A stretch of DNA of 64,000 nt from an uncultured Acidobacteriota bacterium (GTDB lineage: Bacteria > Acidobacteriota > Vicinamibacteria > Vicinamibacterales > 2-12-FULL-66-21), in the NCBI GenBank assembly GCA_963725325.1, contig CAVRYF010000014.1, forward strand, positions 810,390 to 874,389, given 5' to 3'. The notes under the pieces were generated by a model. That model made no database searches. It saw only the letters and a program-made list of their open reading frames with translations, and was not told the DNA's origin. This document shows, piece after piece, positions 1 to 64,000 of the stretch; the stretch's first letter is position 1, and each line of letters begins with the position of its first letter. A program made the position numbers and the translations under genes.

Positions 1-2
1 AG

Positions 3-260
3 GTGGTTGAGGTGATGCGGGAAGCAGGTATTGACCTGAGTGGTGCTCGCCCTCAGAAGCTCACCACTGAACTCGCCGGCGAGGCACAGCTCCTGATTAC
101 GATGGGCTGCGGCGATGAGTGTCCGTACGTGCCAGGGGTACGCCGCGATGACTGGCCACTGGACGACCCGAAGGGTCAGCCCGTCGAACGGGTCCGCGCG
201 ATCCGCGACGACATCCGCGGTCGCGTCGAGGCCTTAGTCGTCCAAGAGGGCGCGAGATAG
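3..260 (+). CDS. arsC: Arsenate reductase / low-molecular-weight phosphotyrosine phosphatase family protein, C-terminal fragment (5' end outside window)
   Basis: The ORF is open to the left edge. The tail ...LLITMGCGDECPYVPGVRRDDWPLDDPKG...IRDDI resembles the C-terminal half of thioredoxin-coupled ArsC/LMW-PTP enzymes. Confidence 0.6.
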   Translation: MVEVMREAGIDLSGARPQKLTTELAGEAQLLITMGCGDECPYVPGVRRDDWPLDDPKGQPVERVRAIRDDIRGRVEALVVQEGAR

Positions 261-318
261 GTCGCAGGCTCACGACATCAGGGGGTCTGCTGATACTGAC
301 GACGGTCGGAGGTCAGGT

Positions 319-1059
319 ATGAAGGTCTTGACGGTCTTCGCCCATCCCGGTTCGCACTCGTTCTGCCACGCCGTTCTCGATCGCTTCGACGCCGGTCTCC
401 GAGACGCGGGGCACGCGAATGAGATCGTGGACCTCTACGCGATCGGCTTCGATCCGATCCTGCGGCCACGCGACACCCCGAGCTGGCTCACCGAAACGAT
501 CCCGGATGACATGCTCGACCGCATGCGGTTGCGCGAGTCCCTCCTCGGTGAGGCTGGCGGGCCTTTGAAGCGCTTCGCGCTGAAACGCCTCATCGGTGAT
601 CGGGATGCGCGCGGCATCATCAGGCTGCTGCGCGAGCGGTATCAGCCGAAGGACGTGCTCGTACAGCAGCAGAAGGTTGCGCGGGCTGAGGCGCTGGCGT
701 TTGTCGCACCCGTGCACTTCCTGAGCTTTCCGGCGATGCTGAAGGGGTGGCTCGATCGCGTATGGACGCCAGGGTTTGCCTACGATCTCACCCCGGAAGC
801 CTGGCGTGGCGACATCAACGGCCGTCGGCCGAGGCTCACGCACAAAAAAGCGCAGATCATCCAGACGACGATCTTCGACAAACGCGCCTACGACGCGGGC
901 CTCCGCGACGCCATGCGCACGGTGATTGACGAGTTCACGCTGACCTATCCGGGAATCAAGACCGTCGAGCGCGAGTACTTCTATGCCGTGCACGGTGCGG
1001 ACGACGTCACGAGGCGCGGCTACCTGGAAAGGGCGTATGCCCTGGGTCTCCAGTTCTGA
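319..1059 (+). CDS. NAD(P)H dehydrogenase (quinone), flavodoxin-like fold family
   Basis: The ATG has GGAGG about 7 nt upstream. MKVLTVFAHPGSHSFCHAV... and ...ALAFVAPVHFLSFPAMLKGWLDRV are typical of Flavodoxin_2/NQO-like oxidoreductases. Confidence 0.75.
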   Translation: MKVLTVFAHPGSHSFCHAVLDRFDAGLRDAGHANEIVDLYAIGFDPILRPRDTPSWLTETIPDDMLDRMRLRESLLGEAGGPLKRFALKRLIGDRDARGIIRLLRERYQPKDVLVQQQKVARAEALAFVAPVHFLSFPAMLKGWLDRVWTPGFAYDLTPEAWRGDINGRRPRLTHKKAQIIQTTIFDKRAYDAGLRDAMRTVIDEFTLTYPGIKTVEREYFYAVHGADDVTRRGYLERAYALGLQF

Positions 1060-1129
1060 GGTCCCGTCGAAAGGGGGGCTCTCTGGAGATCTCTTCGTCG
1101 GGTGAGGATCTCGCGCTAACATCTTGTCC

Positions 1130-4012
1130 ATGGCCGACGGGGTCGTCGGACAACTGATCGGCGCGCGATATCGAATCACCGACCGGATCGGCAAGGGCGG
1201 GATGGGCGTGGTCTACCGCGCCGTCGATGAACTGTTGCGCCGGCCGATAGCCCTCAAGTTCCTGCCACCGGACGTGGCTCACGACGTCGAGCGGCTCGCG
1301 CAATTCAGGAACGAAGCGCGCGTCCTTTCAGCACTCAACCATCCAAACATCGTCACCATCTTCGAAGTCGGCCAGGCCAACGACACGCCCTTCATCGCGA
1401 TGGAGTTCGTGGAAGGCGAAACGCTGCGGACGCGCCTGTGCGCGGGGCGGCTGTCGGCGGACATCGCGCTCGACGTCGTGAAGCAGACCGCGCGCGCGCT
1501 CGCGGCGGCGCACCAGAAAGGTATCGTCCATCGCGATATCAAGCCGGAAAACGTGATGATCCGCCCTGACGGCTACGTCAAGGTGCTGGACTTCGGTCTG
1601 GCCGTGCTGCGTCACCGGCCAGAATCGGGGCAATCGCTGCTGACTGCCGGCTATCTCGAAACCGTCGCGGCGGGCGTGGCCGGCACGCCGGCGTACATGT
1701 CGCCGGAACAGATCGAGGGTGCGCCGCTCGACCCGCGCAGCGACATCTTCTCGGTTGGGGTCGTGTTCTGCGAAGCCGTGACTGGCACCAACCCGTTCCA
1801 GAGGTCCGGCGTCATCGAGACGGCGAGCGCCATCGGCCGGACGCCGGCGCCCGCGGCGGACGTCATCAAAGATCTTCGACCGGACCTCAGCGCGACGATC
1901 GTTCGGGCGTTGCAGAAGGATCCGGCCGGGCGGTATCAGACCGTGGCGGACTTCATCGCGGATCTCGACCGGACGCCCGACAGGTCCGCTGCGTCATCCC
2001 GGACGCCGAGCGGCCCGCGATGGTCTGCGCTTGCGGCGGCGATCGCCTTCGCGGCGGTCGGCATCACGGGCGTCGCGGGCTATCGACGATCGGAACATCG
2101 GCACTGGGTGCACGAGCAGGCCATTCCGGAGATTGTCCGGCTGACCGGCGATCACCGATCGGCCGCCGCGTTCCCTCTCATTCACACCGCGGAGGCCTAC
2201 CTGCCGAACGATCCGGATCTCGCTCGCGCCGTCGCGGACGCCACGCGGGTCGTGTCGATCCGATCGTCGCCTCCTGGAGCCGAGATCGACGTCGAGGACT
2301 ATCTGTTTCCGAACGAGGGATGGCTGCGCCTCGGCACGACGCCGATTGACAAGATTCGCGTGCCGAGCGGCTATCTGCGGTGGAAGGTGTCCAGAGCGGG
2401 CGACGGTGAGTCGATTACGGCTCCGGCGACGCGCGAGTCGATGGACTTCGATCTCGGACGCGCCGCATCCGCGCCGGCCGGCATGGTTCCGGTCGATGGC
2501 GGGATGTGGACGAATTCGATAGGGTTTCTTGGCTGGCTCGGACCGTACGACTTGCCGGCGTTCTTCGTCGATCGGTTCGAGGTCACGAATCGGCAGTACC
2601 AGGAGTTCGTCGATAAAGGCGGCTACACGTCACCCGACTACTGGAAGCTGGCGTTTGTACGCGACGGGCGCGTCCTGACATGGACCGACGCGATGCAACT
2701 GCTCCGCGACCAGACAGGTCGGTTCGGACCGTCGACGTGGGAAGCCGGACACTATCCTGAAGGCAAGGGCGACTATCCGGTGACAGGTATCAGCTGGTTC
2801 GAGGCCGCCGCCTACGCCGAGTTCGCCGGCAAATCGCTTCCCGTACTCGCGCAAGGATTCAAACTGGCACCAGCCTCGGCCGACCCCTATGCCGTACATC
2901 TGAGCAATCTGTCCGGCAACATCGCCCGGGTCGGGGAGTTCCAGGGCCTCGGTGAATACGGCACCTATGACATGGTCGGCAACGCCCGGGAGTGGTACGT
3001 CAACGCGAGCAGCGACGGCTCCCGGTATGCGCTCGGCCGTCAGGCGAGCTCCTACGGCCCGGAGGCCCTGCCGCCATTCGATCGGTCCGAGCTGAACGGA
3101 TTCCGGTGCGTGCAGAACGCAGGGCCGATTCCCGCCGACGCCGCCGCGCCTCGCACAATGCTCCGCCGCGACTTCTCGAAGGCGCAGCCGGTGTCCGAGG
3201 AGGTCTTCCGCGTCTATCGAAACATGTATGCGTACGACAGGACGCCGCTCGACGCCACGCTCGACGGCGCGCCCGTCGAGACGGCGGACTGGACGGTGCA
3301 GAAGGTGACGATCGATGCGGCCTACGCGCACGAGCGCATGGCGGTCTTTCTGTTTCTCCCGAGGCACACGCGGCCGCCGTATCAGACCATCGTGTTCTTT
3401 CCGAGCGCGCGGGTGAATTTGCTGACGAGCAGCGATAAGCTCGGCGACCTGAGCTTCATGGACTACGTCGTCAAGAGCGGACGCGCCGTCGCGTATCCGA
3501 TCTACTACGGCCGCTACGAGCGACAGACCACCAGGCCGGCCCATCCCGGTCCGACGTTAAGACGCGAGGTACTGGTGAAGTGGTCGAAGGATCTCGGGCG
3601 CTCGATTGATTACCTGGCGAGTCGTCCTGACATCGACGCGGCGCGCATCGGCTATCTGGGTGTGAGCCAGGGGAGCGCGTACGGTGTGATCCTGACGTCG
3701 ATCGAAGATCGCCTGAAGGCCGTCGTGTTTCTCGACGGCGGCTTCTTTCAGCAGGAGCGCCCGATTGCGGGAATGGACCAGACCGATTTCGCGCGTCGGC
3801 TGACGAAGCCCGTGCTGATGGTCAATGGCCGCTTCGACGCGACCTTCCCGTTCGAGAGCGCGCAGCTCCCACTCTTTCGGATGATCGGCACGCCGGTGGC
3901 GGACAAGCGTCACGTCGTCTTCGACACCCCACACGACGTCAGGCTGCGGCGCGCCGACCTCGTCACCGAAGTGCTCGCGTGGTACGACAGGTACCTCGGA
4001 CACATTCAGTAA
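1130..4012 (+). CDS. Multidomain Ser/Thr protein kinase: Hanks kinase - TM helix - PEGA-like - FGE-sulfatase (SUMF1-like) - alpha/beta hydrolase
   Basis: Kinase motifs are GKGGMGVVYRA, ALK, HRDIKPEN, DFG and GTPAYMSPE. There is one hydrophobic helix (WSALAAAIAFAAVGITGVAGY). SSPPGAEIDVED...LGTTP is PEGA-like. FFVDRFEVTNRQYQEFV...MVGNAREW is FGE-sulfatase-like. A GVSQG nucleophile elbow and a late HD mark the hydrolase. The track ORF begins at TTG 1124; the ATG at 1130 is more likely. Confidence 0.9.
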   Translation: MADGVVGQLIGARYRITDRIGKGGMGVVYRAVDELLRRPIALKFLPPDVAHDVERLAQFRNEARVLSALNHPNIVTIFEVGQANDTPFIAMEFVEGETLRTRLCAGRLSADIALDVVKQTARALAAAHQKGIVHRDIKPENVMIRPDGYVKVLDFGLAVLRHRPESGQSLLTAGYLETVAAGVAGTPAYMSPEQIEGAPLDPRSDIFSVGVVFCEAVTGTNPFQRSGVIETASAIGRTPAPAADVIKDLRPDLSATIVRALQKDPAGRYQTVADFIADLDRTPDRSAASSRTPSGPRWSALAAAIAFAAVGITGVAGYRRSEHRHWVHEQAIPEIVRLTGDHRSAAAFPLIHTAEAYLPNDPDLARAVADATRVVSIRSSPPGAEIDVEDYLFPNEGWLRLGTTPIDKIRVPSGYLRWKVSRAGDGESITAPATRESMDFDLGRAASAPAGMVPVDGGMWTNSIGFLGWLGPYDLPAFFVDRFEVTNRQYQEFVDKGGYTSPDYWKLAFVRDGRVLTWTDAMQLLRDQTGRFGPSTWEAGHYPEGKGDYPVTGISWFEAAAYAEFAGKSLPVLAQGFKLAPASADPYAVHLSNLSGNIARVGEFQGLGEYGTYDMVGNAREWYVNASSDGSRYALGRQASSYGPEALPPFDRSELNGFRCVQNAGPIPADAAAPRTMLRRDFSKAQPVSEEVFRVYRNMYAYDRTPLDATLDGAPVETADWTVQKVTIDAAYAHERMAVFLFLPRHTRPPYQTIVFFPSARVNLLTSSDKLGDLSFMDYVVKSGRAVAYPIYYGRYERQTTRPAHPGPTLRREVLVKWSKDLGRSIDYLASRPDIDAARIGYLGVSQGSAYGVILTSIEDRLKAVVFLDGGFFQQERPIAGMDQTDFARRLTKPVLMVNGRFDATFPFESAQLPLFRMIGTPVADKRHVVFDTPHDVRLRRADLVTEVLAWYDRYLGHIQ

Positions 4013-4156
4013 CAACGACAGGCCCCCTTGGCCCGGCCGCCGGGACCTGCCGGGCGGGCTGACGGTATGCTGCGCGCGCCGCAGCGCTGACTTCGAGTAT
4101 CATCCGGCCGCATCTAGCGCGGCCATGACGGTCGCGCGCTCATCGGGCGGAAACCT

Positions 4157-5512
4157 ATGATGACTTCCATCGCCTCTCGTCTGATCCTCGCGTGGGTCGC
4201 CGTCTCCTGCCTCGTGGCCGCGCCGTTGGCGCAACAGATACGCCAGCCGTTCAGTCGCGTCGCCGTCACCGTCACACCCGATCATCAGGACTGGACCTAT
4301 CAGCCAGGCGAGCCGGTCAGGTTCCGCATCGATGTCGTGCGTGACGGCCACCAGGTCGCCGGCGCGACGGTGAACTACGGCATCGGCCCCGAGATGCTGC
4401 CGCCGGTCACCGAAGCGACGGCAACCGTCGGCGCGACACCGCTGATGGTCGCAGCCGGCACGATGAAGGATCCCGGCTTTCTGCGACTGGTGGCGACGGC
4501 CGTGATCGATGGACGTACCTATCGCGGCGTTGGCACGGCCGGTTTCGCGCCGGAGAAGATCGCGCCGACGCAGGTGAACCCGCCTGACTTCGACGCATTC
4601 TGGGACGCGGAGCGCAAGCGCCTGGCGGCGCTGCCGCTCGACGCGAAGTGGACGCCGCTCGCCGACTACGGCACGTCGGATGTGGACTGCTGGCAGATCA
4701 ACCTGCAGAACGTCGGCCTGACCGCGGGCACGAGCCGGCTCTACGGCATCCTCTGCATGCCGCGAGCGGCCGGCAAGTATCCAGCGGTGCTCAGCGTCCC
4801 GGGCGCGGGCGTGCGGCCCTATCGCGGCCTGACGGAGCTCGCCGCGCGCGGGCTCATCACCTTCCAGATTGGGATCCACGGCATTCCGGTGATCCAGCCG
4901 CAGGAGGTCTACGACAGCCTGGCCAGCGGCGGCCTGAGCGGCTATCCGACATTTGGACTGGATTCGCGCGAGCGCTACTACTATCGTCGCGTCTACGTCG
5001 GCACGCTGCGGGCCAACGATTTCCTGACATCGCTGCCGCAGTGGGACGGGCGCAATCTCGGCGTGACCGGCGGCAGTCAGGGCGGCGCACTGTCGATCGT
5101 CACCGCGGCGCTCGACCGGCGCGTCACGCGCCTGGTCGCCTACTATCCCGCCCTCTCAGACGTCACCGGCTACTTGAACCAGCGTGCCGGTGGCTGGCCG
5201 CACATGTTCCGCGCGGCCGAAGGACCGAATGTGCATCGCAGCGACGCGAAGATCACAACGACGCAGTACTACGACGTCGTGAATTTTGCCCGCCGCGTGA
5301 CCGCGCCCGGATTCTACTCGTGGGGCTTCAACGACGAGACCTGTCCGCCGACCTCGACCTACGCCGCGTACAACGTCATCACCGCATCGAAACGACTGAT
5401 CCTGGCGTACGACACGGGCCATCGTTCGACGCAGGAGCAGGTGGACGAGGGCAACGACTGGCTGGCCGGCGAGCTCACCGGTCACACCAAGCCATCGCTC
5501 GCTCCGCGCTAG
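4157..5512 (+). CDS. Secreted acetyl xylan esterase / cephalosporin-C deacetylase (AXE1) family hydrolase
   Basis: It has a signal peptide (LILAWVAVSCLVAAPLAQQ), a GGSQGG nucleophile motif, a C-terminal DTGH and an AXE1-like overall layout. Confidence 0.75.
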   Translation: MMTSIASRLILAWVAVSCLVAAPLAQQIRQPFSRVAVTVTPDHQDWTYQPGEPVRFRIDVVRDGHQVAGATVNYGIGPEMLPPVTEATATVGATPLMVAAGTMKDPGFLRLVATAVIDGRTYRGVGTAGFAPEKIAPTQVNPPDFDAFWDAERKRLAALPLDAKWTPLADYGTSDVDCWQINLQNVGLTAGTSRLYGILCMPRAAGKYPAVLSVPGAGVRPYRGLTELAARGLITFQIGIHGIPVIQPQEVYDSLASGGLSGYPTFGLDSRERYYYRRVYVGTLRANDFLTSLPQWDGRNLGVTGGSQGGALSIVTAALDRRVTRLVAYYPALSDVTGYLNQRAGGWPHMFRAAEGPNVHRSDAKITTTQYYDVVNFARRVTAPGFYSWGFNDETCPPTSTYAAYNVITASKRLILAYDTGHRSTQEQVDEGNDWLAGELTGHTKPSLAPR

Positions 5513-7539
5513 CTCTGCCCTGCGCAGAGGGCGGCCTCCAGCTCGTCGGCGTCCACCGGCTTGACGAGATGGACATCGAATCCAGCCTCGCGGACACTCT
5601 GACGGGCCCGCTCCGCGCCGTAACCGGTGAGCGCGATGATGCGCGTCGAGGCCATGCTCGGCAACGACCGCAAGTGGCGCGCGACCGAATAGCCGTCCAT
5701 CTCCGGGAGGCCGATGTCGAGCAGGATCACATCCGGATGGACCCGCTCGGCCAGTTCAATCCCTGACGTGCCGTCGTGCGCGATGATGACCTCGTGTCCC
5801 ATCACGACGAGGAGCCGTTCGAGCGCGCGTGTCGCGTCGACGTAGTCGTCCACGACGAGTACGCGCAGCGATATGGACGACCCCTGCGCCACCGCGGCGA
5901 GGTGTGGCGCGTCGACTGAGTCCGCTCGACTCGCGATCGCTCGCGGGAGCGCGACGCGGAACTCGCTGCCGCGGCCAACGCCCTCGCTCGACGCCGTCAG
6001 CATACCCGCGTGCAGGTCGATCAGGCGGCGGGCAAGCGTGAGCCCGACGCCAAGACCGCCGTGTGCGCGGTCGGGCGATGGGTCGCTCTGGAAGAACAGA
6101 TCGAAGATGCGCGGCAGCCGCTCTGCGGAGATCCCGACACCGTTGTCACGCACGCGAATCTCGACTGCCGCGTCGCACCGCCCCGCGTCGATCTGGATCT
6201 CCCCTCCCGGCTCGGTGAATTTTGCGGCGTTGTTCAGGATGTTGGTCACGACCTGAACGAGACGGATTCGATCGCCATCGACCAGGAGGGCGTCGGCGTC
6301 GGCGTCTGAAAGGCGCGTGGTGACGCGGTGCCCCCTGGCGTCGATGATCTCGCGACAGGTCTCGAGGGCGTCGGCGACGATGTCTCGCACATCCACCGGC
6401 TGGCGGCGCAACGTGATCTGCCCGGTCGTCAGCCGGGACACGTCGAGGAGGTCGTCGACCAGCCGGACCAGGTGCTGGACCTGGCGCTCCATCGTCTGAC
6501 GCATCTCGCGCGAGATCCCGATGTCATCGCCAGATCGCGCCTGCACGGCGAGCGCGTGACGGATCGGCGCGAGCGGATTGCGCAGCTCGTGCGCGAGCAT
6601 CGCGAGGAACTCGTCCTTCCGGCGATCGGCCTCCCGCAGGGCTTCTTCGGCGCGCCGCCGGTCGTCCACGTCGACAACGGATCCGTACCACCGCGTAATC
6701 GCGCCTGTGGCGTCGCGCTGGGGCAGCGCGCGCGTCAACTGCCAGCGGTAGGTGCCGTCCACGCCACGCAGCCGGTATTCGGCCTCGAACGGCCGCTCGG
6801 TTTCACGCGCGAGATTCCACAACCGCAGCTTGCGCGCGACGTCGTCGGGATGCATGTACGCCACATAGCCATGACCGAGCAGCGAGTCGATCGACGTCCC
6901 GCAGTACTCGGCCGCGCGAGGCGACAGGTAGTCGAGGCGGCCGTCGGTTGTCGCGCGCCACAGCAGCGCCGGTGTGGATTCGCTGAGAAACCGAATCTGC
7001 TCCTCGCTCTGCCGGAGTTGCGCCTCGACGCGGCTGCGCTCGAGCTCGGCGGCTGCCCTGCCGGCGACGAGACCGAGGATGGTGCACGGGTGTTGCCGCG
7101 ACGCGTCGATAGGACGATCGTGCATGACGACGAGCAGACCCTGCGCCTGCCCATCAGCGCCCCTGAGAGGGGCACCAGCGTAGCTGTCGACCCCCATCTC
7201 CGCGAGCATGAGGTCCCGAGGGAACTGGCTGGCAACACCTGTCGGATAGAAGCAGTTGCCACCCGTCAGTACTTCGGCACAGGGGGTGTGAGCGAGGTCG
7301 TACTCGATGTTCTCCGCGGGTCCGCCGTCAGCACAGCCGGCAACGACCTGTACGTGTCGGGGTTTGTTCGAGTGGAGCTTGCTGAGATACACCCAGCGTA
7401 CCGACAGGACATCGGCCAGCCCTCGGACGAGGCCGCGAAAGTACGCCTCGCCCGTACAGTTCGTCCAGTCCGCCAGACGGAATAGGGCCTCGCTTGCCCA
7501 CTCTTGCTCGAGCGGCATTCTCGCCACCTCGAGAAGCAT
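5509..7539 (-). CDS. Hybrid sensor histidine kinase (GAF - PAS - HisKA - HATPase_c - receiver)
   Basis: The H-box is FLAMLAHELRNPLAPI. The ATPase boxes are NNAAKFT and GGLGVGLTLARRL. The C-terminal receiver is LVVDDY...LLDIGLPEMDG. A PAS-like block is LWRATTDGRLDYLSPRAAEYCG. Confidence 0.9.
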   Translation of the reverse strand: MLLEVARMPLEQEWASEALFRLADWTNCTGEAYFRGLVRGLADVLSVRWVYLSKLHSNKPRHVQVVAGCADGGPAENIEYDLAHTPCAEVLTGGNCFYPTGVASQFPRDLMLAEMGVDSYAGAPLRGADGQAQGLLVVMHDRPIDASRQHPCTILGLVAGRAAAELERSRVEAQLRQSEEQIRFLSESTPALLWRATTDGRLDYLSPRAAEYCGTSIDSLLGHGYVAYMHPDDVARKLRLWNLARETERPFEAEYRLRGVDGTYRWQLTRALPQRDATGAITRWYGSVVDVDDRRRAEEALREADRRKDEFLAMLAHELRNPLAPIRHALAVQARSGDDIGISREMRQTMERQVQHLVRLVDDLLDVSRLTTGQITLRRQPVDVRDIVADALETCREIIDARGHRVTTRLSDADADALLVDGDRIRLVQVVTNILNNAAKFTEPGGEIQIDAGRCDAAVEIRVRDNGVGISAERLPRIFDLFFQSDPSPDRAHGGLGVGLTLARRLIDLHAGMLTASSEGVGRGSEFRVALPRAIASRADSVDAPHLAAVAQGSSISLRVLVVDDYVDATRALERLLVVMGHEVIIAHDGTSGIELAERVHPDVILLDIGLPEMDGYSVARHLRSLPSMASTRIIALTGYGAERARQSVREAGFDVHLVKPVDADELEAALCAGQS

Positions 7540-7728
7540 CCTAGCACGGGCCCTGTCACAAGACCGGGGCTGGCCATTCTCGAGTGTTCCAGACTCACAC
7601 CGTGGTCCTGATCATGCCTGAGGCTGCACCTTTCACAGAGCTGTCACATCGTCGTTGTACAACCTTCGCTCGCCGCAGCTAGTCTCAGTTTTCGCAGGGG
7701 CCATCCCTGGCGGATTGGAGCGACGTTT

Positions 7729-9105
7729 ATGACGTTCGGCTGGCGCGCTGGTGTGACGACGATAGTCCTGGGTTCTGCGGTCATGACGATGTCTGCGGCG
7801 AACATTGGCGTTTCGTTGATCGGAACGGGCTTCATCCCCGGTAATGCCCTCGACCGGTCCGGGCTGGCGGGCACGCCGATCTGTCAGCGCGACGACACGG
7901 CCGTGTGTATCGATCACGCGACGCTGGGGGGCCTGGGATCGGCGGTCACCTACACGGGATCCGACGGCGTCTATCTGGCGGCGCCCGATCGAGGGCCGTT
8001 CGACGGGCGCACGGACGTGCCCTATCGCGACCGGGTGCATCTCCTGCGCATCTCGCTCGATGTCAAGACGTCGTTCCCGAATATCAAGACCACACTGCTC
8101 GACACGAGGCTGCTGAAGGACGAACGGCACCAGCCGCTCGTCGGCGACGCCTACGCCTTCGACACGGCCAGTCCACTTGATACCCGCCGATTCGATCCCG
8201 AAGGCATCATCGTCGGGATGTTCGGTACGTTTTTCATCTCCGATGAATACGGCCCCTATATCCGCGAGTTCGATCGCCACGGCCGGCTGGTCCGTCGCAT
8301 CCCGGTGCCGGCGAAATTCCGCCTCGACCCCGTCAACGGCCAGCCGAGCGGCGACCTCGACGCCAACGCGACGTCGTTCGAGGTGTACCCGTCGTTGAAC
8401 GTGACCGGGCGCCAGGCAAATCGCGGCATGGAGGGTCTCGCCATCACGCCGAACGGCAGAATGCTCGTCGGCATCATGCAGAACGCCCTGCTCCAGGATG
8501 GGGGAATCAATCCGACGACGCTCGGGCGCGTCGGTGTCAACAATCGCATCCTCACAGTGGATCTGCTGACAGGAAAGCGGCAGGAGTACGTCTACGTGGT
8601 GGATGCGACTAATCAGGGTCGGGGCGTAAACGACATCCTCGCCATCAACGATCACGAGTTCCTGGTCGTCGAGCGCGACAACCGGTCACTCGTGCCGACG
8701 CCGCCAAACGCGCCGCAGTCACCCAACCTGAAACGGATCTACAAGATCGATCTCGACACGCCGGGCCTGACCGACGTGTCGGACATCGAGAGTCTGCCGG
8801 CGGGCGCGCTTGATCCGTCTATCGTGCCGGTGACGAAGACACTCTTCGTCGATCTGCTCGATCCGAGCTACCAGGTGAGCGTGACGAAGACGATCAAGGA
8901 CGTCATCGCCGAGAAGATTGAGGCCCTGGCGTGGGGACCACGGTTGAAGGACGGCAGACAAGTCCTGTATGTCTTCAGCGACAACGATCTCAATCCGGGG
9001 CTGCCGACTCAGATCTACGCCTTCGCCATCGACACCGCCGCGGCGAACATCTCCTATCGGCCGCAGCGCGTGCTGGTGCCTGTGTTCCTGCCCTGGGAGC
9101 GATGA
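7729..9105 (+). CDS. Secreted phytase-like esterase family protein
   Basis: It has an N-terminal hydrophobic signal. The motifs DPEGI, NRGMEGLAITPNG and FLVVERDN recall the family annotated as 'esterase-like activity of phytase'. Confidence 0.65.
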   Translation: MTFGWRAGVTTIVLGSAVMTMSAANIGVSLIGTGFIPGNALDRSGLAGTPICQRDDTAVCIDHATLGGLGSAVTYTGSDGVYLAAPDRGPFDGRTDVPYRDRVHLLRISLDVKTSFPNIKTTLLDTRLLKDERHQPLVGDAYAFDTASPLDTRRFDPEGIIVGMFGTFFISDEYGPYIREFDRHGRLVRRIPVPAKFRLDPVNGQPSGDLDANATSFEVYPSLNVTGRQANRGMEGLAITPNGRMLVGIMQNALLQDGGINPTTLGRVGVNNRILTVDLLTGKRQEYVYVVDATNQGRGVNDILAINDHEFLVVERDNRSLVPTPPNAPQSPNLKRIYKIDLDTPGLTDVSDIESLPAGALDPSIVPVTKTLFVDLLDPSYQVSVTKTIKDVIAEKIEALAWGPRLKDGRQVLYVFSDNDLNPGLPTQIYAFAIDTAAANISYRPQRVLVPVFLPWER

Positions 9106-9144
9106 CTCGCGGCCACTCGAGCGGATCCGACACCAGCAAGGCCA

Positions 9145-9171
9145 GGTCGGCACAGTCGCGAGCTGCCGACC
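9145..9171. terminator. Stem-loop between convergent genes (8-bp stem GGTCGGCA/TGCCGACC, 11-nt loop)
   Basis: The inverted repeat was read directly. It lies between the stop at 9105 (+) and the stop at 9180 (-). There is no U-tract. Confidence 0.4.
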
Positions 9172-9179
9172 GGCCGCGC

Positions 9180-12050
9180 TCATGCGAGGGCGGCATCCAG
9201 CTCGAATCGAAACTGCTCGGCGGTGCGCGGCCTTCGCTGCGGATCCGCAGCGAACGCCTTCTCGAAGAACGGCTGCCACGCCACCGCTGCATCAGGCGTC
9301 AATGACGAGATATCGGAAAGCGCGCTGGGTACGCGCCCGGCGGGCCCGCGCGAGGGCGACAGTTCCTTGAACGGGTGAGTTCCAGAAAGCATCTCGTAGG
9401 CGATGACTGAGAGGGCCCACAAATCCCAGGTCGGATCTGGCGGCCCCCCTTGCCACTGTTCGGGCGACATATACGGCGGCGTCCCCAGGAGCACGCCGGG
9501 TGCGGTATCGGCGGTTGGCATCTCGGAGGGGACGTCGAAAAACTTCGCGATGCCGAAGTCGAGGACCTTACAGGTCTGTCGCCCCGAGCTTCCCGTGAGG
9601 AAGATGTTCTCGGGTTTCAGATCGCGATGGACGAGCTGCCGCCGGTGCGCGGCATCAAGTGCGCTGCAGACGTCACGCAGCACCGGCAGGAGCTGCGACG
9701 TCGAGAAACGACCCGACTCCCGGAGGCGCTCGCGGATCGTCGATCCTTCGAGCAGTTCCATGACCAGGTAGGCCCGCGCTTCTTTCGTCACACCGAAGTC
9801 GTGGATCGTGACGACGTTCGGATGCGAGAAACTTGCGGCCACGCGGGCTTCGCGGCGAAAGCGCTGAGCGGTCTCTTCGCTGCCCACGAGATCTTCGCGA
9901 ACGACCTTCACCGCGACAGAACGTTCGAGTTCAACGTCGGTCGCCTGGTAGACCGAGCCCATGCCGCCGCGACCAAGCCGCCGCTCGAGGCGATATCGCG
10001 CCGCGAGCAGGCGCGGCAAGAATACCGGCCGCAGGGACGCGCCTTCCTGGGAACACTCGGTCGCGCCGCTGTTGTAGCACGCGCCACAGACCGGGCACTC
10101 CTCGAACCTCCGAGCGCTCGCGTCCAGCCCCGCGGGCCTCTCCAGGAGAAATCCAAGGCTTGCGGCAATCGCCCCGAGCAGATCGAGGTCGTCGCGGGAA
10201 TACGGTTCTTCAGACCGCTTCAAGCCGAGTGCGAGCAGCACTTCGACGCGGTCGGCGCCTGTCGTCACGGGCACCACGAGATGAATCCGTTCGCGGCGAA
10301 GAAAGTCCGTGTCCTCGTGTGGAAGCTGTTCGGCCAGCCAATGCGAGCCGGACTGCGTCACCTCGAGTGGCTTGCCGAACAGACGAACAATCGCGACGAG
10401 CTTGCTGTCAACAGGCAGCGGCGCAAGCACATGACCAGGTGGGGCGATGGCCGCCGTGCGGTACGTCGTGTCACGCGGTTCGCCGCTCACGAGAGCCACA
10501 AACTCCGGATGGAGTGCCGCCTCCACGCGGGTCACGACGCTCGGCGCGACCTCCGCAAACGTGCGCGCTTCCCGGATCTCCTGCACGACGTCACGCAGGA
10601 GACGCTGGGCGTCGTAACGCTCGCGAAAGAAGCGGCGATCGAGCGTCTCGAGCCATCTTTGCCGGTTCACGAGCGTGAGCGCCGCCAGGGCTCCGAGTGA
10701 GAGATAGATCCAGCCTCGTCCGCGAAGAATGTCGAGGAGCGGCTGCTGCCCGTGCAACAGCAGGTCGGACAGGAGGAGCAGGCCGAGTGCAGGTACCGCG
10801 GCCAGCAGCACACGCCGGGCCAGCGCGTACTGGAGTCCCTGGCGCAGCAGCACTCGGATGTCGAACAACTGGTGCCGTCGAATCGCGTAGGCCCAGGAGA
10901 TCGGCAAGGCGGCAAAGAGGAGCGTGATGAATGCCAGATAACCGTCGGACGTGAAGAAACGCGCCGCCGGCGATGACGATCGCAACAGAGAGAACACCGC
11001 GGTGGGCACCTCCCCGACGAAGGCCACCAGGGTGCCCGCGACGAGAACCCGGATGCGCCGCCTCTGGTTGACGTCGGACCGGCGGTAGTTCAAGACGAGC
11101 GCGCCGAGCCCTCCAACCATATAGAGAAGAAGAATGCTGGCGCCGATCTGCGGTACGAGATCCGGCATGTGATCGACTCCCAGCATCAGACTGGGACTCG
11201 ACAGCGGAGCGGCATTCAGGAACACCGAACCGAGGACCACCAGGATGAAACCCACCAGTGAGAGACCCGGGAGGAGGAGGATGGTCCACACCCAACGCGC
11301 GCGGAAGAGGGCCCCCGGAAAAATCGCACAGAAGGAAAAGAACACGGTTGGAAGGAGGAACGAGCCCACGAAGGGCCACCACACGAGGAGGCCAATCGGG
11401 AGCGGTAACCGGCGGCACTCGGAGAGGTAGCCGGTGTTCACGGAAAACATTCCCAACGACAGGAGTGCGAGAGCCAACGCGCCGAGACACGCGGCGGGAT
11501 CGCGAGGCCGGCTGAACGCAAGCACGACAGCCAGCAGCGCGCATAGGAACGCGCACCCGATCCCCACGACGGTCCCGACTTGCCTGAGGAGCGGAAGCCG
11601 CGTCCATGACCGTCGTCCCAGCGTCAGCGTGAGCTCCTCGTGCTGGCCACCGCGATCGATGCGAAGCGCGTAGGGGTGATTCGCTTCTACATTCAGGCGG
11701 ACGAAGTCCCAGTCTGCCAGGCTCCCGGTCCGCAGGCCGGCAAAGTCGATGACGCGGTCTCCCGCGCGAACGCCGGCCTCCGCCGCCGCGGTGCCGGGGG
11801 ACACTTCTTCGACGATGAGGGCCTCGTCGCGGAAGTTGATGCGGGAGAACGGAGTCTCGGGCCCCCAGAAAAAGACGTGGACCTCCATCGCGAGGCAGCC
11901 GAGGACCGACGCCGCGATGACATACATCCACCGGGGAGCGCGTGGGGCGGAAGCAGGTCGGTCCAAGGTGCTGGGGAAACGAGAGAGATTATAGACCGTG
12001 CCAGCCAGACGTTTCGTGTCTACGTCTTGCCCGTCGGCGCAAGCCCGCAC
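9180..12050 (-). CDS. Membrane sensor Ser/Thr kinase: PDZ - polytopic membrane domain - GAF-like - zinc ribbon - C-terminal Hanks kinase
   Basis: The PDZ-like block is IVEEVSPGTAAAEAGVRAGDRVIDFAG. About 10 hydrophobic helices follow, then a GAF-like soluble block. The Cys pair is CPVCGACYNSGATEC. Kinase motifs are GRGGMGSVYQA, AVK, HRDLKPEN, DFG and GTPPYMSPE. An alternative start is the ATG at 11927 (MYVIAASVLG...). Confidence 0.85.
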   Translation of the reverse strand: MRACADGQDVDTKRLAGTVYNLSRFPSTLDRPASAPRAPRWMYVIAASVLGCLAMEVHVFFWGPETPFSRINFRDEALIVEEVSPGTAAAEAGVRAGDRVIDFAGLRTGSLADWDFVRLNVEANHPYALRIDRGGQHEELTLTLGRRSWTRLPLLRQVGTVVGIGCAFLCALLAVVLAFSRPRDPAACLGALALALLSLGMFSVNTGYLSECRRLPLPIGLLVWWPFVGSFLLPTVFFSFCAIFPGALFRARWVWTILLLPGLSLVGFILVVLGSVFLNAAPLSSPSLMLGVDHMPDLVPQIGASILLLYMVGGLGALVLNYRRSDVNQRRRIRVLVAGTLVAFVGEVPTAVFSLLRSSSPAARFFTSDGYLAFITLLFAALPISWAYAIRRHQLFDIRVLLRQGLQYALARRVLLAAVPALGLLLLSDLLLHGQQPLLDILRGRGWIYLSLGALAALTLVNRQRWLETLDRRFFRERYDAQRLLRDVVQEIREARTFAEVAPSVVTRVEAALHPEFVALVSGEPRDTTYRTAAIAPPGHVLAPLPVDSKLVAIVRLFGKPLEVTQSGSHWLAEQLPHEDTDFLRRERIHLVVPVTTGADRVEVLLALGLKRSEEPYSRDDLDLLGAIAASLGFLLERPAGLDASARRFEECPVCGACYNSGATECSQEGASLRPVFLPRLLAARYRLERRLGRGGMGSVYQATDVELERSVAVKVVREDLVGSEETAQRFRREARVAASFSHPNVVTIHDFGVTKEARAYLVMELLEGSTIRERLRESGRFSTSQLLPVLRDVCSALDAAHRRQLVHRDLKPENIFLTGSSGRQTCKVLDFGIAKFFDVPSEMPTADTAPGVLLGTPPYMSPEQWQGGPPDPTWDLWALSVIAYEMLSGTHPFKELSPSRGPAGRVPSALSDISSLTPDAAVAWQPFFEKAFAADPQRRPRTAEQFRFELDAALA

Positions 12051-12213
12051 GTCGTCGAAAATGCCGCGTCCAGGCGGAATATTTCGGCCGCTACCATGCG
12101 GCCTGGGCAGGCTAGCCAGGGCCGTTCAAACAATTACCAAGGCGGTCGATCGGCAAGGTTCGTGCGTGTACCTGACTCGCGGCGGTGTGACTTCGATTCC
12201 GAGGGGGCACGAT

Positions 12214-12672
12214 ATGAACGCCAAACGACTAGTCATCGGAACCCTCGCCGGCGCGCTCACCCTATCTGCGACTGGGTACGCAATTTTCGGGTTGGCGTTT
12301 CCGCAGTTCTACTCGCACTTCATGAACGCCGGAGCGGCCACCGGTGTTGAGCGGCAGCCTCTGTTGGCCTGGGCTGTTGTCCTGGGGATGCTGTCATACG
12401 GTGCGCTCATCGCTCTGACGCTCTGGATCACGCCTGGTTCCTTGACCGTGGGTAGAGGAATCACGATTGGCGCTGCCGTCAGCTTTCTCCTCTGGTTCAC
12501 GGCGGACTTCATGCTGTACGGGATCAGCAACGTCGGAAACCTGAGGGGCGTCGTCACCGACCCGCTGCTCAAGTCCGTGCCCGGCGCAATCGCTGGCGCC
12601 GTCATTGCCATCGTGTTCGGGAAGTTGCGGGAAGCGGTGGGAGATGTGTCGAGCGCGACTCGGGTAGGCTAG
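12214..12672 (+). CDS. Small integral membrane protein (4 predicted helices), unknown function
   Basis: The ATG at 12214 has GAGGGGG just upstream. The translation is hydrophobic with coding-like GC3. The upstream part of track ORF 11998.. overlaps the kinase gene and is discounted. Confidence 0.6.
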   Translation: MNAKRLVIGTLAGALTLSATGYAIFGLAFPQFYSHFMNAGAATGVERQPLLAWAVVLGMLSYGALIALTLWITPGSLTVGRGITIGAAVSFLLWFTADFMLYGISNVGNLRGVVTDPLLKSVPGAIAGAVIAIVFGKLREAVGDVSSATRVG

Positions 12673-12678
12673 TGCCCT

Positions 12679-12957
12679 CTACGTCTCATTCCACACGTAC
12701 AGGAACGTGCCATCGCTGGCGGTCGCCACGTTGCGCCCGCCCTTCCGCGTCGCGCGATTCAACGCGGACCGCACTTTTTCCTTGCTGTCTGTCAATTGCG
12801 CCAGCGGCACCTTGAGCGCGACGCCGTTCTGGACTTGATCGAGATCCGAGAGAATCCTGGTCACAATCGCCTTGTGCTTGCCATTGCGGCCCTGCGGAAC
12901 GTCAACCTGCGGCATGCCCATGAAATTCATCGGTGCCTTTTTCCTCGGAGCAGCCAC
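12679..12957 (-). CDS. Hypothetical 92-aa protein
   Basis: The ORF is intact with genome-typical codon usage. It has a basic N-terminus and no recognised motif. It is preceded by an AT-rich region containing ACGTTA repeats. Confidence 0.5.
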   Translation of the reverse strand: MAAPRKKAPMNFMGMPQVDVPQGRNGKHKAIVTRILSDLDQVQNGVALKVPLAQLTDSKEKVRSALNRATRKGGRNVATASDGTFLYVWNET

Positions 12958-12984
12958 AGCCCACTCTCCTTCAGCCAGACGTAA

Positions 12985-13053
12985 ACGTTAAACTAACGTA
13001 ACGTTATCGTATGACCTGATTACGAGTCACACCAGTATACATTCGATACGTTA
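12985..13053. promoter_or_regulatory. AT-rich divergent control region with three ACGTTA hexamers and a 13-bp palindrome TAACGT-A-ACGTTA (12994-13006)
   Basis: Read directly: ACGTTA occurs at 12985, 13001 and 13048, and TAACGT at 12994. G+C is visibly lower than in the flanks. The region lies 28-96 nt upstream of the minus-strand start at 12957. Confidence 0.35.
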
Positions 13054-13201
13054 AGCAGCCCCCACCCCTGCGCTGACCGCGCCATTCGAGTGCGCGGGCA
13101 AGAGACTCGGTAATAGAGCGCGTAAGCCAAGGCTTAAAGGGCTCAGATCGGCTTTGAAAGGATCTGACCCGTATGACGTGCGTCCGAGGTACTGTTCCTC
13201 T

Positions 13202-13399
13202 ATGACGAAACCGAGCGCGCGACTGAAGATCCCTACGCATTTCGAGCAGATTCCCATTGAGGTCGTGAAGAAGATTGTCGAGAGTGATGTTTCGAGCGGC
13301 GACAAGGCTGGAACCAATACTGTGACCGCGGGGCCGGCCCCGGGATCGAAGAGGCCTCAGAAAGCGCCGGCACGCTCGCTCGCTAAAAAGGGTCGCTGA
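13202..13399 (+). CDS. Possible small hypothetical protein (65 aa)
   Basis: This is the internal ATG of track ORF 13154..13399: MTKPSARLKIPTHFEQIPIEVVKKIVES... with a basic tail. No motif was recognised. Codon bias is only moderately convincing. Confidence 0.3.
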   Translation: MTKPSARLKIPTHFEQIPIEVVKKIVESDVSSGDKAGTNTVTAGPAPGSKRPQKAPARSLAKKGR

Positions 13400-13474
13400 G
13401 CTTCGGTGCCGCCGGTACCGCAAGCAAGACGACAGGGTCAGATCGACCTGACCTCATTCAGCAGCGAGGCCTCA

Positions 13475-14572
13475 ATGCTCCACGAATTCATCACGACCTA
13501 CCGGAACGCCATCATCGCGAGAACACGAGAGAAACTGACCGATCGCCCCTGGCCGCTCGTCTCGACGAGCGAGCTCGAACACGGTGTGCCGCTGTTTTTG
13601 ACTCAGCTCTCCGAAACACTTCGCTGGGAAACGACCGCCACCCCGTTCTCTCACCATGCCATCGGGGCGTCAGCGGTGAAGCACGGGCGTGAGTTGCGGC
13701 AACTGGGGTTCAACATCTCTCAGGTGGTCCACGACTACGGGGATATCTGCCAGGCGGTGACGGAGGTCGCCGTTGAGCAGCACCTCCCCATCACGACGGA
13801 AGAGTTCCACACGCTGAATCGCTGCCTCGACACGGCAATCGCGGAAGCCGTCACCGAGCACGCCCGCATCACCGCCGAATCGAGATCGACGGAAGAAATC
13901 GAGCGATCGGGGCAGCTGGCTCACGAGATTCGCGACATCCTCAACACCGCGCTCCTCTCGTTCCATGCGTTGAAACGGGGAACGGTCGCGATCAACGGAA
14001 GCACCGGAACCGTGCTCGGTCGCAGCCTCATGACCCTGCGCGACCTTGTCGACAATACGCTCTCCGACATCCGCATCTCCGCCAACATCCAGCGCAGCGA
14101 GCGGGTGGCGGTCGACACGTTCCTCGGCGACATCGCGGTGGCTGGCCAGCTCCACGCCGAGAACCGCGCCGTGCAATTCGCCGTCGACCACGTCGAACCC
14201 GCGCTCGTCGTGGATGCCGACCCCCAGCTCCTCGCGTCCGCAGTCATGAACCTGTTGAACAACGCCTTCAAGTACACGGCCGCCGGCGGGCGTGTGGTCC
14301 TCCGAGCGGTGGGCGACGACGGGCGGCTGCGTATCGAAGTGGAGGACGAGTGTGGCGGCATCCCCGATGGTACGGATGACCCGTTCAAGTCGTTCGCCGA
14401 CCGGCGCAAGAGCGACCGGACAGGTCTCGGCCTGGGACTCTCGATCGCGCGAAAGGCGGTCAGAATGCACGGGGGAGATATCCACTTCCGCAACCTGCCC
14501 GGTAAGGGATGCGTCTTCGTCATCGACGTACCGATGGCCACTGCTGCGCCCATGCCGCACGTTGCCGGCTAA
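13475..14572 (+). CDS. Soluble (no TM) orphan sensor histidine kinase
   Basis: It has an N-terminal helical sensor (MLHEFITTYRNAIIARTREKL...ELEHGVPLFLTQLSETLR), an H-box-like LAHEIRDILNTAL, and ATPase boxes NNAFKYT and TGLGLGLSIARK. No cognate regulator lies adjacent. Confidence 0.85.
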   Translation: MLHEFITTYRNAIIARTREKLTDRPWPLVSTSELEHGVPLFLTQLSETLRWETTATPFSHHAIGASAVKHGRELRQLGFNISQVVHDYGDICQAVTEVAVEQHLPITTEEFHTLNRCLDTAIAEAVTEHARITAESRSTEEIERSGQLAHEIRDILNTALLSFHALKRGTVAINGSTGTVLGRSLMTLRDLVDNTLSDIRISANIQRSERVAVDTFLGDIAVAGQLHAENRAVQFAVDHVEPALVVDADPQLLASAVMNLLNNAFKYTAAGGRVVLRAVGDDGRLRIEVEDECGGIPDGTDDPFKSFADRRKSDRTGLGLGLSIARKAVRMHGGDIHFRNLPGKGCVFVIDVPMATAAPMPHVAG

Positions 14573-14703
14573 TCCCTCGCGCGGCTTGCCGTCAGAGTGC
14601 TGACGCCTCGCCGCAGGCGCCGCTCGCTCTCACCGTCGACCATGCTAGCCTTCCCCCACCGTGCTCAGGCGTGCCGTCGTCAGCGGGTGAGTGATAGCAA
14701 ACC

Positions 14704-16149
14704 ATGGTTCAAGAGGCGACAACAGCCAGCCCGGCACCGGCGTCCGCGGCGACCCACGCTCACCATCTCCGTCGCGAGCTTGGCCTCTCGGATCTGGTCT
14801 TCACGCAGATCCTCTTCATCATCGGGCTGCCGTGGGTCGGAGTGGCCGCGAAGCAGGGACCGGCGCACGTCATCTTCTGGTTGATCGCGATCGCCCTCTT
14901 CTACATTCCATCGGCGATCGTCGTCATCTACCTCAATCGGCTGATGCCCCTCGAGGGCGGGTTGTATCAGTGGGCGAAGCTCGGATTCAGCGATTTCGCC
15001 GGCTTCATGGTGGCGTGGAATCTGTGGCTCTTCGCCATCCTCAATACGTCGGAGACCGGCATCCAGGTGACGCAGTATCTCTCCTACGTGCTCGGACCCC
15101 GCGGCGCGGGTCTGGCCGAGAGTGGACTCTACACGGGCGTGGTCAGCGCGATCATCTTCGTCGCGCTGTCCGCCCTGGCCATTCGCGGCTTGAGCCTGGG
15201 CAAATGGGTGCACAAAGCGGGCGGCGTGCTGATGGTCGTGACGTTTGCCACGCTGCTGCTCCTGCCGTGGCTGAACCTGGCCAGCGGAACGCTGGCGGAG
15301 TTTCACCCGCTGGCAACGGCCGCGCCGGTCGTCTCGATCATGAGCCTCAACCTGCTGGGGAAGATGGGGTTCGGCGCGCTCGGCGGCTTCGAGTACGTGG
15401 CCATCCATGCCGGTGAGTGTCACGACCCGGTTCGCTCGATCGCGCGATCGGTTGTGATTGCCGCTCCGATCATCGCGGTCATGTTCATCCTCGGAACGAG
15501 CTCCGTGCTGGGGCTCGTGCCGATCGATCAGATCGACTTGATTGCTCCGATCCCGCAGGTGCTGAGCATCGGGTTCCAGCCGCTTGGCTGGGCGGCGCTG
15601 GTGGCGCCGGTCACGATTGTCGTCCTGCTCGTCGTTCGCGTCGCGCAGGCGAGCGTCCTCTTCACAGGCAACACACGGCTTCCGATGGTGGCGGGGTGGG
15701 ACGGCCTGCTGCCCGGCTGGTTCACCCGGCTCCACCATCTCCACCGCACGCCGGTCAACTCGGTCGTCTTCGTCGCGGCAATCACTTTCGTCTTCAGCCT
15801 GGCCGGTGTCATCGGCGTTGGCAAGCAAGAGGGATTTCAGCTGCTGTGGAATGCCTCGGCGATCTTCTACGCGTTGACCTATCTCGTCATGTTCGCAATT
15901 CCGATCGTCGGCCTCAGAGCTGCCGCGGGCCGGCCGCCACTCTGGATCAGGGTGGCGGCGCTCTCGGGTTTTCTCATGACATCCCTGTACGCGGTGCTTT
16001 CGATCCTTCCGATCGTGAACGTCACGAGCCGCACCGTGTTTGCATTGAAAATCACGGTGGTCATCGCCGTCACCAATGCGATCGGTGCGGCGATCTACAG
16101 GAACGCCAGCAACGCCGTCCGTTCGGCGGGCGAAGTCCACGGCCGATAG
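14704..16149 (+). CDS. APC-family amino acid permease
   Basis: It has about 12 hydrophobic helices and an N-terminus LRRELGLSDLVFTQILFIIG typical of APC permeases. Confidence 0.8.
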   Translation: MVQEATTASPAPASAATHAHHLRRELGLSDLVFTQILFIIGLPWVGVAAKQGPAHVIFWLIAIALFYIPSAIVVIYLNRLMPLEGGLYQWAKLGFSDFAGFMVAWNLWLFAILNTSETGIQVTQYLSYVLGPRGAGLAESGLYTGVVSAIIFVALSALAIRGLSLGKWVHKAGGVLMVVTFATLLLLPWLNLASGTLAEFHPLATAAPVVSIMSLNLLGKMGFGALGGFEYVAIHAGECHDPVRSIARSVVIAAPIIAVMFILGTSSVLGLVPIDQIDLIAPIPQVLSIGFQPLGWAALVAPVTIVVLLVVRVAQASVLFTGNTRLPMVAGWDGLLPGWFTRLHHLHRTPVNSVVFVAAITFVFSLAGVIGVGKQEGFQLLWNASAIFYALTYLVMFAIPIVGLRAAAGRPPLWIRVAALSGFLMTSLYAVLSILPIVNVTSRTVFALKITVVIAVTNAIGAAIYRNASNAVRSAGEVHGR

Positions 16150-16266
16150 AGGATCCGCCAGCGACGTGGTCGTCGCCCGGCCAAAGGACGATCGCCGATT
16201 GATCTGCTGGACAAGCAGGTGCGCGACGACTCAGACTGGGCCGAACCCATGCCAATCGGAGGTCTC

Positions 16267-16641
16267 ATGTCGAGCCCTGCCCCATTTGAGCCAATCGCCG
16301 AGCTGTTCGAGCGCAGTCTGAGCATCCGTCACGTCTATGGTGAACCGGTACACCACGGCGAGATGACCGTGATCCCTGTCGCCCAGCTTGCCTATGGCTT
16401 CGGCGCAGGTGGTGGACGGCGCCTGCGGAAGAACGGGGCTGTAGACAATCCGGCCCACAAGGACGCGCCGCCCGACGCCCACGGCGCAGGTGGCGGAGGG
16501 GGAGCCCGGATGACGCCGGTTGGTGCCCTGGAGATTGGCCCGCACGGTACACGTTTCATTCACTTCCATCCGCTGCCGCCATTGCTCGGTGCGGGCGCCC
16601 TTGGACTCGTGCTTGGCTGGCTGCTGGCTCGGCGCAGATGA
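16267..16641 (+). CDS. GerW/YtfJ-family protein
   Basis: The ATG at 16267 has GGAGG 4 nt upstream. The VYGEPVHHGEMTVIPVAQLAYGFGAGGG pattern is typical of the family. It ends in a hydrophobic helix. Confidence 0.55.
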   Translation: MSSPAPFEPIAELFERSLSIRHVYGEPVHHGEMTVIPVAQLAYGFGAGGGRRLRKNGAVDNPAHKDAPPDAHGAGGGGGARMTPVGALEIGPHGTRFIHFHPLPPLLGAGALGLVLGWLLARRR

Positions 16642-16758
16642 ACTCCGAAGCTCGCACTCCTCGTCCACGTGGGCCGTCAGTGCGTCAAATATGGAAACTG
16701 GAATTCGTGGCTCACAGTGGCGCGTGTCCGGACTATTTTGCTGTCAGTGAGGACCACC

Positions 16759-17124
16759 ATGCAGAAGCAACGAGTGAAAGTGGCATTGCTGTTCGTCCTG
16801 GCCTTGACTGCGGCAGCCTGCGATACGACCATCAATAAGGTCCTGGCCGATCCCGGCAAGTACCGCAACCAAACCATTACCGTTCCCGGGACCGTCGACG
16901 AGAGCGCCTCGATTCTCGGCCGCGGAATCTACCGGATCACCGATGGCGATCAGGGCCTGTGGGTAGTGACGACCGCCGGCGCGCCTCGCAAGGGTGCGCG
17001 GGTGAGCGTGACGGGCCGCGTGCAGGAAGGCTATGACCTCGGCGCCTTCGGCAACGTACTCAAGGTCCCGGGAACGCTTCAGAGCGGAGTGGTGCTGATC
17101 GAGTCCTCGCACAAGGCTCGCTAG
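16759..17124 (+). CDS. Putative lipoprotein, small beta-rich domain
   Basis: The signal is MQKQRVKVALLFVLALTAAAC with Cys after an Ala-rich region. The rest is soluble and no motif was recognised. Confidence 0.55.
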   Translation: MQKQRVKVALLFVLALTAAACDTTINKVLADPGKYRNQTITVPGTVDESASILGRGIYRITDGDQGLWVVTTAGAPRKGARVSVTGRVQEGYDLGAFGNVLKVPGTLQSGVVLIESSHKAR

Positions 17125-17184
17125 CGACCGCCGCTGCAGCCTCGGCAGCCTGCCTATCCAGACCGCGACACGTCAGTCGCGCTG

Positions 17185-18240
17185 CTACTGCTTGATGACG
17201 ATGAACCACGCGGCGACGATCGGACCCTGCGGACCGCGGCCACGTCCGCCCGCCGGCGGCGGCGGCGCGTCGGCTGCCGGCGGCGGAGCCGGCCCGCGCT
17301 CGGGCTGGAAGAGGTACGCGTTGTGCGTCGCCGGATCCACGGTGATCGTCTTCGCGCCGGGGAACGTCGCGACGGTTGCCACGACCGTGTACTTGTCGGG
17401 CGAGTCCTGGTGCACGACCGTCACGTTGCCCTCGCCCCCGTTCGGGATATACATCAGTTTCTTCGACGCATCCCACCCCAGAGCATCAACGCGCGTACCA
17501 TTCTTGATGGACGACACGACCTTGCCCGTGCTCGCGTCCACGACAACAGATGTACCGCTGCAGCCAGAGAAGATGCGATTCGACGCCTTGTCATACGCGA
17601 TACCCGTCGGCCCTTCGCACGGCGCGAGCGGCCACGACGCGGTCGCCTTCCACGTCTTGACGTCGATCACCTGAATCGTGTTCTTGCTTTCGTTGTTGAC
17701 GAAGATGTGTCCCTGGCCATCGGCCGCGGCGCCCTCGGGCGCCGTGTCTTCGAGCTCGACGGTGGCGACGATGTCACCGGTGGCCGGGTCGATCGCGGTC
17801 AGAGTGCCGATCGGGCGGCTGTGGTTCGTGAGGATGATTTTGTCGTCGGGCTCGTCGTACATGATGCCGTCGAGGCCGGGGCCGACCTTGATCTGGCGGA
17901 GTACGGCCAGCGTCTTCAGATCGAACATGGTGACGGTCTGGTCGCCGCTGTTCGTCGTAAAGCCGTGACCAGCCTTGGGGGCGAAGCCGGCGCCATGGAC
18001 GCCCGGCGTATTTGGAATATCGCCGAGGACCTTGCCGGTGGCACCCTCGACCACCATCACGTGGCTGGAACGCGACACGAACACTCGGCCCGTGGCGGCC
18101 TCGACGGCCACGTAGTCGGTGCCGCCGTCGCCCTTGATATCGAACTTCTCGACCTTGAACGTCTGCGCCTGCCCGACGCCGGGCACGGCAAGACTCACCA
18201 CGGAGAGCAGCGCAAGTGCGGTGCGGAAGCGGCTGATCAT
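17185..18240 (-). CDS. Secreted YVTN-type beta-propeller repeat protein
   Basis: It has a signal peptide (ALALLSVVSLAVPGVGQAQ) and a repeated ~40-aa propeller pattern (...ATGKVLGDIP..., ...ATGDIVATVEL..., ...STGKVVSSIK...). The C-terminus is Pro/Gly-rich. Confidence 0.7.
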   Translation of the reverse strand: MISRFRTALALLSVVSLAVPGVGQAQTFKVEKFDIKGDGGTDYVAVEAATGRVFVSRSSHVMVVEGATGKVLGDIPNTPGVHGAGFAPKAGHGFTTNSGDQTVTMFDLKTLAVLRQIKVGPGLDGIMYDEPDDKIILTNHSRPIGTLTAIDPATGDIVATVELEDTAPEGAAADGQGHIFVNNESKNTIQVIDVKTWKATASWPLAPCEGPTGIAYDKASNRIFSGCSGTSVVVDASTGKVVSSIKNGTRVDALGWDASKKLMYIPNGGEGNVTVVHQDSPDKYTVVATVATFPGAKTITVDPATHNAYLFQPERGPAPPPAADAPPPPAGGRGRGPQGPIVAAWFIVIKQ

Positions 18241-18400
18241 GAGGAACCTCGCCTGGTTTCGTGTTTCCGACGTCGTTACAGGATCGCTTGGTCTCGTCGA
18301 GGATCGAGGATGTTAGCTTGTTGAACCTGTCTGGAAGATTACAGAGGGTTCGCTTGACGAACGAAGGCGCCGGGGAGGGACCAGTTCGGTAATATCACGC

Positions 18401-19366
18401 ATGCGGTTGACCGACTGGCTGGCCTGGGTTCTCGGAGCCGCGGTCCTCTTTGCCGTAGTCATCGCTGGCCTGCATTTTTCCGAGGAACGGGAATTCGCGC
18501 GCCTGCTGGCGCAGGCCAAGCCTGGATGGCTTCTGGTGGCAGTCGTGCTGCAGGCCGCGACCTATCTCGCTCAGGCGCAAGTCATCCGCGTGACGCCGCG
18601 GGCCACGGGCGTGTTCCTTCCGAGACGGTGGTTGTATCAGCTCAGCCTGACGAAGCTGTTCCTCGATCAGGCGCTTCCATCCGCTGGGCTCAGCAGCACC
18701 GTCGTGATCGTCAAGGCCCTCGGGCAGCGCGGCGTCCCGCGTGACACCGCCGCCGCGTGCGCCATGATCAACATCGGGTCATACCACGCGGCGTACGTCG
18801 TCACGCTCCTGGTGGCCCTGACTGCGACGTCGATCCGCCGGGAGACGAACCTGGTCCTTGTATCGATGTCCGCCTTGTTCATCACCTTTGCGCTGGCCAT
18901 GACTGTTGGCATTCTGGGATTGGCCGGTCGACGCGGAAAGGCCGAGACGTGGCCCGCTCGGCTGCCCGTCATCAAGGGCATCGTCAGTCTCCTCCAGGAC
19001 GCCGACGGGACGCTGGTCCGGAACCCTCTGGTCTTTGGCGCCGCAACCGCGTGGCAGGTCGCCATCTTTCTGCTCGACTCGGCGACGGTCTGGGTGTGCA
19101 TCCGTTCGCTCGGCGAAACGGCGCCCGCCGATGCGGTGTTCGCGAGCTTCATGATTTCGAGCCTGGTTCGAACGATGGGCGTGGTACCTGGCGGCCTGGG
19201 CACGTACGAAGCCGCATCGGTGCTGACGCTGCGTGCAGTTGGAATCAGCCTGTCGGTCGGACTGTCGGCAACGCTGATCTTCCGTGGGCTCAGCTTCTGG
19301 ATGCCCATGCTGCCGGGATTGTGGTTTTCGCGACGAATCGTGAAACCGGGATCGCAGGAGAACTGA
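18401..19366 (+). CDS. Flippase-like (lysyl-phosphatidylglycerol synthase TM region, UPF0104) membrane protein
   Basis: It has about 8 helices and the characteristic VPGGLGTYEAA motif near the C-terminus. Confidence 0.65.
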   Translation: MRLTDWLAWVLGAAVLFAVVIAGLHFSEEREFARLLAQAKPGWLLVAVVLQAATYLAQAQVIRVTPRATGVFLPRRWLYQLSLTKLFLDQALPSAGLSSTVVIVKALGQRGVPRDTAAACAMINIGSYHAAYVVTLLVALTATSIRRETNLVLVSMSALFITFALAMTVGILGLAGRRGKAETWPARLPVIKGIVSLLQDADGTLVRNPLVFGAATAWQVAIFLLDSATVWVCIRSLGETAPADAVFASFMISSLVRTMGVVPGGLGTYEAASVLTLRAVGISLSVGLSATLIFRGLSFWMPMLPGLWFSRRIVKPGSQEN

Positions 19367-19606
19367 CGGCTCCTTTGCCGATCTGGCTGCCACCACGGAT
19401 GGAGTTCGCTCGTGCGTCTCAGCGCGCGCGCGGTGTCCGGAGGCCCAGTCCTTCTGCTCCGTCGTGCGTACTTGCTCCTGGGCACAGTGGAACAACGGCA
19501 GCAACGGCGGCGATGACGGCCTATGCTGTCGTCATTTCGGTGCGACCACAGGGTTGAATGCGCTTTTGCCCTGGCATCAAAGCGACGTCTTCGGGTAGAA
19601 ACAGTC

Positions 19607-21022
19607 ATGAACACTCTTCGGTCGAGGCCGGCACGCCTGGCGCTGATGACGTCGTTGATGGCCGGACTGATGACGGCGAACGCGCCGGCGCAGCCGGCGT
19701 CATCCGTCGAACGCCCCTTCGGCACGCTGCGCGAGCAGGCGGCGCTCCAGCAGGAGTGGCTCCGCAAACGTCTCGATACGTTTCTACCGGCGCTGATGCG
19801 CAGGCATGGCATCGACCTCTGGGTCGTGCCGATGCGCGAGTACAACGAGGACCCGGTGTTCGCGTCGATGACATCACCGGAGACCTTCGCGGCTCGCCGA
19901 CGAACGATCTACGTGTTTTTCGACAAGTGCGCGGCCGCCGGAAGCGCGCCGGCGCCCACGTGCGTCGAGCGTATCGCGCTCGGCGGGACGTCGCAGGGTG
20001 GCGTGTTCGAGGCGCGTCGATCCACCAAACCGGCGGCCGGCGACGTCGGGCGAGGCCAGCAGGCAGAGCTCTGGGGTGACGAGCAGTGGCAGGCCCTGAA
20101 GACCGTCATCGAAGAGCGCAACCCCAAGGTCATCGGGATCGATCGCTCAACAGTGTTCGCATTCTCAGATGGTCTCTCGAGCGGGGAGCTGCAAGGCATG
20201 AGCACCGCACTCGGCGACACCTGGACGACGCGCTTTCGCAACGCCGAGGGCCTTCCAGTGGAGCTCATCGCCGCGCGCCTTCCGGAGGAAGAAGTGTTCT
20301 ACCGCCGGATGCAGGAACTTGTGTGGTCGATGACGCAGACGATGTTCTCGTCAAAGGTCATCACGCCGGGCAAGACGCGCACGAGCGATCTGGTGTGGTG
20401 GTGGCGACAGCGGGTCAACGACCTCGGCCTCGGTACATGGTTCCAGCCGAGCATCGAGGTGCAGCGGAAGGGCATGACCGAAGCACAGATCGGCGAAGAC
20501 CCGGTGATCCAGCCGGGCGATCTCCTGCACTGCGACGTGGGCATTACCGTGGCGCGGCTCAACACCGACACGCAGCACGATGCCTACGTGCTGCGTCCAG
20601 GCGAGACCGAGCCACCCGCGGGCCTTCGGCAGGCGCTGGCCAACGCCAACGCCCTGCAGGATATTGTGGTGGACGAACTGCGCCCGGGACGCACGGGCAA
20701 TGAAATCCTCGCGGCGGCTCGCGCGCGGATGCTGGCCGGGAAAATAGACGGGACGGTGTATTCGCATCCCATCGGCCTCAACGGTCATGGCGCGGGACCC
20801 CTCATCGGCCTCTGGGACTATCAGGACGGCGTGGCCGGCCGCGGCGATGCGAAGGTCACGGCCAGCACGTGGTTCTCGATCGAGCTCCAGGCGACGACGC
20901 CCGTTCCCGAATGGGGCGGACAGCGTGTCCGCATGGCCCAGGAAGAAGACGTGATCGTGGATGCCAGCGGCAAGGTTCGCTGGGCGTTGAAACGGCAGGA
21001 CGCGCTGTTCCTCGTTCGGTAA
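19607..21022 (+). CDS. Secreted M24-family metallopeptidase (Xaa-Pro aminopeptidase-like)
   Basis: The ATG at 19607 gives a signal peptide (LALMTSLMAGLMTANAPAQP). The metal-ligand pattern is HCDVG...DTQHDAY, HPIG..GHG, SIELQ and QEEDV. Confidence 0.7.
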   Translation: MNTLRSRPARLALMTSLMAGLMTANAPAQPASSVERPFGTLREQAALQQEWLRKRLDTFLPALMRRHGIDLWVVPMREYNEDPVFASMTSPETFAARRRTIYVFFDKCAAAGSAPAPTCVERIALGGTSQGGVFEARRSTKPAAGDVGRGQQAELWGDEQWQALKTVIEERNPKVIGIDRSTVFAFSDGLSSGELQGMSTALGDTWTTRFRNAEGLPVELIAARLPEEEVFYRRMQELVWSMTQTMFSSKVITPGKTRTSDLVWWWRQRVNDLGLGTWFQPSIEVQRKGMTEAQIGEDPVIQPGDLLHCDVGITVARLNTDTQHDAYVLRPGETEPPAGLRQALANANALQDIVVDELRPGRTGNEILAAARARMLAGKIDGTVYSHPIGLNGHGAGPLIGLWDYQDGVAGRGDAKVTASTWFSIELQATTPVPEWGGQRVRMAQEEDVIVDASGKVRWALKRQDALFLVR

Positions 21023-21061
21023 GTCACGCGCGACGGAGCGAGCACAGAGGAGAAACGAAAC

Positions 21062-22093
21062 ATGGAGCAGCGGCGGTTCGGGCAGTCCGGGTTGAGCGTG
21101 TCGGTCCTCAGCTTCGGAACGATGACCATAGGCGGACGCGACCGTTTCGGAAAGATGGGCAATCTCGGCGTGGCCGATACCGCGCGCATTCTCGACATCT
21201 GCCGTGAGGCCGGAGTCACGACGCTCGACACGGCCGACGTCTACTCGTTCGGAGGCGCGGAGGAGATCCTCGGCGAAGCGCTCGTCGGCCGCCGCGACGA
21301 GTTCGTCCTGGTCACCAAGGCCTACATGCGCCTCGGGACCGGACCGCACGACGTCGGGCTCTCACGCAAGCACCTGATCCAGGCGTGCGAGGCAAGCCTG
21401 CGCCGGTTGCGGACCGACTACATAGACCTTTACATGGGTCACCAGCCGGACACCTGCGTGGCGGTGGAGGAAACGCTGCGCGCGTTTGACGATCTCGTTC
21501 AGCAAGGCAAGGTCCGATACGTCGGCTGCTCGAATCACTCCGCGTGGCAGGTGATGAAGGCGCTGGCGGTATCCGATCGCGCCGGCCTGACTCGGTACGT
21601 CTGCCAGCAGGTCAACTACTCGCTCATCGCCCGGGACGTGGAACACGAAATCATCCCGCTCGGACTCGATCAGTCCGTCGGCCTGATGGCCTGGAGTCCT
21701 CTCCACGCGGGTTTGCTCACTGGAAAGTTCCGGCGCGACGTGCGTCCGCCCGTCAGCCGCCTCAACGAGCTCGAAGCGCCAGGGACGATCGACTACGAGC
21801 GCGTCTACCGCATCGTCGACGTGCTCACTGACATTGCCCGCGCGCGCGAGGTCACCGTGGCGCAGGTGGCGCTGAACTGGGTGCTGAGCAAGCCCGGAGT
21901 GGACACGGTGATCCTCGGGGCGCGCGACGAGGCGCAGCTCCGGGACAACCTGGCTGCGGCCACCTGGCGGCTGTCGGCGGACGAAATGGCCCGCCTCGAC
22001 GAAGTGAGCGCCCTGCCGGAACCGTATCCGATGTGGCACCAGCACAAGTTCGGGATCGAGCGGAACCCGCGCCTGCCATCGACGCGCGGCTGA
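21062..22093 (+). CDS. Aldo/keto reductase
   Basis: Family features are LGTMTIGG..., DTADVYS.G.AEEILG, YIDLYMGHQPD, GKVRYVGCSNHSAWQ and a C-terminal LSADEMARLD. Confidence 0.9.
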   Translation: MEQRRFGQSGLSVSVLSFGTMTIGGRDRFGKMGNLGVADTARILDICREAGVTTLDTADVYSFGGAEEILGEALVGRRDEFVLVTKAYMRLGTGPHDVGLSRKHLIQACEASLRRLRTDYIDLYMGHQPDTCVAVEETLRAFDDLVQQGKVRYVGCSNHSAWQVMKALAVSDRAGLTRYVCQQVNYSLIARDVEHEIIPLGLDQSVGLMAWSPLHAGLLTGKFRRDVRPPVSRLNELEAPGTIDYERVYRIVDVLTDIARAREVTVAQVALNWVLSKPGVDTVILGARDEAQLRDNLAAATWRLSADEMARLDEVSALPEPYPMWHQHKFGIERNPRLPSTRG

Positions 22094-22142
22094 CAGCATC
22101 TGGGGTGGGCGTTGTCGCCGGATCATCGAGGGTCGGAGAGTA

Positions 22143-22172
22143 CGCGAGCGGCGGATTCGGCCGCCGCTCGCG
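22143..22172. terminator. GC-rich stem-loop (12-bp stem, 6-nt loop) after the aldo/keto reductase gene
   Basis: CGCGAGCGGCGG-ATTCGG-CCGCCGCTCGCG was read directly in the convergent intergenic gap. Confidence 0.5.
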
Positions 22173-22195
22173 CGACGTTCATGCAGTTCGCGAGG

Positions 22196-22225
22196 CGTGC
22201 CAGCGTTCGCTGACGTGCTGGCACG
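22196..22225. terminator. Stem-loop (9-bp stem CGTGCCAGC/GCTGGCACG) just downstream of the minus-strand gene ending at 22232
   Basis: The inverted repeat was read directly. Confidence 0.4.
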
Positions 22226-22231
22226 ACACGC

Positions 22232-22591
22232 CTACTTCGCCTTTGCCGCTTTCATCGAGCTGGCGGTGATGTTCTCTCCCTTCATCACGCCCGTCAGTTC
22301 CACCTCCTGGCCGGCGTGGGCGGCAATCTGCTTCGAGGCCTGATTGGTGAGCTGATAGACCTTCCCGTCACTCACGAAGACGTACTTTGCCCCCTTCTTG
22401 ACGCACACCGCCGTGCAGTCGGCGTCGGTCATCTTCTTGCCGTCGTGCTCGCCACCGGGGTGCTTGTCCTTGCAGTTGCTGTCGCTGATCTTTCCTTTCC
22501 AGGTCTGCTCCCCGGGCTTGAGGGGCTGAGCGGACGCCGACAGGGATCCGACGACGAAGAGCGCTACCACTACTCCGACGACGCTTTTCAT
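22232..22591 (-). CDS. Small secreted Cys-containing protein, unknown function
   Basis: It has a signal peptide (VVVALFVVGSLSASAQP), four Cys (SNCKDKH...DADCTAVCVKKG) and a Lys-rich tail. Confidence 0.55.
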   Translation of the reverse strand: MKSVVGVVVALFVVGSLSASAQPLKPGEQTWKGKISDSNCKDKHPGGEHDGKKMTDADCTAVCVKKGAKYVFVSDGKVYQLTNQASKQIAAHAGQEVELTGVMKGENITASSMKAAKAK

Positions 22592-22722
22592 AATGTCCTC
22601 CGATGCAGCGTTAGAACGAATGACGAGTCAGGATGATGGTCCAGCGAACGGCGAGAATTATACGCCCGGAGGGGGCCATCAAGTGATGCCAGGCTGGAAG
22701 ATACTGCCGAGCCTGGGGAACG

Positions 22723-24327
22723 TCAACGCGATGAGGGTTCGTGGCAGGTGCCGGCAGGGATATGGCGGATCTGTTGAACGGCGGCCGGCCGATCCGGAGA
22801 CGATGGTTGAAGGTCGTACACCTTCACGCTCATTGGTCGGTCGAGTGCGGCAATCGGCCCGGCAGCGATCCGCGCGAGTGCTGACTGGCCGCGAAACCGC
22901 AGGGCAAAGATCGGCTCTTCCCAATCGTCGAGGACGGCATACGGGTGATAGCCCAGCCCGCTCAACATCTCCACAGTCCGATCGAGCCATGCCGCGTCCA
23001 GCTGGTCGAAGCGCAGCGTCGTTCGACCTGAGTAATAGCGGATGCTTCCGCTGTGCTGGCCCGACACCAGCACCGCCTTCTCGGGAAGCGACTGGGCGAC
23101 AAACGACGCGACTTCGATCGCGCGCTGTTCTCCCTCGCCGAGTCCCACGATCCGCTTGTCCCTCGCAAACGCAGCGCCATGGGTGGCGGCCGCGACGACG
23201 AAGATTGAGGTGACCAGAACGCGGGCCGTTGGTCCGAACCATCCGGCAACCGAGGCAACACCATCGATGGCGACGATGAAGACGATCGGAAAGGCGGGAA
23301 GCAGGAACCGCAGATACCACCACGCGTCGTAGGAGTAGTACGGCAGGTACGCGCACCAGACGAGCGCGGCGAACCCGAGGCCCCACGTCAGGACGTTCCC
23401 GAAGCCGCGCCGCAGCTGGAGCGCTCCGCCCAGGAGGACGGCCAGCAGGTAAAAGCCCTGACTCTCGAACAGCCATTCCGTCTGAAGGACGAAGTTTCGT
23501 CGGACTCTCCCGATACTGTACAACCCCGAGAGCGATCCGTAGCCCGATTCGAGCGGCGATCCGTACAGGCTGGCATTCAAGATGGCCACGCCCGCGATGA
23601 ACGGCAGCAGTCCTGCCACGATCGCCAGCGCGGCTCGCCACCACGCGGAGCGATCGATCGCAACAATCCGAAAGAGCACAAGGCCGGCCGGAACGATGGC
23701 GAGCGGCACGAGATTGGGACGGATGAGAATCGCCAGACCTGTGACGGCGCCGGTCACGAGCGCGCCCCTCCACGTCGTGGACGACGAGGCGATCAACAGG
23801 GCGAGCAGCCAGCAGGCGGAGACGGGCACGTCGCTCAACGGCCACATCATCATGAAGAAGAGCGTCGGGCTGGTCGCCATCCACACCGCCGCACCCACAG
23901 CGACGAGCGGATCGCTCACGCGCACGGCGAGCAGGTAGGTGAACCAGACGAGCAGCGCCGCCGTGATCGGTACCACGACATACACGGCACACGGCCCGCC
24001 GACGGTCCGGGCAAGTGCCATGAGAATCGGCAGCCCGGGGGCGTAGGTCGGGACGTTGCCGAACGCGCGCTGCGCCGGCCGGTAGCCGAGGGGCGCAAGC
24101 GTGGCCGCCGCATTGGGCCACACGGCCAGCCGGACGAGCGGCTCGGGCTGAATCAGACTGCCCTGGCTCCAGAGCTGCGCCTGACTGACGTAGCCGTACG
24201 GGTCCGACCCCGACGCGACGTGCGACCCGAGGGACAGACTGGTCGCGCACACGCCCGCCGCGATCATCGCCACGATGGATCCGGCCTTTTGAGGAAACGC
24301 CTGAAGGGAGCGGAGGACGCCGCGCAT
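22723..24327 (-). CDS. GT-C fold glycosyltransferase (family 39 / ArnT-PMT-like) membrane protein
   Basis: The N-terminal two-thirds is polytopic, with early YGYV...Q and PGLPILMALA loop motifs. A soluble C-terminal domain follows. Confidence 0.6.
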   Translation of the reverse strand: MRGVLRSLQAFPQKAGSIVAMIAAGVCATSLSLGSHVASGSDPYGYVSQAQLWSQGSLIQPEPLVRLAVWPNAAATLAPLGYRPAQRAFGNVPTYAPGLPILMALARTVGGPCAVYVVVPITAALLVWFTYLLAVRVSDPLVAVGAAVWMATSPTLFFMMMWPLSDVPVSACWLLALLIASSSTTWRGALVTGAVTGLAILIRPNLVPLAIVPAGLVLFRIVAIDRSAWWRAALAIVAGLLPFIAGVAILNASLYGSPLESGYGSLSGLYSIGRVRRNFVLQTEWLFESQGFYLLAVLLGGALQLRRGFGNVLTWGLGFAALVWCAYLPYYSYDAWWYLRFLLPAFPIVFIVAIDGVASVAGWFGPTARVLVTSIFVVAAATHGAAFARDKRIVGLGEGEQRAIEVASFVAQSLPEKAVLVSGQHSGSIRYYSGRTTLRFDQLDAAWLDRTVEMLSGLGYHPYAVLDDWEEPIFALRFRGQSALARIAAGPIAALDRPMSVKVYDLQPSSPDRPAAVQQIRHIPAGTCHEPSSR

Positions 24328-24441
24328 CAGAGTCGGAAGGACACCGGTGGCAATAACTGTACACTAAAGGAAGATGCGCACCGGCCGACACCTGCAGTGA
24401 CACCAGACACCTCCCTCTTTTCCTCGTCGGGCGGCGACACC

Positions 24442-26028
24442 GTGAACGACGCTGACGCGCTGGCGCGCGAAGTCGCCAGGCGCCGGACGTTTGCCATCAT
24501 TTCGCATCCCGACGCCGGCAAGACAACGCTGACCGAGAAACTGCTGCTGTACGCCGGAGCCATCGAGCTGGCCGGGGCGGTCCGAGGCCGCAGGACCCAG
24601 CGCCACGCCGTCTCCGACTGGATGGAGATGGAGCAGCAGCGCGGCATTTCGATCAGCGCGGCCGCGCTCGAGTTCGAGCTGGACGGCCATCACGTCACCC
24701 TGCTCGACACGCCGGGCCACCAGGACTTCAGCGAAGACACCTACCGGACCCTCCTCGCGGTCGACAGTGTCGTGATGGTGCTCGACGCCGCCAAGGGCAT
24801 CGAGCCGCAGACGCTGAAGCTGTTCGAGGTTTGCCGCGCCCGCGGGCTTCCGGTCCTGACCTTCATCAACAAGCTGGACCAGCCGGCCCTCGACCCCTTC
24901 GAGCTGCTGGACCAGATCGAACGTGTGCTCGGGATTGCGGCGGCACCAATCAACTGGCCGCTCGGCGATGGCACCGAGTTCGCCGGCGTGTACGATCTCG
25001 ATGCCAACGCCGTCCTGCTGTACGAGCGAGGCGCACGCGGTCACCGTACCGAGCCCATCGCCGTGGCGGACCCGCGCGATGCATCTGTCGAGCGTCTCAT
25101 CGGCGCCCAACGCCAGCACCGATTGATCGAGGCAGCCGGAATGATCCAGGGCGCGGGCACGCGCTTCGATCTCGAGGCGTATCGCCGGGAACGACAGACA
25201 CCGGTCTTCTTCGGCAGCGCGCTGAACGACTTCGGTGTCGAGCCGTTTCTTCGCGCGTTGCTGACACTCGCGCCGAGTCCGGCGCCCCGAGAGAGCGATG
25301 CGGGCCTGATTCTGCCGACGGACCCGGACTTCTCAGGGTTTGTCTTCAAGATGCAGGCGAACATGAACCCGCGCCACCGGGATCGCGTCGCCTTCCTGCG
25401 GATCTGCTCGGGCCGCCTGACGAAAGACATGCCGGTCGTCAACGCGCGGCTGGGCACAACCGTCCGCCTCTCGCGCGTCTACCGCTTCTTCGGCCGCGAC
25501 CGCGAGACGGTGCCGGAGGCGTACCCCGGCGACGTCGTCGGTCTCGTCAACCCCGGCCGGCTCGCGATCGGCGACACCTTGTATGCAGGCCGCAAACTCC
25601 GGTATCCGCCGATTCCGCAGTTCCCCGCCGAGCGATTCGCCTATTTACGGCCGGCCGACGTGCGGCACAAGCGGTTCGATGAAGCGGTCCGGCAGCTCGA
25701 GGAAGAGGGCCTGATGCAGGTGTTCATCCCCGAAACCGGCCTGCGGCATCCGATTATCGGAGTGGTGGGTCCGCTGCAGTTCGATGTCGTCGAAGCGCGG
25801 CTGCGATCGGAGTACGGGATCCCGTGCGCGCTCGAGCCTCTTGCTCACGTCGCCGGCCGGTGGCCGGTGCCGGAGTCCGCCAATGCTCCACCCTTGAAGT
25901 TGACGACGTCCGGTGTCCTGACCGTGAAGGATCGTCAGGGTCGTGACGTGCTCCTCTTCGAGTCGGCGTGGGAACTTCGGTACGTGACCGAGGGTAATCC
26001 GCAGTTTCGGTTTCACGACTCGATGTAG
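24442..26028 (+). CDS. prfC: Peptide chain release factor 3
   Basis: It has the G-domain RRTFAIISHPDAGKTTLTEKLLL, DTPGHQDF and NKLD. The GTG at 24442 gives about 528 aa, typical for RF3. The track ORF extension back to 24220 overlaps the divergent gene. Confidence 0.9.
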   Translation: MNDADALAREVARRRTFAIISHPDAGKTTLTEKLLLYAGAIELAGAVRGRRTQRHAVSDWMEMEQQRGISISAAALEFELDGHHVTLLDTPGHQDFSEDTYRTLLAVDSVVMVLDAAKGIEPQTLKLFEVCRARGLPVLTFINKLDQPALDPFELLDQIERVLGIAAAPINWPLGDGTEFAGVYDLDANAVLLYERGARGHRTEPIAVADPRDASVERLIGAQRQHRLIEAAGMIQGAGTRFDLEAYRRERQTPVFFGSALNDFGVEPFLRALLTLAPSPAPRESDAGLILPTDPDFSGFVFKMQANMNPRHRDRVAFLRICSGRLTKDMPVVNARLGTTVRLSRVYRFFGRDRETVPEAYPGDVVGLVNPGRLAIGDTLYAGRKLRYPPIPQFPAERFAYLRPADVRHKRFDEAVRQLEEEGLMQVFIPETGLRHPIIGVVGPLQFDVVEARLRSEYGIPCALEPLAHVAGRWPVPESANAPPLKLTTSGVLTVKDRQGRDVLLFESAWELRYVTEGNPQFRFHDSM

Positions 26029-26046
26029 TACGGCAGGCCAATCAAC

Positions 26047-29000
26047 TCAATCGGCAGGTCCCGGTCGCGACGGCGACGGCCGAACTCGTCGAGCGATGAA
26101 CGCGTACATCCCTGGAACCGCCAGCAGCGTCAACGGCGTCGACAACACCAGGCCACCGATCACCGCGATGGCCAGCGGCTTCTGCAGTTCGGCCCCGGCG
26201 CCGAGCCCGAACGCGAGTGGCAGCAAGCCCACGATGGTGCAGAAGGTCGTCATCAGGATCGGCCGCAGGCGGATCCGGCCGGCATGCGCGATCGCGACGG
26301 CGAGCGACTCGCCGCCGGCCTGAAGCCGCTCGGAAAAATCGAGCAGCATGATCCCGTTCTTGACGACGAGGCCGATCAGCAGAATCAGGCCCATCGCCGA
26401 CGACACGTTGAGATCCGTGCCGGTGAGGAAAAGGAGCCCGAGCGCGCCGCCGAGCGAGAGCGGAGCGGCCGCGAGAATCAGCAGCGCCGGCGTGAACGCC
26501 CTGAACTGAATGACGAGAATCGTGAACACGAGCGCAGCGGCGATGCCGAACACGACGAGCAGTTCGCGGAACGCTTGACGCTGCGATTCGTACTGGCCGC
26601 CGATCTCGTAGGTGTAACCGACCGGCAGCGGCAACTCGCCCAGCCGCCGGCGGATCTCACTCACCGCGCTGCCAAGGTCGCGATCCTCGAGTCGTGCACT
26701 CACGAGCGCCATCCCGCGGAGGTTCTCTCTCAGCAGCTGCGATTGGCCATTCGATCGCGTCGGCGCGGCCAGCCCCGAGATGGGCACGAGCTTCCCTTCG
26801 CTCGTCCGAATCAGCGTCTGAGGCAGCGTGAAGGGATCGAACCGATACAAGTCGGGAAGCCGGACGCGGACAGGAATGCGGCGATCCAGCAGCCGCACCT
26901 CGGTCGCCACGTTGCCGAGCCAGGCGTCCGACAGCTGTGCCGCCACCTGCTCGTTGCTCAGCCCGACTCGTCCGGCGGCCACCGGGTCGATCGTCCAGGT
27001 GACCTCGGGATTGCCGCGCTGCATGCCGACGATGTCCACGACGCCGTCGATTGTGCCGAGGAGCTCTTCGACGGGTTCGGCCAGCTCGGCAAGACGCTGC
27101 GGATCATCGCCGAAGATCTTCACCTCGATGGGCGTGGGACTGCCTTCCAGATCGCCCAGCATGTCCTGCAGCAACTGCACGAACTCGATCTCTGCGAGCG
27201 GCGCCGCTTCCTGCAACTTCGGCCGGAGATCCGAGATGATCTCTTCCGACGATCGGCTGCGCTCGCCACGCGGCTTCAAGCGCACGAGGATGTCACCCGT
27301 GTTCTGCGGCGTGGCAAAGAGACCCAGCTCAGAACCGGTCCGCCTGGAATAGGCCGCGACTTCCGGGGTGGCGGACAGGACGGCTTCGATCTTCCGCACC
27401 TGGCGATCGGTCTCGTCGAGCGCCGAGCCCGCGGGCGTCAGGTAGTCGACGACGAATCCGCCTTCGTCGGCGGGCGGCAGGAAGCCGGTACCGATCGACG
27501 CAAACAGCGACGCGGTCGCGATCGCGAGTCCAGCCGCAATGGCGACTGCCACGAACGGACGGGCGAGCACGGTATCGATCCGCCGCGCGTACCAGCGTCC
27601 CAGCCGGCCGTCAGAGGATTCGGCGGTCGCGGGATGGCCGCGAAATGCCCAGCGGGCGAGCAGGGGAACCACCGTGATCGACATCGCCAGCGAGAGCAGC
27701 ACCGCCACGGACAGGCTGAGCGAGAGCGCCCGAAAGAACTGGCCGGCCACGCCCGAGAGGAGGCCGAGCGGCACGAACACGACGACGGTCGTGAGGGTCG
27801 AGCTCACGAGGGGCGCCATGAGCTCGGACACCGCCAACTCGACACCTGCCGCGCCCTCGGCCGCGCGGCGGTGAATGTTCTCGACGACCACCACCGCATC
27901 GTCGATCACCAGGCCGATGGCGACCGCAAGCCCCCCCATCGACATGAGGTTGATCGATCCACCGAACAGCCGCATGAAAACGAACGTTGGGATGACGGCG
28001 AGCGGCAGCGTGATGGCCGCGATCAGGGTGAGGCGAACGTCGCGCAGGAAGACGAGAAGAACGACAATGGCGAGCGCGCCGCCGATCAATATGGCGTCGC
28101 GGACGTTGGCGATGGACGCGCTGACGAATTCGGCGAGGTCGTAGACCCGCGTGATGCGAAGTCCGGTTGGCAGCGCGCGCGTGATCTCGGCAATCGTCGC
28201 GTCCACGCCGCTCTTCACGTTGAGGATGTTGGCGCCGATCTGCTGCGAGATGCTGATGGAGACGGCGTCGCGTCCGTCGCCGGTGATGAGCAGCGTGCGA
28301 TCGGGGGATCCGGGAAAGACCTTGCCGAGATCGGATACGCGGATGGTCGCGCCGTTCTTGATCTGCACGGGCGCCGAGCCGATCTCGTCAGGAGTGCTCC
28401 AGAGTCCGGACGCGAGCGAGAGATGCTGCTGACCTGCTTCGGAGAACTTCCCGACCGGCCGCACCTGGTTCTGCGCCTTCAGCGTCTCTGAAACGTCGGT
28501 CACCGTCAGACCCGCGAGGGCGAGCTTCATCGGCTCGAGGACGACCTCGATCTCACGCGTGTCGCTGGCCAGGACCTCGATGTGCCCGGCGCCAGGCACG
28601 CGCGCCAGCGCCGGCCGCAGGACGTACTGCGCGTAATCGTTCAGGTCGGGAGTCGGCAGGCTGCCGGTCAGGCTCAGAATGAAGACCGGGAAGATGGCGG
28701 GCGTCAGCCGCTCGACCGTCAGCTCAGTGCCCGCCGGCAGGTCGTTGCGAATTTCCGACACCCGGTTCTGAAGCTGCTGAAGGGCCACCAGCATGTCGCT
28801 GGCCGGGTCGAACTGCGCGGAAATCTCGGCGGCGCCTCGGATGCTGGTCGATCGCACCCGGCGAATCCCGGGTACTTCCATCACGGCCTGTTCGATCGGG
28901 CGCGTGACGGTCAGCATCATCGACTCCGACGGCAGCGTCCCGCTGCGCGCGATGATCACAATCCTGGGAAACTGCAGCGGTGGATAGATGCTGCTCGGCA

Positions 29001-29094
29001 GCGCGATTGCGGCCACCACGCCCGCCACGACCAGAGCGGCCGCGATGACGGCCGCGGCTCGCGAGTGCCGAATGGCCTGGGCGGCGATGCTCAT
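26047..29094 (-). CDS. RND efflux pump inner-membrane permease (HAE-type, AcrB-like)
   Basis: It is 1015 aa with 12 TM helices and two large loops. The TM4 motif is IGLVIDDAVVVVEN (DD proton relay as in AcrB). Confidence 0.95.
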   Translation of the reverse strand: MSIAAQAIRHSRAAAVIAAALVVAGVVAAIALPSSIYPPLQFPRIVIIARSGTLPSESMMLTVTRPIEQAVMEVPGIRRVRSTSIRGAAEISAQFDPASDMLVALQQLQNRVSEIRNDLPAGTELTVERLTPAIFPVFILSLTGSLPTPDLNDYAQYVLRPALARVPGAGHIEVLASDTREIEVVLEPMKLALAGLTVTDVSETLKAQNQVRPVGKFSEAGQQHLSLASGLWSTPDEIGSAPVQIKNGATIRVSDLGKVFPGSPDRTLLITGDGRDAVSISISQQIGANILNVKSGVDATIAEITRALPTGLRITRVYDLAEFVSASIANVRDAILIGGALAIVVLLVFLRDVRLTLIAAITLPLAVIPTFVFMRLFGGSINLMSMGGLAVAIGLVIDDAVVVVENIHRRAAEGAAGVELAVSELMAPLVSSTLTTVVVFVPLGLLSGVAGQFFRALSLSLSVAVLLSLAMSITVVPLLARWAFRGHPATAESSDGRLGRWYARRIDTVLARPFVAVAIAAGLAIATASLFASIGTGFLPPADEGGFVVDYLTPAGSALDETDRQVRKIEAVLSATPEVAAYSRRTGSELGLFATPQNTGDILVRLKPRGERSRSSEEIISDLRPKLQEAAPLAEIEFVQLLQDMLGDLEGSPTPIEVKIFGDDPQRLAELAEPVEELLGTIDGVVDIVGMQRGNPEVTWTIDPVAAGRVGLSNEQVAAQLSDAWLGNVATEVRLLDRRIPVRVRLPDLYRFDPFTLPQTLIRTSEGKLVPISGLAAPTRSNGQSQLLRENLRGMALVSARLEDRDLGSAVSEIRRRLGELPLPVGYTYEIGGQYESQRQAFRELLVVFGIAAALVFTILVIQFRAFTPALLILAAAPLSLGGALGLLFLTGTDLNVSSAMGLILLIGLVVKNGIMLLDFSERLQAGGESLAVAIAHAGRIRLRPILMTTFCTIVGLLPLAFGLGAGAELQKPLAIAVIGGLVLSTPLTLLAVPGMYAFIARRVRPSPSRPGPAD

Positions 29095-30182
29095 TTCGCG
29101 ATCGTCGTCGCCTTGATAGCCGCGCCGTCCGGCAGTCCGGCATGACCTTCGACAATCACCGACTCTCCAGCCTTCACCCCAGAGAGCACCTCGACCTCGT
29201 CGGCGTCTGCCAGGCCGAGGACAACCGGCCTTCGCTGGGCCTTGTCTGCGACGACGACGAACACGGCCGTGTCGGCGCCCTCACGGACGATCGCACCCAC
29301 CGGCACCACCAGGACATTGGCGTGCAGCTCGGCGTCAATCGCCACCTGCACCGGCAGCCCTGCCGAGTAAGTCGTGGCGTCGATGAACGCGAGCCGCACA
29401 GGCGTGGCTCCGGTGCCCGCGTCGACGACTCCGGGCCGGGAAATCACTTTCATGCCGGCCGGCTGGTCCACCGACGCGCCCACGACCCGCGCCGACGCGC
29501 CGACCTTCAGGCGCTGGACATCCGCAATCGGCACGAGTGCGCTGACCTCCAGCCGCCGGGGATCGATGACCCGCAGGAGCGAATCACTCGCCGAGGCTTC
29601 GACCTGGTCGCCCGGATTGTGCAGACGCCTCGCCACGATGCCATCGAACGTGGCATAGACCACCGTGCGCCGTGCGATGACCTCCTCGGCGGCTTGTGCG
29701 GCCAACGCGCCTTCCAGGTCGGCTTCAGCGTCGGCGATCTCGCGGTCCGCGTCTTCAACTTCCTTCCGGGCGGCGACACCTCGATCGAACAGATCGTGCG
29801 CGCGCGTTTCGGCCGCCTTCGCGTTCTTCACCTGAGCGCGCGCCCGAGCCACGGCGGTGGCCTTGGCCGCGACATCGGCCGCAATCCCGGGAATCTCGAA
29901 TCGTACGAGCAGATCACCACGCCGGACGCGATCGCCTTCCGCCTTCGGCATTTCGAGGATGCGGGCTGGTTCTGGGGCTATGACCACGAGATCGGCGCCG
30001 GGCGCTGGGGTCACAACCCCGGTGGCATGGATGACGCCTCGGATCGTCCCCACGACCACGGGTGTGGTCGTGACTGGCACAACCGACTGCGTGTCGACTT
30101 CCTCTGGCGTGGGCTGACCGCACGCAGCGGAAATCGCCACGAGGGCAGAGAACGCGAGACGGAGACAGGTGATGCGGCTCAT
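29091..30182 (-). CDS. RND efflux periplasmic adaptor (membrane fusion protein)
   Basis: It has a lipoprotein-like signal (...LVAISAACGQ), a coiled-coil hairpin (AEADLEGALAAQAAEE) and beta-barrel domains. It overlaps the pump gene by 4 nt. Confidence 0.9.
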   Translation of the reverse strand: MSRITCLRLAFSALVAISAACGQPTPEEVDTQSVVPVTTTPVVVGTIRGVIHATGVVTPAPGADLVVIAPEPARILEMPKAEGDRVRRGDLLVRFEIPGIAADVAAKATAVARARAQVKNAKAAETRAHDLFDRGVAARKEVEDADREIADAEADLEGALAAQAAEEVIARRTVVYATFDGIVARRLHNPGDQVEASASDSLLRVIDPRRLEVSALVPIADVQRLKVGASARVVGASVDQPAGMKVISRPGVVDAGTGATPVRLAFIDATTYSAGLPVQVAIDAELHANVLVVPVGAIVREGADTAVFVVVADKAQRRPVVLGLADADEVEVLSGVKAGESVIVEGHAGLPDGAAIKATTIAK

Positions 30183-31483
30183 CGGAGTGGCGCTCCGACG
30201 GCCAGTTCAAGGTCGGCGACCGCCGCCTGATACTCCGCCGCCGCCTGCAGCGCGCGAAGCCGGGTGTCGCGCGTCACCTGCAGTGCCTGCAGGAAGGCCG
30301 CTATGCCTGTCTGGCCGAGCCGGTATGCATCCTCGGCCATGCGCTCGACTTCGAGCGCCGCCGGGAGAATCTCGTCCCGGTACTTCACGTACTGCTGGCG
30401 CTGCGCGTCGGCACGCGCCACAGCTGAAGCGACCTCGCCCCGAATTCGCGCGAGTACGGCCTCACGCGAGGACGTGAGCTGAACGAGGGCGGCCTCTTCC
30501 ACGCGCACGCCGGCGGTATGCCGCGTGAACAGGGGTACACCAATAACAACGGCGGCACGCCATCCCGTACTGAACTCCGGCTCAGCGCCGCGCGTGATCG
30601 CGAACTCTGGAATCACGTCCGGCATCTTGAGTGCCTGCGCCAGCGCAATTTTGGCGCGCTGTTCCTGGAGCTGGCTGTCGAGCACTGCAAGCTCCACGTT
30701 CGTGGATTGCGCGAGCGTGCTAAGGACGTCGGCTGACGGAAGGGCCGCCGGGTCGAGCGAAGCGGCCAACGGCGTCGCCGCGTCGAGCGGGAACGCGAGC
30801 AGCGCGTTGAGCTCCGTGCGGGTCGCACGCACGACGCCCCGCGCCGCCGTCGCATCGTTCTCTGCCTGCGCCAATCCGAGTTGGGCCTGCAGGAGCTCCA
30901 GCCTGGGAACACTACCGGCGTCGAACCGCTGTTGAGCGGCGTCGCGGGCGCGGACCGCCAGCGCCTGCAGTTCGTCAACGAGCGTCAGGCGAGCCTCGGC
31001 GACGACCCGGTTGAAGTACGCGTGGCGGACCAGCGTGCGAACCGCAACGACGGTTTGCGCCAGCTCGGCGTCCCCGGTCTTGACCGCGGCCTCGCCGACG
31101 GCGATACGCCGATCGCGCTTACCCCCTATTTCCCACGGCAGGGCAATGCCATAGGCGCGCGTCGGTGTCTCGCGTTCGAACTCGGCCTTGAATTCCGGAT
31201 TCAGACGCTCCCCGGCCACGTCGACCGCGGCCCGGCTGGTTGCCCCGCGCAGGCGAGCCGCGAGAATCGCGGGATTCGCCTGCACCGCCCGATCAAAGGC
31301 GCCCTCGACTGTGAGCGGAACGTCGGGACCCGGGGGTTGAGCAAATCCGAGTGAAGCCCAGAGTAGGACTCCGGAGATGCCCGCGACGAGGCCGAGCTGG
31401 CGAGGGTACTCCCGCCGCGGACGGGTGACTACTCCGGTTTCCGGGACCCGCGCCAGCAGACAGTCCTCCACGTGGCGCAGCAT
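30179..31483 (-). CDS. TolC-family outer membrane efflux protein
   Basis: It has two OEP repeats with long helical segments. It overlaps the adaptor gene by 4 nt. The start codon is uncertain. Confidence 0.85.
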   Translation of the reverse strand: MLRHVEDCLLARVPETGVVTRPRREYPRQLGLVAGISGVLLWASLGFAQPPGPDVPLTVEGAFDRAVQANPAILAARLRGATSRAAVDVAGERLNPEFKAEFERETPTRAYGIALPWEIGGKRDRRIAVGEAAVKTGDAELAQTVVAVRTLVRHAYFNRVVAEARLTLVDELQALAVRARDAAQQRFDAGSVPRLELLQAQLGLAQAENDATAARGVVRATRTELNALLAFPLDAATPLAASLDPAALPSADVLSTLAQSTNVELAVLDSQLQEQRAKIALAQALKMPDVIPEFAITRGAEPEFSTGWRAAVVIGVPLFTRHTAGVRVEEAALVQLTSSREAVLARIRGEVASAVARADAQRQQYVKYRDEILPAALEVERMAEDAYRLGQTGIAAFLQALQVTRDTRLRALQAAAEYQAAVADLELAVGAPLR

Positions 31484-31711
31484 GCGTCAGTCTACATGAA
31501 CGCCTCATGACAGTCTCCGCGACGCCTATTGGCTTGGCTTCCGCCGCCGCCACGGCGGAGAGCTCGGTAATTCTCCCCGCGATTGCGGAAATTTCCGCGT
31601 GAACAGCCTCCTTCGGTCGCCACTCGGACGAGGTTCGAGCAGTCAACACGCCAGCCGCGGCGAATCCCGAGACGGCGCGGGTTGGCTGCCCCTTTGCTCT
31701 CATGAGGACAA

Positions 31712-32080
31712 ATGAAGCAGTCACCGCTCGAGGATCGCGTGAAGGACGACCACAAAGGCGACGAGAGCAGGATCGTCTATTGGCACCGCCAGCTGCCTCC
31801 CATCGACGCCGAGGTGATGGGGGAACACACCGTGGAAGCCACGAGCAGCCGTGTCGCTGGCACCCTTGCCCACCGAGACGAGCTCTGGGATCGGTGCTAC
31901 GCGGAGCTGATGGCCAACACGCATGAGCGGCTGGCTCAGGAGGTCGCCCGCCTCGGTGGCCACTACGCCCACGTCTACGACGAATCCATCGACACGAAAC
32001 GCGACGATGCGGCTGGCGAGGCGTGGCTGCACGGTCGTTTCTCGTACGTGCTGTTCGGCCGGGCGTCCGGATCGGCGTAG
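31712..32080 (+). CDS. Hypothetical 122-aa protein
   Basis: The ORF is intact with coding-like codon usage. No motif was recognised. Confidence 0.4.
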   Translation: MKQSPLEDRVKDDHKGDESRIVYWHRQLPPIDAEVMGEHTVEATSSRVAGTLAHRDELWDRCYAELMANTHERLAQEVARLGGHYAHVYDESIDTKRDDAAGEAWLHGRFSYVLFGRASGSA

Positions 32081-32141
32081 CCCTCAACTCGTCGGCTACT
32101 GCGTGCCGAGCGTCTCGGAAGATGGCCCTGAGGCCAAGACC

Positions 32142-32915
32142 ATGAGATATCCAACGGGCACAGTCCGCGGAATTCTCGCAGCCGGAGTCCTCGCGGTGGT
32201 GGTTGCGACCCCCCTCGGGGCTCAGAGCGAGAGCCAGACGCCGCCGATCCTCGTCGAGTCGCTGACTGGACGCGACTCGTTCGAACTCTATTGCTCGCCG
32301 TGCCACGGAAAGACGGGCCGGGGTGAGGGGCCGGTGGCGCCTGCCTTGAGAGCGAAACCCACCGATCTCACTCGCCTGTCGCAGCGCTACGGCGGAGCGT
32401 TCCCCACCGACGGCGTCCGTGCGATTGTGACCGGCGTGGGACGCCCGATGGCCGCGCACGGGACGAGCGACATGCCGGTGTGGGGCCCTCTCTTTCGAGC
32501 CTTCGAGTCGGACGTCCGCGTTCGTGTGCGAATCGCGAACATCGTCGACTACATCGAGAGCCTGCAGCAGAAGCCTGGCGGTTCGACGGATCCAGGTCCG
32601 CAGCTGTTCAAGACGTACTGTGCCTCGTGCCACGGCGTGAACGGCCGTGGCGCCGGCCCCGCGGCCGAGCAGTTGCGAAAGACGCCGCCCGACCTGACAA
32701 AATACACAGCACGCAACGGCGGCATCTTTCCGAGCGAGCGCCTGCGCCAGATCATCGACGGTCGTGGAGTGGCCGCGCACGGCGATCGCGAGATGCCCGT
32801 CTGGGGCGATGCCTTCCAAAGCACTCGTGGCGGGGTGACACCCGAGGCAGCCAAGGCTCGCATCGATGCGATCGTCCGATACCTCGACGGCATTCAGGAG
32901 AAAGCCGCACAGTAG
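32142..32915 (+). CDS. Secreted di-haem c-type cytochrome
   Basis: The ATG at 32142 gives a signal peptide (ILAAGVLAVVVATPLGAQ). There are two CxxCH sites (CSPCHG, CASCHG), each followed by a DMPVWG/EMPVWG Met ligand region. Confidence 0.8.
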   Translation: MRYPTGTVRGILAAGVLAVVVATPLGAQSESQTPPILVESLTGRDSFELYCSPCHGKTGRGEGPVAPALRAKPTDLTRLSQRYGGAFPTDGVRAIVTGVGRPMAAHGTSDMPVWGPLFRAFESDVRVRVRIANIVDYIESLQQKPGGSTDPGPQLFKTYCASCHGVNGRGAGPAAEQLRKTPPDLTKYTARNGGIFPSERLRQIIDGRGVAAHGDREMPVWGDAFQSTRGGVTPEAAKARIDAIVRYLDGIQEKAAQ

Positions 32916-32931
32916 CGCCGGCCGCCGTCAG

Positions 32932-33957
32932 TCACTTTGGAGCCGGCTTCAACTGTTGCGCGCTCCGGCCAGTATAGCTCTCGAGAACCTTGATGTAGTT
33001 GCCGCGCACGAACGCACTCGAGTCCTTCACCGACTGCTGGCTCATCGAGCCGCGCATCTGGCTGACCGAGTTATAGCCCTTCCGCTCCATCCATGCCGTC
33101 ATCTCCTCGAGAACTCTCGCGAAAAACGGCGGTCCCTGTTGCAGGAGGGCGGAGGTGCTCATCACGACGTCGGCGCCGGCCATCAGATACTTGATGGCCT
33201 CGACGTGGCTGTGCACGCCAGTGGTCGCCGCGAGCGAGGCCGACACGCGTCCGTACAACAGTGCAATCCACAAGAGCGGGAGACGGATTTCACCAGGCGT
33301 GCTGAGCGCTATCGCGGGAGCCACGGTCCGGCTTTCGATGTCGAAGTCCGGCTGATAGAAGCGGTTGAAGAGCACCAGTGCGTCGGCGCCCGCTTCCTCG
33401 AGCTGACACGCCATGTCCGCAAACGAGCTGAAGTAAGGACCGACCTTGATTGCCACCGGAATCGACACCGTGGCCTTCACCGCTGACAGCACATCGACAT
33501 ACTGCTGTTCGACCTCGGCGCCCGAGCGGAACGTCTCGGTGGGAATGTAGTACACGTTCAGCTCGATGCCGCTCGCGCCCGCGTCCTCCATCTCTTTCGC
33601 GAAGGTCACCCAGCCATGTTCGCTGACGCCGTTGAGGCTCGCGATAATCGGGATGTCGACGGCTTCGGTGGCCCTGCGGATGAGATCGAGGTACTGGCGA
33701 GGACCGACGTCGTAGTCCTGAACGGCGGGAAAGTACGAGACCGACTCGCCGTAGCTCTCGCTGCCGAGCTTCATGAAGTGCTCGAGCGCCGCCGAGTCGT
33801 GCGTGATCTGCTCTTCGAAGAGCGAGAACATCACGACGGCGGCCGCGCCGTTGTCCTCCAGTCGGCGGATGGCGTCGAGGCTCTCCGAGAGGGGAGACGC
33901 CGAGGCCACGAGCGGGTTCTTGAGCGTCAGGCCCATGTATCGGGTCGTCAAGTCCAT
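32932..33957 (-). CDS. Dihydroorotate dehydrogenase-like FMN TIM-barrel protein (PFOR-linked)
   Basis: AAGGAG lies upstream of the ATG. LKNPLVASASPLS, GASGIELNVY and a class-1 DHOD-like layout are present. It starts 18 nt downstream of PFOR. Confidence 0.8.
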   Translation of the reverse strand: MDLTTRYMGLTLKNPLVASASPLSESLDAIRRLEDNGAAAVVMFSLFEEQITHDSAALEHFMKLGSESYGESVSYFPAVQDYDVGPRQYLDLIRRATEAVDIPIIASLNGVSEHGWVTFAKEMEDAGASGIELNVYYIPTETFRSGAEVEQQYVDVLSAVKATVSIPVAIKVGPYFSSFADMACQLEEAGADALVLFNRFYQPDFDIESRTVAPAIALSTPGEIRLPLLWIALLYGRVSASLAATTGVHSHVEAIKYLMAGADVVMSTSALLQQGPPFFARVLEEMTAWMERKGYNSVSQMRGSMSQQSVKDSSAFVRGNYIKVLESYTGRSAQQLKPAPK

Positions 33958-33975
33958 GGTGCGTCTCCTTTCCTC

Positions 33976-36900
33976 CTAGACCTTGGTGGCGTTCTTTGAG
34001 GCTGCAGCCGGGGCGGGTACGTGACTCCCGGGCTCGCCTTGGCCGCGCCGGGCGGTGGCGGGCCACCGGTCGGCCAGTGCGGAATAGACGCGCCAGCGCT
34101 GGTTGACGTCTTCCTGTGCCAGCCCGAGCAGCCGCTTCGCCGCGCCGGGATTGGTATAGGAAAGCATCTTGTAGCGGATCTCGTTGTACGCGTACGCCTT
34201 CAGCGGGATCGACGGTGCCTGCGAATCGATCACGAACTCCTGTCGCTCGCGGCCGGCCGCCGGCGGCTTGAAGCGATAGAGCGGCCAATGCCCGCTCTCG
34301 ACCGCCAGTTTCTGCTGCCGCATGCCAAAGCGCATGTTGATGCCATGCGCGATGCAGTGGCTGTAGGCGATGATGATCGACGGCCCGTCGTGCGCCTCGG
34401 CTTCGAGAAACGCGTCCATCGTCTGCTGCGACGACGCGCCCATGGCAATCTGCGCGACGTAGACATTGCCGTACGCGACCGCCATCAGACCGAGATCCTT
34501 CTTCGCGCTGGACTTCCCGCCCGCCGCGAACTTGGCGACCCCGCCGCGCGGGGTCGATTTGGACGCCTGACCGCCTGTATTCGAATAGACCTCGGTGTCG
34601 AGAACGAGGACGTTGACGTTTCGTCCCGACGCCAGCACGTGATCGAGGCCACCGTAGCCGATGTCGTACGCCCACCCGTCACCGCCAACAATCCAGACGC
34701 TCTTTCGCACGAGGTGCTTCGTGAGCGTCAGCAGCCGTTGGGCTGTCGGATCCTGCAGCGATTGCAGCAGCTGCTCGAGCACCGCGACGCGATCCCTCTG
34801 GGCGTCGACGTCCGCCTGTGTGATTTGCGGCGCCTCCAGGACCTCACGAACGCGCTCCGGCCCGAGCCGGGGCGACAGCAGAGCGAGCAGCCGCTCCGCC
34901 TCCTCGCGCTGTGTGTCGAGCGATACGCGGAAACCCAGACCGAACTCGGCGTTGTCCTCGAAGAGCGAATTCGCCCACGCCGGCCCGCGGCCCTGCTTGT
35001 TGACCGACCACGGGGTCGTGGGCAGGTTGCCGCCATATATGGACGAACACCCCGTCGCGTTGGCGACGAGCAGGCGGTCGCCGAAGAGCTGCGTCAGGAG
35101 CCGCAGGTAAGGTGTCTCGCCGCACCCGGCACACGCGCCGGAGAACTCGAAGAGCGGCGTCAGGTACTGCGCGCCGCGCACCAGCGCCGCATCCAGTCCC
35201 ATGGGCTTGTTGTCGGGCAGCGCCTCGAAGAACTCGAAGTTCCTTCGTTCGCGCTCGAGGACCGGGGCCTTGGCCTCCATGTTGATGGCGCGGACGCCCG
35301 CCGCCTCCGGGCTCCGCACGGGACACGCTTCGACACAGAGCTCGCACCCGGTGCAGTCCTCCACCGCCACCTGCAGCGTGTATCTCAGGTTCGGGAACCC
35401 TCGGCCGGCGAGCGGCGCGGACGGGAACCCGTCTGGCGCGTTCGCCAGCAGGGGATCGTCGTAGTACCGCGCACGGATGGTCGCGTGCGGACACACCATC
35501 ACGCAGTTGCCGCACTGGATGCACAGCTCCGGCTTCCACACGGGGACGATGTCGGAGATGTTGCGCTTTTCCCATTGGGCCGTCCCGGACGGATAGGTGC
35601 CGTCAGCGGGGAGTGCGCTGACCGGCAGCTCGTCGCCGCGCCCGGCGATCATCATGGCCGTCACGTTCCTGACGAAGTCCGGCGCGCGCGCGGGCACGAG
35701 CGGAGACGACTCGCGGGTGCTGGTCGCGGACGCAGGCAGCGTCACCTCGTGCAGGTTCTCGAGCGCGCGATCGACAGCCGCGAAGTTGCTCTCGACGAGA
35801 TCCGAACCCTTGCGGGCATAGGTTGCCTGGATGGCGTCCTTGATACGGGCGATGGCGTCCTCGCGCGGCAGCACGCCGGAAATGGCAAAGAAGCAGGTTT
35901 GCATGATCGTGTTGATCCGGCCGGGCATGCCTGCCTCGGTCGCCACGCGATCCGCGTCGATGGTGAAGAGCCGGATGTGCTTGGCGACGAGCGCCTCCTG
36001 CATCGAGCGTGGCAGCTCGTTCCACAGATCGCCAGGCGCGAAGGGGCTGTTGAGCAGAAACACCGCTCCGTCGGTCGCCGCATTGAGTACGCCGAGCATC
36101 TCGCCGCGCTCGACGAACTGGAACTGATGGCAGGCGATGAACTGGGCGCGCTGCACCAGGTACGCCGATCGGATCGGTTGAGGCCCGAAGCGGAGGTGCG
36201 ACGTCGTCCGCGACCCGGATTTCTTCGAGTCGTAGACGAAGAAGCCCTGGGCGTAGCCCGGGGTCTGCTCGCCGATGATCTTGATCGAGTTCTTGTTCGC
36301 CCCCACGGTGCCGTCGGCGCCGAGGCCGTAGAAGATGCAGCCGACCACGTCGGCCGCCTCGGTGATGAAACGCGGGTCGTATTCCAGGCTGGTCTGCGAC
36401 ACATCGTCGTTGATGCCGACCGTGAAGTGGTTCTTCGGGGAAGCGGACCGGAGGTTCTCGAACACCGCCTTGACCATCGCTGGCGTGAATTCCTTCGACG
36501 CGAGCCCATAGCGCCCGCCGACGATTCGCGGCATGTCGGGACGGCGGCCGTCGGTCATCGCCTCGGCGAAGGCCGTAACGACGTCCTGGTACAGCGGCTC
36601 GCCGGACGCTCCCGGCTCCTTGGTCCTGTCGAGCACTGCGATGGCCTTGACTGATTGGGGGACGGCGTCCAGCAGATGACTCACGGCAAACGGCCGGAAG
36701 AGGTGCACCTGCACGACCCCGAGCTTCGCACCGCGGCCATTCAGGTGGTCGATGGTCTCCCGCACGGTCTCGACACCTGAGCCCATGAGCACGATGACGT
36801 GCTCCGCGTCGGCGGCGCCGAAGTAGTCGAACAACCGGTACCGGCGCCCGGTCAGCGCGGCGAATCGGTCCATCGCCGCCTCGACGATGGACGGAACGGC

Positions 36901-37611
36901 CGCGTAGAACGGGTTGGCGGTCTCGCGCCCCTGGAAGTAGACGTCGGGGTTCTGTGCCACGCCCCGCACGACGGGACGATTGGGATCGAGCGCCCTCGCC
37001 CGATGCGCGAACACCAGCGCATCGTCGATCATTGCGCGCAGATCGTCATCGGAGAGGACCTGGATTCTGCTGACCTCGTGCGAGGTGCGGAAGCCGTCGA
37101 AGAAATGCACGAACGGGATGCGCGACGAGAGGGTCGCGTTCTGCGCGATGAGGGCAAGGTCGTGCGCCTCCTGCACCGAGCTCGAACAGAGCATCGCCCA
37201 GCCTGTCATCCGCGCGGCCATGACGTCTGAGTGATCGCCGAAGATCGAGAGCGCCTGCGTCGCGATGGCGCGGGCCGCCACGTGGAAGACGGCCGGCGTC
37301 AGCTCCCCGGCAATCTTGAACATGTTGGGGATCATCAGCAGCAAGCCCTGAGACGCAGTGAAGGTCGTCGTCAGCGCACCCGTCTGCAGGGCGCCGTGGA
37401 CCGTGCCCGCGGCACCGCCTTCGCTCTGCATCTCGATGACGTGCGGCACCGTTCCCCAGATGTTGGTCTTGCCCTCGGAGGCCCACTGGTCGGCCAGTTC
37501 ACCCATGGTCGAGGAGGGCGTGATCGGGTAGATGGCGCAGACCTCGTTCGTGCGGTAGGCGATGGAGGCGGCGGCCTCGTTGCCGTCCAGGGTTTTTACG
37601 TGTGTCGCCAT
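33976..37611 (-). CDS. nifJ: Pyruvate:ferredoxin (flavodoxin) oxidoreductase, single-chain
   Basis: It is 1211 aa. The two ferredoxin-type clusters are CIQCGNCVMVCPHA and CTGCELCVEACP. The TPP site is GGDGWAYDIGYGGLDH. Confidence 0.95.
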   Translation of the reverse strand: MATHVKTLDGNEAAASIAYRTNEVCAIYPITPSSTMGELADQWASEGKTNIWGTVPHVIEMQSEGGAAGTVHGALQTGALTTTFTASQGLLLMIPNMFKIAGELTPAVFHVAARAIATQALSIFGDHSDVMAARMTGWAMLCSSSVQEAHDLALIAQNATLSSRIPFVHFFDGFRTSHEVSRIQVLSDDDLRAMIDDALVFAHRARALDPNRPVVRGVAQNPDVYFQGRETANPFYAAVPSIVEAAMDRFAALTGRRYRLFDYFGAADAEHVIVLMGSGVETVRETIDHLNGRGAKLGVVQVHLFRPFAVSHLLDAVPQSVKAIAVLDRTKEPGASGEPLYQDVVTAFAEAMTDGRRPDMPRIVGGRYGLASKEFTPAMVKAVFENLRSASPKNHFTVGINDDVSQTSLEYDPRFITEAADVVGCIFYGLGADGTVGANKNSIKIIGEQTPGYAQGFFVYDSKKSGSRTTSHLRFGPQPIRSAYLVQRAQFIACHQFQFVERGEMLGVLNAATDGAVFLLNSPFAPGDLWNELPRSMQEALVAKHIRLFTIDADRVATEAGMPGRINTIMQTCFFAISGVLPREDAIARIKDAIQATYARKGSDLVESNFAAVDRALENLHEVTLPASATSTRESSPLVPARAPDFVRNVTAMMIAGRGDELPVSALPADGTYPSGTAQWEKRNISDIVPVWKPELCIQCGNCVMVCPHATIRARYYDDPLLANAPDGFPSAPLAGRGFPNLRYTLQVAVEDCTGCELCVEACPVRSPEAAGVRAINMEAKAPVLERERRNFEFFEALPDNKPMGLDAALVRGAQYLTPLFEFSGACAGCGETPYLRLLTQLFGDRLLVANATGCSSIYGGNLPTTPWSVNKQGRGPAWANSLFEDNAEFGLGFRVSLDTQREEAERLLALLSPRLGPERVREVLEAPQITQADVDAQRDRVAVLEQLLQSLQDPTAQRLLTLTKHLVRKSVWIVGGDGWAYDIGYGGLDHVLASGRNVNVLVLDTEVYSNTGGQASKSTPRGGVAKFAAGGKSSAKKDLGLMAVAYGNVYVAQIAMGASSQQTMDAFLEAEAHDGPSIIIAYSHCIAHGINMRFGMRQQKLAVESGHWPLYRFKPPAAGRERQEFVIDSQAPSIPLKAYAYNEIRYKMLSYTNPGAAKRLLGLAQEDVNQRWRVYSALADRWPATARRGQGEPGSHVPAPAAASKNATKV

Positions 37612-37675
37612 GTGGCTTTCCTCTGTCGCCCCCGCGCGAGTGCGGTCTCTCCGTGTTGTGGTGTTGTCGGCGCTT

Positions 37676-39271
37676 CTATGCCTCGGCGGCCGTCGGCGCG
37701 ACCGGCTCGGGAATCATCGTGATCGCTCCGCACGGACACTGGTCGTAACAGATCGCACAGCCCGTGCACTTGGCGAGGTCGTACTCGTATCGCCGGCCCG
37801 GACCGAGCTTGATCACGGCTTGCTCGGGACACGCCGAGTAGCATCCGTCGCATTCGAAGCAGTTGCCGCACGAGAGGCACCGCTGGGCTTCGTATCGCGC
37901 GGCCGAGGGATCGAGTCCGCCGACGACCTCGTCGAAGGTCAGCCTCCGTCGATCGAGATCGATCGTGCTCTGGCCGCGCTTGGTGGCCTCGGCGTGATAC
38001 CAGAGCCGCAGCATCTCGAACTTTGCGACCTCGTGCTTGGTCTGCGTCGCGGGCGCCTCGCTGCGGAGCCAGGCGTCGATGTGCCGTGCGGCCTTCTTGC
38101 CGTGCCCGACCGCGGTGGTCACCGTCCGCGCATACGGGACCATGTCGCCGCCTGCGAAGACGCCAGGGCAGCCGGTCTGCATGTCGCGCCCCACGGTGAC
38201 CGTGCCGTCCTTCTTGAATGTGATGCCGGGGACCGACTTCAGAAACGTCGTGTCGGTGTCCTGGCCGAGGGCAAGAATCACAGAATCGGCTTCGAGCGTC
38301 TCGATCTCGCCGGTCGGCACCGGATAGCGGTTCTCGTCGAGCTTCATGACCTCGACATGAAGCGTCGTGCCGTCAATCTCCTTGATCGTTCGGAGCCAGT
38401 GGATCTTGACGCCCTCTTCAATCGCTTCATCGGCCTCGAAGTCGTGCGCCGGCATCTGCTCGCGCGTGCGGCGGTAGATGATGAGCGGCTCGGCCCCAAG
38501 TCTGGCGGCCGTGCGGGCCGCATCCATCGCCGTGTTGCCGCCGCCGTAGATAGCGACGCGCCGGCCGATGCGCGGTGGCTCCCCACCGGTCTCGACTTCC
38601 TTGAGGAACTGCAGCGCGTCGTAGACCTTGACGGCGTCGCGCGCGGGAATTTCCTGACGTTTGCTCAGGTGTGCGCCGACGGCAAGGAAGACCGCATCGA
38701 ACCGCCCTTCGGCTTTCTCGGTCGTGAGATCGGCGACCTTGTGGTTCAGGACGATCTCCACACCGATCCTGCGGATGCGGTCGATCTCGCCGTCCAGAAC
38801 TTCCCGCGGCAGCCGGTACTTCGGGATGCCGAAGTGCATCATGCCGCCCGCCATCGGACCGGCCTCGTGGATGACCACTTCATGCCCACGGCGGGCCAGG
38901 TGCCAGGCGGCCGAAAGGCCGCTCGGTCCGGCGCCGACGACGAGCACGCGTTGCCCTGATGACGGTTGGTCGGGCAGAACGGTCCAGCCTTCTGTGAGGG
39001 CCAGGTCACCCAGAAACCGTTCGACGGCATGGATGCTGACCGCCTCGTCGACATCCTTGCGGTTACACGCGTCTTCGCACGGGTGGTAGCAGACGCGGCC
39101 ATGGACGGCCGGCATCGGATTGTCGCGAACGATGATCTCCCAGGCCTCGCGATAGCGGCCGGCCTGTGCCTCGGCGAGCCAGGCCTGGATGTTCTCGCCC
39201 GCCGGACAGCCGTGGTTGCACGGGGGAAGACGGTCGACGTAAACCGGGCGCATCGTACGCACTGGCGGCAT
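37676..39271 (-). CDS. GltD-like NAD(P)H-dependent FAD oxidoreductase with C-terminal 2x[4Fe-4S] ferredoxin domain
   Basis: The ATG at 39271 has GGAGG 9 nt upstream. The N-terminal Cys cluster region is CNHGCPAG...CYHPCEDAC. The Rossmann motifs are VLVVGAGPSGLSAA and VAIYGGGNTAMDAART. The C-terminal clusters are CLSCGNCFECDGCYSACP and CTGCAICYDQCPCGA. Confidence 0.85.
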   Translation of the reverse strand: MPPVRTMRPVYVDRLPPCNHGCPAGENIQAWLAEAQAGRYREAWEIIVRDNPMPAVHGRVCYHPCEDACNRKDVDEAVSIHAVERFLGDLALTEGWTVLPDQPSSGQRVLVVGAGPSGLSAAWHLARRGHEVVIHEAGPMAGGMMHFGIPKYRLPREVLDGEIDRIRRIGVEIVLNHKVADLTTEKAEGRFDAVFLAVGAHLSKRQEIPARDAVKVYDALQFLKEVETGGEPPRIGRRVAIYGGGNTAMDAARTAARLGAEPLIIYRRTREQMPAHDFEADEAIEEGVKIHWLRTIKEIDGTTLHVEVMKLDENRYPVPTGEIETLEADSVILALGQDTDTTFLKSVPGITFKKDGTVTVGRDMQTGCPGVFAGGDMVPYARTVTTAVGHGKKAARHIDAWLRSEAPATQTKHEVAKFEMLRLWYHAEATKRGQSTIDLDRRRLTFDEVVGGLDPSAARYEAQRCLSCGNCFECDGCYSACPEQAVIKLGPGRRYEYDLAKCTGCAICYDQCPCGAITMIPEPVAPTAAEA

Positions 39272-39501
39272 CCCCCTGACCTCCTCTGGCCTCTGGTTGC
39301 CAGATCGAGAGCAACGGGCGAGCCATCGCGTTTCCTGATGTTTACGGCACCGCGCGCGGCAGCGCTTCAAGCTCCCGCAGTTCCGATTGGGAGAATTTCA
39401 CCAGTCCTGGGAAGAAATCCCGGTGGGGTCAGGTTGCGTCCGGCTACCGGCACGCTTCATGCGATGAAGCTCTGGCGCTACGAAATCGGAAGGAGCCCAA
39501 T

Positions 39502-40077
39502 ATGGCAAGACCTGTCGTCGCCGAGTCCTGGAGAAGGTCGGTCCTCCTGTGCCTCTTCTTCGCGGCAATGACGCAAACGGCCTGGGCTCAGGGGATCGCT
39601 GGTTCGTTCGAGCAATTGAAGGTGCTCGTCCGGCCGGGAGACACCGTGACCGTCACCGAGACGACCGGACAGGAGCTCACTGGCAAGATCGACGAACTAT
39701 CGTCCTCGACGATCGCCCTGCTGGCGGGAGGCACGCGCCGGGTCCTGAGCGAGGGCGACGTCAGGACGGTTCAGCAGCGGCACAATGATTCTCTTGCCAA
39801 CGGCGCACTCTATGGGCTCGCCATTGGAGCCGGCGCGGCAACCGCCCTGATCATTGCCGTTGCGGCTGTTGATAGCGAAGAGGTGGACGCCGGCCTCGCC
39901 GCACTGGCGATCGGAGCCTACGGTGGCATTGGCGCCGGCGTCGGTGTCGGCGTGGATGCATTGATCAGGAAGCGACATGTGATCTATCAGCGGCAGTCAC
40001 TCGCCGGGGTGCAGGTTGGAATCGCACCGTGGCTGACGAGTCAGCGGAAGGGAGTGCTCGTTACGCTGCGCTTCTAG
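39502..40077 (+). CDS. Hypothetical secreted/membrane protein with Gly/Ala-rich hydrophobic segment
   Basis: AGGAG lies upstream. It has a signal peptide (LLCLFFAAMTQTAWAQG). No motif was recognised. Confidence 0.5.
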   Translation: MARPVVAESWRRSVLLCLFFAAMTQTAWAQGIAGSFEQLKVLVRPGDTVTVTETTGQELTGKIDELSSSTIALLAGGTRRVLSEGDVRTVQQRHNDSLANGALYGLAIGAGAATALIIAVAAVDSEEVDAGLAALAIGAYGGIGAGVGVGVDALIRKRHVIYQRQSLAGVQVGIAPWLTSQRKGVLVTLRF

Positions 40078-40095
40078 GAGTAGCCCCGCACTGCG

Positions 40096-40701
40096 TCACG
40101 AATGACGGCCGTCGCGGGCGGCCTCGGGATCGTCGGCGGGGTCCTTCTTCAGCGCGAGTCGCAGCACTGGTAGCTGCCGGCGATATCCCTCGGCGTCGCC
40201 GTAGTCGACGAACTCGTGATAGCGGGGGTGCGGCGCCCGGACGCGCTTCGCGTGTCTGATCGGACACCGGTACCTTTCGGTACGCCCCGCCACCTCGCGC
40301 ACGTACGCGAACAGCCCGTTCGCGTACCCGCAGTACACGCAGTTGAGCTTCTCGATGCCATTCAGGTAGGCCAGGTGGTGGCGGTCGATCACGATGTAGG
40401 CCGATCGGCGAACCCGGGCCACGCCGTAGATCGGAAAGCAGACACGCTGGTAAACCGTGATCCAGATGTCGAGCAGCGCAATCGGCACGATCATCGAAAA
40501 GATCAGCGGCGCCGTCAGCGCATTCGGAATGCTGCTCTCGCGCAGGAAGGTCCGAATTCGTTGCTTGAGGCGCTGGTGCGCCAGGCGGGCCTGGTGCTCG
40601 AAGCGGATGCGTCCGGCAACGATGCGATAGCTCCACTCGGCGCGCGTGCGATTGAGCTCGTACTCCAGCTCGCGCTCGAGCTGCGCCATGTGTTCCATCA
40701 A
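40096..40701 (-). CDS. Hypothetical membrane protein (coiled-coil N-terminus, two TM helices, CVYC...C motif)
   Basis: The ORF is intact with good codon bias. It is divergent from the SNF2 gene. No family was recognised from memory. Confidence 0.5.
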   Translation of the reverse strand: MMEHMAQLERELEYELNRTRAEWSYRIVAGRIRFEHQARLAHQRLKQRIRTFLRESSIPNALTAPLIFSMIVPIALLDIWITVYQRVCFPIYGVARVRRSAYIVIDRHHLAYLNGIEKLNCVYCGYANGLFAYVREVAGRTERYRCPIRHAKRVRAPHPRYHEFVDYGDAEGYRRQLPVLRLALKKDPADDPEAARDGRHS

Positions 40702-40816
40702 GTCGTCGATGCGGGATGGTATTGAGGCTCCTCTTTTTCGTCATGCCGGACGGCGCGAAGGGAGGCAGTATGACAGAACGGACCCGTTGATATAATCGAT
40801 CGCTTCCCCCACGATC

Positions 40817-43800
40817 ATGCCTCGCAGCCTTGCAACAGCGGTCCGCCGATTTGTCAGCGCCACCTCGCGTGCGCGCGGCGAGTCGTATTTCACGAACGGC
40901 CGCGTCTCCGCCACGCGCGCGAATTCGACCACCTTCGCGGCCCTCGTGCGGGGCACACGTGCGTACAACGTCTCGCTGACGCTCGACGAGCATCGCCTCG
41001 TCGTCGACTGCTCCTGCCCGTACTTCGAGGACTCCATCAACGCGTGCAAGCACATCTGGGCCGTGATTCTCGCCGCCGATCGGGCGCACGCGTTTCAGGT
41101 GCCGGCCGAGCTTTTCCTCGACGTCCACGACGTCCGGATCGATGCCCTGTCGCCATCGCCCCTCACGCCGCCACCCCCAGCGCCACGTCCTGACTGGCAG
41201 GCCTTCCTGTCGCAGGTCACGCCTCCCCGGCCCGAAGGGCCTCCATTGCGGCTGCTCCTGCCAGGCGAGCTGATCTACGTTGTCGACCTCGTGCGTTCCG
41301 CGACGGCAGACGGGCTCCTGATCGAACTTCTCACGCGCGAGCGAAAGAAGTCCGGAGAATGGGGAAGGCCGAAGGCCGTGACCATCAATCGTCACGACAT
41401 CGCGACGCTGCCAGACCAGCGCGATCGGCAGATCCTCGACGCGGTCTGCGGCGCTACGCACGCGCATAGCTATTTCGGGCCGGCCTGGAGTGGGTACAGC
41501 GTAGGCATGCCCGTACCGGCCGCGTTCGTGCTGAACCTGACCCTGCAGCGGGATCTCGCGCGTCGGCTCGCCGAAACGAGCAGGCTGCTGTTGCGCCAGC
41601 CGGCGACCCCCGGAAGCTCGCACGGGAAGACCGTGCTCTCACCCATCGAGTGGGACCCGCAACCCGCGCAGTTCCAGCTGCGCATCACGGGCGATGCCAG
41701 TAGGGGCTATACCATCGGCGGCGAGGTTCACCGCGGAGACGAGGTGCATGCCGTCAGCGATGCGATGTTCGTGACCGGAGCGCTGATCCTGTGGCGTCCG
41801 GTCGAACCCGGCGACCCGCCTCGCCTGGCCGCATTCGACACGGGCGGTGCGGATCGGTGGATGGCCGGCCTCCTGGATGTCGGCTCCGTCACGGTGCCGG
41901 CATCGGACGCGGTGGCACTCGTTGAAACACTCGCGGTTTCCGATCTCGCGCGGCTCGAATGCCCCGAGGAACTGCGCGTCGACGCACGCGTCGAGCCTCC
42001 TCGCCCCGTCGTCCGCATCACGAGGCCAACCGCCGGTGACCCCCGGTGGTACGCATCGTCGGACCATCGACTCGAAGCGAAGTTGTCGTTCGCCTACGGC
42101 GAGTGTGAAGTGGATGCCTGGTCCGAGCAGCCGGTGTTCTTCGAGCCCGCGCGTCGGGTGGCCTGGCGGCGGGATCGGGAGGCGGAGCGTGCCGCATTCG
42201 CGCGGCTGCAGACACTCGGCGTTCGCCGACTCGCCGACTGGCAGAGCGGTGGGACCCGGCTGGACCTCGCCACGGCGCAGCTGGCGTCGGTCGTCCGGGC
42301 GCTGCTCTCGGAAGGCTGGCGCGTGGAGGCCGAAGGGCGGCTTTATCACCGGCCGGGTGTCGTGTCGCTGGACGTGCGGTCGGGCATCGACTGGTTCGAG
42401 CTGCACGGCAGTGTCGACTATGGCGGCGCGAGCGTCGATCTGCCTACGCTGCTCGCCGCGGTGCGGCGCGGCGACTCCTTCGTCCCCCTCGGCGACGGCA
42501 CGTTCGGCCTGCTCCCGGAGGACTGGCTGGCGCGCGCGGCACGCCTGACCGCTGTCGGCACGCCGGTCGCGGATCACGTGCGATTCTCGTCGTGTCAGGG
42601 GGCCCTGCTCGACGCGTGGCTCGCAACCCAGCCTGCGGTGTCCTTCGACGAGGCGTTCGCTCGCGCGCGCGCCGAGCTGGCGCGGTTCGAGGGCGTGGCG
42701 GCGATCGATCCACCGAAGACGTTCCGTGGCGTCCTGCGCGACTACCAGCGCGACGCGCTCGGGTGGTTCGATTTCCTGCGCCGCTTCGGATTTGGCGGGT
42801 GCCTCGCCGACGAGATGGGCCTCGGGAAGACCGTCATGGTGCTCGCGGCGATGGAGGCCCGTCGCGCGGAACGCGAGCGGGACCGTCGTCCAACCGTCCC
42901 ATCGCTCGTCGTCGTTCCGCGTTCGCTCGTATTCAACTGGCAGCAGGAGGCCGCGCGCTTCGCGCCCCGCTTGCGCGTGCTCGACTTCACGGGTGCCGGC
43001 CGCCGCGGCGCCCTCGACGCCATCGCGGAGCACGATATCGTCCTGACCACGTATGGAACGCTGCGGAGGGACGTCGGACTCCTCAAGGAAATCGCATTCG
43101 ATTACGCGATCCTCGACGAGGCGCAGACCATCAAGAACTCGCGGACCAGCTCGGCCAAGGCGGCGCGGCTCCTCAAGGCCACGCACCGGCTGGCGCTCAG
43201 CGGTACGCCAGTCGAGAACCACCTCGGAGAGCTCTGGAGCCTGTTCGACTTCTTGAATCCCGGCATGCTCGGCGCGGCGTCGGTCTTCGCGGCGGCGACC
43301 ACAGCCGATCCGAAGGCAAACGACGGGACGCTGGAGATGCTGGGCCGCGGGCTTCGGCCGTTCATCCTGCGGCGGACCAAGGAGATCGTGGCCGCCGAGC
43401 TGCCGGCCCGGACCGAGCAGACCTTGTACTGCGACCTCGAGCCCCCCCAGCGCGCGCTGTACGACGAGCTGCGTGACCACTATCGCGCGGCGCTCCTTGA
43501 GAAGAGCGCCCCGGTCGGGGCGCTTGGGGAGAAGAGCGCCCCGGTCGGGGCGCTTGGGGAGAAGAGCGCCCCGGTCGGGGCGCTTGGGGAGAAGAGCGCC
43601 CCGGTCGGGGCGCTTGGGGGGAAAAGCGCACCGCTCGGCCTCGGCCGGTCGAAGCTGCAGATCCTCGAGGCGCTGCTGCGCCTGCGTCAGGCGGCGTGTC
43701 ATCCCGGCCTCGTCGATCGCACGCGGGCTGTCGATCCGTCAGCGAAGCTCGACCTCCTCGTGCCGCGGCTGCAGGAACTCGTCGAGGACGGCCGCAAGGT

Positions 43801-44242
43801 GATCGTCTTCTCGCAGTTCACGACGCTGCTTGGTTTCCTGCGCACGCGGCTCGACGAAGCGCAGCTGACCTACGAGTATCTCGACGGAAAGACGAGGGAT
43901 CGAGAGGCGCGCGTCCGGCGGTTTCAGGGCGATGGATGTCCGCTGTTTCTCGTCAGCCTGAAGGCAGGCGGCCTCGGCCTCAATCTCACCGCCGCGGAGT
44001 ACGTCTTCCTGCTCGACCCCTGGTGGAACCCGGCCGTCGAGGCTCAGGCGATCGACCGCGCACACCGCATTGGGCAGACGCGGCCCGTATTCGCCTTCCG
44101 GCTCATCGCGCGCGATACCGTCGAGGAGAAGGTTCTCGAGTTGCAGGCTACGAAACGACAACTGGCCGAAGCTATCGTGCGCGCCGACGCCAGCCTGATC
44201 CGCAATCTACGGCGAGAGGATCTCGAGCTGTTGTTGTCGTGA
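40817..44242 (+). CDS. SWIM zinc-finger SNF2-family helicase/ATPase
   Basis: The SWIM motif is DCSCPYFEDSINACKHIW. SNF2 motif I is LADEMGLGKT and motif II is DEAQTIKN. The helicase C region is SLKAGGLGLNLTAAEYVFLLDPWWNPAVEAQAIDRAHRIGQ. Confidence 0.9.
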   Translation: MPRSLATAVRRFVSATSRARGESYFTNGRVSATRANSTTFAALVRGTRAYNVSLTLDEHRLVVDCSCPYFEDSINACKHIWAVILAADRAHAFQVPAELFLDVHDVRIDALSPSPLTPPPPAPRPDWQAFLSQVTPPRPEGPPLRLLLPGELIYVVDLVRSATADGLLIELLTRERKKSGEWGRPKAVTINRHDIATLPDQRDRQILDAVCGATHAHSYFGPAWSGYSVGMPVPAAFVLNLTLQRDLARRLAETSRLLLRQPATPGSSHGKTVLSPIEWDPQPAQFQLRITGDASRGYTIGGEVHRGDEVHAVSDAMFVTGALILWRPVEPGDPPRLAAFDTGGADRWMAGLLDVGSVTVPASDAVALVETLAVSDLARLECPEELRVDARVEPPRPVVRITRPTAGDPRWYASSDHRLEAKLSFAYGECEVDAWSEQPVFFEPARRVAWRRDREAERAAFARLQTLGVRRLADWQSGGTRLDLATAQLASVVRALLSEGWRVEAEGRLYHRPGVVSLDVRSGIDWFELHGSVDYGGASVDLPTLLAAVRRGDSFVPLGDGTFGLLPEDWLARAARLTAVGTPVADHVRFSSCQGALLDAWLATQPAVSFDEAFARARAELARFEGVAAIDPPKTFRGVLRDYQRDALGWFDFLRRFGFGGCLADEMGLGKTVMVLAAMEARRAERERDRRPTVPSLVVVPRSLVFNWQQEAARFAPRLRVLDFTGAGRRGALDAIAEHDIVLTTYGTLRRDVGLLKEIAFDYAILDEAQTIKNSRTSSAKAARLLKATHRLALSGTPVENHLGELWSLFDFLNPGMLGAASVFAAATTADPKANDGTLEMLGRGLRPFILRRTKEIVAAELPARTEQTLYCDLEPPQRALYDELRDHYRAALLEKSAPVGALGEKSAPVGALGEKSAPVGALGEKSAPVGALGGKSAPLGLGRSKLQILEALLRLRQAACHPGLVDRTRAVDPSAKLDLLVPRLQELVEDGRKVIVFSQFTTLLGFLRTRLDEAQLTYEYLDGKTRDREARVRRFQGDGCPLFLVSLKAGGLGLNLTAAEYVFLLDPWWNPAVEAQAIDRAHRIGQTRPVFAFRLIARDTVEEKVLELQATKRQLAEAIVRADASLIRNLRREDLELLLS
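43499..43648 (+). repeat. In-frame 30-bp tandem repeat, four perfect copies plus one degenerate copy, inside the SNF2 gene
   Basis: GAGAAGAGCGCCCCGGTCGGGGCGCTTGGG occurs 4 times (43499-43618), encoding (EKSAPVGALG)4. A diverged fifth unit GKSAPLGLGR follows. Confidence 0.95.
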
Positions 44243-44253
44243 CGCGAGATGGA

Positions 44254-45312
44254 TCAATTCAGGTAGGCGTCGACGGTCACGATTGACCCGTCTTCACGGT
44301 ACTTCAGCTCCGTCACCTTGATGTTGCGCAGGTGCGTCTGGCCGTTCGAGATCTGGGCGTCGTGATAGAAGAGATACCACTTGCCCTTGAACTCCACGAT
44401 CGAGTGGTGGTTCGTCCAGCCGAGGACCGGTTCGAGGATCTTGCCCTTCACCGTGAACGGACCGTAGGGTGACGTGCCGGTGGCGTACATGATGAAGTGC
44501 GTGTCGCCCGTCGAGTAGGAAAAGTAGTACGTCCCCTTGTACTTGTGCAGCCAGGACGCTTCGAAGAAGCGGCGTCCGTTGTCGGCCGCCGTCAGCGGCT
44601 TGCCCTTCTCGTCGAGGAGGACCACATCCTTCGGTGCCTCGGCCAGGCTGACCATGTCATCTCCGAGGCGTGCCACCTTCGCGCTGAGCGCCGGCTGGTC
44701 TTTGGCCGGATACACATCCTCGGCCTTATAGGCACCGCTGGCCCAGCGCTGCAGCTGCCCGCCCCAGATGCCGCCGAAGTACATGTAGTACTTGCCGTCG
44801 GTGTCCTTGAAAACGGCGGGGTCGATGCTGTACGTGCCCTTGATGGCGTCCGCCTGCGCGATGAACGGGCCGGCGGGATTGGTTCCGACGGCGGCGCCGA
44901 TCCGAAACACATCCTGCTTGTCCTTCACCGGGAAGTACAAGTAGTACTTGCCGCCCTTTTCGGCCGCGTCCGGCGCCCACATCTGCCGTCCCGCCCAGGC
45001 GACGTTCTTGATGTCCAGCGCGACCCCGTGATCGGTGACCTTGCCTCCCACCCCGTCCATCGAGAACACGTGATAGTCGCGCATCGCGAAATGGCTGCCG
45101 AGATCGTCGGCTGGAACACCCGCATCGATATCGTGTGATGGGTAAATGTAGATCTTCCCGTTGAAGACGTGCGCTGAAGGGTCGGCCGTGTAGATACCCG
45201 GAATGAGCGGCTGAGTGAGGAACTTTGACGGATCAATCTTCGGCGCCTGCGCCGCGAGCGCCGAGGCCACCGCGACGACGGTCAGTAGGCCTGCCATTCC
45301 CGATCGATTCAT
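44254..45312 (-). CDS. Secreted glycoside hydrolase family 43 (beta-xylosidase/arabinofuranosidase-like)
   Basis: It has a signal peptide (MAGLLTVVAVASALAAQAP). The YTADPSAHVF and MWAPDA blocks carry the expected acidic residues, with a five-bladed propeller pattern. Start 45312 has GAGGA upstream; the track ORF start 45387 overlaps mscL. Confidence 0.85.
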   Translation of the reverse strand: MNRSGMAGLLTVVAVASALAAQAPKIDPSKFLTQPLIPGIYTADPSAHVFNGKIYIYPSHDIDAGVPADDLGSHFAMRDYHVFSMDGVGGKVTDHGVALDIKNVAWAGRQMWAPDAAEKGGKYYLYFPVKDKQDVFRIGAAVGTNPAGPFIAQADAIKGTYSIDPAVFKDTDGKYYMYFGGIWGGQLQRWASGAYKAEDVYPAKDQPALSAKVARLGDDMVSLAEAPKDVVLLDEKGKPLTAADNGRRFFEASWLHKYKGTYYFSYSTGDTHFIMYATGTSPYGPFTVKGKILEPVLGWTNHHSIVEFKGKWYLFYHDAQISNGQTHLRNIKVTELKYREDGSIVTVDAYLN

Positions 45313-45353
45313 AAGTCCTCGCCGCGACGGCATGTCGCCGTTCGCAAAAGCCT

Positions 45354-45794
45354 TCACACCGCTGCTGGTTTGACCTCTGAGGTGCACGCGAGACAGCGCG
45401 TCGCCTTGAGCGGAATCTTCGACAGGCAGAACGGGCAGTCACGGGTGTCGACCACGACCGGCGCCGGTCCCTTGAGCCGGTTGACCTGCTTCACGAGCAG
45501 GAACACGGCAAACGCCACGATCAGGAACTCGAGGCAGGTGTTCAGAAACAGGCCGAAGTTGAGCGTGGGCGCGCCGGCTGCCTTGGCCTCCGCAAGCGAT
45601 GCATACGTCGCGCCGTTGAGGGCCACAAACAGGCTGCTGAAATCGACGCGGCCGAGGGCCATGCCGATCGGCGGCATGATGAGGTCGTTGACGACCGACG
45701 TCACGACCTTTCCGAACGCGGCGCCGATAATGACGCCGACTGCCAGATCGATGACGTTGCCCCGGGCGGCAAAGTCGCGAAATTCCTTGAACAT
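45354..45794 (-). CDS. mscL: Large-conductance mechanosensitive channel with C-terminal CxxC...CxxC tail
   Basis: The N-terminus [40 protein letters not shown] is diagnostic. The tail is [23 protein letters not shown]. Confidence 0.9.
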
Positions 45795-46023
45795 GGCTAC
45801 CCCTTGTTGACGGACGCCGATCGTGTCGCCGACCGGATATTACGTCGTCTTCACGGGCGGAAACCAGTCTCGACGGTCCGGCGCTCGGCGTTCGGCGCTC
45901 GGGAAGGCCCGAAACCTGAGCTCTGAGCCCCCGTCTTGAGCCTCTCCCAGTACGTATGCTAAGTTCATAGCACCTTTTGCCGACTTCATCCGTCTAAGGG
46001 TTGTGGACAACAGACAGACACTC

Positions 46024-46413
46024 ATGAAAACGCCGCCCCATCACGAGCTCAGCCGTAGAGAACGGCAGATCATCGATATCCTTTATACGCGCGGCCGCGG
46101 CACGGCCGCCGAGGTCCAGACAGCCCTGCCGGACCCCCCCAGCTACTCAGCCGTGCGCGCGATGCTGCGGATTCTCGAAGAAAAAGGCCATGTCCGGCAC
46201 GAGCAGGACGGGCCCCGATACGTTTACCTGCCGACCGTGGCGCGCGACAACGCCAAGCGGTCTGCCCTCCGCCACATGTTGCGGACCTTCTTCGACGGCT
46301 CGGCGGAACAGGCCATCTCGGCGCTGCTCGACGACTCCTCGACCAAGATGTCTGACATCGAACTGGACCGCCTGGCCAGGATGATCAGTGACGCCCGCAG
46401 GACCGGAGCCTAG
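46024..46413 (+). CDS. BlaI/MecI/CopY-family winged-helix transcriptional repressor
   Basis: LSRRERQIIDILY...TAAEVQ...SYSAVRAMLRILEEKGHV.HEQDGPRYVY.P is typical of the family. An alternative GTG start is at 46003. Confidence 0.85.
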   Translation: MKTPPHHELSRRERQIIDILYTRGRGTAAEVQTALPDPPSYSAVRAMLRILEEKGHVRHEQDGPRYVYLPTVARDNAKRSALRHMLRTFFDGSAEQAISALLDDSSTKMSDIELDRLARMISDARRTGA

Positions 46414-46415
46414 CC

Positions 46416-48812
46416 ATGAATGTAGTCGCTGAAATGAACGCGTTCGTGAACGGACTCGACGGCCTCTGGCTGCCAGCCGTCGACGCCCTGATCAAGGTCA
46501 CGCTCGTCCTCGGCGTCGCGGGTGCCGCGGCGCTTGTGCTCGGTCGCGCGTCGGCCGCGCTGCGCCATCTGGTGTGGACGCTGGCGCTCACGAGCGCGCT
46601 GGTGCTTCCGGCCCTCTCCATCGCGCTTCCCCGTTGGCAGTTGCCGATCGTCACGCTGACGAGCGAGGCTGCGCCGGCAGCAGCCGAGGCCATGGCGACC
46701 GCCCCGTCACTGTCCCGCCGCACGCGGACGTCTGACGCCGTCGTCATCACGAAAGGCGATGCCTCGGCCGCAATCGCCCCGTCAACGCCAGCGGCAGCCG
46801 TGCCTCCCGTCGTCCGCGTCACGCCCCGCATTTCTCTGACGATGGCGCTCGTGGCGATCTGGGCGGCCGGGGTTCTCGCCGTCGTCGGCCGTCTCGTGGT
46901 CGGCATCATCGCCGTCCAGTGGATGTCGCGGCGAACCGTGCGTGTCGTCGACGCCCCGTGGCTGCCGCTCGCGCTGGAGCTGGCCTCCAGCCTCGGCATC
47001 ACGCGGCGACTGGTGTTCCTCGAGAGCGCCCGCGCGACCATGCCGATGGCGGCGGGCGTCTTCACGCCGTCGGTGCTGATGCCGGAGGATGCGAACTACT
47101 GGCCGCTCGAGCGGCTGCGCATTGTCCTCCTGCACGAGCTCGCGCACGTGAAGCGCCGCGACTGCCTGACGCACGTCATCGCGCAGCTCGCCTGCGCGCT
47201 GCACTGGTTCAACCCGCTCGCCTGGATTGCCGCGCGGCACATCAGGACCGAGCGCGAACGGGCGTGTGACGATCTGGTCCTCGCCTGCGGAACGCGGGGA
47301 CCGGACTACGCGGAGGAGCTGCTCGAGATCGCGCGTGTCATGCGCGGCGGCCGTTGCCCCGCTCTCCTCGCCGGCGCAACGCTCGCCATGGCCCATCGTT
47401 CGCAGCTCGAGGGACGTCTCATCGCGATTCTCGATCCGAAGGTGCCGCGCTCGAGTGTGTCGCCGGTCAGGGCGGCGCTCGTGGCGGCAGCAGTGGCGTG
47501 TGCGCTGCCACCCCTCGCGGCGATGCAGCCCTGGGCGGTCACCACCGTCGAGGCGACGGCAGCCGTCCCGTCCAGCGTCCTGCCCGCCGACGCAGAGACG
47601 CGCGCGCCGCAGGTCATGGCTGCTCCAACGCCGCAGCCGCAACCTCGTCCCGCGCCGTCACCGCGTCCCGAGGCCGCGTCGTCATTCGGATCGGAGATCG
47701 CTCAGACCGTGGCGGACTCGGTCCGCGACAGCGCCACGCAGGTAATGGTTCAAGGCGCCGTGCAGGGCGCCGTGCAGCAAGGTGTCCAGTCGGCGGTGCA
47801 GGGCGCTGTTCAGGGCGCACTACACGGCATCGACGTGGGAGCCATCGAGCAGGATGCGAAGCGTGCGTCCGCCGATCCCCGGATGGTCGCGGCACTGACG
47901 GCCGCGCTCAAGGACTCCGACAAGGATGTCCGCGAGACCGCCATGCATGCGCTCGTGCAGCTGCGCGATCCGTCGATCTTCGAGCCGCTCGTGCAGGCCC
48001 TGAAGGATCCGTCGCCCGACGTCCGTGAGCAGGCCGCGCATGGTCTCTCGCAGCTTCGTGACAAGCGGGCGGTAGAGCCGCTGATGGGCGCGCTGAAAGA
48101 TTCGAACGCCGACGTTCGTGAAAGCGTCATCCACGCGCTCAGCCAGCTGCGCGATCCGCGGGCAGTCGACGGGCTCATCGGCGCGCTCAAGGACGAGAAT
48201 CCGAGCGTGCGCGAGCAGGCGGCGTTCGCGCTCGGCCAGCTGCGCGATGCCCGCGCCGTCGATCCCTTGATCGCGGCGCTGAAGGACTCGAACAACGACG
48301 TCCGCCAGCAGGCGGCGTTTGCGCTCGGGCAGTTGCGCGACAAACGGGCTGCCAGCGCGCTTGCGGGCCTGATCAAGGATACCGACGCGGACGTCCGTCA
48401 GCAGGCCGTGTTCGCGCTCGGTCAGCTGCGCGACGGGTCGGCCGTGGACGGTCTCGTCCTCGCGCTGCGCGACGCGAAGCCCGACGTCCGCGAACAGGCG
48501 GCGTTCGCGCTCGGCCAGATCCGTGACGCGCGCGCTGTGCCGGCCCTGATCTCGTCGCTCAAGGACGAGGCGCCGGATGTGCGCCAACAGGCAGCCTTCG
48601 CCCTCGGCCAGATTCGCGATCGCGGAGCGGTCGAAGCGCTCGTCATCGCCATCAAGGATCCATCGGCCGACGTGCGGGAACAGGTCGCGTTCGCGCTCGG
48701 GCAGATTCGCGATCCCCGGGCCATCGACGCGCTCACGGGAGCGCTGAAAGACACCAGCGCGGACGTGCGGCAGCAGGCAGCGTTCGCAATCGGTCAGCTC
48801 GCTCGGCAATAA
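46416..48812 (+). CDS. BlaR1/MecR1-like M56 membrane metalloprotease fused to a C-terminal 10-unit HEAT-repeat domain
   Basis: It starts 2 nt after the BlaI-like stop. It has three N-terminal TM helices, the zinc motif LLHELAHVKRRD, a fourth TM (VRAALVAAAVACALPPLAA), a Pro-rich linker, a (GAVQ)n stretch and ten 31-aa HEAT units. Confidence 0.85.
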   Translation: MNVVAEMNAFVNGLDGLWLPAVDALIKVTLVLGVAGAAALVLGRASAALRHLVWTLALTSALVLPALSIALPRWQLPIVTLTSEAAPAAAEAMATAPSLSRRTRTSDAVVITKGDASAAIAPSTPAAAVPPVVRVTPRISLTMALVAIWAAGVLAVVGRLVVGIIAVQWMSRRTVRVVDAPWLPLALELASSLGITRRLVFLESARATMPMAAGVFTPSVLMPEDANYWPLERLRIVLLHELAHVKRRDCLTHVIAQLACALHWFNPLAWIAARHIRTERERACDDLVLACGTRGPDYAEELLEIARVMRGGRCPALLAGATLAMAHRSQLEGRLIAILDPKVPRSSVSPVRAALVAAAVACALPPLAAMQPWAVTTVEATAAVPSSVLPADAETRAPQVMAAPTPQPQPRPAPSPRPEAASSFGSEIAQTVADSVRDSATQVMVQGAVQGAVQQGVQSAVQGAVQGALHGIDVGAIEQDAKRASADPRMVAALTAALKDSDKDVRETAMHALVQLRDPSIFEPLVQALKDPSPDVREQAAHGLSQLRDKRAVEPLMGALKDSNADVRESVIHALSQLRDPRAVDGLIGALKDENPSVREQAAFALGQLRDARAVDPLIAALKDSNNDVRQQAAFALGQLRDKRAASALAGLIKDTDADVRQQAVFALGQLRDGSAVDGLVLALRDAKPDVREQAAFALGQIRDARAVPALISSLKDEAPDVRQQAAFALGQIRDRGAVEALVIAIKDPSADVREQVAFALGQIRDPRAIDALTGALKDTSADVRQQAAFAIGQLARQ
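47874..48809 (+). repeat. Coding tandem array of ten 93-bp (31-aa) HEAT/PBS-lyase-type repeats
   Basis: The unit consensus, read from the translation, is D.RAV..LI.ALKD...DVRQQAAFALGQLR. The first unit begins with the GAT at 47874. Confidence 0.9.
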
Positions 48813-48836
48813 CCTTCAAGCAGGAGTCGCACATCA

Positions 48837-48855
48837 GTGCCGGCCTCGCCGGCAC
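48837..48855 (+). terminator. Stem-loop GTGCCGGC-CTC-GCCGGCAC after the BlaR1-HEAT gene (possible extension 48821-48864)
   Basis: The perfect 8-bp inverted repeat was read directly. Outer CAGGAGT/ACTCCTG could extend the stem. There is no adjacent U-tract. Confidence 0.35.
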
Positions 48856-48903
48856 GCACTCCTGCGAGCGTCAGTGCTAGTTTTCTAGCAGAAGAGAGGG
48901 GTC

Positions 48904-50664
48904 ATGAGTCCGATTGCCGTCTTCTTTCGCACGCTCAGCCGGTCGAGTGCCATCTGCCTCGGCATCGGCCTCGTCATCGTCAACCCACCGTTCGACTGGT
49001 CGCCTGGCAAGGCGATGACGGGCCAAGCGGTGTTGACGGGAGTCACCGCGCAGAAGAGCCCGAACGAGGCGGCCATCGATGGGTTGATTGGCGCCCTCAA
49101 GGACAGCGACGCCGGCGTCCGCCGCCAGGCCGCGCTGGCACTTGGCGAGTTGCGCAGCCCGAGAGCCGTGCCCGGTTTGATCGAAGCACTCAAGGATTCG
49201 CAGACCGATGTCCGGTTGCACGCGATCATGGCGCTCGGCGAGCTCGAGGACGTGCGGGCGACGCCGGCTCTCGCACAGGCGCTCAAAGATGCCGAACCGA
49301 AAGTCCGCGCCAGGGCCGCCGCTGCCCTCGCCGAGCTTCGTGATCGCGGCGCTGTCGACGCGCTCATCGCCGCGGTCAAGGACAGCAACGTCGACGTGCG
49401 GAAGCAGGCGCTCATGGCCCTGGCGGAGATCCGCGACGAGAGCGCCCTCACAGCCATCACTGCGGCGCTCAAGGACGAGGACGCGAGTGTGCGCCGGGCG
49501 GCAGCCATGGCGTTGGCGGAGCTGAGCGGCGGCGGCTCACATGATGGAGCGCATCCCAACCCGCATCCTCATCCGCATCCACATCCGCGCCCGAACCCGA
49601 ATCCAGAATCCCAATCCCAATCCCAACCCGCGGCCGGGCGGAGTCCACTGATCATGCCGCGCTGCTCTCTCGTCCTGTGTGCCCTGCTGACGACGGTTCC
49701 CTCCGGCGGAGGCGGGCGCTTGATAGCCGCGGTGGATCGGCCGGCAATCCAGTCCGTGCACGACGCGCGGCCGGCACGCGAGCTCATCACGGAGCTCGGC
49801 GCCTCGGATGCAGCCGTGCGCACACGCGCCGCGTGCGGGCTTCGGGAGCTCGGCGACCGCGCGGTCGACGCCATCGGCCCGCTCGTCAAGCAGCTGGCGG
49901 ACGGCGCGCCGGTCGACGGCACGCTCTGCGGCCGGCGGTGGTCGCGCAACGGCGAAGAGAACCTGACGAGCCCCGGCGAGGAAGCGGCGGCGACGCTCGT
50001 GGCCATCGGCACCCGCGCCTTCGAGCCTGTTCTCACGGCGCTGCGCCAGGACGCGTGGATCGCACGACGCAACGCCGCGTGGGCGCTCGGCGCCCTCGAC
50101 GACAATCGCGCGGTCGCGGCGCTCAGCGAAGCATTGCGCGATCGCGAGGCACCCGTGCGCGAGCAGGCCGCGTGGGCCCTTGGAGCGATCGACGACACCG
50201 CCGCCGTACCCGCTCTCGTTGCGGCGCTAGACGATCAGGATCCGCGGGTCCGGCGTCAGGCCGCGTGGGCCCTCGGCGCGATCGACGATTCACGGGCCGT
50301 CGCGGGACTCAGCAAGGCCCTGAACGATGTCGACGAGAAGACGAGGAGCCAGGCAGCCTGGGCCCTTGGTGCGATTGACGACCGTGCGGCGGTGCAGGCG
50401 CTGGCGCGCGCGCTCGGCGACAAGGCCTCGAGTGTTCGCAAGCAGGCCGCATGGGCCCTCGGCGCGATCGACGACTCCGGAGCCGTCGAACCGCTGGTGC
50501 GCGTGCTCACTGATGAGAGCCCGGAGGTCAGGGAGCAGGCGGCATGGGCTCTCGGTGCCATCGGCGATTCCCGCGCGGTGCCGGGCCTGCTCGTTGCCCT
50601 CAAGGACAACAGCGTCGGCGTCCGACGTCAGGCCGCTTGGGCGATCGGGGCGATTGGCCGCTGA
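48904..50664 (+). CDS. HEAT-repeat protein with two repeat blocks separated by a low-complexity linker and a hydrophobic segment
   Basis: GAGAGGGG lies upstream of the ATG. The N-terminal hydrophobic segment is AICLGIGLVIV. There are five HEAT units (49063-49527), a linker HPNPHPHPHPHPRPNPNPESQSQSQP (49552-49629), a hydrophobic segment CSLVLCALLTTV, then about seven HEAT units (to 50661). Confidence 0.8.
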   Translation: MSPIAVFFRTLSRSSAICLGIGLVIVNPPFDWSPGKAMTGQAVLTGVTAQKSPNEAAIDGLIGALKDSDAGVRRQAALALGELRSPRAVPGLIEALKDSQTDVRLHAIMALGELEDVRATPALAQALKDAEPKVRARAAAALAELRDRGAVDALIAAVKDSNVDVRKQALMALAEIRDESALTAITAALKDEDASVRRAAAMALAELSGGGSHDGAHPNPHPHPHPHPRPNPNPESQSQSQPAAGRSPLIMPRCSLVLCALLTTVPSGGGGRLIAAVDRPAIQSVHDARPARELITELGASDAAVRTRAACGLRELGDRAVDAIGPLVKQLADGAPVDGTLCGRRWSRNGEENLTSPGEEAAATLVAIGTRAFEPVLTALRQDAWIARRNAAWALGALDDNRAVAALSEALRDREAPVREQAAWALGAIDDTAAVPALVAALDDQDPRVRRQAAWALGAIDDSRAVAGLSKALNDVDEKTRSQAAWALGAIDDRAAVQALARALGDKASSVRKQAAWALGAIDDSGAVEPLVRVLTDESPEVREQAAWALGAIGDSRAVPGLLVALKDNSVGVRRQAAWAIGAIGR

Positions 50665-50823
50665 CACAGGCGGCCGTGCCGGGCTGCATTGAATTGATTC
50701 CGGCTGCACGATCGGCAGCGCCTGCGGCCCGAGCGCGGCGCGTCGTCGCCGCGCGAGAGCGAGCGGGGGTGGGGCCCCGCGAGCATTGAGAATGCAGACA
50801 GAGTGCCCCAAGGAGCACCGTTC

Positions 50824-53235
50824 ATGATGTCTGCGCTTCAGGACCTTCGACTCGGTACCCGCCTCCTCGTCCGATCTCCGGGCTTCAGCCTCGTCGCGGT
50901 CGTCGCGCTCGCGGTTGGTATTGGGGCGAATACCGCGATCTTCAGCGTCATCAATACGCTCCTCCTGCAGCGCCTGCCGTATCCCGACGCCGATCGCCTG
51001 GCGATCGTCTGGGAGCACAACACGGTGCGCGATCGGAAGAGCAACGTCGTCGGGCCCGCCAACTTCATCCACTGGCGCGAGATGAATCAGGTCTTCGAGG
51101 ATCTTGCCGCCGCGACCATCACCTACAGCGTGACGCTCGGCGGCGACGGCGAACCGGAGGAACTGCAGGCGCAGTCGATCTCGGCGGAGCTCTTCCAGGT
51201 CCTTGGTGTGCCGCCGGCGCTCGGCCGCGGTTTCACGGCTGCTGAGAACGTCCCCGGCACCACCAGTGTCGTCATCAGTGATCGGCTGTGGAGGCGCAGG
51301 TTCGGTGCCAGTCCGACCATTCTCGAACGGCCGATCGTTTCGCAAGCGACGCCGTACACCGTGGTCGGCGTCATGCCGCCGCGCTTTTCGTTCCTCGACA
51401 AGACCGTGGATGTGTGGCTGCCAATTGGATTCACGGCCCAGTCACGCACGCCTCGCGGGCGCTCGCTCGTGGTTGTCGGCCGTCTCAAGCCGGGAGTAAC
51501 GGCCGAACGCGCCCAGCTGGACATGACGCGCGTCTCCGCCAACCTGACGCAGATGTTTCCCGAGTTCAACACGGGCTGGAGCTCCCGCGTCGTGCCACTG
51601 CGCGAGCAGCTGACCGGCGACGTCCGCCCCGCACTCATCGTGCTCGCCGCCGCTGTGGCGTTTGTTCTCCTGATCGCCTGCGCCAACGTCGCCAACCTCC
51701 TCCTGGCTCGGGCGACGGCGCGTCACCGCGAGCTTGCGGTTCGCGCCGCGCTTGGCGCCGGTCGGGCGCGGCTCGTCCGTCAGTTGCTGGCGGAGAGCCT
51801 CGTGCTTTCTGGCATCGGTGGTCTGTGCGGTCTTCTGCTCGCCTGGTGGGCACTTGGATTCCTTCGCGCCGTTGTTGCCGAACGGCTGCCCATCCAGCGC
51901 CTCGAGATGGTCACAATCGACTTCACCGTGCTCCTGTTCACGCTCGGCGCGTCACTGGTGTGCGGCCTCGTCTTCGGCATCGTTCCAGCTTTGACGGCCT
52001 CGGGCACGAGCCTCACGGATTCGCTGAAGGAAGGCGGGCGCACGGGATCGGCATCGCGCGGGAACCGGACGCGCGGCGCCTTTGTGATCGTCGAAGTGGC
52101 CCTTGCGCTGGTGCTCCTCGTTGGCGCGGGTCTCCTCGTGCGCAGCTTCGCGCGCCTGCTGGAGCAAAGCCCCGGATTCGATCCTTCGCGAACGGTGACG
52201 ATGCGCATTTCGCTGCCTCAGGCGCGCTATGGCGGCCAAGGCCAGCGGGCGCAGTTCCTGGCTCGCCTGTTCCAGCAGGTGGACGCGCTCCCAGGTGTTG
52301 AAGCCTCGGGCGCCATCAGTTTCCTTCCTCTCACCGGTCTCGCCGCCGCGACGTCGATGGAGATCGTGGGCAAGCCCACGCCTGCACGGGGGCAGGAGCC
52401 CGTCACCGACGTCCGCGTGATCACGCATGACTATCTGAAGACGATGGGAGTTCCACTCCTCAAGGGACGGCTCTTCAGCGAGCCGGATGCCTCGGATGCC
52501 AAGGGGCGCGTCATCGTGAACGAGACCATGGCGCTCAGGCACTGGCCTGGCGAGGATCCGATCGGCAAGCACGTCCGCATCTCCTGGGACAACCAGGAAG
52601 ACGAGGTCATCGGCGTAGTTGGCGACGTCAGACACCACGGGCTTGATGTCGAGAGCCGGGCGATGACCTATTGGCCGTACGCGCGGAATCCCTATGGCAC
52701 GATGACCGTCACGGTGCGAGCCACGGGCGATGCCAGCCGGATCGCCACGTCCATCGTTGCGCTCGTTCGCCAGCTCGATCCCGACATGGCCGTCGCCAGC
52801 ATCAAGACGATGGACGAGGTGGTGTCCAATTCGGTCGCGGAGCGCCGCCTCACGATGCTGCTGCTCACGTGCTTCGCCGGCGCGGCGCTTCTCCTCGCCG
52901 CCGTCGGCATCTACGGCGTGATCGCGTATGGCGTCACCGAGCGGACGCAGGAAATCGGCATCCGGATGGCGCTCGGTGCCCAGCGTGGCGACGTGCTGCG
53001 CATGGTGGTGAGGCAGGCGCTCCTGCTCGCCGTGGCCGGCATCGTCATCGGCGGCGCGGGGGCGCTGGTGCTGACACGGCTGATGGAAGGACTGCTGTTC
53101 CAGGTGAAGCCCTGGGACCCGGTGACGTTTGCCGTGGTCAGCGGGGTCCTGGCGGCCGTGGCGCTCCTTGCGAGCTACATCCCGGGCCGACGGGCCACGC
53201 GAGTCGACCCGGTGATTGCGCTCAGGGGTGAGTGA
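50824..53235 (+). CDS. Duplicated MacB/FtsX-type ABC permease without adjacent ATPase (ADOP-type orphan permease)
   Basis: The N-terminus is LQDLRLGTRLLVRSPGFSLVAVVALAVGIGANTAIFSVIN. There are two MacB-like halves, each with a large periplasmic domain and FtsX helices. The C-terminus is ...RTQEIGIRMALGAQRGDVLRMV. Confidence 0.85.
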   Translation: MMSALQDLRLGTRLLVRSPGFSLVAVVALAVGIGANTAIFSVINTLLLQRLPYPDADRLAIVWEHNTVRDRKSNVVGPANFIHWREMNQVFEDLAAATITYSVTLGGDGEPEELQAQSISAELFQVLGVPPALGRGFTAAENVPGTTSVVISDRLWRRRFGASPTILERPIVSQATPYTVVGVMPPRFSFLDKTVDVWLPIGFTAQSRTPRGRSLVVVGRLKPGVTAERAQLDMTRVSANLTQMFPEFNTGWSSRVVPLREQLTGDVRPALIVLAAAVAFVLLIACANVANLLLARATARHRELAVRAALGAGRARLVRQLLAESLVLSGIGGLCGLLLAWWALGFLRAVVAERLPIQRLEMVTIDFTVLLFTLGASLVCGLVFGIVPALTASGTSLTDSLKEGGRTGSASRGNRTRGAFVIVEVALALVLLVGAGLLVRSFARLLEQSPGFDPSRTVTMRISLPQARYGGQGQRAQFLARLFQQVDALPGVEASGAISFLPLTGLAAATSMEIVGKPTPARGQEPVTDVRVITHDYLKTMGVPLLKGRLFSEPDASDAKGRVIVNETMALRHWPGEDPIGKHVRISWDNQEDEVIGVVGDVRHHGLDVESRAMTYWPYARNPYGTMTVTVRATGDASRIATSIVALVRQLDPDMAVASIKTMDEVVSNSVAERRLTMLLLTCFAGAALLLAAVGIYGVIAYGVTERTQEIGIRMALGAQRGDVLRMVVRQALLLAVAGIVIGGAGALVLTRLMEGLLFQVKPWDPVTFAVVSGVLAAVALLASYIPGRRATRVDPVIALRGE

Positions 53236-53244
53236 GGCCCCCGG

Positions 53245-53337
53245 GGCGGTGTCAGGCAGTGAATCGTGAATCGTGTCGCTTTGGCCTTGGAACAAGCCAA
53301 AAACCGCGCAATTCACGATTCACTGCCTGACACCGCC
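53245..53337. repeat. Perfect 27-bp inverted repeat (39-nt loop) containing GTGAATC heptamer repeats
   Basis: The left arm GGCGGTGTCAGGCAGTGAATCGTGAAT (53245-53271) is the exact reverse complement of 53311-53337. The loop holds a small TTGGC/GCCAA hairpin. It lies between the permease stop (53235) and the next start (53372). Confidence 0.9.
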
Positions 53338-53371
53338 TCCCCGAGCCCTTTTGCAGTACGATCCCTGACGA

Positions 53372-54682
53372 ATGCTGCTGGCGTCAGGGATCATCACCCT
53401 GCTGATCCTGCTGACGGCGCTGTTCGTGGCGGCCGAGTTCGCCGTCGTGGGCGCGCGCCGGAGCCGGTTGCGACGGCTGGCCGAGGACGGCAACGCGCTC
53501 GCTGCCCGGGTGCTGCCCGTCCTCGAAGACCCGCACGCGCTCGACCGGTACATCGCTGCGTCGCAGGTCGGCATCACCCTTTCCAGCCTGATCCTCGGAG
53601 CCTACGCGCAGGCGTCGATCGCGCCGCGGGTTGCTCCCTTCATCCAGCGTCTCGGAGGACTGGAAGCCGAAACCGCCCAATCCACCTCAGCGGTCATCGT
53701 CCTGCTCATCCTGACGACGCTGGCGATGATTGTCGGAGAGCTCGTGCCGAAGTCCATCGCGCTGCAGGACCCCACCCGAACCGCGATGTGGACGGTCATC
53801 CCGATGCAGTGGTCCCAGCGCGCGTTTTCGTGGTCGATCGATTTCCTGAACGGCAGCGGCAACCTGCTGCTGAAGCTGATGCGCGTCAAGAACACCGGGC
53901 ATCGGCACGTGCACTCGCCCGACGAGATCGAGCTGCTCATCGCCGAGAGCCGCGACGGAGGGCTGCTCGAGCCGCAGGAGCAGGTCAGGCTGCATCAGGC
54001 GCTCAGGCTCGGTCTACGGACTGCGCGCGAGCTGATGGTCCCGCGGGCGCGCCTGGCATCGGTCGACGTGTCGACGCCCTTCGCGGATGTCCTCAGGCTG
54101 GTCGCCACCAGTCCCTACAGCCGGCTGCCCGTCTATCGCGCGTCGCCCGACGACATCATCGGCATCCTGCACACCAAGGATGTCGTCACCGGCTTCATCA
54201 ACGAGCGCGCCCAGACGTCCCTGATGTCGCTGCTGCGGCCGCTCGCCCGCGTGCACGGCAGCATCCCGGCCGACCATCTCCTGGCCTACATGCGCGACAA
54301 GCGCATCCACCAGGTGCTCGTGGTTGGCGAAGGCGGGCAGATCGAGGGGCTGATCACACTCGAGGACGTCGTCGCCGAGCTCATCGGCGGCGTGTCCGAC
54401 GAGTTCAAGGGCGCACCCGCGCGCGCCATTCTCCTGCCCGACGGCAGCGTGCGGCTTCCCGGAGCCATGCGCGTGGATCAAGCGGCGCAGGTGCTCGGCG
54501 CCGATTGGAAGGGTCCGGGTGACACGGTGGGCACGTTCGTTCCGCGCGTGCTTGGCGGCGTTCCAGCCCCCGGCGAGCAGGTCACGATCAGGGGCGTCGA
54601 CCTGGTGATCGAGGCGGTCGAGGATGACGTGGTGTCGTCGGCGGTCGTCCTTCCGCCTTCGACGAAGGACGCCCCGGAATGA
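53372..54682 (+). CDS. CNNM/CorC-HlyC family protein (DUF21 TM domain - CBS pair - CorC_HlyC)
   Basis: The N-terminus is LLTALFVAAEFAVVGARRSRL. It also has VGELVPKSIAL, a CBS pair (...MVPRARL..., ...HQVLVVGEGG...EGLITLEDV) and a C-terminal transporter-associated domain. Confidence 0.85.
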   Translation: MLLASGIITLLILLTALFVAAEFAVVGARRSRLRRLAEDGNALAARVLPVLEDPHALDRYIAASQVGITLSSLILGAYAQASIAPRVAPFIQRLGGLEAETAQSTSAVIVLLILTTLAMIVGELVPKSIALQDPTRTAMWTVIPMQWSQRAFSWSIDFLNGSGNLLLKLMRVKNTGHRHVHSPDEIELLIAESRDGGLLEPQEQVRLHQALRLGLRTARELMVPRARLASVDVSTPFADVLRLVATSPYSRLPVYRASPDDIIGILHTKDVVTGFINERAQTSLMSLLRPLARVHGSIPADHLLAYMRDKRIHQVLVVGEGGQIEGLITLEDVVAELIGGVSDEFKGAPARAILLPDGSVRLPGAMRVDQAAQVLGADWKGPGDTVGTFVPRVLGGVPAPGEQVTIRGVDLVIEAVEDDVVSSAVVLPPSTKDAPE

Positions 54683-55968
54683 CGGCCTTCCTGATCATCA
54701 CCGGACTCATCCTGCTCAACGGTATCTTCGTTGCGGCGGAGTTCGCGATCGTGGGTGCACCTCGCGCCTCGATCGACGCGCGCGCGGCCCGCGGCAACCG
54801 GCTGGCCGCGGCCGTACAGGCCGTGCTGCGCGACCCGAGGCGTCAGGATCGGTACATCGCGACAGCCCAACTGGGCATTACCGTCGCAAGCCTCGGCCTC
54901 GGCATGTATGGCGAGCACGTCCTGGCCGATGCGATCTACTACCGCATCGACAACGCTGGCGCGCCCGCATGGCTCGTCTCGCACGGCCTCGCGAGCGTCG
55001 TCGCGATCGCGATCCTCACCTACTTTCACATCGTCATCGGCGAGATGATTCCGAAGTCCCTCGCGCTTCAGCAGGCCGAAACCATGGCGCTCTGGATCAC
55101 GCCGCCGATGTTGTGGACGAAGACTCTCGTCTTCCCGCTCGTCGTGGGGCTCAACGAGATCGGCAACGTCCTGTTGAGATTCCTCGGCGTCAACCGGCAG
55201 GTGCAAAGTGTCGAGCAGTACTACACGCCGGAGGAGCTGCAGCTCGTCGTCCAGGAAAGTGAGGAGCGTGGGGCGATCCGCACGGAGTCCGGTCAGATGC
55301 TGCAGGTGCTGTTCGAATTCGCCACCCTGACTGCCGCGGAAGTCATGGTGCCCCGCGTGCGGATCACCGGACTGCCGCTCGGCAGCACGCCCGACCGCAT
55401 CCGCGAGCTGCTGGGACGCACGCCGCATACGCGCTACCCGGTGATCGAGCACGACCTCGATCACATCGTCGGCATGATTCACATCAAAGACCTGCTGAGG
55501 CTGTTGCTGCGGAACGAACCTATCGGTCAGCCCCACGCACGACCGCTGCCCCTCGTGCCCGAGACCGCGCCAATCGACACCGTGCTCGCTACCATGAGGC
55601 GCGAACACACGCAGATGGTGGTGGTCCTCGACGAGCACGGCGGCACCGCCGGCATCGTCACGCTCGAGGATCTCTTCGAGGAAGTGGTCGGCGACATCGA
55701 CGCTGGCCCGGGATCGCCAGCGCAGGCGTATCGTGACCGCGACGGCCGTCTCCGCGTCCCCGGAACGATGCGGCTCGACGAGCTCGGGCGCGAGTTCGAC
55801 CTCGACCTCGAACACGAGGAGGTCGACAGCGTGAGCGGCCTCGTCCTGGCGCTCCTCGGCCGCCCGCCACAAGTCGGCGATTCGGTGCGCTACGACCGGC
55901 TGCAGCTCGAGGTCACGGCGGTGAAGGGGCGCGGGGTCGAAGAATGTGCCGTGTGCCTGGCCGCGTGA
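54679..55968 (+). CDS. CNNM/CorC-HlyC family protein, paralogue of the preceding gene
   Basis: It has the same architecture (NGIFVAAEFAIVGAPR..., IGEMIPKSLAL, a CBS pair, HTQMVVVLDEHGGTAGIVTLEDL). An ATGA overlap joins it to the upstream gene. Confidence 0.85.
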   Translation: MTAFLIITGLILLNGIFVAAEFAIVGAPRASIDARAARGNRLAAAVQAVLRDPRRQDRYIATAQLGITVASLGLGMYGEHVLADAIYYRIDNAGAPAWLVSHGLASVVAIAILTYFHIVIGEMIPKSLALQQAETMALWITPPMLWTKTLVFPLVVGLNEIGNVLLRFLGVNRQVQSVEQYYTPEELQLVVQESEERGAIRTESGQMLQVLFEFATLTAAEVMVPRVRITGLPLGSTPDRIRELLGRTPHTRYPVIEHDLDHIVGMIHIKDLLRLLLRNEPIGQPHARPLPLVPETAPIDTVLATMRREHTQMVVVLDEHGGTAGIVTLEDLFEEVVGDIDAGPGSPAQAYRDRDGRLRVPGTMRLDELGREFDLDLEHEEVDSVSGLVLALLGRPPQVGDSVRYDRLQLEVTAVKGRGVEECAVCLAA

Positions 55969-55986
55969 CGTTCGGAGGCCCGAACG
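55969..55986. terminator. Stem-loop CGTTCGG-AGGC-CCGAACG filling the whole 18-nt gap between convergent genes
   Basis: Read directly. It starts 1 nt after the plus-strand stop and ends 1 nt before the minus-strand stop. Confidence 0.5.
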
Positions 55987-57906
55987 CTATCCCACGTGAA
56001 TGCGCGGCCGCTTGAGCGGGTTCGACTCGTTCTGCCTCAGCACCTCGCGCGTCACGGGCGCCGTGTCGCCCTCGCCGAGCGCCAGGAACTTCATCAGGTA
56101 GACAATCGGGTTGCCTTCGGTCCACCCGAAATACGCGTGCGGGATTTGTCCGGTCTCGTCGCGGAGGTAGAGGAGCAGCGCCGCGATGGCGTTGGGAATG
56201 GCCGAACTGACGCAGCGCAGGACGTGATGCCGGCCGACTTCGACACCCTCGACGTGCAGGCGTCCGCTGAACTCCGAAACATCCCCAGGACGCACCTCGA
56301 GGAAGAGCACCCGTTCGTCCTTCGTCAGGTGATGAGAGTCGCTGGCCTCGCGGAGCTTGTGCTCGTACTCCTCGGGCTGCCCGGTATCGGGACGATTGGC
56401 GATGATCCGGATGGGACCACCTCCGGCATCGTGCATGAATCGCCGGGCGGTCTCGTCTGGCTCCACTGACTGCACCCGCAGCTCAGTCGACCTGAGAACG
56501 CGCGAGATGAGCGACGTCACGATGATCGTGACGATGAACCATGACGCGATCTTGACGCCGTCGGGCCGTTCGATGATGTTGACGATGGTCGTGTAGAGGA
56601 AGACGACCGTGATCGCGCTGAACGCCAGCCAGAGGCGCCGCTGGGCGCGGACCGAGAGCGTCACCGCGACGGCCGCCGAGGTCATCAGGACCAGCACGCC
56701 GGTCGCATACGCGCCGCCCTGCGCTTCGACGTCGGCGTCAAAGATGATCGTGATGATGAAGGTGATGACCGTGAAGAGCACGACCAGCGGCCGTGACGCC
56801 CGCGCCCACTCCGGCGCCATGCCGTAGCGCGGCAGATAGCGGGGCACCAGGTTCAGGAGCCCGGCCATCGCCGAGGCGCCCGCAAACCACAGGATGGAGA
56901 TCGTACTCAGGTCGTAGACCGTACCGAATACCTCGCCGAGGTGTTCGTGGGCGAGAAACGCGAGGGCTCGGCCCCACGCCCGGCCGCCCTCCTCGAATTC
57001 ATGCGGTGGAATGAGCAGCGTCGTGATGAACGAGCTGCCCATGAGCAGCACCGTCATGATGAGCGCCGCGGTGGCCAGCAGCTTCTTCGCGTTCCGGATG
57101 CGGCCCGCTGGCCGCGCCGGATCGTCGCCGGGATCGCCCTGGACGAGCGGCATCACCGCGACGCCGGTTTCGAAGCCCGACAAGCCAAGCGCCAGCTTCG
57201 GGAAGACAATCAGGGCGGCGGCCAGCATCATCACCGGGTTGCCGTGGGCCTGCATCAGCCCATCGCGCCATCGCGGGAGGTACTCTGGATGATGGGCGAT
57301 TTCGAGGACGCCCCAGACGATGACCACCACATTGAGCGCCAGATAGATCGCCACGATGAAGACCGCGAGGCCGATCGCTTCCCGGAAGCCTTTCAGGAAG
57401 ACCGCCGACAGCATCGTCAGCAGGACGAGCGTGAGGCCGATCGGATGATTCGTCCACGTCGGCACGAACGGATTGCCCACGATGTGCGCGGTCGCGTCGG
57501 CTGCCGACAATGTGATGGTGATGACGTAGTCGGTCGCCGCGAACCCGAGCAGACAGAGGACGAACACCTTGCCGCGCCACCTGGGCAGCAACTCCTCGAG
57601 CATCGAGATGCTGCCCTGCCCATGGGGACTGTTCTCGGCCACGCGCCGGTAGATCGGCAACGCGCCAAAAAGCGTCAGAAGGATGAGGACCAGCGTCGCA
57701 ATCGGGGACAGCGCACCGGCGGCGAGGAACGCGATGCCGGGCTGATAGCCGAGGGTCGAAAAATAGTCGACGCCGGTGAGGCACATGACCTTCCACCACG
57801 CATCCTGGTGGACGTGCTGTGCGTGTGGTCCGGCCGGCTCGCGAAGCCCTTCGAGAAACCACCGATTGAACCGGCGCCGCCGCCTGGCAGAGAGTCCAAA
57901 TGGCAT
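55987..57906 (-). CDS. APC-superfamily-like transporter with C-terminal cytoplasmic domain
   Basis: It has about 12 helices. The N-terminus is [29 protein letters not shown] soluble tail of about 180 aa follows. The family assignment is from general resemblance only. Confidence 0.55.
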
Positions 57907-57915
57907 ATCGATCGA

Positions 57916-59193
57916 TCAGATCTCCCCGCGCGCGGCCGCGAGCTCGAGCGTCTCGTCACTGGCCTCGTTGAACTCGCCTTCCCATTTCGCGACGACGACC
58001 GTGGCTAGGCAGTTGCCGACCACGTTGACCATCGTCCGCGCCATGTCCATGAGCTCGTCGACGCCGAGGATGAGCGTCACGCCCTCGAGCGGCAGCCCGT
58101 ATCTAGCGAGCGTGCCCGCGAGGATGACGAGCGACGCCCGGGGCACACCCGCGACGCCCTTGCTCGTCAGCATCAGCGTCAGGAGCATCGTGATTTGCTC
58201 GCCGATGGACAACTGGACGCCGGCGGCCTGCGCGACGAAGATCGACGCGAGCGACAGGTAGAGCGTCGTCCCGTCGAGGTTGAAGCTGTAGCCGAGCGGC
58301 AGCACGAACGCGACGATCCGGCGAGGCACCCCCAGCCGCTCGATGACCTCCATCGCGCGGGGCAGCGCCGCTTCGCTCGAGGTAGTCGAGAACGCGATAA
58401 TCGCCGGCTCCTTCACCGCCTTGATGAACTTCCGGATCGGCACCTTGAAGATGAGCGCCACCGGCAGCAGGACGAGCAGGACAAACGCCGTCAGCGCGAG
58501 GTAGAGCGTGGCGACGAGCCAGGCGAGGTTTACCAGCACGCGCAGCCCGCCGTGCCCGACCGTATACGCGATCGCCGCGCCGACGCCGATCGGCGCATAG
58601 TGCATGACGATGTTCGTGAACTTGAACATCGTTTCGGCAACGGCCTCGCACCACGCGACAACCGGCCGGCCCTTCTCCCCAATCATGCCGAGCGCGATGG
58701 CGAAGAGAATGCTGAAGACGACGATCTGCAGCACGTCGCCTTCGGCCATCGACTTGATGACCGAGTCCGGCACCGTGTGCAGCAGGATCTGGTCCCAGGT
58801 CTGTGCCACGGCCGTGATCTCGGACTTCTGGCCCATCGGCAGATTGACGCCGACGCCAGGCTTCATGACGTTGACCGCCACGAGCCCAATGACGAGCGCG
58901 AGTGTCGTGACGATCTCGAAATAGATGATCGCCCGCAGCCCCATCCGGCCAACGACCTTGACGTGGCCGGCGCCGGCGATCCCGGCGACGAGCGTCGCGA
59001 AGATCAGCGGCGCGATGATCATCTTGATCAGGCGCAGGAACAACTGGCTGAACGGACGGAAGTAGACGGCGGCGGCGGGGTTGTACTCGCTGACCAACCA
59101 GCCGGCCACGATGCCGAGCGCGAGCCCGATGAAGATCTGTTGCGTCAGGCTCGGTCCCCGCCGGGGCGGGGTCTGGCTATCGACGTGAGCCAT
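57916..59193 (-). CDS. Dicarboxylate/amino acid:cation symporter (DAACS, GltP/DctA-like)
   Basis: Typical motifs are FLRLIKMIIAPLIF, AFSTTSSEAALPRAME, LDGTTLY and VDELMDMARTMVNVVGN. Confidence 0.9.
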   Translation of the reverse strand: MAHVDSQTPPRRGPSLTQQIFIGLALGIVAGWLVSEYNPAAAVYFRPFSQLFLRLIKMIIAPLIFATLVAGIAGAGHVKVVGRMGLRAIIYFEIVTTLALVIGLVAVNVMKPGVGVNLPMGQKSEITAVAQTWDQILLHTVPDSVIKSMAEGDVLQIVVFSILFAIALGMIGEKGRPVVAWCEAVAETMFKFTNIVMHYAPIGVGAAIAYTVGHGGLRVLVNLAWLVATLYLALTAFVLLVLLPVALIFKVPIRKFIKAVKEPAIIAFSTTSSEAALPRAMEVIERLGVPRRIVAFVLPLGYSFNLDGTTLYLSLASIFVAQAAGVQLSIGEQITMLLTLMLTSKGVAGVPRASLVILAGTLARYGLPLEGVTLILGVDELMDMARTMVNVVGNCLATVVVAKWEGEFNEASDETLELAAARGEI

Positions 59194-59210
59194 GCGGAAG
59201 TGACCCTTGC

Positions 59211-59338
59211 AATGCTGAATGCTGAGTGTTGAATGCTGAAGTGAATGCTGAGGTAGCTAGGTTACTGCGAACGTCGAACGTGAGTGTGAATCTGGACTTC
59301 AGCATTCACTTCAGCACTCAGCATCAGCATTCAGCATT
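59211..59338. repeat. Imperfect long inverted repeat built from AATGCTG heptamers (complement CAGCATT on the right arm), with CGAACGT x2 in the loop
   Basis: The left arm is AATGCTG AATGCTG AGTGTTG AATGCTG AAGTG AATGCTG AG (59211-59252). The right arm is CTTCAGCATTCACTTCAGCACTCAGCATCAGCATTCAGCATT (59297-59338). An exact 18-nt pairing joins 59234-59251 to 59299-59316. An exact 12-nt pairing joins 59211-59222 to 59327-59338. Confidence 0.85.
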
Positions 59339-59398
59339 CCCCGAGCGGCCGAGGCGGCAGATTATCACACCCCTGCAGGGGTGCCAGAGGCGCCCAGG

Positions 59399-60163
59399 CT
59401 AGAGAAAAAGCGTGCGTGCGGTCAGCTCCCGGGGGTCGAGTCCCGCGGCTCGCGCGAGGCCGCGCTGGGCGGGCGGGAGGTCGGTGGGGAATCGCCACTC
59501 GTCGGCGCGCCCGCCGGCGCGCTCGACCGCGGCCTGCCAGTCTCGCCACCAGGGCAGCGAGCGGCGGGCTATGGGCTCGACGACGAGGACTCGAGCGCCT
59601 TGCGCATGCGTCTCGAGCAGCCACGTCAGCAATATCGCGCGGCCGCCCGGCGGGAGCTCGTTGGCGGCGTAAGCCGCGACAACGGCGCTGCCGCGGCCCA
59701 ACCCATTCCCAGTCCGCTTGTGCAGCACTCCGGGTTCCGCGATGTTGGCCTGCACGGCCCGGCCATGCAGCTGAAACTGTCGATAGGTCCAGTTCGTTTC
59801 CGCAATCGCCCAGGGGTGACGGTCGAACGCGCGAATCGACCGCGATCCCGCTGCCAGCGCCCATGCGGCGCCAGCCGCACCGGTTCCGCAGCCGAGATCG
59901 ATCACTTCGGTGATGTTTTCGATGGCTGATGGCAACTCCTTGAGGATCTCCCGCGTGATGAGGAGGTGCTGCGGGCCGTAAAAAAGCGCAAACGCCGCGC
60001 GCTTGCCCTTCGACGACAGGGCACCACCTTCGGCGAGCTTGTCCCTCCGCTCGACGTAGCACGACGAGAGTGCGCGCAGTGCGCGGCCGACCTCGCTCAG
60101 GGTGAGGTCGGCAAGGTGGCGGCGCTCGAGCGCCTCGAGCCAGGCGGCAGTCAGTGGATCCAC
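59399..60163 (-). CDS. Class I SAM-dependent methyltransferase (Rsm22-like)
   Basis: The SAM motif I is VIDLGCGTGAAG. It has an N-terminal helical region and a C-terminal basic segment. Confidence 0.7.
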   Translation of the reverse strand: MDPLTAAWLEALERRHLADLTLSEVGRALRALSSCYVERRDKLAEGGALSSKGKRAAFALFYGPQHLLITREILKELPSAIENITEVIDLGCGTGAAGAAWALAAGSRSIRAFDRHPWAIAETNWTYRQFQLHGRAVQANIAEPGVLHKRTGNGLGRGSAVVAAYAANELPPGGRAILLTWLLETHAQGARVLVVEPIARRSLPWWRDWQAAVERAGGRADEWRFPTDLPPAQRGLARAAGLDPRELTARTLFL

Positions 60164-60265
60164 TTGTGAGAGACTAAAGTCACTTCAGGAGGCGACTTGG
60201 AGCCTGTAACGTGTTGTAAAACAATGAGTTGAAAAGATACGCTCTTTGCAGTGCAATAGCAGGCC

Positions 60266-60559
60266 ATGGTTGTGTCCCGGGTGATGTTGCTCCTCTTTCT
60301 GACGGCTCAGGGCTTCGATGGCCTCTTCACCTACACGGCTGTCCACGCCTACGGGCTCCATGCGGAGGGCAACATGGTCATCGCTACGTGGATGGCCCTC
60401 GTCGGTCCCGCCGCGGCACTTTTCGGCGCCAAGACCGTGGCTGGCGCGTGCGGTGTGCTGCTCTACGCGCGCGGCCTGCATCGGACACTCTCCCTCCTGA
60501 CGATCGTCTATCTCGTCGGCGCCATCGGTCCCTGGCTGATGGTGTTCGTCAATCATTAG
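60266..60559 (+). CDS. Small membrane protein (DUF5658-like, 4 helices)
   Basis: MLLLFLTAQGFDGLFTYTAV...EGN resembles the DUF5658 pattern. The ORF is hydrophobic. Confidence 0.5.
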   Translation: MVVSRVMLLLFLTAQGFDGLFTYTAVHAYGLHAEGNMVIATWMALVGPAAALFGAKTVAGACGVLLYARGLHRTLSLLTIVYLVGAIGPWLMVFVNH

Positions 60560-61790
60560 CTGCTCGCGGCTGGCTGATGGCTGCTCGCGGCTCGATCTTT
60601 CTACACACGGCAATCAGGGCGACGTACGCGATCAACCCGGCGATCGTGTACACCGACCAACCGCGCGCGAGATTGAAGCCGGTTCTTCCGAGCGTCAGCG
60701 GCGAGAGGCCGGTGGTAAGCACTGCCGCAGTCCAGAACGCGCAGCGTCCCGCTCGACCGAGCAGTCGTCGATCCTGACTGTCGTAGAGAATCAGGAACGC
60801 AGGGAACAACAGCGTCCAGTAATGATCCCATGCGATCGGAGAGAGCAGGATCGCGAGAGCCGTTACTGCGGCGACCTCGGTCGGGACTGCACTCGGACGC
60901 CGCGGCGTCCTGACGATAATCACGGCCAGTGCCGCGGCGAGCAGGACCGCCAGGGCGCCGAAGAGAATTATCGTCAGCGGCGCTTCTGCTCCAACTCTGA
61001 TGCCCGCGGGATCGACGCTGGCTGACGAGGGGCCCAGCGTAAGCCGATCGAGCGCGGCTATGAGCGACTGGTTGTTGCCCCGAATCGGCCAGCCGCTGTT
61101 GCCCAGCCGCCAGAACGTTCGCGCGAGATCGGAGAAGCCTGCGACGCCGTAGATCGCTGTCGGCATCACGACCGACAGCACGAACGCCGAGGCTGTCGCT
61201 GTGATGGCTGCGGTCCAATGGCGCCGCGCCGCGAGATACAGGATCATGAGCGCTGGAAACGCCTTCAGCGCCGTCGCGATCCCAACCAGAAGACCGGCGA
61301 CGGCCGCCGACCCGAGCGTCAACTGCCAGGTCGCGCCGGCAAGGAGCGCGAGCAGCAGGGCATTCATGTTCTGGTGCTCGAAGTTGGTCTGAAGCGGCAG
61401 CAGAATCGCGACGAGCGGCGCGAAGAGCATGGGGAGCCACGACCGCGCCGGCAGTCCGATCCGTCCGCGCGCCGCGTCCCATGCCTTCAGACTCAGCCAG
61501 ATGCCCAGGCCGAGACACCCGAGATTGAGCGCGTGCCAGAGGAGCTTGGCCCCAACCGGACTCGTGGACGCCACGGCCGCGAACGGCGCGAAGAACATCG
61601 CCTGGAACGGCGGACCGATGAACCCCGCGGCGGCGCTGCTGCCGGCGTAGAGCGGCTCGGCGTACAAGACTCGCCGTCCTCCTTCGAAGAACACCGCCGC
61701 GTCGCCTCCTTTATTGAGGGCGTTCGCGGTATTGAGGATCGAGAAGAGGACCGCGAGGAGAGCGAGCAGGCGGGAGGATGTGCGGGACAC
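60549..61790 (-). CDS. Polytopic glycosyltransferase, family 87 / DUF2029-like
   Basis: Features are ...NKGGDAAVFFEGGRRVL..., ...QNMNALLLALLAG... and KAFPALMILYL, with about 10 helices. I place the start at GTG 61790 (VSRTSSRLLALLAVLF). The track ORF continues to 62414 only because the repeat tract lacks stops. Confidence 0.65.
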   Translation of the reverse strand: MSRTSSRLLALLAVLFSILNTANALNKGGDAAVFFEGGRRVLYAEPLYAGSSAAAGFIGPPFQAMFFAPFAAVASTSPVGAKLLWHALNLGCLGLGIWLSLKAWDAARGRIGLPARSWLPMLFAPLVAILLPLQTNFEHQNMNALLLALLAGATWQLTLGSAAVAGLLVGIATALKAFPALMILYLAARRHWTAAITATASAFVLSVVMPTAIYGVAGFSDLARTFWRLGNSGWPIRGNNQSLIAALDRLTLGPSSASVDPAGIRVGAEAPLTIILFGALAVLLAAALAVIIVRTPRRPSAVPTEVAAVTALAILLSPIAWDHYWTLLFPAFLILYDSQDRRLLGRAGRCAFWTAAVLTTGLSPLTLGRTGFNLARGWSVYTIAGLIAYVALIAVCRKIEPRAAISQPRAAND

Positions 61791-61804
61791 GTCTATGAAA
61801 GTGT

Positions 61805-61957
61805 GAAGTCTGACGTACGAAGTCTGAAGTTGGGAAGGACGAAGTTGGGAGTTTGAAGTAGAAGCGGCAAGTAAGCGGGAAGCGGGAAGTCGGAAGTGGG
61901 AAGTCGGAAGTGGGAAGTCGGAAGTGGGAAGTCGGAAGTGAAGTGGGAAGCTGGAAT
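61805..61957. repeat. GAAG-initiated heptamer tract; core is eight perfect alternating GGAAGTC/GGAAGTG units (four perfect 14-bp units, 61884-61939)
   Basis: Read directly: GGGAAGTCGGAAGT occurs 4 times. It is flanked upstream by degenerate GAAGTCT, GAAGTTGG, GAAGCGG and AAGCGGG units, and downstream by GAAGTGGGAAGCTGGAAT. It lies in the divergent region between the starts at 61790 (-) and 62016 (+). Confidence 0.9.
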
Positions 61958-61972
61958 CCGCCCTCGCTTCCG

Positions 61973-62012
61973 AAGACTCTTGACAGAGTCTTACAATTTG
62001 TAAGACTCTGTC
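61973..62012. promoter_or_regulatory. Probable PadR operator: perfect 31-bp palindrome (61982-62012) overlapping a second 8-4-8 palindrome (61973-61992)
   Basis: GACAGAGTCTTACAA-T-TTGTAAGACTCTGTC ends 3 nt before the PadR ATG. The half-site AAGACTCT occurs at 61973 and 62002 and its reverse complement AGAGTCTT at 61985. A TACAAT hexamer is at 61992-61997. Confidence 0.6.
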
Positions 62013-62015
62013 GCC

Positions 62016-62324
62016 ATGAAGAGCGCGCGGCTGCCCACCCTCTCGGCCAAGGAGCGCATCGTCCTCGAGTTGCTTGTCTCGTCGGGCGGGAGGTACGGGC
62101 TGCAACTGGTCGACGAATCCCGCGGGCGGCTGAAGCGTGGAACCGTCTACGTCACGCTCGGCCGGATGGAGCAGAAAGGGCTCGTCGAATCGCGTCACGA
62201 GCCCGCGACGCGCGAAGAGGACGCGCTCACCCGCCGCATGTATCACGCGACCGGACACGGCCGGCGGGTCTTGGATGCCTGGAACCTCGTGGCGCGGACG
62301 CTGGCGCCGGAGCCGGGCCGATGA
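62016..62324 (+). CDS. PadR-family winged-helix transcriptional regulator
   Basis: ERIVLELLVSSGGRYGLQLVDESRGRLKRGTVYVTLGRMEQKGLVESR is the typical PadR wHTH pattern. Confidence 0.85.
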   Translation: MKSARLPTLSAKERIVLELLVSSGGRYGLQLVDESRGRLKRGTVYVTLGRMEQKGLVESRHEPATREEDALTRRMYHATGHGRRVLDAWNLVARTLAPEPGR

Positions 62325-63280
62325 CGAACACGCGAGTGCCGGGGGCGCGATTGCGTCGATTCGCGGAGCGGACGTTCGATCGCCAGACGCTCGACCGCGT
62401 GGTGCAGCCGGCAATCGCGGATCTGCAGCACGAGTGCGTCGGAGGAGCGGCGTTCGTTCGGGCTCGAGCTTATGTCGGGGTCTGGAAAACGTTCTGCGTG
62501 TGTCTCGTCGGCGATGCAGTGCGAGACCGCCAGGGCTGGACTCGATCGATCGCCGCCCGGACTGTTCTATACCTGCTTCTGCTGGCCGGCCTGATCTTGC
62601 TGCCCGGGATCGGCTGGTGGCGCTCGTTCGCGGATGCTCACGGCCGGAGCACGGCGGCCGCGGCGGCAGCTTTCTTCCTGCCAGCCACCCTCGTCATGGC
62701 GCTGCCGATGGCGTTCTTCCTTGCCATCGCCTTGCGGCGTTCCGATGATGGGCCGAGGCTCGTGGGGCTCATCCCGGCAACGATCGCGGCCGCAACAGCG
62801 TGCGCCGTCGTCATCCTCTGCGGCGTCATGTTCTTCGTGCCGTACACCAACCAGGCGTACAGAGAGGTCGTCTTCAACGCGCTCTCCCCCTCAATCGATA
62901 ATGCCCCGCGGGTCCTCAGCAAAGGGTTGCCGGAGATGAACTGGGTCGAGTTGAACGAGCACATACGCTACGCTCCGAGCAGCCGTCAGGAGGCCCTCGC
63001 GCGTGCGCACCGGCAGTTGCGGTTCGCGATGTCAGCCTCGGCATTCGTACTCGCCATGCTCGGTCTTGGACTGACTCGCCGCTGGCGCTCGCGGACGGCT
63101 ACGGCTGCCGCGGCGTTGGTTGTACTTCTCGTGTACGGCACGTTCCTCTTCCTCGGGCACGAGATCGACGGTGGCGGATATCCATCTGCCTACAGTGTGT
63201 GGGCGGCGAACCTCGCTTTCGCTCTCGCCGGGCTGCGTCTCCTGCGGTCAAGGCGGGACTGGACCGACGTGGCCGCATAG
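62321..63280 (+). CDS. PadR-linked integral membrane protein, LptF/LptG (YjgP/YjgQ)-like permease lacking the periplasmic domain (tentative)
   Basis: An ATGA overlap joins it to the PadR stop. It has six hydrophobic helices in a 3+3 arrangement. The segment LPEMNWVELNEHI...RAHRQLRFAMSASAFVLAMLGLGL resembles, from memory, the conserved LptF/G segment preceding TM4. The upstream part of track ORF 61910.. is discounted. Confidence 0.6.
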   Translation: MTNTRVPGARLRRFAERTFDRQTLDRVVQPAIADLQHECVGGAAFVRARAYVGVWKTFCVCLVGDAVRDRQGWTRSIAARTVLYLLLLAGLILLPGIGWWRSFADAHGRSTAAAAAAFFLPATLVMALPMAFFLAIALRRSDDGPRLVGLIPATIAAATACAVVILCGVMFFVPYTNQAYREVVFNALSPSIDNAPRVLSKGLPEMNWVELNEHIRYAPSSRQEALARAHRQLRFAMSASAFVLAMLGLGLTRRWRSRTATAAAALVVLLVYGTFLFLGHEIDGGGYPSAYSVWAANLAFALAGLRLLRSRRDWTDVAA

Positions 63281-63294
63281 CTGGAGCGCGACGA

Positions 63295-64000
63295 ATGACG
63301 ACGGAATTGCGCCGGCCGGGATCGCGGCTGCGGCGGTTCGCCGAGCAGACGTTCGAGCAAGAGACCCTCGACCGCGTCGTGCTGCCGGCGATCGCGGATC
63401 TGCAGCACGAGTGCGTCGAGGGGGCTTCGTTGACCGTGCGCCTGCGCGCCTATGTTGGCGTGTTGAAGGCGATGGCGATGTGCAAGATCGGAGACACCAA
63501 TCGCCACGCGCGTCCGACCTTCAAGAGGGTGTCAAAGCGCATGGCGATCATCGTTCCGATCGCCATGTTCGCTGCCATGGTTCCAACGTTGAACATCGCG
63601 TTCAACGGACGGCACTCACCTGGCTGGTTTCTGTGGACCTCTACGCCACAAGCTTTCGCGTTAGCGCTTTTGGTCGCGTATTACTTCTCCGTGACGCTGG
63701 AACAATGGCCGACGTCGCCGCGTCGCTTGCTGCCGGCCATTTCTGCCATGTCGTTGGTTTGCACGCTTGTGATGCTGAGCATGACGATGTCGATCCTGCC
63801 GCTCGCGACTCAGTCGTATCGAGCGTCGGTCGCCGAACGCCTGCGTGCTGCTGGTCGAACCGCCCAGGCGGAGACCGTGACACTCGGATCATCGGAGTGG
63901 ACGTTCACGGACTTAATCCGCCATGCGGCGAGTGCGTCGCCTGCCGACCGTGCGCGCGCCCGTCAGGAGTTCGCGAAGCGGCTGACGACGGCAACGATGC
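63295..64000 (+). CDS. Paralogue of the preceding membrane protein (3' end outside window)
   Basis: It is not in the ORF track because no stop occurs before the window end. Manual translation from ATG 63295 is open to 64000. Its N-terminus SRLRRFAEQTFEQETLDRVVLPAIADLQHECV is near-identical to ARLRRFAERTFDRQTLDRVVQPAIADLQHECV of the upstream gene. Confidence 0.65.
   Translation, partial: MTTELRRPGSRLRRFAEQTFEQETLDRVVLPAIADLQHECVEGASLTVRLRAYVGVLKAMAMCKIGDTNRHARPTFKRVSKRMAIIVPIAMFAAMVPTLNIAFNGRHSPGWFLWTSTPQAFALALLVAYYFSVTLEQWPTSPRRLLPAISAMSLVCTLVMLSMTMSILPLATQSYRASVAERLRAAGRTAQAETVTLGSSEWTFTDLIRHAASASPADRARARQEFAKRLTTATM

Follow-up and report, generated by a model that had tools for sequence, protein, structure and literature searches.

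A pyruvate:ferredoxin oxidoreductase gene flanked by genes for an NfnB/GltD-like flavoprotein and a dihydroorotate dehydrogenase look-alike may encode the hub of a redox module in an uncultured Acidobacteriota bacterium

A 64,000-nt stretch of DNA from an uncultured Acidobacteriota bacterium (hereafter, the window) contains three neighbouring genes, designated A, B, and C, which encode an FAD/NADP(H) iron–sulfur flavoprotein, a single-chain pyruvate:ferredoxin oxidoreductase (PFOR), and a barrel protein of the dihydroorotate dehydrogenase (DHOD) fold. The reading that we prefer, with a probability of about 0.5, is that they form a redox module centred on PFOR, in which A and C would be separate, independently acquired partners, A passing electrons to NADP+ and C serving as a second exit or relay. 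The original prediction, made from the sequence alone, had taken A and C for the two halves of a split dihydropyrimidine dehydrogenase (DPD)/PreTA-like protein that would form an Fe-S/flavin wire from PFOR to NAD(P)+. Our results support this wire in so far as A is equipped to carry electrons of PFOR to NADP+, but A and C do not appear to be two halves of one protein.

The three genes are co-oriented on the minus strand (Table 1), separated by gaps of 64 nt (A–B) and 18 nt (B–C), and each is preceded by a strong Shine–Dalgarno sequence (GAGGAGG before A, AGAGGAAAG before B, and GGAGGAAAGGAG before C). Open reading frame and profile analyses confirmed this layout and the domain content originally read from the sequence. 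The mechanical open reading frame of A extends to a TTG at 39370, and this extension is not conserved in homologues. The unit is isolated, being bordered upstream by a small divergent gene, whose product has a signal-peptide-like N-terminus, and downstream by a convergent gene for a cytochrome c. No terminator-like site was found on the minus strand within the unit. The promoter is placed in the intergenic region 5' of gene A by inference only, since no sigma-70 consensus site was found there.

Table 1. Coordinates of the three-gene unit, its parts, and its neighbours in the 64,000-nt window.
Feature	Position	Strand	Basis or remark
Downstream neighbour, cytochrome c gene	31923..32915	+	convergent
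Gene C, 341-aa DHOD-fold TIM barrel	32932..33957	-	NCBIfam PRK07565
B–C spacer, 18 nt	33958..33975	-	GGAGGAAAGGAG ribosome-binding site, read from sequence
Gene B, single-chain pyruvate:ferredoxin (flavodoxin) oxidoreductase, 1211 aa	33976..37611	-	TIGR02176
B residues 678–799, PFOR domain V (2×[4Fe-4S] ferredoxin domain)	35215..35580	-	CIQCGNCVMVCP, CTGCELCVEACP; alignment to 6cin, 1b0p
A–B spacer, 64 nt	37612..37675	-	AGAGGAAAG ribosome-binding site, read from sequence
Gene A, 531-aa NfnB/GltD-like FAD/NADP(H) Fe-S flavoprotein	37676..39271	-	PRK12771, ATG at 39271
A residues 440–531, permuted segment and ferredoxin motifs	37679..37954	-	alignment to NfnB, PorD models
A residues 108–391, FAD and NAD(P)H Rossmann domains	38099..38950	-	Pyr_redox_2 1.2e-36
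A residues 16–95, Fer4_20 region	38987..39226	-	Pfam Fer4_20 7.6e-22
Intergenic region 5' of gene A, divergent	39272..39501	.	presumed promoter region of the three-gene unit
Upstream neighbour, small gene	39502..40077	+	divergent

The product of gene B matched the PFOR model TIGR02176 over residues 6–1181 with a score of 1765 bits (cut-off 911), and the same residues are collinear, without a large insertion, with residues 4–1170 of the Moorella thermoacetica PFOR (6cin_A). It has the segments GACAGCGETPY, ATGCSS, and SHCIAHG and two CxxCxxCxxxCP motifs in domain V, and so carries the ligands for three [4Fe-4S] clusters; hits to TPP_enzyme_C and POR_N mark a TPP-binding domain. The alignment with the Desulfovibrio africanus enzyme (1231 aa) stops at residue 1162 of the latter, leaving its C-terminal extension unmatched.

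The three-gene arrangement is conserved far beyond chance. With C as the query and one genome taken per species, 80 loci were obtained, 63 of which had enough sequence to judge the presence of A. In 79 of the 80, C is immediately preceded by PFOR, and in 47 of the 63, A in turn immediately precedes PFOR, so that all three genes stand together; PFOR and C occur without A, and with no substitute neighbour in its place, in 16 of the 63. A search with A as the query gave 77 metagenomic loci; PFOR directly follows A in 74 of them, and C, which could be evaluated in 40 loci, is present after PFOR in 23 and absent in 17. Three loci have the order porC-porA-porB-A, with A last and no porD, and the C-terminus of A in these loci matches PorD_Arch at 76 bits. 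The order A-nifJ-C is annotated in cultured Phenylobacterium zucineum and Methylovirgula sp. HY1; Aeromonas caviae has only the A–PFOR pair. The adjacency is kept across about ten phyla, and the co-conservation required by the original prediction is borne out. Some distant members of the C family do not adjoin PFOR. A distant C relative was also seen to follow a PyrK-like gene in a NiFe hydrogenase cluster.

These patterns bear on the model behind the original prediction, in which A and C would make up one DPD/PreT–PreA-like flavoprotein, each part depending on the other, and PFOR would plug into a wire running NAD(P)H–FAD–4×[4Fe-4S]–FMN. The frequency of the complete trio fits such a model, as does the domain content of A and C, which between them hold every DPD domain type (N-terminal cluster, FAD, NADPH, FMN barrel, and 2×[4Fe-4S]); the gene order around the distant C relative in the hydrogenase cluster recalls the wiring of DHOD B. 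However, the obligate pairing of DPD and PreT–PreA is not observed, as modules without A and modules without C, including that of Aeromonas, are both common. Moreover, a comparison of the A columns between loci with and without C gave no sequence signal of an A–C contact: the separating columns cluster only in a variable linker, which was enriched in a control as well. We consider this model unlikely. A and C appear instead to be independent accessories of a PFOR hub, and for this reason the description "split dihydropyrimidine dehydrogenase" is only partly right.

[quoted passage not shown] Its best solved relatives are 9bov_A, 9n5u_A, 8oh5_C, 5jca_L, and 4ylf_B, and its flavin module is much more similar to NfnB/StnC, with E-values from 1e-71 to 1e-99, than to DPD, with 2.5e-33, which argues against the DPD-like model. 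In the Fer4_20 region, Cys18, 22, 61, 65, and 69 and Glu84, the last aligned with Glu126 of PfNfnI-B, are the ligands of two NfnB-type [4Fe-4S] clusters and are kept in all 48 homologues. Residues 16–95 lack the first CxxC of NfnB, and the two absent ligands are supplied by the segment EAQRC465LSC468 (Cys465 and Cys468 in 46/48 homologues) near the other end of the protein, where residues 445–482 align with the NfnB N-terminus (5jca_L 22–57; 4ylf_B 14–43); all NfnB cluster ligands are therefore kept through a circular permutation. The NADPH motif Y266-R-R (YRR) is present in all 48 homologues, and the cysteines of the two C-terminal motifs (Cys471–481 and Cys502–512) are kept in at least 94% of them.

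The nearest families to the ferredoxin domain of A, other than its own, were PorD_Arch (1e-9) and PorD_KorD (1.8e-9), ranking above PreA (2.3e-5). Its PDB matches include the PFOR delta subunit 9bt4_G, while DPD is not among the best 60 of 105, a further point against the DPD-like model. Since PFOR has its own ferredoxin domain, the PorD-like domain of A would be an extra relay rather than a missing part, which weighs against the preferred reading.

In fold and ligands (two [4Fe-4S] clusters, one Glu ligand, FAD, and YRR), A resembles NfnB, Cac_0764-type proteins, StnC (8oh5_C), and 9bov_A, and its first CxxC is displaced by permutation just as in StnC-type chains, which, unlike A, are about 1170 aa long and belong to a different complex. 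Stand-alone NfnB-like proteins (Cac_0764-type [4Fe-4S]/FAD ferredoxin:NADP+ oxidoreductases) reduce NADP+ with reduced ferredoxin generated by PFOR (PMC12221290). A differs from NfnB in having no NfnA partner, an additional PorD-like 2×[4Fe-4S] domain, an OFOR gene as its neighbour, and a histidine in place of Arg333. The last position was mapped by alignment to 5jca_L with the criteria of PMC12221290; it corresponds to His276 of A and is occupied by His in 44 and by Leu in 4 of the 48 homologues, a state that is neither that of NfnB (Arg) nor the usual one of Fnor (Thr/Ser). The retention of the NfnB ligands and of YRR, together with His at the Arg333 position, makes it most likely that A and PFOR act as a pyruvate:NADP+ oxidoreductase.

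A different use of the same cofactors would be a flavin-based bifurcating or confurcating complex, with the FAD of A placed between the low-potential PFOR branch and the high-potential FMN of C, and with quinol, lactate/pyruvate, fumarate, or another substrate as the high-potential partner. [quoted passage not shown] Judged by midpoint potentials, the conversion of lactate and pyruvate with formation of two NAD(P)H is roughly balanced. The outline of such a complex comes from McCubbin et al. (2020, PMC7650540), who described a PFOR gene of Propionibacterium flanked by genes for a "glutamate synthase small chain" and a "dihydroorotate dehydrogenase"; there, lactate poses a redox problem, the three genes are reported to be co-transcribed and co-regulated, as the original prediction presupposed, and knockout of the PFOR gene cripples growth. 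The Propionibacterium trio has the same gene order and domain description, belongs to another phylum, and is assigned to the families of A and C by its published description. The gene trio and the hypothesis of a complex were thus already published in 2020, without biochemistry, and the quinol-linked bifurcation proposed for it differs from our preferred pyruvate:NADP+ reading. Against bifurcation, the Arg333 signature of NfnB is not kept; neither an NfnA-like [2Fe-2S]/FAD partner nor a PyrK-like or nfnA gene was found in this region of the window, the upstream neighbour of A being the divergent small-protein gene; C contains a single Cys and lacks any extension for membrane or quinone binding; and the common two-gene modules, A–PFOR and PFOR–C, could not bifurcate in this way. 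The bifurcating variant, also raised in the original prediction, is therefore not favoured, and we regard it as improbable.

Returning to the preferred PFOR-centred module, a comparison of PFOR sequences points to domain V as the probable docking surface for A. When the 60 PFOR columns that discriminate best between loci with and without A are mapped, 14 fall in this domain, where 6 were expected (Fisher p 0.0016), the loci without A being 16 sequences from a handful of lineages that are not phylogenetically independent. Eight more of the separating columns lie at residues 805–816, and three control splits by clade placed 1, 6, and 7 columns in domain V, with no enrichment. No PFOR domain was found to co-vary with the presence of C in the same kind of analysis.

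Known systems offer parallels for NAD(P)+ reduction by such a pair. In KorABC and in PadEFGHI, a five-subunit phenylglyoxylate:NAD+ oxidoreductase, an adjacent GltD-type FAD/Fe-S subunit enables a 2-oxoacid:ferredoxin oxidoreductase (OFOR) to reduce NAD(P)+ directly. KorABC of Azoarcus evansii was reportedly described in 2003 by Ebenau-Jehle, Boll, and Fuchs as a three-subunit 2-oxoglutarate:NADP+ oxidoreductase, with KorC as the NADP+-linked subunit. On plasmid 2 of Aromatoleum aromaticum, the genes of a two-subunit OFOR are immediately preceded by one for an A-like protein (32% identity across 98% of the length of A); the three products match KorC, KorA, and KorB in size. Members of the A family likewise adjoin an OFOR gene, being found beside PFOR or, in the three loci mentioned above, beside porCAB, as the Aromatoleum relative is beside the OFOR alpha and beta genes. 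The partner in KorABC and PadEFGHI is, however, a two-subunit KGOR or a multi-subunit OFOR and not a single-chain PFOR, the identity to A is low, and a DHOD-like third gene is absent. In the eukaryotic pyruvate:NADP+ oxidoreductase (PNO) of Euglena and Cryptosporidium, PFOR is covalently fused to a cytochrome-P450-reductase-type FMN/FAD domain. The overall reaction that we propose would be alike, with PFOR chemistry leading to NADP+ without free ferredoxin, but the unit is not a PNO, as its genes are separate and A is an Fe-S flavoprotein of unrelated fold. No fusion was found in the C family when its top 150 representatives were inspected.

The product of gene C matched NCBIfam PRK07565 ("dihydroorotate dehydrogenase-like protein") over residues 1–329 with 470 bits (cut-off 303) and gave a weak match to Pfam DHO_dh (51.6 bits). 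The best PDB folds for its AF2 model (pLDDT 92.6) were exclusively class-1 DHODs and DPD domain IV, with 16–21% identity and TM values of 0.63–0.69. Residues N134, K171, N198, S219, G247, G261, and S269 align with the FMN ligands of DHOD B and DPD, show at least 88% conservation within the family, and correspond to the FMN residues of class 1 DHODs; C probably binds FMN. The loop that reads ELN-x-S-C-P-N in DHODs is ELNVYYIPT in C, the column of the catalytic Cys (position 137; Cys671 of pig DPD) is variable (Y/F/S/L/D), and so is position 44, the equivalent of DHODA Lys43 (P/H/Y/R/F). Since the FMN-site residues are kept but the catalytic Cys/Ser and the key Lys are gone, C is neither a DHOD nor a DPD. 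As a PyrD candidate it scored only 94 bits with PRK07259 (cut-off 269), and as a PreA/DPD barrel 77 bits with the PreA model (cut-off 335). Compared with DPD/PreT–PreA and class 1B DHOD (PyrD–PyrK), it shares the barrel fold of PyrD and DPD domain IV and lacks the Lys43/Lys574 equivalent and the C-terminal 2×[4Fe-4S] domain of PreA, having no Fe-S domain at all. The C family thus appears to be a widespread DHOD look-alike without catalytic residues.

It is highly improbable, then, that the unit is a chance grouping of textbook enzymes, with C a true dihydroorotate or dihydropyrimidine dehydrogenase and A the small subunit of glutamate synthase, although automated annotations ("dihydroorotate dehydrogenase (fumarate)" and glutamate synthase small chain) read in this way (PMC7650540). 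The catalytic residues of C are missing family-wide, the adjacency spans many phyla, all DHOD, PreA, and GltD models score far under their cut-offs (for A as GltD, TIGR01317 196 against 447.7 and TIGR01318 258 against 483), and no gltB/Glu_synthase or pyrimidine gene occurs in the 64,000-nt window. For C, the role outside pyrimidine metabolism suggested in the original prediction is upheld.

The loss of any conserved substrate-like catalytic residue in C would also suit a protection or maintenance factor of PFOR, for example an FMN oxidase burning stray electrons on O2 or a protein keeping the clusters reduced, which could keep PFOR functional in aerobic and facultative hosts. Many hosts of the module are aerobic or live under changing oxygen, such as Vicinamibacterales, Ktedonobacterales, Competibacter, and cyanobacteria. 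The D. africanus PFOR owes its oxygen protection to a C-terminal extension that has no counterpart here. On the other hand, the module is also found in Heliobacteriaceae and Anaerolineae, which are anaerobic lineages, and the distant C relative is associated with a NiFe hydrogenase; such a role of C is quite doubtful. Cyanobacteria, among the hosts that face changing oxygen, provide a second published precedent: in Synechocystis 6803, nifJ belongs to transcription unit TU3296 together with sll0744, annotated as DHOD, in the operon sll0741-sll0743-sll0744 (PMC11368403). Here, too, PFOR and an annotated DHOD are co-transcribed in another phylum, with putative membership in the C family, going by the published description. 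In the literature searched, including the two papers on these operons, no biochemical or structural data were found for members of either accessory family, in agreement with the original view of the DHOD-like partner as uncharacterised.

Taken as a PFOR-centred redox module, the unit may work as follows. A joins a PorD-like 2×[4Fe-4S] domain to an NfnB/GltD-type module in circularly permuted form, which is predicted to hold two further [4Fe-4S] clusters, FAD, and an NADPH site; A would dock on the ferredoxin domain of PFOR. Electrons could then pass from the distal cluster of PFOR through the four clusters of A to FAD and on to NADP+, in a reduction step that is most likely non-bifurcating. 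C may draw electrons from an iron–sulfur cluster of PFOR and serve either as a second two-electron exit or as a flavodoxin-like relay to a further acceptor. PFOR and A together would constitute a non-covalent pyruvate:NADP+ oxidoreductase, for which free ferredoxin would not be needed.

On the minus strand of the window, which has a G+C content of about 65%, three co-oriented genes encode protein A (an NfnB/GltD-like FAD/NADP(H) Fe-S flavoprotein with a C-terminal PorD-like 2x[4Fe-4S] domain), a single-chain pyruvate:ferredoxin oxidoreductase (PFOR, protein B) and protein C, a barrel with the fold of dihydroorotate dehydrogenase (DHOD). In agreement with the original prediction, the genes are separated by gaps of 64 nt (A-B) and 18 nt (B-C), with a purine-rich ribosome-binding site ahead of each. 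The mechanical ORF of A runs to a TTG at 39370; since this extension is not kept in homologues, the start is likely the ATG at 39271. All three proteins are 91–92% identical to those of the related locus L001, and the closest relatives are found in genomes of Vicinamibacterales (Acidobacteriota). Outside the two genes bounding the trio, whose downstream member, a convergent cytochrome c gene, has its stop codon 16 nt from that of gene C, lie an RND efflux operon and an SNF2 helicase gene. No pyrimidine genes, including canonical pyrD and preTA, and no glutamate synthase genes were detected within the 64-kb window. A promoter and terminator scan of the trio returned nothing on the coding strand, with no terminator-like site within the trio on that strand, and the plus-strand matches were at chance level.

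Positions of the A-PFOR-C genes and of other features in the window
Feature	Position	Strand	Remarks
Gene A	37676–39271	-	531 aa
Gene B	33976–37611	-	1211 aa, single-chain PFOR
Gene C	32932–33957	-	341 aa
Small divergent ORF upstream of A	39502–40077	+	Signal-peptide-like N-terminus, no Pfam match
Convergent cytochrome c gene downstream of C	31923–32915	+	Cytochrom_C / cbb3-type domain in the C-terminal third
Large Ser/Thr protein kinase, first of two	1124–4012	+	
Large Ser/Thr protein kinase, second of two	9180–12050	-	
BlaI-like repressor, BlaR1-type gene and HEAT-repeat gene	46003–50664	+	
ORF	22723–24327	-	No Pfam match
ORF	40096–40701	-	No Pfam match
ORF	55987–57906	-	No Pfam match

Several other features of the window were recorded. 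One of the two kinases carries an FGE-sulfatase domain and the other PDZ and GAF domains, and the second kinase coincides with an AT skew of 0.27 at 10–12 kb. After the BlaI-like repressor gene come, in turn, genes for a BlaR1-type M56 peptidase whose long tail is made of HEAT repeats and for a second protein consisting of HEAT repeats only. The four ORFs without Pfam matches were noted for a coding-like GC3 or a position adjoining the trio.

The conservation of the gene order was analysed with C as a seed, using one genome per species (80 loci, 63 of them with enough sequence to judge A; taxon labels of MAGs are those of the record titles). In 79 of the 80 loci, PFOR is the immediate 5' neighbour of C in the same orientation; C is among the genes most consistently linked to PFOR. 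A lies directly 5' of PFOR in 47 of the 63 evaluable loci, and the complete trio occurs in Acidobacteriota, Gamma- and Alphaproteobacteria, Gemmatimonadota, a Labilithrix MAG, Phycisphaerales and Fimbriimonadales, so that the three genes are co-conserved across phyla. Phenylobacterium zucineum HLK1 and Methylovirgula sp. HY1, both cultured, have the order A-nifJ-C annotated in RefSeq on plasmids. On the P. zucineum plasmid (L091, 7872–16915), a zinc-dependent alcohol dehydrogenase gene precedes A by 25 nt and a type II GAPDH gene is located 3' of C, which suggests a fermentative NAD(P)H-linked context.

The two accessory genes also occur without each other. PFOR-C without an A-like gene within 8 kb was found at 16 loci, belonging to Ignavibacteria/Melioribacter, Bacteroidota, Chloroflexia, Ktedonobacterales, Calditrichaeota, Bdellovibrionales, Heliobacteriaceae, one Gemmatimonadota MAG and one unclassified bacterium, and no conserved substitute for A was present near PFOR-C among them. 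Conversely, Aeromonas caviae has A-PFOR, with C not found within 5.4 kb downstream. A metagenome scan with the Aeromonas A protein as a query returned 80 loci; A is followed by a single-chain PFOR in 74 of the 77 evaluable ones, and PFOR by C in 23 of 40, the other 17 being C-less with no shared substitute for C. By nearest-neighbour identity, the C-less PFORs fall into one main group and at least four other places beside C-bearing PFORs. At the remaining three loci (L146 at 5041–9614, L163 and L169), A is the last gene after porC-porA-porB and porD is missing; the A-family gene (PRK12771, 781 bits, at these loci) has a C-terminal domain matching PorD_Arch at 76 bits. Such an operon would seem to encode a 2-oxoacid oxidoreductase of several subunits in which the delta subunit and an NADP(H) flavoprotein form one chain. 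A more distant A-like gene (32% identity) is also located directly 5' of two-subunit OFOR genes on plasmid 2 of Aromatoleum aromaticum.

Protein A of the window belongs to the NCBIfam family PRK12771 (749 bits). Among solved structures it is closest to the GltD-like modules of 9bov_A, 9n5u_A and 8oh5_C (the last being StnC of Sporomusa ovata), and next to NfnB (5jca_L, 4ylf_B), the E-values spanning 1e-99 to 1e-71, whereas the match to dihydropyrimidine dehydrogenase (DPD) was far weaker (2.5e-33). The N-terminal cluster region contains only five cysteines (18, 22, 61, 65 and 69) together with Glu84, and lacks the first CxxC motif present at the N-terminus of NfnB. In residue-level alignments the NfnB N-terminus corresponds to residues 445–482 of A (EAQRC465LSC468); the topology of A is therefore a circular permutation of that of NfnB, as it is in StnC-type chains. 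The YRR motif, which binds the 2'-phosphate of NADPH, is conserved across 48 homologues, as are the cluster ligands and the two ferredoxin motifs, and A thus probably contains four [4Fe-4S] clusters, FAD and a site for NADPH. When columns of A were compared with the presence of C, a variable linker alone stood out, and it was enriched in the control too. At the Labilithrix locus (L045), the A frame remains open for 761 codons beyond the conserved start, upstream of 2788, which may be a high-GC artefact or a fusion.

The C-terminus of A is matched best by PorD models (1e-9) and then by PreA (2.3e-5), and the PDB matches of this domain include a PFOR delta subunit, while DPD was not among the best 60 of 105. 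Homology of the ferredoxin domain to DPD domain V/PreA was accordingly rejected. These results bear on the proposal that PFOR is embedded between two halves of a split DPD-like flavoprotein: the count of domain types agrees with it, but A and C occur independently, the ferredoxin domain is PorD-like and the flavin module of A is NfnB/StnC-like.

Bifurcating NfnB is set apart from monofunctional ferredoxin:NADP+ reductases (Fnor) by Arg333 next to the FAD, a more extended N-terminus and the location of an nfnA gene upstream (PMC12221290). The Arg333 position, residue 276 of A, is occupied by His in 44 of 48 homologues, in contrast to Arg in bifurcating NfnB, mostly Thr or Ser in Fnor and Glu or Asn in the aligned StnC-type chains, and nfnA is absent beside A. 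A therefore does not show the NfnB signature, and His is not the usual Fnor residue either; a bifurcating variant, raised in the original prediction, is possible but not favoured.

Electrons of PFOR are usually drawn as going to free ferredoxin or flavodoxin. Protein B is a canonical single-chain PFOR (TIGR02176, 1765 bits) that is collinear with the Moorella thermoacetica enzyme and lacks the C-terminal extension of Desulfovibrio africanus PFOR; a special docking insertion was thus rejected. An apparent 95-aa gene between PFOR and C at the related locus L086 proved to be a frameshifted PFOR C-terminus. A co-variation test considered the top 60 PFOR alignment columns separating loci with A from those without it, the latter set comprising 16 sequences from few lineages. 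Fourteen of the 60 columns fall in ferredoxin domain V against 6 expected (Fisher p 0.0016, kinship being ignored), compared with 1, 6 and 7 in three clade-split controls, and 8 more lie at residues 805–816. This enrichment fits docking of A at domain V. No clear domain signal was obtained for columns tracking the presence of C, with 17 of the top 60 in domain III versus roughly 11 expected from domain size.

Protein C belongs to the NCBIfam family PRK07565, ‘dihydroorotate dehydrogenase-like protein’ (470 bits); its Pfam DHO_dh match is weak, all true DHOD/PreA models score far below their cut-offs and the YgfK model gave no match. The AF2 model, for which 86 diverse family members were used, has high confidence (pLDDT 92.6), and among solved structures its fold is closest to class-1 DHODs and to domain IV of DPD (16–21% identity, TM 0.63–0.69); no solved structure of a C-family member appeared in this comparison with the PDB. 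Profile alignments to DHOD B and DPD revealed that the FMN-site residues N134, K171, N198, S219, G247, G261 and S269 are kept. The DHOD loop ELN-x-S-C-P-N reads ELNVYYIPT in C, the catalytic Cys column in the 86 members is occupied mostly by Y (23), F (14), S (9), L (7) and D (6), and the Lys43/Lys574 column by P, H, Y, R or F. With the catalytic columns lost and the FMN site kept, C is very probably a flavin barrel that has lost DHOD/DPD chemistry, which supports the view that the flanking genes do not act in pyrimidine metabolism; the routine annotation of C-family proteins as ‘dihydroorotate dehydrogenase (fumarate)’ is wrong. C has a single Cys and hence no Fe-S cluster, and the family has its own conserved motifs (among them SLFEEQ and FNRFYQPD) and residues W116, W230 and K256. 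It comprises 1092 clusters at 50% identity (E<1e-30) from about ten phyla; the best 150 representatives, each about 330 aa long, all stand alone, with no Rosetta-stone fusions among them.

More distant relatives of C (38–45% identity) include three linked to PFOR, one of them as two tandem copies, and three that are not next to PFOR. At the loci L083 (2313–8020) and L084, a tandem pair of DHOD-like genes with 51% and 38.5% identity to C comes after PFOR, and the products could form a heterodimeric barrel pair. At another (L082, 80–4870), a 39%-identical relative is the last gene after those for Fer4, PyrK-like, NiFe small-subunit and NiFe large-subunit proteins, the NiFe genes being sulfhydrogenase/group-3b-like, so the occurrence of the DHOD-like barrel is not confined to PFOR loci.

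Altogether, the gene contexts point to PFOR, or more generally a 2-oxoacid oxidoreductase, as a hub with which A and C would pair independently. The most plausible reading of A is a fusion between a ferredoxin domain of the delta-subunit type and an NfnB-type module for NADP(H), FAD and Fe-S clusters. Such a protein would itself provide the delta subunit in porCAB-A operons, and beside single-chain PFOR it would dock in the manner of a tethered ferredoxin. A biochemical precedent is reportedly the three-subunit 2-oxoglutarate:NADP+ oxidoreductase of Azoarcus evansii, and we rate the system among the NAD(P)+-linked 2-oxoacid oxidoreductases. The proposed direct coupling of PFOR to NAD(P)+ gains support from the NfnB-like character of A, its PorD-like domain and its conserved ligands and YRR motif. 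NADP+ reduction by stand-alone NfnB-like proteins has been shown with reduced ferredoxin generated by PFOR (PMC12221290). The FMN of C may be fed from an Fe-S cluster and serve as a two-electron exit or relay, as suggested by the tight linkage, the kept FMN site and the recurrence beside Fe-S enzymes. Complex formation, cofactor occupancy, acceptor specificity and the role of C are all inferred here. One could go further and hypothesise that C is a catalytic FMN subunit through which PFOR would have a small molecule as its immediate redox partner. On this view, PFOR-C by itself would form a complete enzyme that links pyruvate to an acceptor, for instance fumarate, or to a second pyruvate in a dismutation yielding lactate, and A-PFOR-C a three-port machine merging or splitting electrons among pyruvate, NADP(H) and a third substrate; we consider this joint reading unlikely.

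The trio was described in Propionibacterium in 2020, where the genes are co-transcribed and co-regulated, knockout of the PFOR gene is crippling and a bifurcating complex was postulated (PMC7650540), and in Synechocystis nifJ shares one transcription unit with a DHOD-annotated gene, sll0744 (PMC11368403); these genes were placed in the A and C families from the published descriptions. A full-text literature search turned up only the Propionibacterium paper and the Synechocystis operon table, with no biochemistry or structure of either accessory family and no indication of a functional study of sll0744, consistent with the earlier statement that the DHOD-like partner is uncharacterised. As far as can be told, PMC7650540 and PMC11368403 do not state the pattern of a hub with two independent adaptors, the resemblance of A to PorD and its circular permutation, the operons of the porCAB-A type without porD, or the family-wide loss of catalytic residues in C.

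If A wires PFOR to NADP+, pyruvate would yield NADPH in one step in many aerobic and facultative bacteria, such as soil Acidobacteriota, Competibacter of wastewater plants, methanotroph relatives, Aeromonas and propionibacteria, and models of their redox and carbon fluxes would change. A-PFOR would also be a compact bacterial pyruvate-to-NADPH engineering module of the kind sought in PMC12221290. The acceptor of C, once identified, could help with the lactate redox puzzle of propionibacteria and bear on PFOR function in oxygen-exposed cells. Moreover, were C a catalytic FMN subunit, the system would represent a new class of 2-oxoacid oxidoreductase complex and provide a function for a DHOD-like family of more than 1000 clusters at 50% identity in about ten phyla.

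Follow-up and report, generated by a model that had tools for sequence, protein, structure and literature searches.

A BlaI/BlaR1-type locus with a HEAT-repeat solenoid in the sensor position, linked to further HEAT proteins and an ADOP-family permease

What could a regulator of the BlaI/BlaR1 type perceive when a HEAT-repeat solenoid occupies the position of its sensor domain? The question is raised by a locus of an uncultured soil bacterium of the Acidobacteriota, within a window of 64,000 nucleotides (the whole stretch of DNA that was analysed), in which four + strand ORFs lie where the original prediction had placed them. The first (46024..46413) encodes a BlaI/MecI/CopY-family winged-helix repressor of 129 aa, homologues of which measure 125-133 aa; an alternative GTG start at 46003 would give a product of 136 aa. 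Residues 9-122 of the repressor cover positions 1-114 of 115 of the Pfam profile PF03965 (Penicillinase_R) at 92.4 bits, with a cut-off of 22.6, and the protein stays under the NCBIfam cut-offs for BlaI proper and CopY (NF012168, 30.9 vs 180; TIGR02698, 45.3 vs 121.95). Its TAG stop codon (46411-46413) is followed by 'CC' and then by the ATG of the M56 gene at 46416. The predicted pair of repressor and M56 protein genes, 2 nt apart, is thus borne out by the ORF coordinates and by both Pfam matches, and the blaI-like gene is most probably translationally coupled to that of the four-TM M56 gluzincin.

The second gene encodes a protein of 798 aa whose M56 protease module (46416..47546, + strand) was delimited by PF05569 (Peptidase_M56, residues 24-338, 103.8 bits vs 31), alignment with BlaR1 (8EXP/8EXS), hydropathy and charge, and an AlphaFold2 (AF2) model. 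Hydropathy and the model place three TM helices ahead of the HELAH motif and one behind it (TM1 at about residues 21-44, TM2 at 47-70, TM3 at 141-168 and TM4 at 350-369, with the loop EL1 at 72-138) and, together with the K/R bias, predict a protease that lies between TM3 and TM4 and faces the cytoplasm. HELAH (residues 240-244, 47133-47147) and the ExxxD motif (47256-47270) both fall within this predicted cytoplasmic gluzincin domain. Residues H240, E241, H244, E281, D285, D249 and Y298 align with H201, E202, H205, E242, D246, D210 and Y261 of BlaR1 and are invariant across 55 homologues. Judged from this alignment, the cytoplasmic active site is in all probability intact, and the loss of catalytic residues, initially regarded as a possible objection, is not seen. 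The generic BlaR1 model (NF000326, blaR1_generic) covers residues 140-291 only, with 96 bits against a cut-off of 400, and Pfam detects no transpeptidase domain in the 798 aa.

Behind TM4, the chain continues into a Pro-rich linker (residues 378-487, 47547..47876, + strand), predicted by AF2 to be disordered over residues 378-482 (pLDDT below 50), within which a (GAVQ)n or GxxxG stretch at about 47745-47840 includes the perfect 12-bp duplication GGCGCCGTGCAG (47754-47777) found by Tandem Repeats Finder (TRF). Ten 31-aa PBS-type HEAT units follow (residues 488-798 plus the stop codon, 47877..48812, + strand), recognised by the Pfam models HEAT_2 (229 bits) and HEAT_PBS (141 bits) as well as by AF2 and Foldseek. 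In the AF2 model, 20 helices form ten units of 31 aa at residues 488-797 with a pLDDT of about 85-98, mostly above 90; at the DNA level, TRF reports a 93-bp period over 48134-48799. The layout as first read from the sequence, with three TM helices, HELAH, TM4, a Pro-rich linker, (GAVQ)n and ten 31-aa units, is therefore upheld by hydropathy, AF2 and TRF. The best Foldseek matches of the solenoid are the designed alphaRep HEAT proteins, with 42-48% identity. Its scores lie below all NCBIfam lyase cut-offs for CpcE/F and NblB (117 vs 330, 70 vs 220, 105 vs 300), and the likeness to phycobilin lyases exists at the level of the repeat only.

The third ORF (48904-50664, + strand, 586 aa; HEAT_2 266 bits in Pfam) does contain the two HEAT blocks that had been attributed to a second HEAT protein but, from comparison with relatives, it is made up of two ancestral genes for exported proteins that have fused in this clade, and not of a single ancestral gene. 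The first part, HEAT-A (48904..49653), exists as a separate gene in three related loci (L004, L007 and L008), and its start and N-terminus (MSPIAVFFRTL) are conserved, with a Shine-Dalgarno sequence, in six; a hydrophobic anchor (residues 13-27) is followed by five HEAT units (57-211) and a His/Pro/Asn-rich tail. The second part, HEAT-B (49654..50664), is encoded on its own in most relatives, where it has a signal peptide. In the fused ORF it contains about nine units with the motif AAWALG, the conserved Cys pair C311/C342 (49834, 49927) and a signal-like sequence, MPRCSLVLCALLTTV, as well as an internal ATG with GGAG (49640) ahead of it. This division agrees with the AF2 models of both parts. 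More generally, free HEAT paralogues encoded beside the sensor gene possess an N-terminal export signal or anchor and the conserved Cys pair.

These paralogues bear on the question of which side of the membrane the sensor solenoid occupies. The K/R counts of the M56 protein (0 at the N-terminus, 2 in loop 1, 3 after TM3, 3 before TM4 and 1 after TM4) obey the positive-inside rule for an N-out/C-out topology with four TM helices, and in the AF2 model the strand following TM2 (74-78) pairs with that following TM4 (370-374). Given this fit, the pairing between EL1 and the post-TM4 strand, the homology with BlaR1, and the export signals and Cys pair of the free HEAT proteins, a periplasmic HEAT domain is the best reading. 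Topology and model thus agree with the claim that the solenoid takes the BlaR1 sensor position after TM4, and its proposed location outside the cytoplasmic membrane gains support. That this would be an unusual place for HEAT repeats holds against textbook examples only, since exported HEAT proteins are routine in these loci. Characterised HEAT proteins are mostly cytoplasmic and the (GAVQ)n stretch has a glycine-zipper-like pattern, which could speak for a cytoplasmic HEAT domain that binds a cytoplasmic partner, either because the topology is inverted or because the GxxxG segment crosses the membrane once more. We nevertheless consider such an arrangement highly improbable: the stretch remains below the hydropathy threshold for TM helix calls, the linkers are Pro-rich, and both the C-out orientation, favoured by charge and homology, and the exported, Cys-containing partner proteins argue against it.

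The fourth gene (50824..53235, + strand) encodes an ADOP-family duplicated MacB/FtsX-type permease with about 8 TM helices and two periplasmic core domains, as judged by TIGR03434, Pfam and a TM scan. The ADOP model TIGR03434 is matched over positions 2-803 of 803 with 981.7 bits (cut-off 622.3), and Pfam identifies two MacB_PCD and two FtsX domains; the equivalog score for MacB proper is not reached (131 vs 966 bits, C-terminal half only). The start codon ATG 50824 is preceded by AAGGAG and corresponds to position 2 of the ADOP model; if it is the start used, the gap to the HEAT ORF is the 159 nt noted originally, within a range of about 139-159 nt that could accommodate a promoter of its own for the ADOP gene. 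The neighbours of the permease are HEAT and CNNM genes, no ABC ATPase gene is adjacent, and the whole 64 kb window contains no ORF with both Walker A and LSGGQ, so that the description of a duplicated permease with no ATPase gene nearby is confirmed. To our knowledge, neither a function nor a partner ATPase is known for the ADOP family.

How might these genes be controlled together? The 16-bp palindrome TGCTA-N6-TAGCA has just two matches in the 64 kb, both exact, where 0.28 would be expected, and one lies ahead of each transcription unit: putative operator 1, TGCTAAGTTCATAGCA (45957..45972), 51 nt upstream of the blaI-like ATG, and putative operator 2, TGCTAGTTTTCTAGCA (48875..48890), 14 nt upstream of the ATG of the HEAT gene. 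In 45 of 73 related loci the palindrome is found at most 150 nt upstream of blaI. A count over 86 related loci gives 70 exact copies, compared with 0.4 in shuffles; 44 of these precede blaI by no more than 150 nt and 12 follow closely on the M56 stop codon. The position of operator 2 is occupied in 17 related loci, and the palindrome occurs in loci of Acidobacteriota, Gemmatimonadota, Planctomycetota and Rhodothermales; in four loci (L029, L075, L081 and L087), the HEAT-B gene has been relocated ahead of blaI with its own operator pair still in place. Because of this recurrence at the same positions across phyla and the excess of exact copies, TGCTA-N6-TAGCA is likely the operator of the repressor. 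Other features of the region count against a switch of this kind: a sigma-70 scan found no canonical promoter there, operator 2 is only 14 nt from the HEAT start codon, and a strong hairpin lies just upstream of it. This GC-rich hairpin without a U-tract (48820..48865, + strand), located by RNA folding between the M56-HEAT stop codon and operator 2, belongs to a 97-nt region that folds at -43.2 kcal/mol (z = -3.98); analogous hairpins are present in L004 and L007, and attenuation or stabilisation of a 3' end are possible roles.

The arrangement of repressor, M56-HEAT, HEAT and ADOP genes recurs in dozens of genomes, so a chance arrangement is not plausible, although many loci are related by descent and the locus counts given here are consequently not independent events. 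At least 570 related M56 loci exist among species-representative genomes, and HEAT fusions account for most of the best 80. Of 60 M56-HEAT loci, 43 have a free HEAT gene downstream and 4 more have one upstream, the remaining 13 showing none within about 9 kb; in related M56 loci that do not contain HEAT, such a gene is present in 0 of 6. What Acidobacteriota and Gemmatimonadota have in common is a conserved core of BlaI, M56-HEAT and a free HEAT protein with the Cys pair. ADOP is absent from the Gemmatimonadota loci; the four-gene synteny originally proposed therefore stands across many genomes, except for the ADOP link in that phylum. This link is specific to Acidobacteriota, yet it concerns one co-inherited orthologous lineage: linked ADOPs, including those of Terriglobia and Marinacidobacterales, score 600-1150 bits against the ADOP of the window, and unlinked paralogues 200-465. 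The suggestion that the permease is the regulated output is strengthened by this co-inheritance and by the second putative operator ahead of the HEAT-ADOP genes.

Further neighbours are a divergent mscL gene (45354..45794, - strand, PF01741) and two tandem CNNM/CBS/CorC_HlyC genes downstream (53372..55968, + strand, Pfam); both are conserved beside the locus only within Vicinamibacterales, and their membership of the system is uncertain. Their narrow distribution is one argument for inherited gene order as the sole cause of the ADOP, mscL and CNNM adjacencies, in which case control by the switch would not extend beyond its own genes and the HEAT genes. ADOP is moreover a large paralogous family in Acidobacteriota, so that chance adjacency is not negligible, and the gap ahead of the ADOP gene in the window points the same way. 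We find this explanation quite unlikely: the association with ADOP is directional and strand-specific in the acidobacterial loci (downstream on the same strand in 22/33, upstream in 4/33), a single orthologous lineage has been kept across classes, and only 7-23 nt separate HEAT-B from ADOP in several relatives. PADLOC anti-phage models gave no system-specific match, only generic similarity to HEAT repeats and the FtsX TM region.

The whole locus is, in our estimation, fairly probably a BlaI/BlaR1-type regulated-proteolysis switch with a non-beta-lactam sensor, which would work as follows. The ten-unit PBS-HEAT solenoid would hang in the periplasm on its disordered linker of about 100 aa, where a ligand would engage its concave face; the signal would be relayed via EL1 and TM3 to the protease, as in BlaR1, and cleavage of the repressor would derepress both promoters. 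The operator copy before blaI/M56-HEAT would provide autoregulation, the second serving the two exported HEAT genes (fused here) and ADOP as one transcription unit. Induced free HEAT-B, with its Trp ladder, would act on the same periplasmic ligand, sequestering it or handing it over, and in Acidobacteriota a dedicated ADOP, presumably a MacB-type mechanotransmission permease with its ATPase encoded elsewhere, would expel or process the ligand and give negative feedback too. Several observations count against this scheme: in the AF2 model neither EL1 nor the linker is confidently docked onto the solenoid, 13 M56-HEAT loci have no free HEAT gene nearby, Gemmatimonadota have no ADOP, and the ADOP gene of the window could be served by a promoter within the gap ahead of it.

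What kind of ligand would be read? In alphaRep proteins, variable position 26 lies on the concave face (PMC3754942) and corresponds to the residue that follows the invariant Ala-Ala of helix 2 in the HEAT units. This residue is F/W/H in 88% of acidobacterial sensor units and W/F (W/Y/H in non-acidobacterial sensors) in 58-68% of units of the other three classes, so that an aromatic ladder is predicted on the concave face of sensor and free HEAT proteins alike. In the sensor, the predicted concave face repeats Glu/Gln-Gln-Phe-Gln and the unit table shows near-identical units. Since the units are so alike, a periodic or extended polymer (glycan strand, unfolded or extended peptide) is more likely the ligand than a small molecule; a periodic ligand fits the aromatic-ladder units at least as well as does a HEAT-HEAT contact signal, the type of signal first suggested. 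Uniform repeats could equally be a structural spacer without a specific ligand. The solenoid would then be a passive spacer or scaffold, and sensing would be done by ADOP, by Bce-type 'flux sensing', or by the M56 TM/EL1 region. Near-identical units, a number of units that ranges from ~5 to 16 between orthologues as for a ruler or tether, and the role of FtsX-type permeases as co-sensors in Bce modules would all be in keeping with a spacer, which we judge very unlikely since in Gemmatimonadota M56-HEAT and HEAT-B persist together where ADOP is absent and the predicted surface positions are held as an aromatic/Gln ladder, with no drift.

A HEAT-HEAT contact could also hold the sensor in check. 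Free HEAT-B would be an inhibitory partner, like CpxP on CpxA, binding the M56 HEAT domain and holding the protease off; its titration or degradation would be the signal and induction would reset the system. The free HEAT protein is the sole partner conserved across two phyla, the Gemmatimonadota operon holding nothing else, and its gene is under the same putative operator as the sensor; alphaRep-type solenoids are able to bind each other via their concave faces (PMC3754942). Set against the 13 M56-HEAT loci with no nearby free HEAT gene and the co-inherited ADOP lineage, which it leaves unexplained, inhibition by HEAT-B seems rather unlikely. A ligand-reading sensor can in turn be extended, tentatively and with low confidence, to an undescribed periplasmic recognition-and-clearance pathway for a periodic envelope or foreign polymer, made up of the three HEAT solenoids and ADOP. 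The aromatic-ladder receptor would read, for example, glycan strands or extended peptide, the induced and secreted paralogous solenoid would capture the same polymer and the orphan MacB-type permease would remove it. If true, the ADOP family would gain its first function and inducer logic, and a non-beta-lactam BlaR sensor of diderm soil bacteria its first defined ligand class.

BlaR-like proteins that do not sense beta-lactams form the large majority of their family and the signal is known for almost none of them. The M56-HEAT variant is abundant in two major soil phyla and offers unusually good experimental access: its sensor domain, being folded and soluble, could serve as bait, a paralogue that shares its surface is secreted, and the predicted 16-bp operator opens the way to regulon prediction and reporter construction. 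It also connects one ADOP lineage with a specific regulator. No characterised example of an M56-HEAT system was found in the literature searched, as had been anticipated, and comparison must be made with its relatives. With BlaR1/BlaI and MecR1/MecI (Staphylococcus aureus, Bacillus licheniformis) the locus shares adjoining genes for a winged-helix repressor and a sensor, a four-TM M56 gluzincin with HExxH...ExxxD toward the cytoplasm and an extracytoplasmic sensor after TM4, a palindromic operator with autoregulation (putative here), and a fold that the sensor domain has in common with an inducible extracytoplasmic protein. However, the BlaR1/MecR1 sensor is a class-D-beta-lactamase-like acyl-enzyme domain where here a PBS-HEAT solenoid is borne on the long linker, BlaI/MecI operators are of the TACA/TGTA type in contrast to the putative TGCTA-N6-TAGCA, and the outputs here are, by inference, HEAT proteins and an ADOP permease.

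Atypical BlaIR systems that lack a transpeptidase domain (M. tuberculosis Rv1845c/Rv1846c, M. abscessus BlaIR, P. aeruginosa PvmSR, C. difficile CenIR) likewise combine M56 and BlaI proteins and do not sense beta-lactams, but their sensor domain is absent or short and disordered instead of a large folded repeat domain. According to a survey from 2026, M56 proteins number about 15,000 and fall into 254 architectures; the beta-lactam domain is present in only about 6% of the proteins, and about 96% have a BlaI gene nearby. The nine architectures with at least 100 entries do not include HEAT. M56-TonB_C fusions, the second most common M56 architecture, resemble the present protein in joining the M56 module by a Pro-rich periplasmic linker to a periplasmic protein-interaction domain, although the HEAT solenoid has no similarity to TonB_C and no consistent linkage of a TonB-dependent receptor to M56-HEAT loci was seen (one is adjacent only in L004). 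The permease, with its two MacB_PCD and FtsX halves, a score above the family cut-off and no adjacent ATPase, is like other ADOP (TIGR03434) or type VII ABC proteins; ADOP genes are usually described beside PadR-type regulators (NCBIfam/TIGRFAM descriptions), whereas one lineage travels here with a BlaI/M56-HEAT module. The 31-aa two-helix unit is shared with PBS-lyase HEAT-like proteins (CpcE/F, NblB, Mth187) and with alphaRep, and as in alphaRep the binding face is made of helix-2 positions (PMC3754942). It differs from both in that the protein is predicted to be exported and membrane-tethered, and from alphaRep in that those positions of the face that usually vary hardly change between units. 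The proposed HEAT-sensor BlaR-like switch is thus a widespread variant within a family in which non-beta-lactam architectures are already known to be common.

The four genes of the region are co-directional and encode, in order, a repressor of the BlaI/MecI/CopY family (46024-46413; PF03965, 92.4 bits against a cut-off of 22.6), a 798-aa M56 protein ending in HEAT units (M56-HEAT), a 586-aa ORF with two HEAT blocks (48904-50664) and an ADOP-type duplicated permease (ATG at 50824, end at 53235; TIGR03434, 981.7 bits against 622.3). Two bases separate the TAG stop of the repressor gene from the ATG of the M56 gene at 46416. The Peptidase_M56 match of the latter protein covers residues 24-338 (103.8 bits against 31), and its C-terminal 310 residues give strong matches to HEAT_2, HEAT_PBS and HEAT_EZ. 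The permease contains two MacB_PCD and two FtsX domains and, as originally noted, has no ATPase gene nearby: nowhere in the 64-kb window does a single ORF contain both a Walker A motif and LSGGQ. Pfam and NCBIfam profiles, coordinates, repeats and the ATPase search show the original gene-by-gene description to be correct throughout, and the searches it had proposed (Peptidase_M56, HEAT_2/HEAT_PBS, MacB_PCD, FtsX) all give matches. A PDB sequence search with the repressor yields no match at E <= 0.001, an Rfam search of the window no RNA family and PADLOC no defence system. Elsewhere in the window, an SNF2/SWIM helicase gene (40817-44242) harbours a 30-bp tandem repeat (43499-43638; 4.7 copies, 96 % identity) which encodes repeated (E/G)KSAPVGALG in the part of the protein assigned to the SNF2-related helicase (Pfam residues 643-964).

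According to hydropathy and to an AlphaFold2 model based on 55 homologues (mean pLDDT 79.8), the M56 protein has helices at about 21-44, 47-70 and 141-168. Next come a soluble domain that carries HELAH at 240-244, TM helix four at 350-369 and a disordered region at 378-482. Residues 488-797 are modelled as 20 helices, i.e. ten 31-aa units, and Tandem Repeats Finder detects a 93-bp periodicity at 48134-48799 as well as a perfect 12-bp duplication at 47754-47777. In a phmmer alignment, residues 232-303 match S. aureus BlaR1 193-266 (PDB 8EXP/8EXS), with H240, E241 and H244 corresponding to BlaR1 H201, E202 and H205, E281 to E242, D285 to D246, D249 to D210 and Y298 to Y261. The cryo-EM study of BlaR1 identified these positions as zinc ligands and supporting residues (PMC9834060). 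All seven are invariant among the 55 aligned homologues; the catalytic residues on which the original prediction depended are thus kept.

Lys and Arg are absent from the N-terminus of M56-HEAT; there are two in the short loop between TM1 and TM2, three where the domain after TM3 begins, three in the segment preceding TM4 and one, versus three acidic residues, in the segment after TM4. Such a distribution is in keeping with the N-out/C-out topology of BlaR1. In the model, a strand just after TM2 (74-78) pairs with one just after TM4 (370-374), which therefore would lie on the same side of the membrane. Independent support for a C-out topology comes from the neighbouring free HEAT proteins, which carry N-terminal hydrophobic anchor or signal sequences and, in one class, exactly two conserved cysteines. 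Charge bias, predicted strand pairing and exported neighbours hence agree with the original placement of the HEAT domain outside the cytoplasmic membrane, and the alternative of a cytoplasmic HEAT domain is less likely. The predicted periplasmic linker has in Vicinamibacterales a conserved G-x3-G-x3-G-x3-G pattern (window 46416-46700 and 47745-47840; alignment A1), represented in the window by (GAVQ)n, which is absent from a Gemmatimonadota homologue (locus L062). This pattern may serve in helix packing or oligomerisation; BlaR1 itself is dimeric.

The third gene had been taken to encode a second HEAT protein. Its two HEAT blocks are real but were originally two genes, since the matching region at three related loci (L004, L007 and L008) encodes two separate proteins. 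A Shine-Dalgarno sequence stands before the start of HEAT-A, whose N-terminus (MSPIAVFFRTL...) is highly conserved; the protein further comprises a hydrophobic anchor, five units and a tail rich in Pro and Asn. In HEAT-B, a separate signal peptide is found together with a conserved pair of cysteines, and the units bear an AAWALG signature. In the window and its close relatives L001 and L002 the HEAT-A tail is read in a different frame and the HEAT-A stop codon has therefore been lost; the alternative frame in the window reads NPNPNPNPRPGGVH and ends with a stop at 49649-49651. The fusion ORF keeps GGAG (49640) and ATG (49654) as internal start signals of HEAT-B, which may therefore still be made as a protein of its own. 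An explanation of the 586-aa ORF by a sequencing frameshift was rejected because L001 and L002, from other assemblies, share the shifted tail frame. The predicted cytoplasmic N-terminal tail of HEAT-A, MSPIAVFFRTLxxSSA (48904-48945; L001-L007), is conserved far beyond the needs of a signal anchor, a hint of some specific contact in the cytoplasm or at the membrane. At L062 (Gemmatimonadales), M56-HEAT (8932-11037) and the free HEAT protein (11077-12543) have similar Trp/Pro-rich ends, GPWPWPWPEPRPDP and GPWPMPEPRPRPFP, which parallel the Pro/Asn-rich tail of Vicinamibacterales HEAT-A.

The closest relatives of M56-HEAT occur in Vicinamibacterales MAGs. A search with the M56 half alone retrieves 1572 relatives, and of the best 120 roughly one in two has HEAT Pfam domains, measures about 650-690 aa and comes from a Vicinamibacterales MAG; their existing names are generic ('M56 family metallopeptidase' or the JGI 'HEAT repeat protein/beta-lactamase regulating signal transducer'). 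Species-representative genomes contain at least 570 related M56 loci. Most of the best 80 of these encode an M56-HEAT fusion, found in Vicinamibacteria, Terriglobia, Blastocatellia and Marinacidobacterales, in numerous Gemmatimonadota and in a few MAGs with other labels. The HEAT span of related proteins varies from roughly 5 to 16 units, and the ten units of the window are one state of a variable array.

An M56-HEAT ORF followed by no less than 1.5 kb of sequence is available at 60 loci. Of these, 43 have a free HEAT gene on the same strand within 4 kb downstream, and in 42 of these 43 genes a Cys pair is present, spaced by 31 in Acidobacteriota and by 54-66 in Gemmatimonadota. Four further loci have the free HEAT gene upstream instead, and none is found at the six related M56 loci without HEAT. 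An ADOP gene lies downstream on the same strand at 22 of 33 acidobacterial loci, and within 8 kb upstream at only 4 of 33. Several relatives have a gap of 7-23 nt between HEAT-B and ADOP. Against the ADOP of the window, linked ADOPs score 600-1150 bits even where the M56 halves are 36-40 % identical, with distant cases in Terriglobia (L033), Solibacteraceae (L065) and Marinacidobacterales (L015), versus 200-465 bits for unlinked or opposite-strand paralogues at the same loci. Since linked ADOPs outscore local paralogues across classes, a single ADOP lineage has moved together with the module. In Gemmatimonadota the module consists of BlaI, M56-HEAT and HEAT-B only and the genes beyond are unrelated. 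The predicted synteny thus extends over both phyla for BlaI, M56-HEAT and the free HEAT gene but not for ADOP. These ADOP-free modules also contradict a less likely scheme in which the solenoid is purely structural and ADOP does the sensing.

A divergent mscL (45354-45794, minus strand) and two CNNM/CorC genes (53372-55968, plus strand) are conserved neighbours only within Vicinamibacterales, and at L005 an MscS-type channel gene (5543-6889) flanks the module too; this turgor and ion-homeostasis neighbourhood may or may not be functionally related to the module. Further downstream in the window, a gene on the minus strand (55987-57906) encodes a 639-aa multi-pass membrane protein with no Pfam match at E <= 1e-5. 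The HEAT-B-to-ADOP spacer, full of tandem GGTTCA(N) hexamer/heptamer repeats in L001 (12328-12432), L002 (12063-12148) and L013 (13364-13434), occupied by long inverted repeats in L017 and L026 and by unrelated sequence in the window, is by its sequence an insertion hot spot. About 27 nt before the ADOP start, the window has an inverted repeat, GCATT-GAG-AATGC (50785-50797), to which TGCATTGAATTGA at about 50686 is related. Neither is conserved among the relatives inspected; together they might form a separate ADOP regulatory site.

A palindrome, TGCTA-N6-TAGCA, is common to the aligned regions upstream of blaI in relatives. The window has exactly two copies, against 0.28 expected even with one mismatch allowed: putative operator 1 at 45957-45972, 51 nt upstream of the blaI ATG, and putative operator 2 at 48875-48890, 14 nt upstream of the HEAT ORF ATG. 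A scan of 86 loci (1.39 Mb) gives 70 exact copies versus 0.4 in shuffled sequence; 44 of them fall in the 150 nt before blaI, often paired with a 19-nt offset, and 12 directly past the M56 stop. Copies upstream of blaI occur in Acidobacteriota, Gemmatimonadota, Planctomycetota and Rhodothermales. In the four Vicinamibacteria loci with the free HEAT gene upstream of blaI rather than downstream (L029, L075, L081, L087), the relocated gene has its own pair of palindromes. The motif thus tracks genes through rearrangement, which is good evidence for a regulatory site, and its dyad symmetry and position suggest that it is the operator of the repressor. No canonical sigma-70-like promoter and no terminator were found between the module genes; an extended -10 (TGnTAnnnT) could be read within the palindrome. 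Between the M56 stop codon and operator 2 the sequence is predicted to fold into a strong hairpin (-43 kcal/mol, z = -3.98).

The ten sensor units are 41-77 % identical to each other (consensus RAV.aL..ALKD...DVReQAAFALGQLRD). Foldseek against the PDB returns mostly HEAT and alphaRep matches, the latter at 42-48 % identity to the solenoid, and adds nothing for the M56 part. AlphaReps are designed binders made from this HEAT repeat family. On their concave face, the variable positions that bind the target are 18, 19, 22, 23, 26 and 30 (PMC3754942). The equivalents of 22, 23, 26 and 30 are here near-constant between units, E/Q-Q-F-Q in the sensor and x-Q-W-A in HEAT-B. Over all loci, the equivalent of position 26 is Phe, His or Trp in 88 % of acidobacterial sensor units, and Trp or Phe (in non-acidobacterial sensors Trp, Tyr or His) in 58-68 % of units of the other three classes. 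This periodic aromatic/amide ladder, which the free paralogue has in common with the sensor, suggests one shared ligand, repeating or extended. The net charge of the solenoids (pI 5.1-5.8) gives no hint of the ligand.

In BlaR1, ligand binding moves EL1, the extracytoplasmic loop after TM2, off the sensor, and the movement is relayed via TM3 to the protease (PMC9834060). By homology, the M56 protein would cleave the BlaI-like repressor once its extracytoplasmic domain, with the periplasmic HEAT solenoid as sensing part, is engaged. Derepression would raise sensor and repressor via operator 1, and HEAT-A/HEAT-B and ADOP via operator 2; HEAT-B would then act on the ligand that the sensor detects, and ADOP would remove this ligand. 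We consider such a HEAT-sensor switch of the BlaI/BlaR1 type, with two operators and with HEAT-B and ADOP acting on the ligand, rather probable as a whole, and any particular ligand much less so. The main rival casts HEAT-B as a partner that inhibits the sensor, in the manner of CpxP and CpxA; it seems unlikely to us. The interpretation originally given to the module is borne out in part, by the catalytic residues, predicted topology and synteny, the last with the exception of ADOP, which is not part of the Gemmatimonadota modules.

The M56-HEAT architecture is already visible to automatic annotation, though uncharacterised, and alone would not surprise specialists; a literature search found no paper on M56-HEAT proteins or periplasmic HEAT sensors. 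Comparative work adds an operator prediction, a defined partner that is conserved and a linked ADOP lineage. The module is widespread in soil bacteria and experimentally approachable, and could offer a first handle on the signals of non-beta-lactam BlaR sensors and on ADOP function. A 2026 preprint on C. difficile CenIR counts about 15,000 M56 proteins in 254 architectures, with a beta-lactam domain in only about 6 % and a BlaI gene near 96 %; HEAT is absent from its nine architectures with at least 100 entries. M56-HEAT would work like BlaI/BlaR1 but is not a BlaR1, as it lacks a transpeptidase-type sensor domain and scores far under the NCBIfam BlaR1 cut-off (96 versus 400). Unlike M56-HEAT, the BlaIR systems of M. 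tuberculosis and M. abscessus, P. aeruginosa PvmSR and CenIR have no folded sensor domain. The proposed scheme resembles the logic of bla and mec, where beta-lactams are the ligands of the sensor domain as well as of all induced proteins.

Follow-up and report, generated by a model that had tools for sequence, protein, structure and literature searches.

Heptanucleotide repeat arrays in the non-coding DNA of Vicinamibacterales and three intergenic elements of a 64-kb locus

Introduction

The short tandemly repeated repetitive (STRR) sequences of cyanobacteria are built of heptamer words such as CCCCAGT, TTGGTCA and CAACAGT. Heptamer repeats are not limited to cyanobacteria, for which an earlier note on the DNA studied here had cited them, but are also described in Xanthomonas, Beggiatoaceae and Bacteroidetes (PMC4679880, PMC4692102), and a 2007 survey, as far as these two papers relate it, found that among the long simple repeats of prokaryotes the heptanucleotide class is the most abundant in most genomes. 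For the TAACTGA repeats, a role in translation and the binding of a cold-shock-type protein have been proposed as speculation (PMC4679880). Why the number is seven, and what bacterial heptamer repeats do in general, is mechanistically unsolved. Vicinamibacterales are not among the lineages described in the searchable literature, and searches of it for the repeat words reported below, and for repeats in Vicinamibacteria, returned nothing relevant.

We analyzed a 64,000-nt stretch of DNA (the window) from an uncultured Acidobacteriota bacterium. The earlier note had proposed that three intergenic elements, at 53.2, 59.2 and 61.8 kb, belong to one lineage-specific class of GAA-core heptamer repeats with strict 7-nt periodicity, in which the period and a flank, not the exact word, are conserved. 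The heptamer words and flank positions that it claimed are all present in the DNA where it placed them.

Materials and Methods

The DNA sampled amounted to 664 kb and comprised the window and 32 related Vicinamibacterales loci (33 loci; samples of about 20 kb per genome), which are given L numbers where they must be told apart. Gene boundaries, and with them the coding mask (556 kb) and the non-coding mask (108 kb), came from a home-made GC3-based method without annotation. This mask miscalled the second CNNM gene and overextended the GT87 frame. Tandem repeats were called with Tandem Repeats Finder (TRF), and the chance expectation for arrays was taken from dinucleotide shuffles. Metagenome matches to the end of the GAAGT family were picked with a pattern that itself contains TGA.

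Results

Period-7 arrays in the non-coding DNA of the lineage

The non-coding DNA of the 33 loci contained 53 arrays of period 7, as against 0.35 expected from dinucleotide shuffles, an excess of about 150 times; arrays of period 14 and period 21 numbered 12 and 3, respectively, and those of periods 6, 8 and 5 numbered 10, 7 and 0. The coding mask held 17 period-7 arrays, so that the non-coding density was about 18 times the coding density, and these intergenic counts are approximate because the gene boundaries come from a home-made GC3-based mask. Arrays numbered 10.5 per 100 kb in the lineage; among loci retrieved with the same query, the figure was 5.4 for those of high GC from outside the lineage and 2.4 for those of low GC. 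These data bear out the proposed existence of a lineage-wide class of intergenic repeats. The rule that each unit has a GAA core held in part: GAA was the most enriched trinucleotide, occurring in 31 of the 66 distinct units where about 13.5 were expected (z 6.7), but about half of the units, including CGGCGCT, CCCCAAG and GGAGGCA, lack it. One array of the latter kind lies in the window:

45879-45902, no strand assigned: intergenic CGGCGCT x 3.4 array without GAA, between the divergent MscL and BlaI-type repressor genes

Comparison across relatives showed that orthologous gaps carry different heptamers. The gap upstream of the SDF symporter gene has GAATGCT in the window, CGGCGCT x 6 in L004 and AGAAGGT x 6.6 in L027, and the gap between the permease and CNNM genes has GTGAATC in the window, AACTCCC/TTGGGAG in L009, CAGTCGA in L004 and GGAGGCA/TCGGAGG in L044. 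L118 and L149 represent near-identical strains: over about 1100 nt there is 1 mismatch, and besides a single 7-nt unit only two larger indels, 32 and 150 nt long, set them apart. Upstream of an FmdB-like gene, a 368-nt element in L002 and a 43-nt element in L113 share the same right flank, and the element is absent in L005, L009 and L023.

An inverted partner was found at most 400 nt away for 33 of 68 arrays, and L002 has a 185-bp hairpin of -225 kcal/mol. The rates at which arrays occurred were similar whether the neighbouring genes were tandem, convergent or divergent, and arrays often abutted stop codons. A single gene-end role for all of them, as terminators or as promoters, was ruled out, since every gap type carries arrays.

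Element 3 and the GAAGT family

The third element and the conserved end that it shares with its relatives are as follows:

61797-61957, + strand: element 3, in the gap from which GT87 and PadR diverge; GAAGTNK heptamers in direct array, not mirrored

61797-61841, + strand: GAAAGTGTGAAGTCTGACGTACGAAGTCTGAAGTTGGGAAG, the conserved outer end of the GAAGT family

Element 3 gave the sole sustained period-7 signal within the window, which TRF called as 11.4 copies of period 7 or 4.5 copies of period 14, with 97% matches; its unit spacing was read from AAG anchors. Its near-perfect core spans 61873-61950, where GAAGTCG and GAAGTGG alternate from 61886 to 61934, and it contains 11 units in the window compared with a short array in L001. 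As RNA, it is unstructured on both strands. A distance of 6 nt separates the beginning of the outer end GAAAGTGTGAAGTCTGACGTACGAAGTCTGAAGTTGGGAAG from the GTG with which the GT87 glycosyltransferase gene (- strand) starts at 61790. The same end of about 45 nt, with the same unit spacing (7, 14, 7, 8, 7...), was found in L001, in L003 and at both ends of two elements in L002, and it gave 71 unique matches on high-GC metagenome contigs, for which the statement that the array supplies a stop codon is partly built in because the search pattern contains TGA. The tight placement of array starts against reading-frame ends does not follow from this pattern.

The consensus of 73 units of the GAAGT family is G-A-A-G-T-N-K, and the mismatch from one unit to the next was 0.14-0.22 in GAAG and 0.60 at position 6. 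Downstream of genes the sense orientation was favoured (52 vs 21). GAATGCT and GAAGT units are mixed inside single elements in L030 and L137. Elements 2 and 3 are members of a single GAAGTNK/GAATGCT superfamily, whose outer end is conserved.

A 621-codon reading frame runs through element 3 on the pyrimidine-rich strand. We rejected the idea that element 3 encodes extra N-terminal residues of the glycosyltransferase, since this frame runs into the PadR gene and the GC3 coding signal stops near 61790-61809.

Elements 1 and 2

The other two elements are the two longest local inverted repeats within the 64 kb:

53243-53339, + strand: element 1, a 97-nt hairpin and the longest local inverted repeat in the window

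53245-53289 and 53293-53337: arms of element 1

53259-53275, + strand: GTGAATC/GAATCGT x 2.4 in the left arm of element 1 (TRF, period 7)

53338-53346, + strand: flank TCCCCGAGC, directly after element 1 and retained in the L001 ortholog

53349-53364, + strand: TTTTGCAGTACGATCC, a conserved motif shortly before the ATG (53372) of the CNNM/CorC gene

59210-59339, - strand: element 2, a palindrome of GAATGCT, GAAGT and GAGTG units, from TRF and an inverted-repeat search

59210-59254 and 59296-59339: arms of element 2

59269-59282, + strand: GAACGTC GAACGTG in the loop of element 2, conserved in L001

59338-59346, + strand: flank TCCCCGAGC, directly after element 2

59361-59369, - strand: TGTGATAAT, which resembles an extended -10 box, just upstream of element 2

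In element 2, GAATGCT stands at 59217, 59231 and 59243 and is mirrored as AGCATTC at 59301, 59326 and 59333. TRF called period 7 x 6.1 and x 6.4, or about 6 copies per arm with 77-81% identity, and the array is broken by 5- and 6-nt units. Its RNA fold was computed at -71.6 kcal/mol (z-score -9.0). Orthologs were found in L001, with about 200 nt inserted in the loop, and in L003, where the element is shorter; TGTGATAATCTGCCGCC precedes the GAATGCT hairpin in the window, L001 and L003. About 17 nt lie between the end of the element and the start codon of the downstream SDF symporter gene (- strand). If TGTGATAAT is a promoter, element 2 would be within the 5' untranslated region of the SDF symporter mRNA, its probable location.

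Element 1 begins 8 nt past the stop codon of the MacB/FtsX permease gene. Its left arm has GAATCGT at 53261-53267 and 53268-53274, and its right arm mirrors the GTGAATC/GAATCGT repeat at about 53311-53326 with about 1.9 copies. The RNA fold was computed at -75.4 kcal/mol (z-score -10.4). In the L001 ortholog, the stem is preserved through a paired A:T to G:C change and the central loop is inverted relative to the window. A BLAST search against all DNA retrieved returned the ortholog only and no dispersed copies. Element 1 is essentially a unique palindrome with one 7-nt duplication, and its membership in the heptamer class is weak because just 2.4 copies are found, in the left arm. The strict 7-nt periodicity claimed for all three elements is thus a property of the core of element 3, not of element 1, with its two copies, or of element 2, which is interrupted and mirrored.

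From the permease stop codon to TTTTGCAGTACGATCC, the sequence is entirely different from species to species; the TTTTGCAGTACGATCC motif was also seen by eye in printed sequences of L002, L003, L009, L023 and L030. TTTTGCAGTACGATCC is probably a promoter or leader, in which case element 1 would form the 3' end of the transcript that precedes it. A TTTT lies 10 nt past element 1 and does not adjoin the stem. Among the 5 terminator-like sites predicted in 52800-62400, none is on elements 1-3, and a sigma-70 scan gave no promoter support on the three elements. The scans thus gave no support for the elements as Rho-independent terminators, which have a short G+C-rich stem and then a T run. A search of the window against Rfam 15 at gathering thresholds matched no RNA family, and a permissive Rfam search gave for element 1 only sub-threshold microRNA-precursor matches, typical of any long hairpin.

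The flank of the two inverted repeats

We confirmed that TCCCCGAGC directly follows both inverted repeats. The 9-mer occurs 2 times in the window against 1.5 expected by chance, so its frequency is ordinary and its placement alone is odd. In the orthologs of element 2, the flank reads CCCCAGCGCC in L001 and is absent in L003. We listed all 15 non-coding occurrences of CCCCGAGC in the 664 kb and found no recurrence beside other arrays or hairpins, the sole further cases being the element 1 ortholog and an unrelated array of CCCGAGC units. The latter (CCCGAGC x 7.6, in the orthologous gap of L044) is not an expansion of the flank, because it has the opposite orientation.

CCCCGAGC was ruled out as a class feature by its non-recurrence in the 664 kb and by its frequency in the window, which is that of chance. 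Although TCCCCGAGC is genuine, its failure to recur puts it outside any repeat grammar. Of the proposal that period and flank are conserved but not the word, the first part stands, with the period kept and the words unrelated in orthologous gaps, whereas the flank does not.

Discussion

We propose that the elements are probably local heptanucleotide simple-sequence arrays, of a kind very abundant in Vicinamibacterales non-coding DNA, that arise by seeding and then grow in place. A short GAA-containing seed, often a palindrome of about 40 nt with the outer end GAAAGTNTGAAGTCTGA, would appear in a gene gap; seeds are present or absent at an orthologous site. Gain and loss of 7-nt units would then alter the interior where it lies, with slipped-strand mispairing of replicating DNA as the likeliest route, and near-identical strains do differ in length by one unit. 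Arrays could be mirrored into hairpins, with paired changes keeping the arms complementary and the loop able to flip, and would spread until coding sequence is met, so that many begin at a stop codon or extend over one. Any influence on expression is probably a side effect of where an array lies. The hairpin of element 1 may stabilise the 3' end of the permease mRNA or aid termination without a U-tract. Element 2, as a long hairpin in the probable 5' untranslated region of the SDF symporter mRNA, and element 3, as an unstructured purine/pyrimidine-biased spacer directly upstream of the GT87 start codon and upstream of the PadR operator, could affect expression as well.

Local slippage would not account for everything. 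The same outer end of 17-20 nt is found at many unrelated loci and genomes, which calls for strong convergence or for some means of spreading. Mobile palindromes akin to MITEs or REPs, dispersed by a transposase that recognises the ends GAAAGTNTGAAGTCTGA ... TCAGACTTCANACTTTC, would spread in this way; copies would reach gene gaps by insertion, with the arrays as cargo. The end of about 45 nt is indeed found at non-orthologous loci, in two elements within 6 kb of L002 and also in L003 and L030. The 71 unique high-GC metagenome matches, around which the sequence outside the end is unconserved, the GAAAGT borders that also mark arrays outside the search-pattern selection, the presence or absence of the element upstream of the FmdB-like gene and the mixture of GAATGCT and GAAGT units in single elements (L030, L137) are all consistent with mobility. 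However, target-site duplications were seen at 0 of 10 complete palindromes inspected, no conserved target sequence lies outside the end, and the length at one orthologous site ranges from 43 to 368 nt with differing interiors between shared ends. Moreover, dozens of unrelated heptamer families have the period alone in common, so that a single mobile family cannot explain the arrays, and we regard this explanation as unlikely. A classical MITE was not supported, since neither target-site duplications nor near-identical copies of defined length were found.

Neutral slippage and mutation do not predict the strongly position-dependent variation of GAAGT units either, so that the core must be under some constraint. 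Arrays could be binding platforms for a putative lineage factor that reads a 7-nt register, with selection keeping the GAAG/CTTC core and the spacing; a candidate reader would be an OB-fold protein, for instance one with a cold-shock domain, each molecule of which would take up one heptamer of the pyrimidine-rich strand (MNACTTC) in single-stranded RNA or DNA. The conserved core with free positions 6-7 among the 73 units, the enrichment of GAA among distinct units (z 6.7) and the sense orientation favoured downstream of genes (52 vs 21) point in this direction, as does the spacing, because 7 nt is unsuited to cooperative binding on one face of a duplex and suited to single-strand binders. Bacillus CspB binds heptamer repeats with one protein per heptamer (PMC4679880), and Nostoc heptamer repeats near start codons are reported to affect expression, for which an unidentified partner has been proposed (bioRxiv 10.1101/2022.06.06.494920). 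Against a reader stand the roughly half of units without GAA, the unrelated words at orthologous gaps, the arrays in every type of gene gap, the copy number that varies freely between close relatives, and the mirroring of half of the arrays, which would therefore be double-stranded in RNA. We find binding platforms for such a reader very doubtful, and it is quite unlikely that the core, the free positions 6-7, the spacing and the outer end are the footprint of a putative single-strand-binding factor or of an enzyme that lays down or copies units. That the three elements are unrelated coincidences, namely ordinary terminator or regulatory hairpins and one chance tandem repeat, is scarcely credible. 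The two heptamer copies in the left arm of element 1, its recurrence in the ortholog alone and the chance frequency of the 9-mer flank would fit such a view, but period 7 exceeds the shuffle expectation about 150 times in the lineage, elements 2 and 3 have units in common that co-occur in single arrays elsewhere, relatives of element 3 are widespread and no terminator-like site lies on the elements. For elements 2 and 3, coincidence is refuted by the period-7 excess and the widespread relatives.

Seeding and growth in place must accommodate the conserved core with its free positions, the outer end, the mirrored hairpins, the starts at stop codons and the one-unit differences between strains, as must any other model. 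Nothing found here explains the preference for 7 nt. If there were a dedicated factor, the arrays would be made or kept for a purpose rather than being slippage debris, and would offer a way into why seven bases are used. The density in this lineage of abundant soil bacteria appears to be high: extrapolation from 10-13 arrays per 100 kb suggests several hundred arrays per genome, and very stable hairpins are placed in probable untranslated regions of transporter genes. On the practical side, assemblies from short reads break at such arrays, and the pyrimidine-rich strand acquires long but spurious reading frames, such as that of 621 codons through element 3.

The arrays share with REP/BIME sequences a palindromic, intergenic nature, a position often just past stop codons, dispersal with a conserved end and a possible stabilisation of mRNA 3' ends; REPs are short, fairly uniform and without internal tandem arrays, whereas the interior here is made of variable heptamers. 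The TAACTGA repeats of marine Beggiatoaceae, some cyanobacteria and Bacteroidetes are likewise intergenic, often adjoin start codons and have stop codons within the unit, and Bacteroidetes have long mixed heptamer assemblages (PMC4679880). TAACTGA, however, is a single dominant word, mostly in direct copies numbering 2-6 (PMC4679880), whereas here there are many words, frequent palindromes and a GAAGT family that prefers the 3' side of genes. The GGGAATC repeats of Xanthomonas and GGGGA(T/C)T repeats of Nostoc resemble ours in the over-representation of intergenic heptamers and in some inverted pairs able to form stem-loops, but they are G-rich and studied as quadruplex formers, which our units are not, and inverted pairs are a minority among them as compared with about half of the arrays here (PMC4692102).

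A close likeness is to the STRR and other heptanucleotide repeats, which, as far as the published summaries of them go, are also tandem 7-nt units in intergenic DNA, with period 7 far above neighbouring periods, many unit words per genome and copy numbers that vary between relatives. None of the 66 distinct units matches the STRR words given in the Introduction. Set against the same summaries, the arrays described here differ in their strong GAA/GAAG bias, conserved outer end and mirrored hairpins of up to about 185 bp. Since an excess of heptamers is documented in cyanobacteria, Xanthomonas, Beggiatoaceae and Bacteroidetes, the arrays of Vicinamibacterales extend a known kind of repeat to a new lineage and add new unit families to it.

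Architecture of the three repeat elements

The heptamer words that an earlier note quoted for three intergenic elements were all found at their positions in the window. The elements are as follows.

53243-53339, element 1: 97-nt hairpin, 45-nt arms, 84% complementarity
59210-59339, element 2: palindrome, arms of GAATGCT and 5- to 7-nt variants (GAAGT, GAGTGTT, GATGCT)
61797-61957, element 3: direct array

The left arm of element 1 carries two full copies of GAATCGT (2.4 by TRF) and the right arm about 1.9 mirrored copies. Each arm of element 2 holds about six copies (77-81%, with 11-15% indels, by TRF), and its loop contains GAACGTC and GAACGTG. In the core of element 3 (61873-61950), GGAAGTG and GGAAGTC alternate, giving 4.5 copies of period 14 at 97% and 11.4 copies of period 7 (TRF). 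When the DNA was compared with itself in sliding fashion at shifts of 4-15 nt, sustained periodicity was seen only in element 3, so that the "strict 7-nt periodicity" claimed for all three is true of one.

No other local inverted repeat in the 64 kb is as long as elements 1 and 2, and their RNA folding energies (-75.4 and -71.6 kcal/mol) were matched by none of 200 shuffles. Both strands of element 3 are unstructured as RNA, the pyrimidine-rich strand reaching -3 kcal/mol over 147 nt. No Rfam family matched elements 1-3 and no terminator-like site was found on them, so that they do not pass as members of an Rfam family or as intrinsic terminators. The sole sequence common to elements 1 and 2 is AGTGAAT, and a BLAST search of element 1 against all fetched DNA matched only its ortholog in L001, a locus from a relative (relatives' loci and contigs are denoted by L numbers).

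The same note had seen a common flank, TCCCCGAGC, as part of the grammar. It does directly follow both hairpins, a placement that we estimate roughly and post hoc at 1 in 1,000 to 1 in 10,000, but it did not recur as a class feature in 664 kb of this lineage. Its abundance is ordinary because the observed counts are close to the expected ones: 2 occurrences in the window vs 1.5 by chance, and 6 vs 6.8 for its 8-mer. The 8-mer stood beside repeat elements only in the two window cases, in the L001 ortholog of element 1 and, in the opposite orientation, at a CCCGAGC array of L044. The L001 ortholog of element 2 has CCCCAGCGCC in its place and L003 lacks the flank word. We therefore do not count the flank as a feature of the repeat class.

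Gene surroundings

Genes around the elements were identified with Pfam. The window has 66% G+C, and its nearest relatives are genomes of uncultured Vicinamibacterales (Acidobacteriota). Element 1 follows a gene for a MacB/FtsX permease (+ strand), starting 8 nt past its stop codon, and ends 10 nt ahead of the motif TTTTGCAGTACGATCC. Because this motif is kept in five relatives directly upstream of the CNNM/CorC gene, whereas the stretch from permease stop to motif differs between species, we infer that the permease transcript would carry element 1 at its 3' end.

Element 2, on the transcribed strand, has a methyltransferase gene on one side and the gene of the SDF dicarboxylate symporter on the other, and it stops about 17 nt short of the start codon of the symporter. 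Ahead of it stands TGTGATAATCTGCCGCC, which is similar to an extended -10 box and also present in L001 and L003, suggesting that the symporter mRNA carries element 2 in its 5' untranslated region. A perfect 16-nt palindrome, CACCCCTGCAGGGGTG (59368-59383), directly past the methyltransferase stop codon, shares bases with the -10-like TGTGATAAT that stands upstream of element 2.

Element 3 lies between divergent GT87 glycosyltransferase and PadR genes, starting 6 nt off the GTG start codon of the GT87 gene and ending 25 nt before a perfect 15-bp palindrome at the PadR start. This inverted repeat, GACAGAGTCTTACAA-T-TTGTAAGACTCTGTC (61982-62012), overlaps a TTGACA box, ends 3 nt before the PadR start codon and is kept in L001, L002, L023 and L030. 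It is probably the PadR operator, and the PadR mRNA would be nearly leaderless. Stop codons are absent from the pyrimidine-rich strand of element 3, so that a 621-codon open frame (60549-62414, - strand) passes through it and on across the PadR gene; heptamer arrays can yield spurious long frames and wrong start-codon calls.

A large excess of intergenic period-7 arrays

We sampled 80 loci around SDF homologues, one genome per species, of which 32 were Vicinamibacterales-like and largely syntenic with the window. In the window and these 32 loci (664 kb), a GC3-based mask separated 556 kb of coding from 108 kb of non-coding DNA.

Non-overlapping TRF arrays (at least 3 copies) in 108 kb of non-coding DNA
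Period 5: 0
Period 6: 10
Period 7: 53
Period 8: 7
Period 9: 4
Period 14: 12
Period 21: 3

A genome-wide lack of period-7 excess had been set beforehand as the refuting outcome; the 53 non-coding arrays compare with a mean of 0.35 in twenty dinucleotide-preserving shuffles. The coding mask held 17 in 556 kb. Density per 100 kb was 10.5 in the Vicinamibacterales-like sample, vs 5.4 in the other high-G+C loci of the SDF-homologue search and 2.4 in its low-G+C loci, the latter mostly Bacteroidota. The excess is lineage-wide, large and real, and is greatest in this lineage without being confined to it: other Acidobacteriota and Bacteroidota loci also carry clear heptamer arrays. Array rates were alike in tandem, convergent and divergent gaps (12-17%).

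The window holds further repeats of other kinds. At 43499-43638, a 30-nt unit (4.7 copies, 96% identity) lies in frame within a gene for a 1141-aa SNF2-family helicase with a SWIM zinc finger; it encodes tandem EKSAPVGALG decapeptides, and each unit contains the 20-nt palindrome AGCGCCCCGGTCGGGGCGCT. A 93-nt period at 48134-48799 (7.2 copies, 67% identity) encodes HEAT repeats in the C-terminal part of a BlaR1-like protein, and the next gene (48904-50664) consists of HEAT repeats throughout. The lowest-G+C island (12913-13329, minimum 39%) contains AACGTT-rich short repeats, aaacgttaaactaacgtaacgttatcg, within a long non-coding stretch.

Word turnover at fixed positions

The proposal of an intergenic class that keeps the period and not the word was borne out: words turn over at fixed positions, and orthologous gaps of the window and its relatives hold unrelated heptamers.

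Heptamers in orthologous gene gaps
Permease-CNNM gap, window and L001: GTGAATC hairpin
Permease-CNNM gap, L009: AACTCCC/TTGGGAG mirrored arrays
Permease-CNNM gap, L004: CAGTCGA
Permease-CNNM gap, L023: hairpin of GGGACAGTCAC type
Permease-CNNM gap, L044: GGAGGCA x 6, TCGGAGG/TTGGAGG x 14, CCCGAGC x 7.6
Upstream of SDF, window, L001 and L003: GAATGCT
Upstream of SDF, L004: CGGCGCT x 6
Upstream of SDF, L027: AGAAGGT x 6.6
Upstream of SDF, L014: ACTTCTC
Convergent gap after second CNNM gene, window: 18 nt
Convergent gap after second CNNM gene, L001: AATGCTG x 7.3, whole gap filled
Convergent gap after second CNNM gene, L004 and L023: mirrored arrays

Upstream of SDF, L013 (about 9760-9990) has three tandem REP-like hairpins, gcagcccttcagggctgc then attacgacgacgcgatgcgacagcc, an intergenic repeat of another kind than the heptamer arrays.

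The supposed GAA core holds as a bias. GAA/TTC is the commonest unit trinucleotide (26 of 53 arrays), and GAA occurs in 31 of 66 distinct units where within-unit shuffles would give about 13.5 (z 6.7), the most enriched 4-mers being GAAG, CTGA, AAGT and TGAA; but about half of the units lack it (e.g. CGGCGCT, CCCCAAG, AACTCCC, GGAGGCA), including one in the window. That one is an intergenic CGGCGCT array (x 3.4, 45879-45902) between divergent genes for MscL and a BlaI-type repressor, and after the latter comes a BlaR1-type M56 peptidase with fused HEAT repeats.

In-place change

Arrays change length by whole units between near-identical strains. Contigs L118 and L149 have a single mismatch over about 1100 nt and exactly one AAGTCTG unit of difference. 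Two larger differences between them are a 32-nt indel and a 150-nt duplication beside AAATTCC heptamer repeats (L118 about 1130-1245, L149 about 1100-1258), the latter present in one of the two; heptamer arrays may also promote rearrangements on a larger scale. Ahead of an FmdB-like zinc-ribbon gene, the gap measures 15-30 nt in L005, L009 and L023; in L113 it is occupied by a minimal hairpin of 43 nt and in L002 by a 368-nt element, both with the right flank agagaca. The gene-proximal 55 nt or so of element 3 are kept in the window, L001 and L002, and the distal array is wholly different.

Mirrored arrays keep their complementarity. An inverted partner lay within 400 nt of 33 of 68 arrays, and element 1 differs from its L001 ortholog by a paired A:T to G:C stem change and an inverted central loop. 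In L001, the ortholog of element 2 has an insertion of about 200 nt in its loop (about 9725-9935), with inverted ends of its own (cgaagaccacaaagcgcacgaagg ... ccttcgtgaagggtctcc); this may be a different small element nested in the hairpin.

The GAAGT superfamily and its outer end

Elements 2 and 3 belong to one superfamily with a conserved core and outer end. GAAGT units are present in element 2, and GAATGCT units occur inside GAAGT-type arrays of L030 and L137. Over 73 units the consensus was G-A-A-G-T-N-K, with position 6 free (G 22, C 17, A 13, T 21); mismatch from one unit to the next was 0.14-0.22 for GAAG, 0.31 for T, 0.60 for position 6 and 0.39 for position 7. All arms of the window, of L001 and of two L002 elements at separate places open with the same stretch of about 45 nt, GAAAGTKTGAAGTCTGACGTNNGAAGTYTGAAGT..., and share their unit spacing. 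One L002 element is a 368-nt palindrome that folds back on itself as a hairpin with about 185 bp (-225 kcal/mol).

Metagenome contigs were scanned for GAAAGTNTGAAGTCTGA. Among the matches listed in contigs of at least 58% G+C with enough flank, all of the at least 71 unique ones lead into TGAAGTC arrays, which often have a mirrored partner; those listed in low-G+C contigs are bare chance occurrences. GAAAGT also stands at the borders of arrays found independently of this pattern. The 20 nt outside the end showed no strong consensus among the matches listed, and a weak array-like signal there suggests that the array continues beyond the end in a minority of them. Among the matches listed, the outer end faced the 3' end of a sense-oriented gene 52 times and a gene start 21 times, and 40 of 44 sense upstream genes with a followable frame had their stop codon at -15 to +33 of the array start. 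About half of those stops are a TGA or TAG of the array itself, which is partly built in because the search pattern contains TGA. In unselected arrays of all units, a stop codon lay within 40 nt on 34 of 70 gene-end-facing sides.

Proposed mechanism and comparison with known repeats

We propose that a short seed would appear in a gene gap, that the array would then lengthen and shorten through replication slippage, and that its spread would halt at coding sequence. Its effects would be set by position, as a 3'-end hairpin, a 5'-UTR hairpin, or an unstructured leader or spacer. Slippage leaves unexplained why the period is 7, why GAAG is kept vs the free positions 6-7, and why the outer end recurs at many loci, and these gaps keep two rivals alive. 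The seed may be mobile and REP/MITE-like; ten complete palindromes had no target-site duplications, and this, together with the lack of uniform copies, counts against the elements being MITEs. Alternatively, a factor may read single-stranded nucleic acid in a 7-nt register. Cold-shock proteins have been put forward as such readers in speculation (PMC4679880), and an unidentified partner was proposed in a Nostoc preprint (bioRxiv 10.1101/2022.06.06.494920).

Taken together, the observation in the earlier note is borne out in part, and its interpretation stands as to the class, in part as to the GAA bias, and not as to the flank. In the literature covered, which was short of most subscription journals, we found no paper with these repeat words or on Vicinamibacteria repeats. 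In most prokaryotic genomes heptanucleotide repeats outnumber other long simple repeats, with polymerase slippage proposed, according to a 2007 survey as summarised in PMC4679880 and PMC4692102. GGGAATC repeats of Xanthomonas are found between the same gene pairs in related species, vary in length and at times come as inverted pairs (PMC4692102). In Beggiatoaceae, cyanobacteria and Bacteroidetes, TAACTGA repeats adjoin start codons (PMC4679880), and Nostoc TTTTGAA repeats near start codons alter reporter expression (bioRxiv 10.1101/2022.06.06.494920). The present elements are like heptanucleotide repeats in their tandem 7-nt units, intergenic position, period-7 excess and copy-number change, but their words differ from those already described. 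The class is real, and it represents a new lineage and new unit families of a known, mechanistically unexplained kind of bacterial repeat.
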